This document shows positions 1 to 31,690 of a stretch of 31,690 bases of DNA, one piece after another. Within the stretch, counting starts at the first letter, position 1; each line of letters starts with the position of its first letter. The stretch comes from a bacterium (GTDB lineage Bacteria; JAMCPX01), in the NCBI GenBank assembly GCA_027364825.1, contig DAHXOM010000283.1, positions 1-31,690 of the forward strand. The letters run 5' to 3'. Position numbers and translations under genes: made by a program. A model generated the notes under the pieces. It was not told where the DNA came from. It made no database searches and worked only from the letters and a program-made list of their open reading frames with translations.

Positions 1-1095
1 GTTCCGGCGGGTAAATCCCCTGGGAAGGGGTAATACCGCATCACCTTTGTACTGAAGCAGCACCTTGAAAATATCTCCCATTGAATCCGGCATGATCAGA
101 AACTTCGATGCGGATGTAAGCCGGTAATAGTCGACAGGGTCGTTTACCATATCTTTGATCTTCGTCAGCAGGTCTTCATATCCCATGGACATCACAAAGT
201 CCCTCTGTCTCACATATCCCACGGTGTTTAATGAGAACTTCCTGCCCCACTTTGCAATGCTGGTAAAGTTCACATGGCTTGTTATGTCCTTTTCTCCTAT
301 GAATTCGTACGGATTATCATCTATTTTATGGTTATGATAACATACGAGTGTACCGTTGCTCCTGTGCGGTGCGTAATATTCAGATGCGGTATAACCGTAA
401 TCAATGGTCAGTATATACCCCTGCTGTATTACATCAGACATATCTTTCAGCATACCTGCTGCCTTCAGGTTAACCTCTGTGTACATGTCTTCAACAGGTT
501 TCACCTCTATAAAATCAAAATAGTTTACAAGCTCGTCCGGTGCGGGCCTTAATATTTCTGCAAAATGTTCGTCTTCCATGTCGATATACACTTCATATAA
601 CCTGTCTTTCATAGCAACCAGGTGAACCGGCAGTGCGTCGAACAGCTCGTTCGACACAATACAGCCTACAAAAGGGTTTACACGGGACAGCGTTTCATGG
701 ACCTCTATCTTTTCGGTATGCTCAATGCCCGGCAAGGGGTGCTTTTCTATAATTACATACCGTAAAGCATGATAAAAATCTTTATGCCACCTCAATGCCG
801 ACTCTACAATGTCATCCGCCATTTTGCCGGTACCGCCGCCCACTTCTACTACATAAAAAGGGACCGGTTTTCCAAGGAGTTCAAAAAACTGTGCGATCTG
901 CCCTGCAATCAACATGCTCATCACCGATGACGCATACGGGGCTGTATAATAATCACCTTCTGCTCCGAGCCTCTGCCTGCCCGATGTATAATATCCAAGG
1001 GACGGATAATAAAGAGCCATATCCATAAACTGTTCGAATGTCATGGGGCCACTGCGCCGTATTGTGTCTTTTATTATTTGCTCGACTGTACCCAT
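1..1095 (-). CDS. SAM-dependent methyltransferase, MidA/NDUFAF7 (DUF185) family; 3' end runs off the window
   Basis: Missing from the ORF track; manually translated at the start, at internal motifs and at the window edge. ATG at 1095 gives MGTVEQIIKDTIRRSGPMTFEQFMDMALYYPSLGYY, then VVEVGGGTGKMA (SAM motif I), SNELFDALPVH, TIDYGY and KDITSHVNFT. No stop is seen at the left edge. Confidence 0.85.
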   Translation of the reverse strand, partial: MGTVEQIIKDTIRRSGPMTFEQFMDMALYYPSLGYYTSGRQRLGAEGDYYTAPYASSVMSMLIAGQIAQFFELLGKPVPFYVVEVGGGTGKMADDIVESALRWHKDFYHALRYVIIEKHPLPGIEHTEKIEVHETLSRVNPFVGCIVSNELFDALPVHLVAMKDRLYEVYIDMEDEHFAEILRPAPDELVNYFDFIEVKPVEDMYTEVNLKAAGMLKDMSDVIQQGYILTIDYGYTASEYYAPHRSNGTLVCYHNHKIDDNPYEFIGEKDITSHVNFTSIAKWGRKFSLNTVGYVRQRDFVMSMGYEDLLTKIKDMVNDPVDYYRLTSASKFLIMPDSMGDIFKVLLQYKGDAVLPLPRGFTRRN

Positions 1096-1120
1096 ACTAA
1101 GACAACGGAAACGATACCGG

Positions 1121-3913
1121 CTATCCGGCCTGCCGGCTATCTGCAATCAAATCTTTAATCATCCTGAATAGATCATACAGCGTATACGGCTTTTGAATAA
1201 AAGGATAGCCCCTCTCCTGTATCAAAGCAGATTGGGATTTCTCATCCGTGTAGCCGCTGGTCAATAAACAAATAAGCCCGGGTTTGTAGGAGAGCAGTTC
1301 ATCCGCAAGTCTGATCCCGTTTGAATCCGGCAGGACCACATCGCTGAACAGGAGATCGAATTTGTTGTTTTCCCTCTTAAAGATGCTTACGGCCTCTTCT
1401 GCATTGGATGCCGGGAATACCTGATAGCCGTTCTCACTCAATACGATCTTAACAAAGTTCAGCATGGATTCCTCATCCTCGACAAGAAGTATCCGTTCAC
1501 CGTTGCCGTTCAGATCTTTAAACGATAGCTTCTCCCTGCCCGTCGTTTCGTGTATTTGTAAAACAGCGGGGAAGTACACCTTGAATGTCGTGCCCTCGCC
1601 CAACTTGCTGTACACGTTTATCCAGCCGTTATGTTGTTTGGCAATGCCATAAACAACGGACAACCCGAGTCCTGTACCTTTCTCTTTATCCTTCGTTGTG
1701 AAAAATGGCTCAAATATACGATTGATAATTTCGGTATCAATGCCGGTCCCCGTATCCGTAACGCTCAGACAGACATAATTACCCGGATAAGAGTCGGGTA
1801 TCGTAATACTTTTTTCTTCATCTATAAAACTATTTTCCGTCCTTATTGTTATGGTACCGTCTTTTATTATTGCATGGCTTGCATTGATCACAAGGTTCAT
1901 GATGACCTGCTGTACGTTCCCGGTATCCGCCATTATCATCCATATATCGCCGGCAAGCTCCAATACTATCTTTACGTGTTCACCGATAAGCCGTTTCAGC
2001 ATTTTGAGCAAATCGTTCGTGGTTGCGTTGATATTAAGAGGAGTCAGTTCAACAGGACTCTTGCGGCCGAACAGGAGCAGCTGATGGGTAAGATTTGTAC
2101 CTTTTATCGAGGCATCGAGAATCTCGTCAAGATCGTGACGCAGGGACTTATTCTCATTCAGTCTTAATATCCCAAGCTCTGCGTGTCCCTGTATCACGGT
2201 CAGGATGTTGTTGAGATCATGGGCAACACCGCCTGTCATAATACCGATTGCTTCCATTTTCTGTAATTGAAAGACCTGTGCCTGCATCCTCTCTTTTTCC
2301 CTGACTGCACGATTACGCTCGGTTATATCGATAACACTCCCGACAATTGCCGGCCTCCCATGATACAGTATCCGGGAGCCGTAAATTTCGATTTCGACTG
2401 TCCGTTTATCCTTTGTTATCCCTCTGAATTCGTAATGTTTCGTTTCGATCTCTCCGGATACCCGTTTTCTTACGTTCTCCTGTACAACAGGCAAGTCTTC
2501 CGGTATAACGATCTGCTCCGGACCAATTTTATCGATCACTTCATCTACGGAATATCCGAACATCCTGGCTGCCACCGGGTTAACATACTTGAAAACATTG
2601 TCCTGTAACACGTACACACCAACAAGAGATGTCTCCGTAAGCATCCTGAATTTCTCTTCAGACTCTCTCAGGTTTTCCTCTGCTTCCTTCCGTGCTGTGA
2701 TCTCTATGAAACTTCCCATGATCGCGGGTCTGCCCTGATATGTTATCCTCGCATCATATACCTCACAGTAAATGAGTTTTTTGTCCTTTCTTATGGACCT
2801 CACCTCATAATGCATGGACGGAACTTCACCGGAAAGACGTTTTTGGATCTCGACTTCCAGAAACGGCATATCTTCCGGAACAACGATATCCTTTGGACCA
2901 AGTTTACCGAGTGCCTCTTCAACGGTATATCCCATTATCTCTGCGGCCCTGGGGTTTATATAGGTGTAGATGCCGTCCTGATAAATATAAACACCGACGA
3001 CCGCTGCCTCTGCCAGGGTCCTGAATTTTTCTTCTGATTCCATAAGCCGCTGCTCCGATTGTTTGCGGCTTGTTATATCCAGCACACTGCCTAAGACCGC
3101 AGGCCTTCCGTTATACATAATACGGGTGCCGTAGGTTTCGATATCAATGATTCTTTTATCTTTTGTCACGGCCCTGAACATGGTTGGCCTCTCCTGAACC
3201 AGCCCGGACATGCGCTTCTGGATGTTCTCTTCGGCAGACTTTATTTCTTCCGGCACAATAATGTCCTTTGTACTCATCCTGTTGATTACCGCTTCTACGG
3301 AATAACCCAATATCTTTGCAGCCATCGGGTTTACATATCTGAAAACCCCGTCCTGGATAATATAAACGCCGACAAGCAGCGCCTCCGAGAACGTCCTGAA
3401 CTTTTCCTCGGATTCTATAAGCAGCTGCTCCGATTGTTTGCGCACCGTAACGTCCAAAAGGCTTCCTATAACCGCAGGCTTTCCATGGTATTGTATCCGT
3501 GAACCGTAAACCTCTACATCGATAAGCTTTTTGTCTTTCCGTATAAACTTTCCATCATAATAGGTTGTGCTAAGCTTACCGGTCAGACGTTTTCTTATAG
3601 TCTCTTCTGCACGAGGAATGTCTTCTTCCGGGATAAAATCCTTGAGTTGTAATTTCCCCTCCATCTCCTGAATAGTGTAGCCCAATATCTCTGCGCTTTT
3701 ACGATTAACATATTTTATGACTCCGTCCTGAATAAGGTATACACCAACAGGAGATGCATCAGCCAGTGCCCTGAATACCTCTTCAGAATCGTATAGTTTT
3801 TTCCCGGCAGATGTTTTTTTAGGAGGTACAACAGGGGGTGAGAATTTTTTTTTGTTCGGGGGTTTCTTATACGACTTGCTCGTTTTTTTATTTTTTGTCT
3901 TATTTTTACGCAT
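1121..3913 (-). CDS. Cytoplasmic hybrid sensor histidine kinase: Lys/Pro-rich N-tail, 4 PAS domains, HisKA, HATPase, receiver (CckA-like architecture)
   Basis: Four ~125-aa units of the form GVY..QD....Y(V/I)N. H-box VAHDLNNIL, N-box QQVIMNLVINA, G-boxes DTGTGI, FFTTK and GTGLGL. Receiver LLVEDE...LLFSDVVLP...QKP has its Asp intact. No transmembrane segment. Confidence 0.95.
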   Translation of the reverse strand: MRKNKTKNKKTSKSYKKPPNKKKFSPPVVPPKKTSAGKKLYDSEEVFRALADASPVGVYLIQDGVIKYVNRKSAEILGYTIQEMEGKLQLKDFIPEEDIPRAEETIRKRLTGKLSTTYYDGKFIRKDKKLIDVEVYGSRIQYHGKPAVIGSLLDVTVRKQSEQLLIESEEKFRTFSEALLVGVYIIQDGVFRYVNPMAAKILGYSVEAVINRMSTKDIIVPEEIKSAEENIQKRMSGLVQERPTMFRAVTKDKRIIDIETYGTRIMYNGRPAVLGSVLDITSRKQSEQRLMESEEKFRTLAEAAVVGVYIYQDGIYTYINPRAAEIMGYTVEEALGKLGPKDIVVPEDMPFLEVEIQKRLSGEVPSMHYEVRSIRKDKKLIYCEVYDARITYQGRPAIMGSFIEITARKEAEENLRESEEKFRMLTETSLVGVYVLQDNVFKYVNPVAARMFGYSVDEVIDKIGPEQIVIPEDLPVVQENVRKRVSGEIETKHYEFRGITKDKRTVEIEIYGSRILYHGRPAIVGSVIDITERNRAVREKERMQAQVFQLQKMEAIGIMTGGVAHDLNNILTVIQGHAELGILRLNENKSLRHDLDEILDASIKGTNLTHQLLLFGRKSPVELTPLNINATTNDLLKMLKRLIGEHVKIVLELAGDIWMIMADTGNVQQVIMNLVINASHAIIKDGTITIRTENSFIDEEKSITIPDSYPGNYVCLSVTDTGTGIDTEIINRIFEPFFTTKDKEKGTGLGLSVVYGIAKQHNGWINVYSKLGEGTTFKVYFPAVLQIHETTGREKLSFKDLNGNGERILLVEDEESMLNFVKIVLSENGYQVFPASNAEEAVSIFKRENNKFDLLFSDVVLPDSNGIRLADELLSYKPGLICLLTSGYTDEKSQSALIQERGYPFIQKPYTLYDLFRMIKDLIADSRQAG

Positions 3914-3998
3914 AGATATTCTGCTTATAAATTATCAAATCCTCCTGAAAAAGCAATATTATTTTTTTACAATAATTACATTTTCGGTTTAACCTGCC

Positions 3999-5654
3999 TT
4001 AACCGCATACACCGCAGAGAGTGCATGTATCAGGCCTGCATACAGGGGTAACAATACCTTTCATGCCTAATTTATATTCCTTGAGCAGAAAGTCCTTTTT
4101 AAATCCGTATTCTATAAAATCCCACGGCAACACCTCATGACTGCGTCTCTCTCTGAATGCATAGTTCTCAATATCAATGCCGCTGTCATGGAGGGAACGG
4201 CTCATGGAGGTATCGGTCTTTGACAGGTACACAAGGAACTCCGAAAGGCGCCTGTCCCCTCTGGAAAGAATCGCCTGAAGCAGATAATGCTTCTCCCATT
4301 CAATCTTTATGCCGCTGGATTTTAATGCTTTTTTTACGGCGTTCAATTTATTTTTGAGTTCGTCCGGTTTTATTACCCCAAGCCATTGAAACGGAGTAAA
4401 AGGTTTCGGTATCAGCGGATTAATACTGATGCTCAACCTGCCCTTTCCTGCATTCAATGCCTCTTTGATCCGGATCGAAAGCCCTGCAATGGCTTCGATA
4501 TCTTCATCCGTTTCACCGGGTATGCCTATGAGGAAGTATAGTTTTAACGTATTAACGTTATACCCGCTGAGGAACCTTGCAGCTTTCAGGATCTGCTCAT
4601 CGCTCAACTGCTTATTCAGCACCCTCCTCAACCGGTCAGTACCTGCCTCAGGCGCAATAGCAGCGGAGAACTGATCCGTTGACATCTCGATTTTATTCAT
4701 GTCGAGCAGTGCAAGACTGTCGGCACGCATGGACGACATGGATGCCTTCAGACCGATGGAATGGATATAATCCAGCAGTTCTTGAAGATACGGGTACTCG
4801 GTGACCATGGGGCTGACAATGCCGACCCTCCTGACGCCCGCGGGCAGGGACATCAGATCGTCTTGTAAATCTTTTAACGGCCTGTGCCGCGGCGGCAGAT
4901 AAGCATATCCCGATATACAGAATCTGCACCGGTACCCGCAGCCCCGTGAGACCTCCTGGAGGTGGATACCGGAGAATGTCGTATCGTCCGTATAAACAAC
5001 GGTTGATGAGACGCGGTTCGACAGAGGCGCCAGGTGACGCCTGACCTTTTTCCCTTTTTTGAATCTACGATCCATGCCCTCGAGTCTGCCGTCTGCTCTA
5101 TACCGGACATCATAGAAGGAAGGGACGTAGACACCCTCATGCTCATCCAGCTCTTTCAGGATAAACGCCCTTGCCTGCCGTGCGGTAAGATTTTTATGGA
5201 TAACATCCATGACATCTTCCACGAGGCCTTCCGCCTCGCCGATGACGCAAACATCCATAAATTCGGCAATGGGCTCGGGGTTCAGCGTTACTGCAATGCC
5301 TCCTGCCATGATCATGGGACCGTGTGTCCGCCGTGATGCGTACAGTTCTATGCCCGATGCCCTGAGGAAATCGACCACATTGATATAATCCGTTTCAAAA
5401 GAGATTGAAAAGGCAATAACGGAAAAATCGGTTATCTGCCTGCCGCTCTCTATGGATACCGGTCCTTCCTTACCCTTTCGCCAAAAACACCTTTCACAAA
5501 CGACCGTATCCCTGTTGTTCAGGATGCCGTACAGGGTATGGACCGCAAGATTACTCATGCCCGCCCTGTAGGTGTCCGGGTAAACGAGCAGGACAGGAAG
5601 TTTGCCGCCCCATTCCTTTTTAATCGCACCTGATTCACGGTGCATGGTCTTCAT
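3999..5654 (-). CDS. Radical SAM protein with a B12-binding-like N-terminal region and C-terminal Cys cluster (TIGR03960/COG1032-like)
   Basis: CX3CX2C motif RGCGYRCRFC, APEAGTDRLR, LYFLIGIPGET and C-terminal CRPDTCTLCGVC. Start placed at MKTMHRE (5654) rather than 5717, which is a judgement call. Confidence 0.85.
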   Translation of the reverse strand: MKTMHRESGAIKKEWGGKLPVLLVYPDTYRAGMSNLAVHTLYGILNNRDTVVCERCFWRKGKEGPVSIESGRQITDFSVIAFSISFETDYINVVDFLRASGIELYASRRTHGPMIMAGGIAVTLNPEPIAEFMDVCVIGEAEGLVEDVMDVIHKNLTARQARAFILKELDEHEGVYVPSFYDVRYRADGRLEGMDRRFKKGKKVRRHLAPLSNRVSSTVVYTDDTTFSGIHLQEVSRGCGYRCRFCISGYAYLPPRHRPLKDLQDDLMSLPAGVRRVGIVSPMVTEYPYLQELLDYIHSIGLKASMSSMRADSLALLDMNKIEMSTDQFSAAIAPEAGTDRLRRVLNKQLSDEQILKAARFLSGYNVNTLKLYFLIGIPGETDEDIEAIAGLSIRIKEALNAGKGRLSISINPLIPKPFTPFQWLGVIKPDELKNKLNAVKKALKSSGIKIEWEKHYLLQAILSRGDRRLSEFLVYLSKTDTSMSRSLHDSGIDIENYAFRERRSHEVLPWDFIEYGFKKDFLLKEYKLGMKGIVTPVCRPDTCTLCGVCG

Positions 5655-5769
5655 ACTACCACTATAATCAGATAAACTATTCCAGCGCAACAGGCAGTAA
5701 TCAGACAATCTCCCCATAAGAGCATTTAAAAAAAGAAGTTTTGTGAAATGAACATGGAAGATGAAAGAA

Positions 5770-5953
5770 AAAAAGGAAGAGTTTGATCCGAAGTGAAGAG
5801 AAACACCTGCGAACTGCCTGGTATTCTTTCATAGTATTCTGCGTGGACTGCTTCTCGTCCCTAGACAAAGATAAAATAGCTCGATAGGTCAAAAAACCCG
5901 TTTAGCAAAAAGAGCTATTGTTTCACGAACGGAGGAGGAAACTCTTCCTTTTT
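5770..5953. repeat. Dispersed ~185-bp inverted-repeat element, family R, copy 1
   Basis: Perfect 15-bp terminal inverted repeat AAAAAGGAAGAGTTT / AAACTCTTCCTTTTT. The first 89 nt match 14026-14114 at 78/89 positions by hand alignment, and a second shared block CCGTTTAGCAAAAAGAGC lies near the 3' end. Confidence 0.88.
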
Positions 5954-5981
5954 CCAGAAAAATGCATTCTGATACTTCGAA

Positions 5982-6563
5982 TTAACCGATCTCCTCGATT
6001 GTAATACCCAAGGCGCCTGCTTCCAGCATCTGCTCGACCGCAAGTTCACTGTCCTGTGGATGGACATTGACGCCCCGTGATGCGTCCCGAAGGAACAATA
6101 CCGTGAAACCGGCCTTGAGCGCATCAAGCACCGTGTTCTTTACACAGTAGTCTGTGGCTAGACCGCCGACAAATACCCTCCTCACCTTCAGTCTCTGAAG
6201 CATGGATTTTAGTCTTGTCCCCTGAAACCCGGAATACGCCTCTTTTCCCGGGGTGGTTGCCTTTGATACTATACCTGCCGACCCGGGAAGCTTTAGTTCC
6301 GGATGAAATTTCGCACCGTCTGTTTCTTTGACGCAGTGTACAGGCCATATTCCGCCGTATGCTTTGAACGAAATATGATTTTCCGGATGCCAGTCCCTTG
6401 TTGCAAAAACAGGGAGGTATTTTAAACCGAACTTGTCCATATAACGGTTTAATACCGGAACGACCGTATCCCCTTCCGGAACAGCAAGAGAACCTCCCGG
6501 GCAGAAATCCCTCTGCACATCTACAACGATAAGAGCATCAGCCTTTGAAAGCTTTAATTTCAT
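5982..6563 (-). CDS. pncA: Nicotinamidase/pyrazinamidase (isochorismatase family)
   Basis: ALIVVDVQRDFCPGGSLAV, TRDWHP..H, WPVHC, SK...AYSGF and GLATDYCV give the Asp-Lys-Cys triad and metal ligands. Start placed at MKLKLSK (6563) after a purine-rich tract. Confidence 0.92.
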   Translation of the reverse strand: MKLKLSKADALIVVDVQRDFCPGGSLAVPEGDTVVPVLNRYMDKFGLKYLPVFATRDWHPENHISFKAYGGIWPVHCVKETDGAKFHPELKLPGSAGIVSKATTPGKEAYSGFQGTRLKSMLQRLKVRRVFVGGLATDYCVKNTVLDALKAGFTVLFLRDASRGVNVHPQDSELAVEQMLEAGALGITIEEIG

Positions 6564-6635
6564 TGTTCTTTCCCTTCTTATAAGATAATACAAAAAGTAT
6601 AAAAACAAAGCGATGACGCATACCCTGCTACTTGC

Positions 6636-6664
6636 TTGCATTACAAAACGACAGATACTATATT
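6636..6664 (+). promoter_or_regulatory. Putative sigma70 promoter of the ECF sigma gene
   Basis: TTGCAT (6636-6641), 17-nt spacer, TATATT (6659-6664), 32 nt upstream of the ATG at 6697. Confidence 0.55.
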
Positions 6665-6696
6665 TACGATATTAAAATTTCCGAAACTACGCATAT

Positions 6697-7260
6697 ATGA
6701 AAAAACTTGATGATACTGCTATACTCCTGCGTTTTAAAAATGGCGATACATCTGCGTTTCAAGAGATTGTACTTGCTTATCAGGACAGCATATTCAACCT
6801 GTGTGCTTACATGATCGGGGACCCGGTCAATGCCGAAGACGTGGCACAGGACGTCTTTCTGAAGGCTTATCAGAACCTGAAAGCGTTCAAACCGAATGCA
6901 TCTATTTATACCTGGCTGTACCGCATTGCTATCAATACCTGTATAGATTATAAACGTAAGGTATCGTTTGAATCTGTTTTCAAGCACCAGCAGCATGATG
7001 AAGACATAATCGCAAATGAGCCGTCCGGAGATCCATCACCCGAGAGCATTTACGGATCAAAACAAACCGCCGCTGCCTTAAAAAAAGCCCTTGGAAAATT
7101 ATCACGGAAGCTAAAGTCCGTTATCGTTATGAAAGAGATAGAAGGACTTTCCTACGAGGAGATCGCCGATACACTGGAAATATCCATAGGGACCGTAAAA
7201 TCAAGAATTTCAAGGGCACGGGAAGAGTTAAAGGAGCTTATGAAAGGGTTTAACCTCTGA
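6697..7260 (+). CDS. ECF (sigma-24/RpoE-like) RNA polymerase sigma factor
   Basis: Region 2: AEDVAQDVFLKAYQNL..F...ASIYTWLYRIAINTCIDYKRK. Region 4: EGLSYEEIADTLEISIGTVKSRISRAR. Confidence 0.96.
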   Translation: MKKLDDTAILLRFKNGDTSAFQEIVLAYQDSIFNLCAYMIGDPVNAEDVAQDVFLKAYQNLKAFKPNASIYTWLYRIAINTCIDYKRKVSFESVFKHQQHDEDIIANEPSGDPSPESIYGSKQTAAALKKALGKLSRKLKSVIVMKEIEGLSYEEIADTLEISIGTVKSRISRAREELKELMKGFNL

Positions 7261-7290
7261 AGGAATTTTTCATGGAATTAAATGATTTAT

Positions 7291-7315
7291 GGAACAAAAA
7301 CATACGGATATCGTT
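7291..7315 (+). promoter_or_regulatory. Putative ECF-sigma-dependent promoter between the sigma and anti-sigma genes
   Basis: GGAAC (7291-7295), 16-nt spacer, CGTT (7312-7315), followed by SD AAGGAGG and the ATG at 7336. Confidence 0.5.
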
Positions 7316-7335
7316 AATAGAATAAGGAGGCAGAT

Positions 7336-7785
7336 ATGAGGTGTTCAAAGGCAAAAAAGCTTTTTTCACCATACATAGATACGGCATTAACAAAAGCTGA
7401 GGAAGAGCTGTTTGATGCTCACATAAGAGATTGTAACGAATGCCGTTCAAGGCTTGAGGAGATGAAGGTCATGCACAATGCATTCTGTTCCATGGAAAGG
7501 CTCAATGCTCCCTATGGTTTTACAACAAGGGTTATGGCGAACATAAACGAGAAAAGGACAAAGAGATGGTCATTGTTCCCTGTACTCGGCATGGTGATAG
7601 AAGCGTCTGTTGTTGTTCTGGTAATCATGATAGGTACACGGGCCGGCAGCTTCCTCGGTACGGCTTTTACAGGACAAACAACAAACATTTCATCCTCTCT
7701 GTCTCTTGATACGTTTGAGGCTGTCCAGCCGAATTCCATAGGCGGGGCATACCTTGCAATGATGGAGGGAAACAATGAAAAATAG
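7336..7785 (+). CDS. Membrane-anchored zinc-binding anti-sigma factor (ZAS, zf-HC2)
   Basis: MRC..AKKLFSPYID, HxxxCxxC motif (HIRDCNEC), one hydrophobic segment, directly downstream of the ECF gene. Confidence 0.88.
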   Translation: MRCSKAKKLFSPYIDTALTKAEEELFDAHIRDCNECRSRLEEMKVMHNAFCSMERLNAPYGFTTRVMANINEKRTKRWSLFPVLGMVIEASVVVLVIMIGTRAGSFLGTAFTGQTTNISSSLSLDTFEAVQPNSIGGAYLAMMEGNNEK

Positions 7786-8257
7786 CACCTTGAAATTCCT
7801 GCTGTTAACATCCTTGATCCTCAATATAGCCGTCCTGGGCAGTGTGGGGTATTCGTACTATCAGCATTCATTCCGGAAACCTGCTCCGTTTGAACCGGGC
7901 AGGCGTGCGTTTCTTGTGAAGGAACTATCATTGAATCCCGGACAGGCCGATCTGTTGATAAAAAATCAGCAATCGTTTCATCTGCAGATAGATACCATAA
8001 GGCAGCAGATATTACTGAAGCGGATAACACTGCTCAATCTTATGAAATCCGACAAACCCGATACAACAAAAATTGATCAAACTATTTCGGACATAGGCGA
8101 CATGCAGGAGGACATTCAGAAGAAAATAGTTGCCCATATCATCGAAGTGAAGGCAATGCTGAACAAAGACCAGCAGAAGAAGTTTTTCGGATTAATAGAA
8201 ACGATAATAACAAAACGGGAGAACGGCAGACATGGACCACACGGCCCCGGTCATTGA
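7775..8257 (+). CDS. Membrane-anchored periplasmic helical protein, Spy/CpxP/ZraP/CnrX (Metal_resist)-like
   Basis: N-terminal hydrophobic anchor, then ELSLNPGQ...helical hairpin...LNKDQQKKF, and a C-terminal RHGPHGPGH tail. Overlaps the anti-sigma gene by 11 nt. Confidence 0.72.
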   Translation: MKNSTLKFLLLTSLILNIAVLGSVGYSYYQHSFRKPAPFEPGRRAFLVKELSLNPGQADLLIKNQQSFHLQIDTIRQQILLKRITLLNLMKSDKPDTTKIDQTISDIGDMQEDIQKKIVAHIIEVKAMLNKDQQKKFFGLIETIITKRENGRHGPHGPGH

Positions 8258-8282
8258 AGAACTTATAAGACCGCGAGGGAAA

Positions 8283-8318
8283 ATAGGACAAATAGGACTT
8301 ATAGGACTTATATGACTT
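8283..8318 (+). repeat. 9-bp tandem repeat covering the ribosome-binding site and start codon of the TolC gene
   Basis: ATAGGACAA ATAGGACTT ATAGGACTT ATATGACTT; the fourth unit contains the ATG at 8312. A degenerate in-register unit ATAAGACCG lies at 8265. Confidence 0.85.
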
Positions 8319-9652
8319 ATATTAAAACTTTTATCTTTTCCGTCTTTTTTATCGTAGCGCTGACCGGCACGGCGGCCAGAGCAGATGAACAACAGACCAT
8401 GACGCTGAATGACTGTATAAAGATTACCCTTGAGAATAACCCCCAGCTCAAGGCATCGGAAATGGACATAATGTCAAGTCAGGGTAGCTACGGCATAGCA
8501 CGGTCTAGCCTCTTGCCGCAGGTAAACGCTGTTGCTGACGCACAGAGGGCAACGTCAAACCTTATCGTTACCTCAAAGAGTCCTTATGCCTCCTTATTTT
8601 ACCGCAAACCGGACAATACAAATTATCCTTATTATACGGCATCGGTAACCTTGAATCAACAGTTGTTGAGTTTTGGCAAGAATTACTTTGGTATGCGGTC
8701 ATCCTCAGAGCTTATCAACGCAGCTAAATATAACCTCACCAATACACGCAATACACTTATCTATAACGTAAAACAGAATTTTTTTAATCTGCTCGAATAC
8801 AATATGATCATTGAGTCCGACACCTATCTGCTCAAACAGATGGAGACACAGTTACAACAGGCAGAATCGTACTACAAGGCCGGCCTGAAAACAAAGATCG
8901 ATGTACTCAGTGCAAGGACAAGCCTCGGGAATATCAAATTAAGCCTGATAACGGCAGAGAATGCAAAACAGATATATATACTTAATCTTTTGTCTCTCAT
9001 GGGCATGCCGCTGACTGCAGGCATATCATTCACCGGGCAGCTTGAGGCTGTTCCCGTATCAACGGATGCGAACCTTTTTGTCAGCAAGGCGCTTGATAAC
9101 AGACCGGACTACCTGTCCTTAAAAAGACAGCTTGATTCTGCAAAATATTCCTACAAACAATCCATAAGTTCATATTTCCCGACATTATCAGGCAATGCCT
9201 CCTACAATTGGTCGGGTCAGGATTTTCCTCTCACCTGGAATTGGGCAATAGGTCTTGAACTCGATTTTAATATATTTTCAGGGTTTGAAAATACATCTGC
9301 AATGCAGGTCGCCAAGGCCCAAATGTTAAAGCTGAGATATACAATCGATCAACAAAAACTTGCCGTTGCATTGTCGGTACAGTCGGCACTCGATAATCTT
9401 TCACAGGCACAGAAGAGCATATCTGTTGCAGATGACACCTTAAACCAGGCACAGGCAACTATGGAGCTCACTGAAAAGGGCTACAGGGCAGGCATAAACA
9501 ACTATCTGGATTACCTGACCGCTGTCGGTACGTACCAGAACGCCCAGTCATCGTATGCAACGGCACTTGCGTCATACAATATAGCTGTAGCAAACCTTGA
9601 GTATGTTACCGGGAATACAATCGAAAACGGGGGTACTGATAATGAAGAATAA
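8312..9652 (+). CDS. TolC-family outer membrane efflux protein
   Basis: Signal peptide ending TAARA, two internally similar OEP halves (ENNPQLKA...LLPQV; DNRPDY...YFPTL), first gene of a tripartite pump. Confidence 0.92.
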   Translation: MTYIKTFIFSVFFIVALTGTAARADEQQTMTLNDCIKITLENNPQLKASEMDIMSSQGSYGIARSSLLPQVNAVADAQRATSNLIVTSKSPYASLFYRKPDNTNYPYYTASVTLNQQLLSFGKNYFGMRSSSELINAAKYNLTNTRNTLIYNVKQNFFNLLEYNMIIESDTYLLKQMETQLQQAESYYKAGLKTKIDVLSARTSLGNIKLSLITAENAKQIYILNLLSLMGMPLTAGISFTGQLEAVPVSTDANLFVSKALDNRPDYLSLKRQLDSAKYSYKQSISSYFPTLSGNASYNWSGQDFPLTWNWAIGLELDFNIFSGFENTSAMQVAKAQMLKLRYTIDQQKLAVALSVQSALDNLSQAQKSISVADDTLNQAQATMELTEKGYRAGINNYLDYLTAVGTYQNAQSSYATALASYNIAVANLEYVTGNTIENGGTDNEE

Positions 9653-10832
9653 GTACTGGCTTATAGCAGGCGCAGCACTGGCAATAGTAGTGATAATAAT
9701 AGTTGTCCTGGTCAAAAAGGACAAAAAGCCTTCAATCACGTTTGAAAAGATAAGCAGAGGAGATATTACCTCCAGTGTGACGGCAACAGGCCAGATAAAT
9801 CCGATAGTCGAGGTACAGGTCGGCAGTCAGGTTTCCGGCAAGATCATCAAATTATACGCAGATTTTAACAGCATTGTAAAAAAAGGGCAGATCCTTGCAC
9901 TCATAGACCCGACACCGTTCGAGGCAGCGCTGTCGCAGTCAACCGCCAACCTGCTGAGTGCCAGGGCAGTGATCCTGCAGGCAAAAGCAACCATGGAGCT
10001 TGATAAGGGAAACTATGGAAGGCAGCTTTCACTCCCTCCCGAGTTGATCTCCAAACAGGACCTTGATACAACAAAGGCAACGTACGATGTCGCTGCAGCA
10101 AATTTTTCAGCAGCACAGGCGGCTCTAATCCAGGCACAGGCGAACTACAGCACGGCCCGGTTTAACCTTGCCAATACGCGCATTATCTCTCCCCTCAACG
10201 GCATTGTTGTTTCGCGCAATATAAACGTAGGCCAGACTGTTGCGGCATCGTTCCAGACACCGGACATGTTCGATATTGCGGAAAACCTTGAGAAGATGGA
10301 AAGCGATACCAACGTCGTGGAAACAGACATAGGTAAGGTAAAGGTAGGGCAGAAATCGGAATTCACGGTCGATGCGTACCCAACTACCGTTTTTACCGGT
10401 ACGGTCGCCATTGTAAGGAACGCACCCATTGTCATCCAGAACGTCGTTAACTACGACGTGATAATCTACGTAGACAACAAAGACTTCAAACTGAAACCGG
10501 GCATGACAACCTATGTTACCATAGACGTCGGTAAAAAAGATAATATCGTAATGATACCCAATGCAGCGCTCAGATTTGCCCCAAAAGATTCGGACACCAT
10601 CATAAAGAATTACAGTCTGCATAACAAACTGCCCGATTGGGCAAATACCGGAAATCCGGAGGCTGAGAAAAAGGCATGGTACCGTATAACAAAGGTGTGG
10701 GTATACAAAGACAGTCAGTTCATACCGGTTCCAATACAAACCGGCATAAGGAATAACAACTTTACCGAACTTGTTAAAGGCAATTTAAAAGAAGGAGAAG
10801 AAGTTGTCACAGGATACCAGACAGGACAATAA
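9642..10832 (+). CDS. MacA-like periplasmic adaptor (membrane fusion protein)
   Basis: VTATGQINP.VEVQVGSQVSGKI, lipoyl-like halves around a coiled coil, ISPLNGIVV..NINVGQTV, LKPGMT. Start placed at MKNKYW (9642), overlapping the TolC stop. Confidence 0.92.
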   Translation: MKNKYWLIAGAALAIVVIIIVVLVKKDKKPSITFEKISRGDITSSVTATGQINPIVEVQVGSQVSGKIIKLYADFNSIVKKGQILALIDPTPFEAALSQSTANLLSARAVILQAKATMELDKGNYGRQLSLPPELISKQDLDTTKATYDVAAANFSAAQAALIQAQANYSTARFNLANTRIISPLNGIVVSRNINVGQTVAASFQTPDMFDIAENLEKMESDTNVVETDIGKVKVGQKSEFTVDAYPTTVFTGTVAIVRNAPIVIQNVVNYDVIIYVDNKDFKLKPGMTTYVTIDVGKKDNIVMIPNAALRFAPKDSDTIIKNYSLHNKLPDWANTGNPEAEKKAWYRITKVWVYKDSQFIPVPIQTGIRNNNFTELVKGNLKEGEEVVTGYQTGQ

Positions 10833-11547
10833 CGGTATTGTTGTAAAGGTCGTTGGTTTGAAAAAAACCTATTTCCTTGACAGGGTAGCCGTCCCCGCAA
10901 TCAAAGAGGTTAATCTGGAAATACCGAAGAGTTCGTTTGTATCCATAACAGGCGCATCCGGCTCGGGGAAAACAACATTTATGAATATTCTGGGATGCCT
11001 TGATAAACCGACAGAAGGCAAATACTTCCTCCAGGGTACGGATGTTTCATCACTCACACCGGACAGACTTGCAGAAATACGCAACGAAAAAATAGGTTTT
11101 ATATTCCAGAACTTCAACCTGCTTGCCAGAACAAGTGCCATGGAAAACGTCGAACTCCCACTTGTCTATTCCGGGACACCAAAGCACGAACGACAAAAAA
11201 AAGCGTTAGAACTGCTTGAGATGATGGGGTTAAAGGGATTTGAGAAGCATTTTCCCCAGCAACTTTCGGGAGGCCAGCAGCAGCGTGTTGCGATAGCAAG
11301 AGCGCTTGTCAATTCACCGAGTATCATACTGGCCGACGAGCCCACAGGCAACCTGGATTCAAAAACAAGCTACGAGATTATGAACGTGCTGAAAAAGCTC
11401 AATGAAGAAATGGGCGTAACCATAATACTCGTTACCCATGAGCACGACATAGCCGAGTACGGACAGCGCATTATAACATTCAAAGACGGGCTTATCGTAA
11501 CGGACACGGTGAATTCTAAGGATACGTTTGAAAACAAGGGAGTTTGA
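10804..11547 (+). CDS. ABC transporter ATP-binding subunit (MacB/LolD type)
   Basis: Walker [10 protein letters not shown], signature LSGGQQQR, Walker [12 protein letters not shown], switch VTHE. TTG start preceded by AGGAG. Confidence 0.94.
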
Positions 11548-11597
11548 GTAATGCGCGATGTGGGGTCTATGGTAGTTACATATACACTTCTGTGTTA

Positions 11598-11698
11598 TCC
11601 CTCTTACATAAGAGGGACGGGGCACCCAAGCGGGGCTTGGGTCGGAGTTACAAAACAAAATCATAACTTCCCTGCCCTCACTTATCTTAAGAGCGGAA
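11598..11698. repeat. REP-like cluster of intergenic hairpins between the ATPase and permease genes
   Basis: TCCCTCTTA-CA-TAAGAGGGA (11598-11617), ACCCAAGC-GGG-GCTTGGGT (11624-11642) and imperfect GGAGTTA...TAACTTCC (11644-11671). Confidence 0.6.
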
Positions 11699-11711
11699 TA
11701 AAGGAGACTCC

Positions 11712-12929
11712 ATGAACTTACCAGAGGCATTTAAGGTATCGACAAGGGCGCTCTACAAGAACAAGATGCGTTCCGTACTCACCGGGCTTGGCGTCATAAT
11801 AGGTATCGCAGCTGTTGTCGCGCTTGTTTCGATAGGACAGGGCGTCAGCAAAAAGATAGAGAGCCAGATCTCGGCCCTTGGTTCCAATCTCCTGATGATC
11901 TTGCCGGGCAGTACATCCATGGGCGGAGTGCACGGGGGGTTCGGTTCCGTAAATACGCTTATGCCGTCGGATGCTACCGCGATAGCAACCCAGGTCCCGG
12001 ACGCGCTGTATGTCTCACCGGGTGTCAGGTGGGTCGGGCAAACCGTATACCAGAACCAGAACTGGGCAACGTCCATCATGGGAGTCGGATCAAGCTTCCC
12101 GATGATACGGGACTGGCCGATTGCAGAAGGTAATTTCTTCGATAAAGAGGACGTGGATGCGTCAGCCAATGTATGCGCCATCGGACAGGTCGTGAAGGAG
12201 CAGTTGTTCGGAGGTATGGATCCCATCGGCAAGATCATAAAGATCAAAAACCTGCCTTTCAGGGTGGTCGCCGTTATGGCGGCAAAGGGTACTGCGGGGT
12301 TCGGACAGGATCAGGATGACATGATCCTCGCACCGTACACAACCATACAGAAAAAGATGCTCGGTATAGATTATCTCAGCTTTATCTTTGTCAAGGCCAT
12401 ATCAAGCTCATCCGTGAACGCGGCACAGCAGGAAATAGAATCGCTCCTGCGCCAGAGGCACAATTTAAAACCAGGCTCTGACAACGACTTCACCATACGC
12501 AATGTTACCGATATGCTGGCCGCAGTTATGAACATAACGGGCCTTCTGACAATCTTCCTCGGCAGTATTGCCTCAATATCGCTTATCGTCGGCGGTATCG
12601 GTATTATGAACATCATGCTCGTTTCCGTCACCGAGAGGACAAGGGAGATCGGTATAAGGATGGCTGTAGGAGCAAAAAGGAAAGACATCCTTCTCCAGTT
12701 CCTGCTTGAGGCCGTTACCCTGAGCACTATAGGAGGTATCATCGGCATTATACTTGGCAGTATACTCAGTTTTACCGTCGGATCGTTCATAAAGATTCCG
12801 GTCAGCGTAAATATATTCCCGGTTGTGATTGCATTCTTCTTCTCGTTCGCGGTCGGTGTGTTCTTCGGGTTATATCCGGCGACCAAGGCGTCCAAGCTCA
12901 ACCCCATAGAGGCACTGCGCTACGAGTAA
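11712..12929 (+). CDS. MacB-type ABC transporter permease (MacB_PCD plus FtsX domains)
   Basis: NKMRSVLTGLGVIIGIAAVV, large periplasmic domain, GGIGIMNIMLVSVTERTREIGIRMAVGA, C-terminal PATKASKLNPIEALRYE. Confidence 0.95.
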   Translation: MNLPEAFKVSTRALYKNKMRSVLTGLGVIIGIAAVVALVSIGQGVSKKIESQISALGSNLLMILPGSTSMGGVHGGFGSVNTLMPSDATAIATQVPDALYVSPGVRWVGQTVYQNQNWATSIMGVGSSFPMIRDWPIAEGNFFDKEDVDASANVCAIGQVVKEQLFGGMDPIGKIIKIKNLPFRVVAVMAAKGTAGFGQDQDDMILAPYTTIQKKMLGIDYLSFIFVKAISSSSVNAAQQEIESLLRQRHNLKPGSDNDFTIRNVTDMLAAVMNITGLLTIFLGSIASISLIVGGIGIMNIMLVSVTERTREIGIRMAVGAKRKDILLQFLLEAVTLSTIGGIIGIILGSILSFTVGSFIKIPVSVNIFPVVIAFFFSFAVGVFFGLYPATKASKLNPIEALRYE

Positions 12930-12930
12930 G

Positions 12931-13026
12931 CCCCGTTAGAAAATTTGTGGATTCAATAGTGTCCTGGTCTGAGCGTTTAACAACGGCACAGTATCCGCAT
13001 GAAACAACCGGAATTTTCTAATGGGG
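12931..13026. mobile_element. MITE-like 96-bp element, family M, copy 1
   Basis: Terminal inverted repeat CCCCGTTAGAAAAT / ATTTTCTAATGGGG (13 of 14 complementary). Its reverse complement matches 31472-31566 with 8 substitutions and 1 indel. No ORF inside. Mobility is inferred. Confidence 0.72.
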
Positions 13027-13101
13027 TAAACCTTTAAACGTTCTTATTGCATTTTCCGCGGCTCATTGATAATTTCCTTGTCATACAAAGGAGAAAAAAG
13101 T

Positions 13102-14019
13102 ATGGCTCTTGACCCGGCGGTTGAAAAAATCCTGGAGATATTTAAGAACATTGAGCTGAGCGACATGAAGGTACAGGATGTGAGGGACATGATGGGTAAT
13201 AACTCGATGTCCCAGAAAAAAGATCACATGGAATCTATAAAAGACCTCTCCTTCGAGCATCATGGGTTTAAAATCCCCTGCAGATTATACGAACCCGGAA
13301 ACAGCGGTAAAGAGTTGATACTTTATTTTCACGGCGGCGGGTTTATATTCGGGGATATAGAATTGTTTGACGGGGTTGCCCGACGGGCTGCCAAGACATC
13401 GGGATGCAAAGTACTTTCTGTTGAATACAGACTGGCACCGGAGCATAAATTCCCTGCAGCGGTAGACGATGCTTATGAAGCTTATCTCTGGGTCAGGAAA
13501 AACAGTGACACGTTCGGCATAGACCCCGGTAAAATAGCGATGGCAGGTGACAGTGCAGGTGCAAATCTCACGGTTGTTACCGGTTTAAGGTTAAAGGACA
13601 ATAAGAAAGCACTGCCGAAACTCCAGACACTGTTCTACCCTGTGCTCGGACCGGACCTTTTCACGGAATCCTTGCGCGAATACGGTAAGGGGTATTTTTT
13701 AACAAAGGCGTCAATAAAGTGGTTCGGCAGTCTGTATCTCAATTCGGATCAGGATTTTTTCAACCCGCTGTTCGCTCCGATAATCCGAGAAGACCTCGGC
13801 GGTCTGCCGGAAACCATTATTGTTACAGCCGAGCATGATCCTTTACGGGACCAGGGGGAAATGTATTTATCAAAGCTGTATGATGCCGGTGTTCCGGTAA
13901 CAGGTATACGGGCAAAAGGCTTAATCCATGGGTTTCTTAATTTCTCGGACTTTATACCCGCGGCAGAATCAATAGCCTCCATGGTGTGGTATACGACCGG
14001 ACAAAAATTAAAGAGTTGA
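13102..14019 (+). CDS. Alpha/beta-hydrolase esterase, hormone-sensitive-lipase family (family IV)
   Basis: YFHGGGF oxyanion motif, VEYRLAPEHKFPAA, GDSAG nucleophile elbow, EHDPLRD, HGF. Start placed at MALDP (13102) after AAGGAG. Confidence 0.95.
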   Translation: MALDPAVEKILEIFKNIELSDMKVQDVRDMMGNNSMSQKKDHMESIKDLSFEHHGFKIPCRLYEPGNSGKELILYFHGGGFIFGDIELFDGVARRAAKTSGCKVLSVEYRLAPEHKFPAAVDDAYEAYLWVRKNSDTFGIDPGKIAMAGDSAGANLTVVTGLRLKDNKKALPKLQTLFYPVLGPDLFTESLREYGKGYFLTKASIKWFGSLYLNSDQDFFNPLFAPIIREDLGGLPETIIVTAEHDPLRDQGEMYLSKLYDAGVPVTGIRAKGLIHGFLNFSDFIPAAESIASMVWYTTGQKLKS

Positions 14020-14025
14020 CCCGAA

Positions 14026-14212
14026 ACAAAGAAAGAGTTTGAGACGAAGCGAAGAAAAACACCTGCGAACTGCCTGATATACTTTCATAGTATGCTGCAT
14101 GGACTGCGTCTCGTTCAACGTCAAAAAAATACACCATGCATTTTGTAATGACCATTCCGTTTAGCAAAAAGAGCGTTGTTTTACGAGCAGAGGCGAACAA
14201 CTCTTTCCTTGT
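14026..14212. repeat. Dispersed ~185-bp inverted-repeat element, family R, copy 2
   Basis: Ends ACAAAGAAAGAGTT / AACTCTTTCCTTGT (13 of 14 complementary). Homologous to 5770-5953 and in the same orientation. Sits between two convergent stop codons. Confidence 0.88.
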
Positions 14213-14231
14213 GATAAGCAAGGAAATGAGC

Positions 14232-14819
14232 CTACAGTGCCTCTCTCATCCATTTTACGATCGGGATCAGCAGAAACGGCGCAATGATCACACCCATGCC
14301 GTACAGTGCATACGCTACATTGCTGGTAAGAAATGCCGCGCCGTCATACATGCCGTGAGACCACAACCTGCCTCCATGCGTTGAAGCATCATACAGGAAC
14401 CTCTGCCAGCCTGTGCCGTCCCAGCCGTAGATAAGAATAAAAAACATGAAAAAATATCCGATAAGCACCTGGCTCCACGCAGCCTTGAACCTGCCTTTCT
14501 GGATAAACTTGTAAGCAACCCAATAACCTAAAATGCCCTGCGTAACATTGGTAACGGCAAAAACGGTCACCAGCCACGCCGGAATAGCAGCATGTGATAC
14601 AGCGACCTGCATGGTTTCCCATTGCGGGAAATCCCAGAGCAGATATATGCCCGATGGTGCAAACAGACATGCCAGAAAGAGTACCGTGTAAATAAAATAC
14701 TTGCTGGTATACCAATCTTTCCCCTTGGAAACATCATATTCCTTTTTCAACTGCCTTGCAGCTGAAGCGGCAAAGCCTGCCCCAATCGCGTACGACCAGA
14801 ATACATCCACCTGAACCAT
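14232..14819 (-). CDS. Uncharacterised integral membrane protein, about 5 transmembrane helices, 195 aa
   Basis: SD AGGAGG upstream of the ATG at 14819 (MVQVDVFWSYAIG), five hydrophobic segments, polar motifs DFPQWETMQ, TNVTQG and GWDGTGWQRF. Confidence 0.75.
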   Translation of the reverse strand: MVQVDVFWSYAIGAGFAASAARQLKKEYDVSKGKDWYTSKYFIYTVLFLACLFAPSGIYLLWDFPQWETMQVAVSHAAIPAWLVTVFAVTNVTQGILGYWVAYKFIQKGRFKAAWSQVLIGYFFMFFILIYGWDGTGWQRFLYDASTHGGRLWSHGMYDGAAFLTSNVAYALYGMGVIIAPFLLIPIVKWMREAL

Positions 14820-14839
14820 AAAATACCTCCTGTAAACGA

Positions 14840-14867
14840 ACTTTAATCTACTATAGATTTTTGTCAA
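14840..14867 (-). promoter_or_regulatory. Putative sigma70 promoter with a palindromic operator in its spacer
   Basis: Minus strand: TTGACA (14867-14862), 16 nt, TAAAGT (14845-14840). Palindrome AATCTA-CTA-TAGATT at 14845-14859. Confidence 0.5.
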
Positions 14868-14900
14868 CCCCGTTAATCCAAAACATGCAACAGGTGACCT

Positions 14901-16502
14901 TTATGAAAGGTTTATCGGCTTTACCATGTACGCAAGCTGGGATGAAATGTGCCGGAGTATGCTCACAATCTCGATGTGCATTGCGCTTGTTTCTATAGAT
15001 TCCGTATACCGTTTATTCAGCCTCTCCAGATGGTGTTTCAGGAGCAGGAGCTCTTGCTGCGCAAGCCTGTCCTTCTTCTCCCGCAATACCAGATCGGCAT
15101 CGGGATTGTCCGTTTCAATGGCCGAGATAATATCTTTAAAAAACCCCATTACCTCATGGAAGTAATCCTTAATTTCGAGCCATCCTTCGTCCGAAAGCCT
15201 GTACCCGCTGATTGTTTTCTTTTCTATCTCGGATGACAGGTTCTGGCTTATGATGCTCGATATGACCTCAAAATTCTTTATATAGGTTATAAGTTCGAAT
15301 TTATGGTAAGCGTCCTGCTGTGCCAGCCCCTTGGGGGCCGACACGCGGACAATATACAGCTTTATCTTTGACGCCAGTTTCTCAACCGCATTGTCCATTG
15401 CGTTTAATTCATTCGATCTCCACAGATCATTTTTTGAGAGGGCATTATATGAAATGGTAAGCATGGAATAAACATAATCTGCAAGTCTGATGACCTCTTT
15501 CAGTGCATAATCAAGTGCTATCGGCGGTGTTGATAACACCGATTCGTCGAGATAATGCGGCATGTCCGGCAATGCTATCTCTTTTCCGGTTTTCACGTAT
15601 TTATCAAAAAATTTTACGACGGACGGTGCAAGCGGAGCAAAAAACAGGGTAATGGCAATATTAAAAATGGTATGAGCATTGGCGATCTGATGTGCAACAT
15701 CACCGGATGTGTAGGTTGTAAGCAGCAGGAACGGCTTAAAAAACACAGCAACGATTATTACACCGATAACCTTAAACAGGAGGTGGGCTATCGCGACCCT
15801 CCTTCCGGCCTGGTCCGCCTTGAACATTGCAACTACAGCGGTCGAGCAGGTCCCGATATTGGCGCCGAGTATGATTGGCAATGCATGAGAAAGGTTTATA
15901 AAGCCAACATTTGCCATTGATATTGCAATACCTATTGTCGCGGCACTGCTCTGGATTACGGAGGTAAGGACAAGCGACACGGTAAAACCTATATAGGGAT
16001 TGTGGACTATCAACTTTACCAGATTACTCTGATTGGGATCTATCCCGCTTAAAATATCATTCAGCAATTTCATACTGAACAGGATAAAACCAAGCCCTGT
16101 GAAGAAACTCGACACCGCACCTGCCTTGCGCCCTTTTATGAAAACACCGGTTAAAAAGCCCGATGCTATCAGGAAGAGTCCCATGCTGTAGAGATTAAAT
16201 GATATAAGCTGGACCGTTAAGGTGGAACCGATATCTGCGCCGAGTATTACCCCTATGGCCCCCTTGAGGTCTATCAGCCTCGACGTTGCGAAACCCATCA
16301 GCATTACAACAGGGGTATTGCTGTTTTGTATCAGTATGGTAACGATAGCTCCAATCAGTATCGCCCACAAAACGCTTCTGGACGCAAGGTGGAGAAACTT
16401 TTTTATCTGTTCGCTGAACAGCTTGCTCAAGCCTGAATTAATAAGATCGATACCATAAAGAAAAAGCGCGAGAGCGGCTATTGCTGTTACGATGAACATC
16501 AT
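14901..16502 (-). CDS. Na+/phosphate cotransporter family protein (NptA/YjbB-like) with C-terminal PhoU-like domain
   Basis: Repeat motifs LIQNSNT...GADIGST and VIQSSAATI...GANIGTCST, QIANAHTIFN, helical cytoplasmic C-terminus starting PHYLDESVLSTP. Confidence 0.92.
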   Translation of the reverse strand: MMFIVTAIAALALFLYGIDLINSGLSKLFSEQIKKFLHLASRSVLWAILIGAIVTILIQNSNTPVVMLMGFATSRLIDLKGAIGVILGADIGSTLTVQLISFNLYSMGLFLIASGFLTGVFIKGRKAGAVSSFFTGLGFILFSMKLLNDILSGIDPNQSNLVKLIVHNPYIGFTVSLVLTSVIQSSAATIGIAISMANVGFINLSHALPIILGANIGTCSTAVVAMFKADQAGRRVAIAHLLFKVIGVIIVAVFFKPFLLLTTYTSGDVAHQIANAHTIFNIAITLFFAPLAPSVVKFFDKYVKTGKEIALPDMPHYLDESVLSTPPIALDYALKEVIRLADYVYSMLTISYNALSKNDLWRSNELNAMDNAVEKLASKIKLYIVRVSAPKGLAQQDAYHKFELITYIKNFEVISSIISQNLSSEIEKKTISGYRLSDEGWLEIKDYFHEVMGFFKDIISAIETDNPDADLVLREKKDRLAQQELLLLKHHLERLNKRYTESIETSAMHIEIVSILRHISSQLAYMVKPINLS

Positions 16503-17293
16503 GGCATACTGCTCTGGCTTATCTCCTGCTCGATTACTTTGATGGCCCTGTCGGGGTAATTCGTAAAAAATCCGTCTACGCCCTCTTTTATAACCATCCG
16601 TACCAGTTCATCGTTGTTGATTGTATAGACGTTCACCCTGAAACCGCTGTCATGGATCTCCCGTATGATGTTGCCGTCAACAGAGGCATACGATATATTT
16701 ATCGCCTCTGCAGCAAGCTCCTTCGCCGTATTTATATAAAAGGACAGTGTGCCCGCGCCGCCGGATATACCGGCCGGAGCCTCACCGGAAATCTGATCCG
16801 CGAGTACGGCAAGCCTTATGTCCTGCGAAAGCCTTCTCATCTGCCGTATGGCCCCGATATTGAATGAGGAAACAACGGCTTCTTTGATAAGGTTGTATTT
16901 TTGTATAAGCCCGTAAACGATCCTGCAGAGTGCCTGAATCCGATCGGGTTTATCATCATCGTTTTTTAGTTCTATGTTCATCAGGATCTTATGACTTATT
17001 GCAGATAGCAGCTCTTCAAGGAGAGGGATACCGACCGGTTTCCCGTCTATGGGATCTTTAAAATTGTACTTTTTTATTTCATCGGTCGTGAGCTCCGATA
17101 CAGGCGTATCGGCATTGAATAACCTCCCGAATGTAAAATCGTGGAACACGACAACGCCGCCGTCGGATGTAAGCTGGACATCAAACTCCACAGCGTCTGC
17201 CTTCATTTTTACGGCAAGCTCGAAAGAAGGAATGGTGTTCTCGATCTCATAGCCCGATGCGCCCCTGTGGGCGTACACAACAGGCCTTTTCAT
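16499..17293 (-). CDS. Glycerophosphodiester phosphodiesterase (cytoplasmic, UgpQ/GlpQ-like)
   Basis: AHRGASG..IENT, VEFDVQLTSDG.VVVFHD, NIELK, VYTIN, DGFFTNYPD. No signal peptide. Confidence 0.93.
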   Translation of the reverse strand: MKRPVVYAHRGASGYEIENTIPSFELAVKMKADAVEFDVQLTSDGGVVVFHDFTFGRLFNADTPVSELTTDEIKKYNFKDPIDGKPVGIPLLEELLSAISHKILMNIELKNDDDKPDRIQALCRIVYGLIQKYNLIKEAVVSSFNIGAIRQMRRLSQDIRLAVLADQISGEAPAGISGGAGTLSFYINTAKELAAEAINISYASVDGNIIREIHDSGFRVNVYTINNDELVRMVIKEGVDGFFTNYPDRAIKVIEQEISQSSMP

Positions 17294-18129
17294 TTGAACA
17301 ACTCCTCCACAAAGGTGCCCTTGTCGAATATCATAAAGTCATCCATGGACTCGCCGGTGCCGAGGGCTACGACCGGGATCCTGAGCTCGTCACAAATTGT
17401 AAAGATGATGCCGCCCTTTGCAGTTCCGTCGAGTTTTGTAATAATAATACCGTCAATCCCGATATTTTCATTGAAAAGCTTTGCCTGCTGGAATGAGTTT
17501 TTACCGATGGTGGCGTCTATGATCAGGTATGTGGCCATCCTGTCACCGGCCATCGCTTTGGTCATAACCGATTTGATCTTTTTAAGCTCATGCACGAGGT
17601 TTACATTGGTGTGGAGCCTGCCTGCGGTATCACCGATAACAACGTCCCTTGACCGGTGCTTGTATGCCGTGACCGCATCGTGTATCACGGATGCAGGATC
17701 GACCCCGGGCATTGCCTTTACGATATCCATGCCGACCCTCCCCGACAGTATGGCAAGCTGTTCTATGGCAGCAGCCCTGTACGTGTCCCCTGCCCCTGTA
17801 ATAACACTGTATCCATGATCAACGTACCATTTCCCGAGCTTTGCTATGGTCGTTGTTTTGCCGGAACCGTTAATGCCGATCATAAGGATACCGCACTTCG
17901 GCTCAATCAGCGGGGCGGAAACAAGGATTTGCTTCATCCTGTCTTTGAGAGCATCTACCGGCGTCCTGCCGGGCGTTTCCCTCCCACCGATCAATCTCTC
18001 GGCAATACTGAAACTCATATCAAGAGACAGCAGCTCATCGGTATAATGTTCCCTGTCGATGAGAGCCGTACCGGACTTGCCTGATAATGTCGTAAAAAGG
18101 GAAGATAATCTCGAAAAAAAGCCCTGCAT
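17290..18129 (-). CDS. ftsY: Signal recognition particle receptor FtsY (short form without acidic domain)
   Basis: GINGSGKTTTIAKL, DTYRAAAIEQL, DPASV, DTAGRLHT, TKLDGTAKGG, GTGE. No M domain. Confidence 0.93.
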   Translation of the reverse strand: MQGFFSRLSSLFTTLSGKSGTALIDREHYTDELLSLDMSFSIAERLIGGRETPGRTPVDALKDRMKQILVSAPLIEPKCGILMIGINGSGKTTTIAKLGKWYVDHGYSVITGAGDTYRAAAIEQLAILSGRVGMDIVKAMPGVDPASVIHDAVTAYKHRSRDVVIGDTAGRLHTNVNLVHELKKIKSVMTKAMAGDRMATYLIIDATIGKNSFQQAKLFNENIGIDGIIITKLDGTAKGGIIFTICDELRIPVVALGTGESMDDFMIFDKGTFVEELFK

Positions 18130-18135
18130 GGGTAT

Positions 18136-18474
18136 TCAGATCGAGCCTTTTATGAAATTGATAAGTTCCTGGATCCTGAATTTATTGATAATCGCATGGT
18201 ATGGCGACCTGTACAGGACGAGCAAAAAATATTCTTTTGTCAGCCGGTACATCCCGAGGACATACGGCTCCATCGTGACAAACAGGGAACGGGGTTGTTC
18301 ATCGAAACCGTTGATCGTGTTAAACAATATGCTGAAATGCGCACCAATGACTTTCAACTCGTACTCCGCAACCGACCCGACAAAATCTATAGCCTCCCCT
18401 TCCGAATCCACAAATATAACCCCTTCAACCCCGCTCGAAAAGCTGACGAATTTTTGCAGGGCGTCCCGGTACAT
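18136..18474 (-). CDS. Roadblock/LC7 (MglB/MglC-like) fold protein
   Basis: 112 aa with helix-GVEGVIFVDSEGEAI-helix-beta strands (RLTKEYFLLVL)-helix pattern, resembling MglC-like Roadblock proteins. Coupled to smc (1-nt gap) and ftsY (6-nt gap). Confidence 0.62.
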   Translation of the reverse strand: MYRDALQKFVSFSSGVEGVIFVDSEGEAIDFVGSVAEYELKVIGAHFSILFNTINGFDEQPRSLFVTMEPYVLGMYRLTKEYFLLVLYRSPYHAIINKFRIQELINFIKGSI

Positions 18475-18475
18475 T

Positions 18476-21400
18476 CTATACGGCTTCTTTCTGTAGTTTC
18501 ACGGAAATGATCTTCGAAACCCCGGGTTCTTCCATGGTTATTCCATAGATAACATCGGCTATTTCTATTGTCCTCTTATTGTGTGTTATGAGCAGAAACT
18601 GGCTCTTCGTCGAAAGCTCTTTTATTACATTGTTGAGCTTCCCGACACTCGCGTCGTCGAGAGGTGCATCGATTTCATCAAGCAATGCAAAGGGGCTTGG
18701 TTTGACCATAAACACGGATATGAGCAGTGCTATGGCTGACAGGGCTTTTTCTCCTCCGGACAGCAGGTTTATGTTCTGTAACCTCTTTCCCAGGGGCTGG
18801 ATAACGATCTCCATACCGCTCTCGAGCAGGTCCTGTTCGTCCGTCAGGATGAGCTCCCCTTTCCCGCCGTCGAAAAGCTTCGGTATGACTTTCTTAAAAT
18901 TCTCGTTCACCATGTCGAAAATTTCCCTGAATAATTTTCTCGATTCCTTATTGATTGAATTGATAACCTTTTTAAGGTTGTCGATGGCCTGTTCAAGGTC
19001 CTGCTTATGTTTCTCATAAAATTCAACCCTCTTCTGCAGTTCTTCGTATTCGGCTATGGCGCCGACATTGACGTCACCCATTTTTGCTATTTTTTCTGAA
19101 AGTAAGGAAATCCTGTCCTTCCCTGCCTGGATATCGTCCTTTTCTACCGGCGCTCCATCATACTGTTCGAGTTCCACGCCGTATTTGTCCCGTGCCGTAT
19201 CCCTTGTATAATCGGTCTTCATGGTCAGCTGCGATACCTCTATGGCCAGGGAAGATTCTGCTGCTTTGATCGAGCTTATATCTTTTTCGAGCTGTTTTAT
19301 TTCCTGTTCTATGTCCGTATATTCCTTAAATTCCCTGTCATAAGAAGTCCTGGCGTCCACAATCGTATTCTGTCTCTGCTGAATATCCTGGTTCATCCCG
19401 GCAAGCTTTCCGGCTGCGGATATAGCATCCTGATCCATGGTTTCGAGCCTCTTGCTGTTGTTCGAAGCCTCCTGCTTCAACGATGCCAGTTTTCTGTTTA
19501 TATCCTCTTGCTCGGTCTTGATCCTCTTTACCTCGGCATACTTTGCATTGAGCCTCTCTTTAAACGCAGCCAGGTTAGCATTACTTTCGGATATAGAATC
19601 CTTTTTATGCTCCAGCACTGATTCAAGTTCTGCCAGCGTATTCCGCAGGCTGTCCGCAATATTTGCCTTTGCTCCTTTATCCTCTTCGTAGATCGCCTTC
19701 TTCTGTTTCAGATCGCTCACTTCTTCCAGAAGCTCGGAGGTGTTTACCTTGATTTCTTCCTCTTCCATATGGAGCGTCATCAGGGAACTCTCATAATTGT
19801 TCAGCTGGTCATCCAGACTCATGAGCTTTGCTTTTATGCTTGACTGCTGCTTCTCGATGTCCTGTCTCAGCCTTTCCTGCTCGGCAAGCTCAGAGCGGAA
19901 TCCGGCTATCCCGGCTGATAGTTTTGCCCTGTCATCCTCATAACGGCTGAGCGTACCGGTCATATCATCGAGTTCTCTTTTTAATCTCTCCAGCTCGCTC
20001 CTTCTGTCCAGTATGCCTCCTTTAATAGTTCCCTCCGAGCCGCCGGACACAATACCGGGTTTGACAACATCGCCCGACATGGTAACAGCGGTTGCACCCT
20101 GCCCGGCTACGTCATATGCCTCCGGCAGAGACGACACGATATAGACGTCATTGAACAGCACCTGGAACACGGGTAATACTTCGGTGTCCTTGACCTCAAT
20201 GATATCAAGCAGGGATATAAGCCCTTCCTTGCGACCGGTTTGTGCGGATTTGAAGTATGACTTTATTATAAAAACCGCCCTTCCTTTGTCCTGTTTCCGG
20301 AGCACATCAATCACACTGCCTGCTGTACCGTGATCCTGAACGACCATAGCCTGGACAATATCACCGAGTACCGCCTGAACTGCAAGTTCATATCCGGGTT
20401 TCACCTTGATATAATCGGCTACAACCTTGCTGATATTGAATTGTTCCGATTGTTTCATGACATACCGTGTGCCTTCGGAATAACCGTCCATGTTCTTTCT
20501 CAGGTCCTCCAGCGTACTATACCGGGAACGCACACCTTCGTGCATCTTTTTTGTTTGTTCTATACGATCCGCTAATTTTCCGGATTCTTCATCCAGCACC
20601 ATGGACTGTTTATTGAAAGATGCTGCCTTCTCTTCAAGGGCGGCAATTTGAGCGGCGTTTTCCTTTTCCTGTTTTTCAAGATCTGTCTTTTCGCCTTTCA
20701 GAGCGTTTATCTTCAGCTCAATCGCGGTCCTGTCATGCTGTATTTTTTCGAGCCGGTGTGTTATATTTTCGAAATCATGTTCCGCGGATATTATCTGGTT
20801 CTCCAGCTCCGTGATCTTTTTGATCCTGTTGAATTCGTTGTTCCTCTCTTCTTCTATCTTTTCCTTTATTGCATTGATCTGTTCTCCAAGATCATTTTTT
20901 TCCTGCTCATAGAGCTTCTGTGTTTCAACGATCGTATTCAGGCCTTTCTTCTCTTCCTCTAATTTTTCCTCCAGCACCTTGAGCTGCTCGCCGCAAGATG
21001 CCTGCCCTCTTTTGAGTTCTTCTTCATTGCTCTTTATCCGTTCGTTTTCCCGTTGAAGTGTTTCTTTTAGTTTTTTTGACGATTCGATCTTTTCCTGCAG
21101 CACCATTGCTTCTGAGGTTAACGCATTGATCCTGTTCTGCTTCTCGGATATATCGGCAGCCTGAGCATCCAGCCTTTCCTTGAACCTCTGGTGGTCCGTG
21201 TACCTCGCCGATGCCTGGGACATCACTTTTGCCAGATCGAATCTCGTACTCTCGAGGCGTCCTTTTTTGTCCTCAAGCTGGACAACAAAATCGGAAAACT
21301 CCGTTTTGAACAGGCCCAATTCGAGTGTCCTGTATTCATCTTTCAGCGTTTTATATTCCTGTGCCACTTTCACCTGCTTGTTGACCTGGTTCACCGACCG

Positions 21401-22006
21401 TTTGATCTCGGACAAAAGATCGGCAATACGCGCTATATTGGCCTTGGTCAATTCTATCTTATCGAGGGCGACCTTTTTCATGTTTTTATATTTCAGTATG
21501 CCGGCCGCGTCCTCTATGACATACCGCCGCATCTCCGGCTTGGCGTCTATGATCTCGCTTATCTGCCCCTGTTCTATGATTGAAAATGCCTTTGAGCTGA
21601 TGCTGATGTCCATGAGGAATTCCAGAATATCCTTCAGTCTCCTGGGGTCCTTATTCAGGTAATATTCGCTTTCTTCGCCCCGGTACATCCTCCTCGTGAC
21701 AGCCACCTCTGAAAAGGAATCATACGATGACGGAGTATTGGTCCCGTCGTTGGTGAAGGCAAGCGACACCTCGGCCATGCCGATAGATTTACGGTGTTCG
21801 GAGCCGTTGAAGATAAGATCGGACATCTGGTTTGCCCTGAGCTGTCTGGCACTCTGTTCGCCCATGCACCATTTTACAGCATCGACAATATTGCTTTTAC
21901 CGCTCCCGTTCGGACCGACGATGGCCACGATAGGATATTCAAAATTAAAGCTGACCGGTTCTACAAAGGTCTTAAATCCCTGTATCTCGAGTTTTTTTAA
22001 TTGTAT
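18476..22006 (-). CDS. smc: Chromosome segregation protein SMC; start codon non-canonical (ATA at 22006 proposed)
   Basis: The frame extends 26 codons upstream of the ORF-track start as IQLKKLEIQGFKTF. Walker A GPNGSGKS, Q-loop IIEQG, coiled coils, hinge, LSGGE, LLDEIDAPLD, ITH. Confidence 0.96.
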   Translation of the reverse strand: MQLKKLEIQGFKTFVEPVSFNFEYPIVAIVGPNGSGKSNIVDAVKWCMGEQSARQLRANQMSDLIFNGSEHRKSIGMAEVSLAFTNDGTNTPSSYDSFSEVAVTRRMYRGEESEYYLNKDPRRLKDILEFLMDISISSKAFSIIEQGQISEIIDAKPEMRRYVIEDAAGILKYKNMKKVALDKIELTKANIARIADLLSEIKRSVNQVNKQVKVAQEYKTLKDEYRTLELGLFKTEFSDFVVQLEDKKGRLESTRFDLAKVMSQASARYTDHQRFKERLDAQAADISEKQNRINALTSEAMVLQEKIESSKKLKETLQRENERIKSNEEELKRGQASCGEQLKVLEEKLEEEKKGLNTIVETQKLYEQEKNDLGEQINAIKEKIEEERNNEFNRIKKITELENQIISAEHDFENITHRLEKIQHDRTAIELKINALKGEKTDLEKQEKENAAQIAALEEKAASFNKQSMVLDEESGKLADRIEQTKKMHEGVRSRYSTLEDLRKNMDGYSEGTRYVMKQSEQFNISKVVADYIKVKPGYELAVQAVLGDIVQAMVVQDHGTAGSVIDVLRKQDKGRAVFIIKSYFKSAQTGRKEGLISLLDIIEVKDTEVLPVFQVLFNDVYIVSSLPEAYDVAGQGATAVTMSGDVVKPGIVSGGSEGTIKGGILDRRSELERLKRELDDMTGTLSRYEDDRAKLSAGIAGFRSELAEQERLRQDIEKQQSSIKAKLMSLDDQLNNYESSLMTLHMEEEEIKVNTSELLEEVSDLKQKKAIYEEDKGAKANIADSLRNTLAELESVLEHKKDSISESNANLAAFKERLNAKYAEVKRIKTEQEDINRKLASLKQEASNNSKRLETMDQDAISAAGKLAGMNQDIQQRQNTIVDARTSYDREFKEYTDIEQEIKQLEKDISSIKAAESSLAIEVSQLTMKTDYTRDTARDKYGVELEQYDGAPVEKDDIQAGKDRISLLSEKIAKMGDVNVGAIAEYEELQKRVEFYEKHKQDLEQAIDNLKKVINSINKESRKLFREIFDMVNENFKKVIPKLFDGGKGELILTDEQDLLESGMEIVIQPLGKRLQNINLLSGGEKALSAIALLISVFMVKPSPFALLDEIDAPLDDASVGKLNNVIKELSTKSQFLLITHNKRTIEIADVIYGITMEEPGVSKIISVKLQKEAV

Positions 22007-22020
22007 TTATATCATCCAAT

Positions 22021-25000
22021 CTACATTAAGTTCCTTAATTTATTTTTTGCTATAGTTTCCATATCGCTGGAAAGGCCGAGACTAATTGCCTTGAGGAGCG
22101 CTGCCTTTGCCTGTTCAGGCTCGTTCAGGTTCGATAACATGATGCCCTCTTTATAAAATGCAGCCGCCGGATTCTTGCTGAACTTAGCCGCATATTTATA
22201 CTCTGTCAATGCCTTTTCATACATACCGTTGGATTCGTAAACCGTTCCGAGTGCGTAATATGCATCCCCCTCATCCGGGGTAATCTGTATTGCCTTTTCA
22301 TAGTACTGCTGGGCCTTATTCATATCACCGTTTTGATAAGAAATATTGCCGAGTCCCACCATTGCCTCTGAATAACGGGGTGAAAGGTCAAGGGCTGTCA
22401 GAAATTCCTTTTTAGCGTCCTCTATTTTGCCGATGTAATTATAAGCGACGCCGAGCCTGTAATGAATCTCGGGATTTTTCGGCGCTATCTTTAGTGCCCT
22501 CTCAAGATAATCAATAGCCGAGTATGTTTCCTTGTTGTTGTAATAGTATTTGGACAGGGCAAGCATGTAGTCCGGGTTATCCGGTGCATACTTCATGGCG
22601 TTCTTTAAATCGTTGATAGCCGCAAGGTCATTTTTGCCTGCGATATTGATAAGCCCCCTCTGGAAATAAGCATCGGCCATGGTGCCGTCTATATTTACCG
22701 CCTTGGTATACTCGTTAATGGCAAATTGGATATTCCCCATGTCCCTGTACACATTACCCAGTGCATAATGATACACGGCATCCACGGGGTTTATCTTGAC
22801 AGCGCTCTCAAGGGAAGAGACCGCGGATGTAAATACCTTGCCTGCTATGTACACATTCGCCAGCTTGTAAAAAACCCTTGCCTCGTACGGCTTCATAGCT
22901 ATGGAAGAATTATATGCCTTGATTGAATCACTGAGTCTGTGCTCGCCAAAATAAATATCACCGAGCACTTCATAGGCGTACGGCAGGGTATTATCGATTG
23001 ACAGGGCTTTTAAAGCATACTTTTCCGCCTGCGTATGTTTTGATTCCTTTTCGAGCATGTCGGCCATGTATGCATTATTGTCCGCAGAAACAGGGGATAT
23101 GCTCATTGCCGTATTCAACTGCCGGATCGCATTGTCATAATCACCCTCCTTCCCCAGTACCACGGCATATTCTGTATGAAGAGGAGCGTAAGAAGGGAAT
23201 TTGGCCACGGCGCCGGATAGGATTGCGGCGGCGTTTTTATAGTCTTTTTTCTTTCTGAGGAGCCTTCCGTTCAGGGTCATAAATGCCGGGTTATCGGGGG
23301 ACTGGTGAACGGCCGTTTCAATCGTGCGTAAAGCGGTGTCCAGCTCTCCGTTCCCTTCCCGTGCAAGGGCCATCCCGTAGAGGACATCGGGATTGTTCTT
23401 TTCCAGCTTCAGACATTCATTATAATAGGAAACAGCAAGTACATATTTTTTATCGAGATAGTATGCCTGGGCAAGTTTCAGGTTACCCTCGAGCGTTGTA
23501 CTGTCGGCTGCTATCGCCGCCTTATACTGGTTCTCGGCCTCGTTCATATTGCCGCTCTTCAGGTATGCATCACCGAGGGCTATATATGTCTTCACGGACT
23601 TGTTGTTCTGCAGGGAATTTTTAAACGCTTCAATGGCAGGAGGATAATTGCTGGTCTTCATCTGCAACTTTCCTATGGTATAAAAGAGGTTTGCCTTGTC
23701 ATACGTGTCCATGGTATTGCCGGCTTTATTTAAAACAGCATTCAGATCGGCTATTGCCTGCGTTGTACCGGTAACACTGCTTGCCTGTATATCGGCCTTG
23801 AGTGTTACTGCGGATATATTGTAAGGATAACCGGCAAGTACGGTATCCAGGATATCGACAGCACGGGATGGTTCCTGCTGCCGATATATGCGCGCAAGCA
23901 GAAGCTTCGCCTTGACCATATCAGGTTCGAGTGAAGCCGCCTGTGTAAGGAGTGATGCTGCCTGGGTCATGGATTGACCCTGTTTAAAATCTATATATCC
24001 CCGGTAATATAACGCCTCGGGCAGGGAAGGAGACTTCTGTAACGCCGTGTCGATCTCCCGGGACGCCTGTTGATAATCATTGTTTGCTATGTTTATCATT
24101 GCTTCAGTCAGGTTGTACTGGGCATTATCCTTCAGCATTTCTTTCAGCCTTGCAAGGAACTTACCGCTGTTTTTCAGCTGATCCTGCAGATTATTCCGTT
24201 CTTTGAGCACGGCATAGTCCTTTGCTATACCGATATACGCCTGAACCAGATGGTGGTCCGCGGCAACAGCCTCCTCATAAAGGTTCAATGAACTCTCATA
24301 ACCGCTGATAGTACCATTTAAATACTGTTTATCCGCTTCACTGAGCAGCTGTTCTGCCCGCGCCTTTGCTTTGGCAGAAGCAGGGATTACACTATAACTC
24401 ACGAACGTTAATTTTTTGAAATCAGGATGTGCAGGGGTGTACTCGACAAGATAATAATAAACACCCATAAGGGCCGCAAGGACTATGACGATGCCTGCGG
24501 CCGATGCAAGAAGCAGTTTTGACAGGTGCTTTTTCTCAGCTACTGCCTTTTGCCGTGCTGCTGTATCTTGTGTTACCGGTAGGGATTCCGGTACGGCAAC
24601 GGTATGCTCATCCAGCAGAGAACTTTCATCCTCAGATGCCGATGGGACATTCTTTGACTGGACCTGCTTTGTATCCGCCAATTCCGGTATGTTTTCTTCC
24701 TCCATCGGTACGGTTTCCTCCGGCAGTACACCTCCTTCAGCGTTATCCCCGGCCTTTCCTGCGGGCGATTCTTCAAGCGAGGTTGACTCAAGCCAGCTGG
24801 TGTCGGCCTCACCTCTTCCTTTTGAACCTCCGCTTTGTTCCGGTGCTGTTGTACCTTCGCCTTTAATGTCGTCCATGGTGAATTCTTCGAAACCCTCTAT
24901 AACATCCCCTTCTTTATTAAGTTCTTCATTGGCCGGTGCCTTTTCGGTTGGTTTTGCAGCTGCTTCCGCCTTGCCGCCATCCAAGAAATCACTTTCAGGA

Positions 25001-25473
25001 ATGGTTTCCCCGGCATGAACATCTGCCGGCTGTTTTTCTTTATCCTGCTTCATTTCAAGAGAAGCAAAAATGTCCTCCAGGTCTGCTTTCCCTTCCCCGG
25101 ATTTCGTGCTGTCCGGAATTGTATTGTCCGGTGCTGTAGCGGCCGGTTCTGCGGGCTCAAGGGACTGTTCCTCATCTGCAGGGTTGTCCGCGGCTTTGTC
25201 CACAGAGCTGTCGATGGCACTGTCGAGAGCGTTATCGATGGCACTGTCGATGGTATTATCCGTATCGGTACCCTGCCCGCCTTGCGGAACAGCTTGTTCC
25301 TGATCATTCGGTAGTCCCTGCTCCTTGTCGTGCTCCCTGACATCCGCATCAGCCGGTAGTGCTACCTTATTCTCCTGTCCGCACTTCTTGCAGATAAATT
25401 TATAATCCTGATTTTTAAGCTGGGCCTCTGTAAACATGTACATGGTCTGACATTTTTCACACCTTAAAATCAT
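22021..25473 (-). CDS. Bitopic membrane protein: N-terminal zinc ribbon (MJ0042/GltJ-type), acidic linker, one transmembrane helix, long TPR array
   Basis: CEKC...CKKC, about 290 aa of D/E/P/A-rich linker, hydrophobic LLLASAAGIVIVLAALMGVYYYLV, then about 20 TPR-like units (for example AYFQRGLINI, IHYRLGVAY, AYYALGTVY). Confidence 0.88.
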   Translation of the reverse strand: MILRCEKCQTMYMFTEAQLKNQDYKFICKKCGQENKVALPADADVREHDKEQGLPNDQEQAVPQGGQGTDTDNTIDSAIDNALDSAIDSSVDKAADNPADEEQSLEPAEPAATAPDNTIPDSTKSGEGKADLEDIFASLEMKQDKEKQPADVHAGETIPESDFLDGGKAEAAAKPTEKAPANEELNKEGDVIEGFEEFTMDDIKGEGTTAPEQSGGSKGRGEADTSWLESTSLEESPAGKAGDNAEGGVLPEETVPMEEENIPELADTKQVQSKNVPSASEDESSLLDEHTVAVPESLPVTQDTAARQKAVAEKKHLSKLLLASAAGIVIVLAALMGVYYYLVEYTPAHPDFKKLTFVSYSVIPASAKAKARAEQLLSEADKQYLNGTISGYESSLNLYEEAVAADHHLVQAYIGIAKDYAVLKERNNLQDQLKNSGKFLARLKEMLKDNAQYNLTEAMINIANNDYQQASREIDTALQKSPSLPEALYYRGYIDFKQGQSMTQAASLLTQAASLEPDMVKAKLLLARIYRQQEPSRAVDILDTVLAGYPYNISAVTLKADIQASSVTGTTQAIADLNAVLNKAGNTMDTYDKANLFYTIGKLQMKTSNYPPAIEAFKNSLQNNKSVKTYIALGDAYLKSGNMNEAENQYKAAIAADSTTLEGNLKLAQAYYLDKKYVLAVSYYNECLKLEKNNPDVLYGMALAREGNGELDTALRTIETAVHQSPDNPAFMTLNGRLLRKKKDYKNAAAILSGAVAKFPSYAPLHTEYAVVLGKEGDYDNAIRQLNTAMSISPVSADNNAYMADMLEKESKHTQAEKYALKALSIDNTLPYAYEVLGDIYFGEHRLSDSIKAYNSSIAMKPYEARVFYKLANVYIAGKVFTSAVSSLESAVKINPVDAVYHYALGNVYRDMGNIQFAINEYTKAVNIDGTMADAYFQRGLINIAGKNDLAAINDLKNAMKYAPDNPDYMLALSKYYYNNKETYSAIDYLERALKIAPKNPEIHYRLGVAYNYIGKIEDAKKEFLTALDLSPRYSEAMVGLGNISYQNGDMNKAQQYYEKAIQITPDEGDAYYALGTVYESNGMYEKALTEYKYAAKFSKNPAAAFYKEGIMLSNLNEPEQAKAALLKAISLGLSSDMETIAKNKLRNLM
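25210..25260. repeat. Imperfect 12-bp tandem repeat within the acidic linker
   Basis: GTCGATGGCACT GTCGAGAGCGTT ATCGATGGCACT GTCGATGGTATT, encoding DNTI-DSAI-DNAL-DSAI on the minus strand. Confidence 0.65.
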
Positions 25474-26123
25474 AGGTTCTCCCTGTTTGCGATTTTTTTA
25501 GAATTTGCGATCATTTCCCTAAAATCTTTTTCCCGAAGTCCTGCACCTTTGGCGATATTCAATGCATGCGCATCATCCATAAGGTCTCTGTCCGCATGTG
25601 CATCAGAGTCAAATACGAGTCCTGCCCCTGTTTTTTTCGCTATCATCGCAACATAACCATTCGTAAAACTATGACCGCCCCTGCCGCTTATTTCAAGGTA
25701 AACATGCTTTTTTGCGGCAAGCTCGGCCTCTTTTATGCTGATAAAGCCCGGGTGGGCTATTATATCCGCCCCGCCTTCGATGCCCGCAAGGTTCGTCCTC
25801 GGTTCAACCGGTTCCACGATTGTTTCACCATGGATAACGACAACCGCGGCACCTGCCTTCCTCGACAGCTCTATCAGCCTCGGTATATCAAAAGGAGGGA
25901 CATGCGTGATCTCGACACCGGCCAGGACATTGATACCGTTTTTCTTTTCCGAAAACTCCACAGCAGCGGCCTTGATATGTTCTATAACAAAAAGGTAGTT
26001 GGAAAAGTCGACATGATCCGTGATCGCGATAACGTTAATGCCGATTACCCTTGCCCTTTGTATGAGCTCCGAAGGCAGCAGCTCTCCGTCGCTGAATAAA
26101 GAATGTGTATGAAGATCTATCAT
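25470..26123 (-). CDS. PHP-domain phosphoesterase (histidinol-phosphate-phosphatase-like family)
   Basis: IDLHTHSLFSDG, AITDH, GVEITH, IHGET, AHPG and DSDAH; metal ligands intact. Confidence 0.88.
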   Translation of the reverse strand: MIDLHTHSLFSDGELLPSELIQRARVIGINVIAITDHVDFSNYLFVIEHIKAAAVEFSEKKNGINVLAGVEITHVPPFDIPRLIELSRKAGAAVVVIHGETIVEPVEPRTNLAGIEGGADIIAHPGFISIKEAELAAKKHVYLEISGRGGHSFTNGYVAMIAKKTGAGLVFDSDAHADRDLMDDAHALNIAKGAGLREKDFREMIANSKKIANRENL

Positions 26124-27664
26124 GGGTTTATAACCTTCCTTAAAAGAGTTGGGATAATGTTCAAACTATCCGTGGTGTCTTTATTCAAAACAAATATGGG
26201 ATCCTCGCTATCCGATGATAATAATTTTCTCAAGGTCGGGATGACTTTGGTCCCGGCGTCTTTTCCATCCGGTGTCACGAAAACGTACGTTACCGGCAGA
26301 GTTTTTGCTCTCTTGAACTTATTGACCGCGGACAGGAACGAATCAAGGATCTCCTTTGACCCCTTATCGAACAATACGATGGCACCTACGGCACTGCTGG
26401 ACAATGCCATCCACAGCGGACCGTATTCAATCAGGGGGGGCACGGAAATAATCTCTATGCTCAGGAGTTCCGTAAGGGAAACCAGTCCGATCTCGCCGAA
26501 TACGACATCATCGCGGTTCGATACCGCAAAGGAACTATTCAGCGTAAATTTCGGCATATTGTTGATGCTGTTTATGAATGTTTTCAGGGAATTATAATTG
26601 GCGGACAGCACGATAACCCTTCCCCGGTGCGATTCCAGCTTCGTATGCTTATTGATTGAAACGACCTCGAGCAGCTTGAATATCTCTTCGTTTTCCAGGA
26701 GAGTGCCTTCCCGGTTCGTGACCTTCGGCGTTGCATGCTGTACAATTTCTATAATGCCTTTTTCAAGGAGGGCTACCAGCACCCGCAGTACATCATAATC
26801 CGGGAATGTACAGTTATCCACGATGTCTTCCACCTTGTTATAGAATTCAAGCAGGAGTAAAACCTCCTGGGTGATGGTCCTGACCTGCTTGGGCAGTTCC
26901 GAGAGTTTTTTCTTCAATTTTACCACAGCGTCGAGCGGCGGAAGGATATCTTTGTTCTTTTTCATCTCATCGATCTGTCTCATTCCCTCCATCAGCAGCG
27001 ACTCGGTCGTCGAGGTAATCCTTAGCGGGGTCAGGGCGCGGTGCGGTATAAATTCGAACTTTCCGTTTTTGATGGTAAGCAGCCGGTAAAATGCCTTAAC
27101 CCCTTCGACCTTTTCAAAGGTGGCGTTTATGATGCCGCCTTCCTGCAGGTATATAAAGCCGTTTCCCTTATCCGAGTATATGGTTATGGTTCCGTCTTTC
27201 TTGTTCATGCTGAATATCTGAAGCAGATCGATCAGGGATATCTGGGACAGGTTCCCTTCTATTTCCTTGTTTTCTTTCGACAGCTCTATGGTTTTCTGTC
27301 TCTTCTGGTAGATGCTGGATATCGTGCCGATAAGCTCGTCTATCCTGAACGGCTTTGTTATGACCTTTTCTCCCATGACACTTACGGATTTTAATTGATC
27401 GGGCGTACCCATGAATATCAATGCCAGGTTGTCCGTCTTCGGGTTCACGCTGATGATGTCCCTGAGTTTCTCCGTATCTATTATCGGAAGCTGCATGCCG
27501 AGTATGATGATGTCCGGGAGCTGCTCAATGATTATTTCGAGTGCCTTCGCTCCGTTGATGGCCGAGTAAATGCTGTAGCCCTGGGCCTTCAGTGCGTCTT
27601 TTATCAGTACTACGGACTTCTGGTCCGTGTCCGCTATAAAGATTTTTCCTTTTGTTTTTACCAT
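26120..27664 (-). CDS. Multidomain protein: pseudo-receiver, DUF4388/PATAN, winged-helix-like segment, degenerate MglA-like small GTPase fold
   Basis: Receiver PDIIILGM (Gly at the phospho-Asp position) with KPF. PATAN EGNLSQISLIDLLQIF...LLMEGMRQIDE. C-terminal VIVLSANYNSLKT...SVPPLIEYGPLWMALSSSAVGAIVLFD. Start placed at MVKTKGK (27664) after AGGA. Confidence 0.78.
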   Translation of the reverse strand: MVKTKGKIFIADTDQKSVVLIKDALKAQGYSIYSAINGAKALEIIIEQLPDIIILGMQLPIIDTEKLRDIISVNPKTDNLALIFMGTPDQLKSVSVMGEKVITKPFRIDELIGTISSIYQKRQKTIELSKENKEIEGNLSQISLIDLLQIFSMNKKDGTITIYSDKGNGFIYLQEGGIINATFEKVEGVKAFYRLLTIKNGKFEFIPHRALTPLRITSTTESLLMEGMRQIDEMKKNKDILPPLDAVVKLKKKLSELPKQVRTITQEVLLLLEFYNKVEDIVDNCTFPDYDVLRVLVALLEKGIIEIVQHATPKVTNREGTLLENEEIFKLLEVVSINKHTKLESHRGRVIVLSANYNSLKTFINSINNMPKFTLNSSFAVSNRDDVVFGEIGLVSLTELLSIEIISVPPLIEYGPLWMALSSSAVGAIVLFDKGSKEILDSFLSAVNKFKRAKTLPVTYVFVTPDGKDAGTKVIPTLRKLLSSDSEDPIFVLNKDTTDSLNIIPTLLRKVINP

Positions 27665-27668
27665 ATTC

Positions 27669-29537
27669 CTATATCTGCCTCTGCAAGAAATACTTTTCCT
27701 GAAGAACGGCCACAAGCTCTTCCACGATGATGGGATCGCTCGTATGAAAAACGGAGAACTGCTTGCTGCTTGACTCGTTTGTTATAAAACCGTATGCGTA
27801 TTCCTCATTCAGGTTAAACATAAAAAACCTGTTTCCGATATCCTCGTTGATAATCATGATGGGGGCATAAGAGATATCTATGTATTCCCCCTGCTGTTTT
27901 CTGCCCAGCAGGTACAGCTTCGTGTTCGAATTATACAATTTATATTGTTCCTTGATGAGCTTGATGTCCTTGGTTATGGCCGGTATGCCGAGGAATATAA
28001 GCCCGCGCATGAATGGCCGTGCAAGGATATCGCTGGAAAGCAGGTTAATAATGTCCATGATGCGGTCCTTGGTAATGATGAATATGGCGTTCGTAATATC
28101 GTCTCCCTTTTGATCCGAATCCTTGAATATCCTGAGAATATTGTCCGAGAATTCCATAAATCCGAGTGACTCCATGGATGTAATCTCTTTTATTTTGCCG
28201 GTGCTTGATCGTTTGGCCATATCATACGCTTTGGACAGGAGCGTCTGGGCGGTAGTTCCGTCGTTCGGATAGGTCGCAGAACCGATGATAAGCTCCACAT
28301 TCTTCGTGACCGAGCCGTTGGTCACATACAATGTCTGTTTGAGCTGGTTCTTGATCCTCCGCATGGTGATGATGGAACCGAAATAGTCGGTATCCGGAAG
28401 AAAGAGGTTCAACATGCTTGAATGCTCGGATACGGACAGTGTATCGGCGTCCCGTATGACTTCGCTGATCAGGTTCGTTATTTTCGTAAAAATCTCATCC
28501 ACATAAGACCTCCCGAACGTTTCTACAAGGTCCCTGTAGTTTTCTACGGACACGACCGCGATAGAGAACATGCCGTGTATTCTGTTGGCTCTTTTTATCT
28601 CGTTTTCCGTGTACTCGATAAAATACCGGTAGCTGTACGCAGGCAGGTTGTCCGCCCTTAACGTATCGGTAACCTTCTGGGAAAGCTTGACTGCGTTTGA
28701 AACCGCTATACCGCCGAACGTGGTCAGCGTCCTCGCGACCCTGATGTCCTGCACGGTAAAGACCTTTTCCTTCTTGATGAGCCTCAGCAATGCATACACA
28801 TGACCGTCCTGCCCCTGGACAATCAGGTACATCGCTTTTTTATTTTCCGCACTCGTTATAATGCAATAGCCGTCCTTCATGGACTCCCGGTACTTGAACA
28901 TCTTCCAGCTTATTGAAGCGGACTCGTCGTAGGGTTCGGACTCATAGCCGAAAGAATGCAGGAGTTCAAAGTTGTCGTCGTCCTTACGGAACCAGAGCAT
29001 CGCCTTTGCAAGCTTTAATTCCACGACCATTGCATCGATAAGCTTTTTAAACACATTGTCCAGGCTGGATTGGGAGAGTATATCGCTTGCTCTCTTGTAA
29101 ACCTCAAGCAATATCAGGTATTCCATCCCCTCTTTCGCAAGCTTTTCTTTCTCCATAAACAGCTTCTTCTGGGCTATAATGTTGGTTACGAGGTGGAGGA
29201 ACTTACTGTCATCAAACGGTTTCTTTATATAGGTATAATGTATCCCGTCATTCGGCATGAGGGATTTAACGGAAGCTAAGTTTATCGACGTTATTACAAG
29301 CACCTCGGGTTTATAAACAAGCTTTTTTGTTTTTTCGGCAATACTGTCCAGTCCGCCTTCGTTTTTGTTCGGCTCATAGATGATCAGATCGAATACCGAT
29401 ACGTCCGCATCCGCGAGTTCGTCGTTGTCATGTATGTATACCTCGTAACCTACCCCGGAAAGCAGATCGCGGTAGAGTTCCCGGTAAAACCTGTCTTTAT
29501 CTATGATCAGTATATTACCGTTTTTCATTGCGATCAC
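27669..29537 (-). CDS. Multidomain protein: atypical receiver, GAF, degenerate GGDEF, DICT-like C-terminal domain
   Basis: Receiver FDLIIYE (Glu at the phospho site) with KKPF; GAF ending IAVSNA; GGDEF-fold elements AYSYRYF...E.KRA, IRDAD, LPDTD, IGSATYPNDG; C-terminal FHTSDPIIVEELV. Confidence 0.8.
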   Translation of the reverse strand: MIAMKNGNILIIDKDRFYRELYRDLLSGVGYEVYIHDNDELADADVSVFDLIIYEPNKNEGGLDSIAEKTKKLVYKPEVLVITSINLASVKSLMPNDGIHYTYIKKPFDDSKFLHLVTNIIAQKKLFMEKEKLAKEGMEYLILLEVYKRASDILSQSSLDNVFKKLIDAMVVELKLAKAMLWFRKDDDNFELLHSFGYESEPYDESASISWKMFKYRESMKDGYCIITSAENKKAMYLIVQGQDGHVYALLRLIKKEKVFTVQDIRVARTLTTFGGIAVSNAVKLSQKVTDTLRADNLPAYSYRYFIEYTENEIKRANRIHGMFSIAVVSVENYRDLVETFGRSYVDEIFTKITNLISEVIRDADTLSVSEHSSMLNLFLPDTDYFGSIITMRRIKNQLKQTLYVTNGSVTKNVELIIGSATYPNDGTTAQTLLSKAYDMAKRSSTGKIKEITSMESLGFMEFSDNILRIFKDSDQKGDDITNAIFIITKDRIMDIINLLSSDILARPFMRGLIFLGIPAITKDIKLIKEQYKLYNSNTKLYLLGRKQQGEYIDISYAPIMIINEDIGNRFFMFNLNEEYAYGFITNESSSKQFSVFHTSDPIIVEELVAVLQEKYFLQRQI

Positions 29538-30040
29538 ATCTTATACTTGCCGGGATCCGTACTTGAAAATTGTTTAAGCAGCTCATCATATTTTTTCTTT
29601 TTATCCTCTGCATCGGTATCGGATATGCCGGTCGCCGCTATTATGGATTCTATCGATTTATCAAGGACGACTTTGTCCACGAATATGGAAGCCGACATCC
29701 TCAGTGCTATTGCTATAGCGTCGGAAGGCCTTGAATCTATTGTAATCTCTCTATCCATTATCTTCAGGAATAACATGGCGTAGTACGTATTGTCTTTCAA
29801 TTCCGTAATCTCGACCTTTGTCGCAGAGACGTTCAGTTCGGTTAATACGCTCTTGATAAGATCGTGGGTGTTCGGCCTCGGTGCCTTGATCCCTTCGAGC
29901 TCCATCATAATGGCGCTCGCTTCAGCAACACCGATCCAGATGGGGAGGGTATACTTGTTTTCGCTGTCGCGCAGCACGACTATCGGAGTTGAATTTACGG
30001 GATCGATCATAATACCGATTACCTTCATTTCGATAAGCAT
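29534..30040 (-). CDS. Bifunctional nuclease (DUF151/BFN domain) protein
   Basis: PIVVLRD...LPIWIGVAEA, PRPNTHDL, YYAML, IDSRPSDAIAIALR. Start placed at MLIEMKV (30040) after GGAGGA. Confidence 0.9.
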   Translation of the reverse strand: MLIEMKVIGIMIDPVNSTPIVVLRDSENKYTLPIWIGVAEASAIMMELEGIKAPRPNTHDLIKSVLTELNVSATKVEITELKDNTYYAMLFLKIMDREITIDSRPSDAIAIALRMSASIFVDKVVLDKSIESIIAATGISDTDAEDKKKKYDELLKQFSSTDPGKYKM

Positions 30041-30041
30041 A

Positions 30042-31370
30042 TCATTCCTCCTCCGGAATGTGTTTACCATACAATGCATTGTCCGAATAATCATCGATCA
30101 GTACGTCCGCAACCGTACCTTCCGGCACCGTGCCTGAAAAATTCACCAGCCTTCCATGCATCGTCCTTCCCTGCTGCCTCCCCTGCTTTTTACTGTCGCC
30201 TTCCACAAGGACCCGCTGCACTGTGCCGGCAAGGGCACGGTATATTTTTCTTGTTATTTCAAGCTGGGCATCCTGCAGCTCTTTCAGCCTCCCGGCTATT
30301 GTATGCTCCGGCACCTTGTCCCCGTATTTGTTCGCCCGTGCAAGCGGCCTGTCCGAGTATTTAAACGAAAATATGTTATCATAATTTGCGCGTCTTACAA
30401 ACATAATTGTATCGTGGTGGTCCTGATCAGTCTCCGACGGAAAGCCCGCTATGAAATCAGAGGTAACCGCAACATCGGGCTTCAATGTCCTTATCCTGTT
30501 TATTTTATCCATGTATTCTTCCACGGTATACCCTCTTGCCATCAGTTTCAATATCCTGTCGGATCCGGACTGGATGGGAAGATGTATATGCGGACAAACC
30601 TTGTCGAAATCCGTGAATGCATGCATAAGTTTGTCGGTCAGGTCCTTTGGATGCGAGGTAATGAACCGGATACGCTCCAGACCTTTTATATCGTTCAGCA
30701 TGGATAACAGCTCATACAGCGTTACCTGCTTTTCACCGGCATTATCCCTGTATGAATTTACATTCTGTCCCAGCAGGACGACCTCTTTCACCCCGGAAGC
30801 AACCAGCGTGTACACCTCGTCTATTATAGAGCGCACATTCCTGCTTACCTCCCTGCCGCGAAGATAGGGTACGGTACAGTACGAGCAGAAGTTATCGCAC
30901 CCTTCCATGATCGTGACATAGGCCTTTACCCCGTTCATGTCCTTCACCGGATTCCTGAAACGGTTCTGGTCTGTATCCGGTGCCACGGCGACAACAGGCC
31001 CGGTTGTTTTAGCCTGGCGGATAAGCTCATCGATCCTGTGGACCTGCGATGGCCCTACGACAACATCCACGCCTTTAAACCTGCCAACGAGCTTCCTGCC
31101 CTCCTGCTGTGCGACGCAACCGCTGAAAACAATAACCCTGTTCTGAGCAGTTTCTGATCTCCGTTTCTTGAGCTGCGCATACCTCCCCACACTCGAGTAG
31201 GCCTTTTGTTCTGCCTTTGCCCGCACACTACAGGTATTGACGATGACGACCTCAGCGTCCCTGGGGTTATCGGTCTGCACATACCCCCCGCCGGAAAGAA
31301 TCGACAGCATCCGTTCCGAATCATGCTCATTCATCTGGCAGCCGTACGTTTCAATATAAACCTTTTTCAT
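30042..31370 (-). CDS. miaB: tRNA-2-methylthio-N6-dimethylallyladenosine synthase (methylthiotransferase)
   Basis: ETYGCQMNEHDSE, NTCSVR, GCVAQ (UPF0004 Cys ligands), EGCDNFCSYC, RIRFITSHPKD, HLPIQSGSD, YSDRP and a C-terminal TRAM domain. Confidence 0.96.
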   Translation of the reverse strand: MKKVYIETYGCQMNEHDSERMLSILSGGGYVQTDNPRDAEVVIVNTCSVRAKAEQKAYSSVGRYAQLKKRRSETAQNRVIVFSGCVAQQEGRKLVGRFKGVDVVVGPSQVHRIDELIRQAKTTGPVVAVAPDTDQNRFRNPVKDMNGVKAYVTIMEGCDNFCSYCTVPYLRGREVSRNVRSIIDEVYTLVASGVKEVVLLGQNVNSYRDNAGEKQVTLYELLSMLNDIKGLERIRFITSHPKDLTDKLMHAFTDFDKVCPHIHLPIQSGSDRILKLMARGYTVEEYMDKINRIRTLKPDVAVTSDFIAGFPSETDQDHHDTIMFVRRANYDNIFSFKYSDRPLARANKYGDKVPEHTIAGRLKELQDAQLEITRKIYRALAGTVQRVLVEGDSKKQGRQQGRTMHGRLVNFSGTVPEGTVADVLIDDYSDNALYGKHIPEEE

Positions 31371-31379
31371 ATTTTGAAA

Positions 31380-31408
31380 ATTGTAATAGTGATATGAAAT
31401 ATTGTCAA
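31380..31408 (-). promoter_or_regulatory. Near-consensus sigma70 promoter for miaB and probably the downstream run
   Basis: Minus strand: TTGACA (31408-31403), 17 nt, TACAAT (31385-31380), only 9 nt from the ATG at 31370. Confidence 0.75.
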
Positions 31409-31426
31409 ATAGTAATGCGCATATTC

Positions 31427-31468
31427 ATTGGGTATAAACACACACAGGATTGGGGTAAAACACGCAGT
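31427..31468. repeat. Imperfect direct repeat pair with 22-bp spacing upstream of the miaB promoter
   Basis: ATTGGGTATAAACACACACAG at 31427 and ATTGGGGTAAAACACGCAG at 31449. Confidence 0.4.
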
Positions 31469-31471
31469 GTA

Positions 31472-31566
31472 CCCCGTTAGAAAATTCCGGTTGTTTCTTG
31501 CGGATACTATGCCGTTGTTAAACGCTCAGACCATGATACTCCTGAATCCACAATTTTCTAAGGGGG
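31472..31566. mobile_element. MITE-like 95-bp element, family M, copy 2 (inverted relative to copy 1)
   Basis: CCCCGTTAGAAAAT / ATTTTCTAAGGGGG termini, flanked by TA on both sides, about 91% identical to the reverse complement of 12931-13026. Confidence 0.72.
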
Positions 31567-31690
31567 TATGTCCCATAATGTACCGCGATATCTTGCTCAT
31601 TTACAACATAATCAAATGTTGACGATTCTGGTATGAATTTTGCTTTTTTTCTGCTATTCTTTAAATATAATCTCAAGGATAAGAGGAAAG

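Follow-up and report, generated by a model that had tools for sequence, protein, structure and literature searches.

Structured intergenic repeats are common, and selection on their folds is rarely clear. In the Bacillus cereus group, the bcr1 repeats, which are about 155 bp long, are dispersed between genes, and their distribution is not conserved between strains. They are transcribed, and their long double-stranded fold is kept through compensatory base-pair changes (PMC3184786). The REP/BIME, ERIC, Correia and RUP/BOX/SPRITE-type repeats are palindromic, intergenic and cotranscribed, and RNA hairpins that serve as terminators or stabilizers have been proposed or shown for them (PMC3184786).

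The window analyzed here is the whole 31,690-nt stretch of DNA. It contains two copies of a noncoding module of about 190 nt, for which we use the name E190. Likened by features and not by sequence, bcr1 is the closest known analogue of E190. Both are dispersed, noncoding and transcribed, and both form a long duplex with compensated changes. bcr1 differs in that it comes from an unrelated lineage and is itself bounded by 5-bp direct repeats. Such repeats are missing at the closing stem (P1) of E190, which rides in other terminal-repeat vehicles and contains a phased G.A rod and an invariant core.

Like the REP/BIME, ERIC, Correia and RUP/BOX/SPRITE-type repeats, E190 is a structured repeat at gene 3' ends, but it is larger and more complex (a rod plus a multibranch core) and is conserved in place across genera. 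It shares with REPIN/RAYT systems the hairpin-forming repeat and the strand-specific structure, and the genomes contain Y1 genes. E190 does not have the form of a REP doublet, however, and a different repeat accompanies the one RAYT-like gene that was inspected. The E190-containing units of one genome, G011, resemble ISL3-family MITEs. They have GGCTCTT-type ends, 8-bp AT-rich duplications, a length of about 241 nt and no ORF. About 50 near-identical copies are present in G011, and a matching full ISL3 element occurs in the same bacterial family. The likeness ends at the core, which is foreign to ISL3, and two other genomes (G000 and G002) hold about 30 copies each with no ISL3 transposase.

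We read E190 as a structured MITE passenger module that acts at gene 3' ends, and we give this whole statement a probability of roughly 0.55. That E190 is a structured repeat carried by mobile elements is very probable. A specific RNA role at 3' ends is a tentative part of the reading. E190 would multiply as the core of nonautonomous transposable elements and not as a gene. In genus g4 it lies inside a 241-nt MITE that bears ISL3-family terminal repeats and duplicates 8 bp of its target. For the genus of the window, the enclosing arms are those of M2, a TTAA-flanked palindrome that lands on stop codons. The module would be kept as a folded single strand made of a closing stem, a G.A/A.G rod, an inner stem and a conserved multibranch core. 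At gene 3' ends, the fold may matter as an RNA hairpin, that is, as a terminator, a 3' stabilizer or a protein-binding platform, and such a role would render the insertions tolerated or useful.

E190 unites strong covariation, conserved noncanonical pairs, coding-like conservation of orthologues and two different transposon shells. It offers a tractable system in which to learn whether RNA or DNA structures with a function travel as MITE cargo and what binds a phased G.A rod.

Family size and distribution

The window's own assembly (G000) contains 2.46 Mb in 405 contigs and is 87% complete. A covariance model was built from 45 sequences and run over 13 genomes of the phylum. It matched 29 times in G000, 32 times in G002 and 50 times in G011. 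Eight matches were retrieved from G008, six from G006, three from G003 and two from G010, with a single match in each of G004, G005 and G009. G001, G007 and G012 had none. With 29 matches in G000 and 0 to 50 in its relatives, the element noted in the initial annotation is more than a two-copy oddity.

The nhmmer search retrieved 14 canonical full-length copies from G000, together with 5 or 6 long variants that contain a nested hairpin of about 98 nt. G000 also has many fragments, of which several lie at the ends of contigs. Deletion derivatives are common. A divergent subfamily (contigs C14 and C28) has wholly different P1 and P2 (inner stem) sequences and the same architecture. The neighboring genes are unrelated housekeeping genes. 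E190 accounts for many contig breaks and intergenic expansions in this poorly known mine-drainage phylum.

E190 is confined to one family within a small candidate phylum from mine-drainage samples. The window gave no Rfam match at the gathering threshold, in keeping with the earlier view that no known family fits. The best Rfam match at a permissive threshold was a chance one to a lncRNA (22 bits against a threshold of 60). BLAST searches of plasmid and phage collections left E190 unmatched. A pattern scan of JGI metagenomes returned 45 chance matches, and 0 of 45 passed the covariance model. Pattern scans of public genomes found it in one related MAG only, plus chance matches. E190 is a new family, but its kind is already known in bacteria.

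Two other readings of the conserved sequence were rejected. A small minus-strand ORF in the conserved block has an ATG start and a frame that are not conserved across the family. A sigma-54 reading of the core was dismissed after inspection by eye.

The two copies in the window

Copy A is a full-length member of subfamily 2. It spans positions 5767 to 5956 on the plus strand (nhmmer) and scores 189.8 bits with the covariance model. Its RNA fold has an energy of -52.9 kcal/mol (z = -2.5). The purine-rich 5' arm of the closing stem P1 (5771 to 5783) pairs with 5940 to 5952. It is followed by the 5' strand of the GA rod (5784 to 5797), which contains three GA dinucleotides at 5-nt spacing, and by the 5' arm of P2 (5798 to 5805), which pairs with 5919 to 5926. 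The core (5806 to 5861) is the most conserved block across four genera. It contains a candidate hairpin, H1, in which 5828 to 5832 would pair with 5843 to 5847. The 3' arms (5919 to 5953) comprise P2 (5919 to 5926), the GA rod (5927 to 5939) and P1 (5940 to 5953), all on the plus strand.

Copy B is full length and of the subfamily 1/3 type. It spans 14023 to 14214 on the plus strand (alignment) and scores 195.6 bits with the covariance model. Its P1 arms lie at 14026 to 14039 and 14199 to 14212, and its P2 pairs about 14055 to 14061 with 14177 to 14184.

The likeness between the copies that the initial annotation described was recovered. Positions 5770 to 5858 and 14026 to 14114 are identical at 78 of 89 sites, and a conserved 3' block follows an unrelated center in the alignment of the two. 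Their closing stems differ in sequence and still pair, as had been claimed, with 14/14 pairs in copy A and 13/14 in copy B, where one A.C mismatch occurs. The change on both sides of the inner stem, GAAACA/TGTTTC in copy A against AAAACA/TGTTTT in copy B, also holds up. Across the family, the inner-stem pair at alignment A2 columns 39/171 is A-U in 22 sequences, G-C in 13 and G.U in 8. The reported position next to minus-strand genes was confirmed, with the 3' ends of copies A and B lying 28 nt and 19 nt from the ORF stops at 5982 and 14232. A third pairing had been proposed as well, AATAGCTC/GAGCTATT in copy A and CAACG/CGTTG in copy B. It is present in both copies and unconserved in the other family members, and it overlaps the inner stem. 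It was rejected as part of the family fold.

Fold and covariation

The fold was obtained from RNAalifold and direct column statistics on the window plus strand. From the outside inward, it contains P1 (12 to 16 bp), a U-A pair, the GA rod, a bulged A, P2 (8 bp) and the core. The core consists of the weak hairpin H1 and variable arms. The GA rod is a series of three tandem G.A/A.G mismatches at 5-nt spacing, split by covarying 3-bp Watson-Crick blocks. Columns 26/183, with G-C/U-A, and 33/176, with C-G/U-A/U.G, exemplify the covarying pairs of the rod. The mismatch columns (24/185, 25/184, 29/180, 30/179, 34/175 and 35/174) hold G.A or A.G in 37 to 40 of 45 sequences. Every pair of P1 (alignment A2 columns 10 to 21 with 189 to 200) has changed on both sides somewhere in the family.

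Pairing statistics were computed for 60 distinct copies aligned to the model, with 500 shuffles and slid structures as controls. Standard pairs occupied 94.8% of cells, against 87.6% in the shuffles. Changes on both sides were found for 21 of 27 pairs, against 7.7 in the shuffles and 6 to 15 in the slid controls. None of the 500 shuffles matched the observed pairing and covariation. The signal is far beyond chance, above all of the shuffles and all of the slid controls. The proposal that the fold and not the terminal sequence is preserved is borne out, be it through selection or through a mechanism. P2 was paired in 98.3% of cells. H1 was paired in 98.6%, but its changes are nearly all one-sided.

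G.U pairs outnumber A.C by 17 to 2 in P2 and by 112 to 1 in H1, and the two are about equal in P1 (19 and 21). This asymmetry, together with the G.A tandems, points to folding of the plus strand in the inner parts of E190. The symmetry of P1 would fit DNA-level terminal repeats as well as RNA. In minimum free energy the two strands hardly differ.

A kink-turn was considered for the three G.A/A.G tandems and rejected. The tandems have no 3-nt bulge, and Watson-Crick pairs lie on both sides of them. A model in which each copy forms the tip of a larger palindrome was rejected as well: the flanks outside P1 (mean -16.6 kcal/mol) show no greater complementarity than do mismatched pairs of flanks (mean -19.6 kcal/mol).

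Insertion sites

Site A holds an inserted block from 5707 to 5981. It contains E190 and M2-related flanking arms of 60 nt on the left and 25 nt on the right. This 275-nt block is missing from a co-occurring strain, whose DNA contig joins 5706 to 5982 with GC between them (depth 3.4 versus 7.7). The matches to the flanking genes are 281 nt apart in G000 and about 25 to 144 nt apart in five congeners.

Site B holds an intergenic insert from 14020 to 14231, between convergent genes. The spacing is 212 nt in G000, against 15 to 20 nt between the flanking-gene BLAST matches in G001 and G004. By sequence, the stop codons at this site are about 0 to 5 nt apart in those two genomes. The insert is thus missing in relatives at both window sites. 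Loss occurs too, and contig C322 of G000 has a 26-nt remnant where G003 holds a full copy. Together with the copy counts in G000 and its relatives, the empty sites agree with the earlier description of a dispersed, probably mobile hairpin element.

The mechanical ORF at 3999 to 5717 probably starts too far upstream. Congeners align only from an ATG near 5652 to 5655, and the protein from that ATG begins MKT. On that reading, 5656 to 5981 is intergenic.

Vehicles and mobility

Six units were inspected in G011. They are 240 to 241 nt long, they have a common terminal repeat (GGCTCTTATCCC...), and they contain E190 as their core. Target duplications of 8 bp match at 8/8, 7/8 and 6/8 positions in three of the six units, and the other three have no clear duplication. 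In G007, a full ISL3 transposase is immediately preceded by a repeat that is identical to this terminal repeat at 22 of 26 positions. G009 has a related repeat next to ISL3 remnants. E190 is taken to be the passenger of the ISL3-type MITE, because G007 has the IS yet no E190.

The vehicle in G000 and G002 is different. Subfamily 2 copies in these genomes lie between M2 arms, and TTAA borders the unit as a whole. In the G000 copies, no target duplication is seen where P1 ends on the outside. No autonomous IS that shares the M2 or P1 ends was found.

E190 has several traits of a MITE. It is about 190 nt long with no conserved ORF, it is present in 0 to 50 dispersed copies per genome, and it is polymorphic for presence and absence. 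Terminal repeats common to an autonomous IS were found for the G011 vehicle only. The initial annotation had set the element apart from a classical MITE; that contrast was too strong, as the G011 module is the core of a textbook ISL3-type MITE.

Conservation in place, orientation and transcripts

Three pairs of copies are syntenic across genera: G000 contig C297 with G006 C190, C215 with G006 C141, and C28 with G010 C15. Between C297 and G006 C190, the element is 75% identical, the flanking coding DNA is 77 to 79% identical and the rest of the spacer is 47% identical. Both P1 and P2 differ between the two copies by changes that are compensated. Contigs G008 C5 and G000 C297 (loci L124 and L121) contain E190 at one intergenic site in opposite orientations, in two genera. 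This suggests reinsertion or an inversion across the inverted repeats of E190 itself. Gene conversion may occur among E190 copies.

Of the 18 G000 copies with a neighbor, 16 have their 3' end 18 to 81 nt away from the stop codon of a gene encoded on the other strand. Nearly all copies face one way relative to the adjacent stop, which orientation-dependent effects would explain. Where the neighboring genes are in tandem, the plus strand of E190 is antisense in six cases and sense in two. One point counts against a 3' untranslated region (UTR) role: the plus strand, which is the better one by noncanonical criteria, is antisense to the abutting gene in most copies, so the 3' UTR of the mRNA would carry the other strand. 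Copies of E190 show only a weak orientation bias relative to GC skew (18 versus 8). GC skew tracks gene strand (rho 0.85); it was rejected as a proxy for the replication strand for this reason, and the bias is confounded in the same way.

The organism was sampled from mine drainage, and two metatranscriptomes of that study contain it. The transcript contigs (Logan) carry no direction. At four loci, these directionless RNA contigs join the 3' part of E190 to the 3' end of the convergent gene. Two of the loci are in the window, at 5954 to 6143 and 14170 to 14414, and the other two are on other contigs and were recognized by their flanks. Over the 12.7 kb examined, RNA coverage is patchy and DNA coverage is even, which argues against DNA carry-over.

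An intrinsic (Rho-independent) terminator consists of a G+C-rich hairpin followed directly by a U tract. A terminator scan flags 5931 to 5948 plus TTTTT on the plus strand of copy A. The 3' arm of P1 is U-rich on both strands.

Alternative explanations

E190 could be an independently transcribed, structured small RNA gene on the window plus strand that became multicopy through its capture by transposable vehicles. Such an RNA could serve as a protein-binding scaffold on the phased G.A rod. The plus-strand signals (the conserved tandem G.A/A.G mismatches and the excess of G.U over A.C in P2 and H1) are consistent with this. So are the syntenic copies, which are conserved at coding-like levels across genera and have compensated changes, and the presence of one module in two unrelated vehicles. 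The plus strand is usually antisense to tandem-gene neighbors, as a separate transcription unit would be, and E190 interiors occur in RNA contigs. Those RNA contigs, however, continue into the neighboring gene instead of stopping at E190, and a scan for sigma-70-like promoters found none at either window copy. The range of 0 to 50 copies includes none in a 98%-complete relative, so E190 is not essential, and fragments and deletion derivatives are frequent. We regard a small RNA gene as unlikely.

It is just as doubtful that E190 is a functional structured RNA whose phased G.A rod is a protein-binding platform and that was captured and spread by the ISL3-type MITE and M2. If this were true, MITEs would serve to disperse an RNA gene, individual copies of which would be held in place across genera by host selection.

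A single-strand-DNA hairpin transposon (REPIN-like or IS200/IS605-like) that is moved in trans by a Y1 HUH transposase is improbable. The full fold on one strand only and the absence of target duplications at the outer ends of P1 in G000 copies would suit it. IS200-like TnpA (at least 95 bits) was found in 5 of 6 genomes with at least 3 copies and in 0 of 6 searched genomes with at most 2, but this co-occurrence is weak evidence because the genomes are kin. The initial annotation had raised a REPIN/RAYT origin and a nearby HUH nuclease gene. The genomes do contain Y1 genes, but none of them lies near E190. E190 flanks no Y1 or RAYT gene, and another inverted repeat surrounds the RAYT-like gene of contig C379. 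In G008, 8 copies occur and no Y1 gene was matched. The ends of the IS200-like elements have nothing in common with E190, and the only recent burst (G011, 50 copies) has DDE-type ISL3 terminal repeats and 8-bp duplications. The weak bias relative to GC skew, confounded as it is with gene strand, counts against this reading too. A derivation of E190 as an IS200/IS605-derived PATE was likewise rejected, as neither the IS200-like loci nor their ends have sequence in common with it.

Two transposase loci were seen in G000. On contig C379, positions 1072 to 2043 encode 331 amino acids that include a Y1 transposase domain, and the inverted repeat GGGGTCAGCCCTTGACAT/ATGTCAAGGGCTGACCCC lies on both sides. 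The gene is likely a RAYT with its own REP-like sequence that is unrelated to E190. Contig C333 (617 to 988) encodes a fragment of an IS630-family DDE transposase that adjoins an IS200-like tnpA at the contig end.

Least probable is a functionless DNA palindrome whose compensatory changes come from gene conversion among copies or from template switching within a strand (quasipalindrome correction). The balance of G.T and A.C in P1, the many copies that could convert one another and the near-equal energies of the strands would allow it, but it is weakened by the six G.A/A.G positions, which template switching should erase and which persist beside covarying neighbors, by a nonpalindromic core that is the most conserved part, and by the G.U excess in P2, the coding-like conservation of orthologous copies and the strong orientation bias toward stop codons.

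M2 and other repeat modules

M2 is an abundant motif of about 30 nt (TTAACCCGAAAAATGCAATAGGGAAGTTTG) with at least 83 copies genome-wide. In the window, it occurs at about 13035 to 13055 (minus strand) and in the flanks of copy A (5707 to 5766 and 5957 to 5981). Its start coincides exactly with the TAA that ends the gene upstream in about 25 cases. Inward-facing pairs of M2 form TTAA-flanked palindromic units. Their members are 84 to 372 nt apart with no ORF between them, and they enclose various repeat modules. M2 resembles a second MITE family, or a terminator-like one, that targets TTAA.

A further hairpin module lies at 12931 to 13026, just past an FtsX-like gene. Its arms, CCCCGTTAGAAAATT and AATTTTCTAATGGGG, are 66 nt apart. 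The same module is the 98-nt insert of the long E190 variants (C215, C342, C42 and C398), and it also occurs elsewhere in the genome. The gene ends of this lineage are unusually modular and rich in repeats. More repeat families are present in 3' intergenic regions of G000 contigs C155, C216, C226, C87 and others. Among these are an element of the form GTCATTGCGAGGAG...GAAGCAATC and runs of units similar to AACGGTTTAAAC.

Follow-up and report, generated by a model that had tools for sequence, protein, structure and literature searches.

Do the four uncharacterized genes set among miaB, smc and ftsY in this bacterial contig encode one polarity-type signalling hub? A sequence-only reading had proposed as much, describing a largely non-catalytic scaffold that joins a GGDEF-type protein, an MglA-like protein, a zinc-ribbon/TM/TPR protein and a Roadblock-like protein. 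We find that the stretch is a long housekeeping run, placing side by side two modules, each conserved on its own, and a gene specific to this lineage. Positions are those of the window, the whole 31,690-nt stretch of DNA that was analysed, and strands are relative to its forward strand.

Organization of the gene run

The run comprises 11 genes, from miaB, the first, through a Na/Pi transporter gene. All four studied open reading frames are real and lie on the minus strand.

31380..31408, minus strand: promoter-like site TTGACA-17-TACAAT, the best found (11/12 consensus match only), its end 10 nt upstream of the miaB ATG
30042..31370, minus strand: miaB (TIGR01574, above cut-off), the usual upstream neighbour of the pair
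29534..30040, minus strand: bifunctional nuclease gene (DUF151, BFN; PF02577, E 1.7e-38), often accompanying miaB and the pair
27669..29528, minus strand: core gene 1, 619 aa (Pfam matches and AF2 model, pLDDT 83.6)
26120..27664, minus strand: core gene 2, 514 aa (Pfam, structure model, Foldseek)
25470..26123, minus strand: PHP-family gene (PRK06361; NF004981, E 1.5e-80), a frequent downstream neighbour of the pair
22021..25473, minus strand: zinc-ribbon/TM/TPR gene, 1150 aa, at this position almost confined to the lineage and outside the conserved pair
18476..22006, minus strand: smc (TIGR02168)
18136..18474, minus strand: MglC-paralogous Roadblock gene of the DxEGE subfamily, 112 aa, coupled to the stop of smc and forming a module of its own
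17290..18129, minus strand: ftsY, short, 279 aa (TIGR00064, above cut-off)

Once gene starts are corrected, each of the ten junctions that link miaB through to the Na/Pi transporter gene is a 4-nt overlap or a gap of 1–14 nt, as the earlier claim of tight coupling had it. The four genes are not contiguous, though: the PHP-family gene separates the PATAN gene (gene 2) from the zinc-ribbon/TPR gene, smc (3.5 kb) separates the latter from the Roadblock gene, and five further genes (miaB, BFN, ftsY, GDPD and Na/Pi transporter) have equally tight junctions. No convincing minus-strand terminator was found within the run. RNA-library contigs are short and, among those listed, none bridges a junction. 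The conserved N-terminus of Smc starts at an ATA codon at position 22006, where seven of seven relatives have ATG.

Gene order is identical in three genomes (G002, G007, G008) and in a fourth (G006) up to where its contig ends. The run is split after the PHP-family gene in G009, and the Roadblock gene is lost from G010, a close relative; the four genes are not co-conserved, an outcome that the earlier reading had itself named as refuting. Adjacency to smc and ftsY is an arrangement specific to this lineage, and any co-expression with these genes, which had been ascribed to the hub, would be a trait of the lineage's gene order and not of the pair.

Two genes conserved as a pair

Genes 1 and 2 are a widely conserved, adjacent two-gene unit, usually located behind miaB. 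In a sample of the G031 phylum, domain-restricted profiles for the two proteins (A3 and A4) match the same 21 of 121 genomes, 20 of them with both genes on one contig, within ~2 kb. Among 151 genomes of the G035-phylum sample, A3 matches 19 and A4 those 19 and, in addition, a stand-alone GTPase, with 18 on one contig; pooled, the pair members share a contig in 38/40 genomes. Of 77 gene 2 loci, many of which stem from a single Myxococcota-like lineage, 71 have gene 1, and the gap is at most 60 nt in 66 of the 69 measured (median 4 nt). Upstream miaB is seen at 64 of the 77 and at 12 of 14 further pair loci; it is missing from G012, and L207 lacks both miaB and guaBA. Downstream neighbours change freely between loci, with guaB-guaA following in most Myxococcota-like loci, often with a cNMP-binding gene inserted. 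The conserved neighbours are housekeeping genes (miaB, BFN, PHP, guaBA); pilus genes are not among the recurrent neighbours, nor is a Roadblock cluster outside the own family. In a literature search, chiefly of freely readable papers, neither the pair nor, in bacteria, a Ras-like domain without a P-loop in such a role was found described.

A GGDEF-type protein with a dead active site

The gene 1 protein consists of a degenerate receiver (residues 1-122), a coiled coil, a GAF domain (154-286; VIA-align Z 16.1 to a GAF domain), a dead GGDEF domain (289-447; VIA-align to 6d9m, Z 22.1, rmsd 2.5, 155 aligned) and a DICT-like domain (455-619). The receiver-GAF-degenerate GGDEF assignment made earlier is confirmed, but it had left the C-terminal domain unnamed and missed the degeneracy of the receiver, which here and in this lineage has E52 at the phospho-Asp position. 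A canonical phospho-acceptor receiver is kept by 33/45 orthologues and the domain is wholly missing in several (L036, L037, L049, L055). By Pfam, a DICT match was obtained for 1 of 37 members (E 0.11) and PF17150 in none of five genomes (PF10069 and PF17150 are the DICT sensory families); in Atlas the ten best named matches (0.79-0.80) all belong to one family or clan.

28443..28454, minus strand: RxxD I-site R359-D-A-D362, predicted c-di-GMP-binding motif (family alignment), after which SVSEHSS replaces GGDEF
27672..28166, minus strand: DICT-like C-terminal domain (Atlas DICT lead), predicted docking site of the pseudo-GTPase

Motifs were compared in 81 family rows, 38 of them below 60% identity, with 24 cyclases from pair-bearing genomes as controls, through which, and not by direct alignment to PleD, the PleD-numbered positions were mapped. 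GG[DE]E occurs in none of the 81 rows. Positions 327, 335, 344 and 366 and the GGDEF motif, invariant in 23-24 of the 24 controls, are scrambled in the family; the protein studied here has S327 and V335 at metal/guanine positions (D327, N335 and D344 in PleD). R316, R359 and D362 are each present in 81/81 rows, and R391 is R in 78 and K in three. In PleD, c-di-GMP is bound through R359, D362, R390 and R313, according to PMC7288161. The I-site residues are common in active cyclases, with R316 and R359 each in 22/24 controls, D362 in 23/24 and R391 in 15/24, and their retention therefore suggests c-di-GMP binding without showing it. With a dead A-site beside an intact predicted I-site, the protein very likely reads c-di-GMP, in keeping with the link to this nucleotide proposed before. 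An active diguanylate cyclase was rejected, the GGDEF motif and metal/guanine residues being gone.

Bdellovibrio CdgA (Bd3125) and PelD likewise combine a dead active site with a retained RxxD I-site. The gene 1 protein differs from these receptors in its REC-GAF-GGDEF-DICT-like architecture and in its dedicated, translationally coupled pseudo-GTPase partner. PopA and SgmT are further degenerate-GGDEF c-di-GMP receptors that resemble it. CdgA acts alongside RomR and a TPR protein in a polar hub (PMC3983030).

A Ras-like domain lacking the P-loop

The gene 2 protein has a pseudo-receiver, a DUF4388/PATAN domain (136-235; 83 bits against a Pfam cut-off of 25), a helical region (240-310) with the family motif TQEVLLLLE, which from its secondary structure appears winged-helix-like, and a Ras-like fold (345-514). 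The pseudo-receiver is non-phosphorylatable, its Asp being kept in 4/45. The Ras-like domain aligns to MglA 3t12 (VIA-align Z 11.8, rmsd 3.4, 149 aligned), with Rag and Ras tied. A P-loop (GxxxxGK[ST]) was found in none of 45 rows, and the G3 position reads SVPPL. The previous description as pseudo-receiver-PATAN-degenerate GTPase thus stands, as does the largely non-catalytic character of the proteins, but by profile the domain lies nearer to a CvnD-type GTPase (93.6%) than to Myxococcus-type MglA (two group-1-type sequences unmatched, 0.4% each).

26393..26431, minus strand: switch-II-like segment around P416-L-W418 (residues 412-424), on which the predicted interface is centred (weighted conservation P416 0.93, W418 0.96)

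The protein resembles small GTPases of the MglA/CvnD type (Wuichet and Sogaard-Andersen 2014, PMC4316618) in its Ras-like fold, its association with PATAN and a segment that matches the CvnD G3/switch-II region. In contrast to them, the domain is fused behind a pseudo-receiver and PATAN, lacks the P-loop and has no coupled MglB; a genuine MglA-family small GTPase was rejected on these grounds and on the missing G3 motif. PATAN with a receiver is also found in PatA, PixE and PixG. In the gene 2 protein, however, the receiver is N-terminal and non-phosphorylatable, helical and pseudo-GTPase domains are added, and the partner is a GGDEF-type receptor instead of a chemosensory or light kinase.

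The two proteins are predicted to bind each other directly. Modelling of the complex, suggested earlier for these proteins, gave a score of 0.78 (best control 0.00), a value reached by 116/157 solved complexes and 2/215 mismatched pairs; this calibration holds only roughly, since the complex was folded from alignments built for this analysis. At least 63% of contacts recur between runs, and partner pLDDT is at least 77. In the model, the switch-II region docks on DICT-like residues 475-506, 572-581 and 595-597, and contacts reach GGDEF residues 318 and 421-425, beside I-site R316. Taken as a whole, the predicted interface does not exceed the remainder of either domain in conservation (permutation p 0.41 and 0.29); only its core does, P416 and W418 in protein 2 and Y579 and H595 in protein 1.

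The Roadblock and zinc-ribbon/TPR genes

For the 112-aa protein, the proposed Roadblock fold has indirect support. Pfam gave no match for the protein alone; relatives score above the PF03259 (Robl_LC7) cut-off, the family profile matches MglC 7ct3 (E 9e-15, best solved-structure match) and also dynein Roadblocks, and Atlas assigns Roadblock at 0.93 with 203 shared features. The protein is encoded by a paralogue of mglC that goes with smc/ftsY and is separate from the pair. Myxococcus xanthus MglC (7ct3) has the same size and is likewise an orphan of mglA; it corresponds to MglB_orphan1, with a conserved D26 in its FDI surface (PMC4719450). The Roadblock here differs from it in having DxEGE in place of FDGI, with E25 at D26, in lying outside the MglC clade, which is supported at 100/97 and includes this genome's own MglC on C328, and in sitting behind smc and not in a TPR-mglC-pepP/aroQ-accBC locus. 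MglC orthology was accordingly rejected.

The Roadblock gene is present at 4 of the 77 gene 2 loci, all of its own family, and never adjoins the pair outside this family. In the G035 sample, an smc-linked Roadblock occurs in 9 of 19 pair genomes against ~2.4 expected by chance, and there may be a loose functional tie between the two modules.

The zinc-ribbon/TPR protein has the predicted zinc-ribbon, TM and TPR domains: an MJ0042-type ribbon (1-33), an acidic linker (25% D+E), one TM helix (320-338) and then TPRs. It is an independent GltJ/AgmX-like envelope protein, sharing with GltJ the N-terminal ribbon, long acidic linker and single TM helix. GltJ itself was rejected (zinc ribbon alone matches, 21 bits against the NF033761 cut-off of 450), and GYF and TonB_C domains were not detected. 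It resembles SgmX in its many TPRs, but the comparison with SgmX and Bd2492 made earlier does not hold: these two act with cytoplasmic MglA, whereas the TPRs here follow the TM helix and are predicted to be periplasmic. Among the 77 loci the gene is found in seven of its own family plus one distant look-alike.

Possible function of the pair

Our best explanation, which we hold to be reasonably probable, is that within this housekeeping run the products of the core pair, predicted to assemble into an enzyme-less complex, likely read c-di-GMP and likely signal through PATAN to the polarity machinery of MglA and type IV pili. The components of the complex would be a protein 1 that, from sequence, has lost all its catalytic GGDEF residues and kept the I-site, and a protein 2 with a P-loop-less Ras-like fold, encoded by genes that genomics places together. 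The switch-II-like helix of the pseudo-GTPase is predicted to dock on the DICT-like domain and touch GGDEF 318 and 421-425 near R316. Dimeric c-di-GMP might then cross-link two GGDEF domains, altering this contact such that the PATAN protein is freed or repositioned. In the weakest step, PATAN may next act on PilB/PilC or an MglA module. In Synechocystis, PilB1/PilC are bound by PATAN domains (bioRxiv 2021.06.11.447907), and such domains are found near MglA/MglB genes (PMC4316618).

A polarity link is plausible. In the G035 sample all 19 pair-bearing genomes fall within the 30/151 whose MglA is at least 80% identical, a threshold chosen post hoc (at E 1e-30, MglA matches 76/151). The pair and the Roadblock both nest within these genomes, jointly covering 29/30, and this confinement, in one sample, fits a polarity-type role. 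Kinship may also account for it: on the supported branches of a RecA tree, only two pairs are independent (p 0.5).

The nesting also counts in favour of the reading proposed before, in which the four genes encode one polar scaffold, co-expressed with smc and ftsY for a cell-cycle tie. That reading also draws on the gene order kept in four relatives, the single strong promoter-like site without a convincing terminator downstream, zinc-ribbon and TPR ORFs between PHP and smc in a distant genome (L044), and the binding of MglB by the GltJ zinc ribbon (PMC11135422). Lack of co-conservation largely refutes it and leaves it very improbable. Besides the loss in G010, the split in G009, the TPRs beyond the TM helix and the canonical mglB-mglA and TPR-mglC loci that this genome has elsewhere, BLASTP (single-query sensitivity) detected no Roadblock or zinc-ribbon/TPR gene in 42 non-family loci that extend 9 kb or more downstream, none of nine smc-Roadblock loci inspected has a zinc-ribbon/TPR gene directly upstream of smc, smc-Roadblock-ftsY lies ~240 kb from the pair on the single chromosome of G034, and in the G031 sample only 2 of 21 pair genomes match the Roadblock profile (E 1e-12), one through a true MglC.

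The recurrent miaB and guaBA neighbours, the inserted cNMP-binding gene and the absence of recurrent pilus neighbours could instead indicate a nucleotide or growth-status sensor, reading c-di-GMP or another guanine nucleotide and tuning MiaB tRNA modification or GuaAB guanine synthesis, not motility. We regard this as unlikely: G012 has no miaB upstream and L207 neither miaB nor guaBA, the downstream neighbours vary freely, none of the domains suggests a link to tRNA or purine enzymes, and signalling genes often ride strong housekeeping promoters. Rather unlikely, too, is that protein 1 binds no dinucleotide, its RxxD and arginines being structural or partner-binding in a protein-protein scaffold driven by receiver/GAF input. 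The I-site residues of active cyclases, the interface reaching the GGDEF domain, the orthologues with canonical receivers and FimX, whose degenerate GGDEF domain binds no c-di-GMP (PMC7288161), are consistent with it. Against it, four separate I-site positions are 96-100% conserved across rows ~20% identical, above controls, while neighbouring catalytic residues drift, and the receiver, degenerate in this protein, is absent from several orthologues.

Taking the enzyme-less complex further, one tentative possibility, to which we give limited credence, is an undescribed, ancient deltaproteobacterial module in which a P-loop-less Ras-like pseudo-GTPase, having retained only its switch-II effector surface, uses this as a dedicated clamp on a c-di-GMP receptor, c-di-GMP replacing GTP as the input that feeds via PATAN into MglA/type IV pilus polarity. 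If true, the module would supply a bacterial case of a pseudo-small-GTPase whose partner is defined. Routes from c-di-GMP to the MglA polarity/pilus machinery are known only piecemeal (CdgA in Bdellovibrio), and the pair is a compact, two-protein candidate route across several uncultured deltaproteobacterial lineages. The residues predicted to matter are R359 and D362 for ligand binding and P416, W418, Y579 and H595 for the interface.

A conserved two-gene pseudo-enzyme module

The real object in this stretch is a two-gene pseudo-enzyme module, a variant of the degenerate-GGDEF c-di-GMP receptor systems, encoded by:

27669-29528, minus strand, gene 1, encoding protein 1 (619 aa)
26120-27664, minus strand, gene 2, encoding protein 2 (514 aa)

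A scan of a genome collection with the protein 2 alignment gave 77 loci. Nine of them belong to the close relatives of the genome of the window (G000), hereafter its own family; most of the rest carry the label Myxococcota or Deltaproteobacteria. Gene 1 is found upstream of gene 2 in 71 of the 77; five of the six loci without a gene 1 call have less than 330 bp of upstream sequence, and the sixth is not clustered. The gap between the genes is at most 60 nt in 66 of 69 measured loci, and miaB was found in 64/77. Domain-restricted profiles, partly built from such lineages, were run on two evenly drawn genome samples (completeness of 90% or more), each containing its centre genome: in the phylum of G031, both profiles match the same 21 of 121 genomes (20 with both on one contig), and in the phylum of G035 the same 19 of 151 (18 on one contig), plus one extra stand-alone GTPase. 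In 14 further pair loci, RxxD is kept and GGDEF absent throughout, with miaB upstream in 12. No published description of the module was found in a search of mainly open-access main texts; paper supplements may list such gene pairs.

Protein 1 combines loss of the GGDEF motif with a retained I-site

Protein 1 has the architecture REC-coiled coil-GAF-GGDEF followed by an alpha/beta domain at the C-terminus (45 orthologues scanned with Pfam; model pLDDT 83.6), and its model reaches Z 22.1 against a GGDEF domain and Z 16.1 against a GAF domain. The sequence-only reading of a receiver-GAF-degenerate GGDEF protein is thus borne out by Pfam, model and motif loss, the C-terminal domain being additional. 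The GG[DE]E motif occurs in none of 81 family rows (38 of them below 60% identity), and positions 327, 335, 344 and 366, invariant in 23-24 of 24 control cyclases, are scrambled across these rows. Five pair-bearing genomes gave 89 GGDEF matches; 30 of these loci were fetched, and the controls were drawn from them. R316, R359 and D362 are present in 81/81 rows, and R391 is arginine in 78 and lysine in three; the control cyclases keep these positions in 22/24, 22/24, 23/24 and 15/24, respectively. Mapped via the control cyclases, the conserved residues correspond to the I-site of PleD, which comprises R359, D362, R390 and R313 (PMC7288161). Because the I-site is selectively retained, protein 1 is likely a c-di-GMP receptor.

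A canonical receiver is kept by 33 of the 45 orthologues; in G000 it is degenerate (E52), and at least four lack it. The C-terminal domain resembles DICT at the level of a lead (Atlas 0.79-0.80; Pfam DICT in 1/37 members, E 0.11). A profile search for a solved relative of this domain gave none (best E 0.47), and whole-model fold searches of protein 1 barely probed it. MXAN_5791, considered as a Myxococcus counterpart, was rejected, being 348 aa long (PMC4686200).

Protein 2 carries a P-loop-less Ras-like fold predicted to dock on protein 1

Protein 2 opens with a pseudo-receiver, followed by a DUF4388/PATAN domain (83 bits) and a helical stretch that contains TQEVLLLLE, a motif of the family; its C-terminal part has a Ras-like fold. 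An Asp occupies the phospho position of the pseudo-receiver in 4/45 rows, and the pseudo-receiver-PATAN assignment stands. The C-terminal fold matches Arf in Foldseek (E 8e-7) and is tied between Rag, MglA and Ras at Z 11-12, and a P-loop is found in 0/45 family rows. The profile of protein 2 aligns over 140 columns with a stand-alone CvnD-type GTPase (probability 93.6%), as against no alignment with two group-1-type MglA sequences (0.4% each, one being a 92-aa fragment). The earlier description as a degenerate MglA-like GTPase holds for the wider family and fails for Myxococcus MglA.

Modelled as a complex, residues 136-619 of protein 1 and 1-514 of protein 2 scored 0.78 (runs 0.77-0.79; best control 0.00), a value reached in calibration by 116/157 solved complexes and 2/215 mismatched pairs, custom alignments being used here. 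At least 63% of contacts recur between runs, and the pLDDT of the partner is 77 or higher. On the protein 1 side, the predicted interface comprises the DICT-like domain (475-506, 572-581 and 595-597) and GGDEF residues 318 and 421-425; on the protein 2 side, it comprises the switch-II-like segment of the pseudo-GTPase (404-424, centred on P416). Core positions are among the best conserved (P416 0.93, W418 0.96, Y579 0.95, H595 0.85); no excess conservation of the whole interface over the rest was found (p 0.41 and 0.29). Since no solved relative of the DICT-like domain was found, memorisation of a similar complex does not readily account for the score. The model thus speaks for binding between proteins 1 and 2, and the unusual feature of the pair is the predicted use of a P-loop-less Ras-like domain as a docking surface.

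A possible link to MglA and polarity

Of the 151 genomes in the G035 sample, 30 encode an MglA with 80% or higher identity to the canonical MglA fragment of G000, a threshold set after a gap in identities was seen. All 19 pair genomes and all 19 genomes with a Roadblock match fall within these 30, jointly accounting for 29. On a 78-row RecA tree, the pair needs 8 changes and MglA 10. Of the roughly 119 genomes that lack canonical MglA, this tree includes 50, chosen by handle number; G213 was left out for want of a RecA match, and G180 and G171 because the motif was missing from the search result. Independent-pair tests of pair against MglA (p 0.5), Roadblock against MglA and pair against Roadblock were all non-significant, with two pairs each. 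Because only two independent contrasts lie on supported branches, shared ancestry may lie behind the nesting. PATAN domains bind PilB1/PilC (bioRxiv 2021.06.11.447907) and neighbour MglA/MglB genes (PMC4316618). On account of these two reports and the nesting, a pilus or polarity output is our best guess for the pair, with the chances about evenly balanced.

In G000, canonical mglB-mglA lie on contig C357. Another MglA-like gene lies close to a PATAN gene on contig C69, which makes C69 a better candidate for the PATAN-MglA locus of G000. Within 10 kb there (C69:1-9678), a REC-PATAN gene is accompanied by an extended MglA-like GTPase and by two further genes whose products start with a zinc-ribbon-like or acidic-linker segment; birA, coaX and fusA lie alongside. 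At L195:3687-7687, a locus from G238, a Roadblock gene and the gene of an intact small GTPase of the CvnD type stand directly ahead of cheR-, cheW-, cheY- and cheB-like genes, these names being read from the sequences.

The Roadblock and zinc-ribbon/TPR genes are separable from the pair

A four-gene hub, in which the pair would act with a zinc-ribbon/TM/TPR protein (22021-25473, minus strand, 1150 aa) and a Roadblock protein (18136-18474, minus strand, 112 aa), is not supported, as the genes are not co-conserved. The Roadblock gene is present in 4 of the 77 loci, every one from the own family, and the Zn/TPR gene in seven own-family loci and in L044, where a zinc-ribbon ORF and a TPR ORF lie ahead of smc. 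BLASTP found neither gene in the 42 non-family loci that extend 9 kb or more downstream; one of these has smc-ftsY. Within the own family, G009 has miaB-BFN-pair-PHP and Zn/TPR-smc-Roadblock-ftsY on separate contigs, each with other flanks, and G010 has smc-ftsY without the Roadblock, its sole Roadblock-profile match being a true MglC. On the single chromosome of G034, the pair lies ~240 kb from smc-Roadblock-ftsY. Co-occurrence of the Roadblock profile with the pair, in 2/21 genomes of the G031 sample and 9/19 of the G035 sample, is always on another contig.

The 112-aa protein is assigned to the MglC-type Roadblocks, in agreement with its initial description as Roadblock/LC7-like; a single-sequence search against the PDB gave no match. 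In a 56-row tree, it falls outside the supported MglC clade (100/97), which holds the own MglC of G000 (TPR-mglC-pepP-accBC locus, contig C328), and E takes the place of D26, a conserved residue of the surface by which MglC binds MglB (PMC4719450). Seventeen of the 21 Roadblock-profile matches in the G035 sample adjoin smc, two adjoin ftsY only and two are true MglC; the gene remains behind smc even where ftsY is relocated. Further MglC-paralogous Roadblocks with DxxGE occur in the G031 sample (L129-L141, L146, L149 and L152), where their neighbours are not smc-ftsY; some of them are extended at the C-terminus.

The domain call for the Zn/TM/TPR protein was likewise correct: an MJ0042-type zinc ribbon leads into an acidic linker, lysines then precede the only TM helix (320-338), and the TPRs come after it. 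By the positive-inside rule, the TPRs would be periplasmic, in contrast to the TPRs of SgmX and Bd2492, which act with cytoplasmic MglA (PMC3983030, PMC11580455). Since the zinc ribbon of GltJ binds MglB (PMC11135422), a link of this protein to the canonical MglB of G000 is possible; no tie to the pair was seen.

The gene run and its surroundings

The minus-strand run comprises 11 genes: miaB, the bifunctional nuclease gene (BFN), protein 1, protein 2, PHP, Zn/TM/TPR, smc, the 112-aa gene, ftsY, GDPD and a Na/Pi transporter. With starts corrected, every junction is a 4-nt overlap or a gap of 1-14 nt. The tight coupling proposed for the four genes is real, but it is that of the whole run, because PHP and smc stand between them; overall, the tight run and the domain calls hold, whereas the four genes are neither adjacent nor one hub.

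The best promoter-like site, TTGACA-17-TACAAT (31380-31408, minus strand), stops 10 nt upstream of the miaB ATG at 31370, which no Shine-Dalgarno-like sequence precedes; together these suggest that miaB is a nearly leaderless first gene. Overall, promoter-like sites (37 vs 28.4 +/- 5.2 in shuffles) and terminators (16 vs 18.6 +/- 3.5) are near shuffle level. Short metatranscriptome contigs from one study map to smc, the Zn/TPR gene and both core genes, strand and level not being readable from them, and none of those listed bridges a junction. GC content is flat along the window (42-51%), with no island signature. The G000 genome is 2.46 Mb and 87% complete, and its relatives carry the label Deltaproteobacteria bacterium. 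More than 90% of sampled sequence words were found in two public runs, both mine-drainage metagenomes of one study that may be where the window comes from.

The smc N-terminus (xQLKKLEIQGFK) starts at ATA here (22004-22006, minus strand) vs ATG in 7/7 relatives. Either the assembly is in error here or smc is intact and uses a non-canonical start; the DNA contigs listed are broken at this spot. FtsY (17290-18129) has 279 aa, a length constant across the family, and its N domain appears short or divergent, because the TIGR00064 match starts at residue 81 and no SRP54_N match is listed. After a small gap, the run is followed by a hydrophobic protein of 211-213 aa (14232-14867) without a Pfam or NCBIfam match. 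An intergenic repeat of ~185 nt with a hairpin at its end lies at ~14025-14215 and 5767-5950. It is dispersed in some 20 copies on different contigs (28 BLASTN hits, 73-88% identity), which explains loose read ends in the DNA and RNA contig mapping, and it could be a MITE-like element or a structured RNA.
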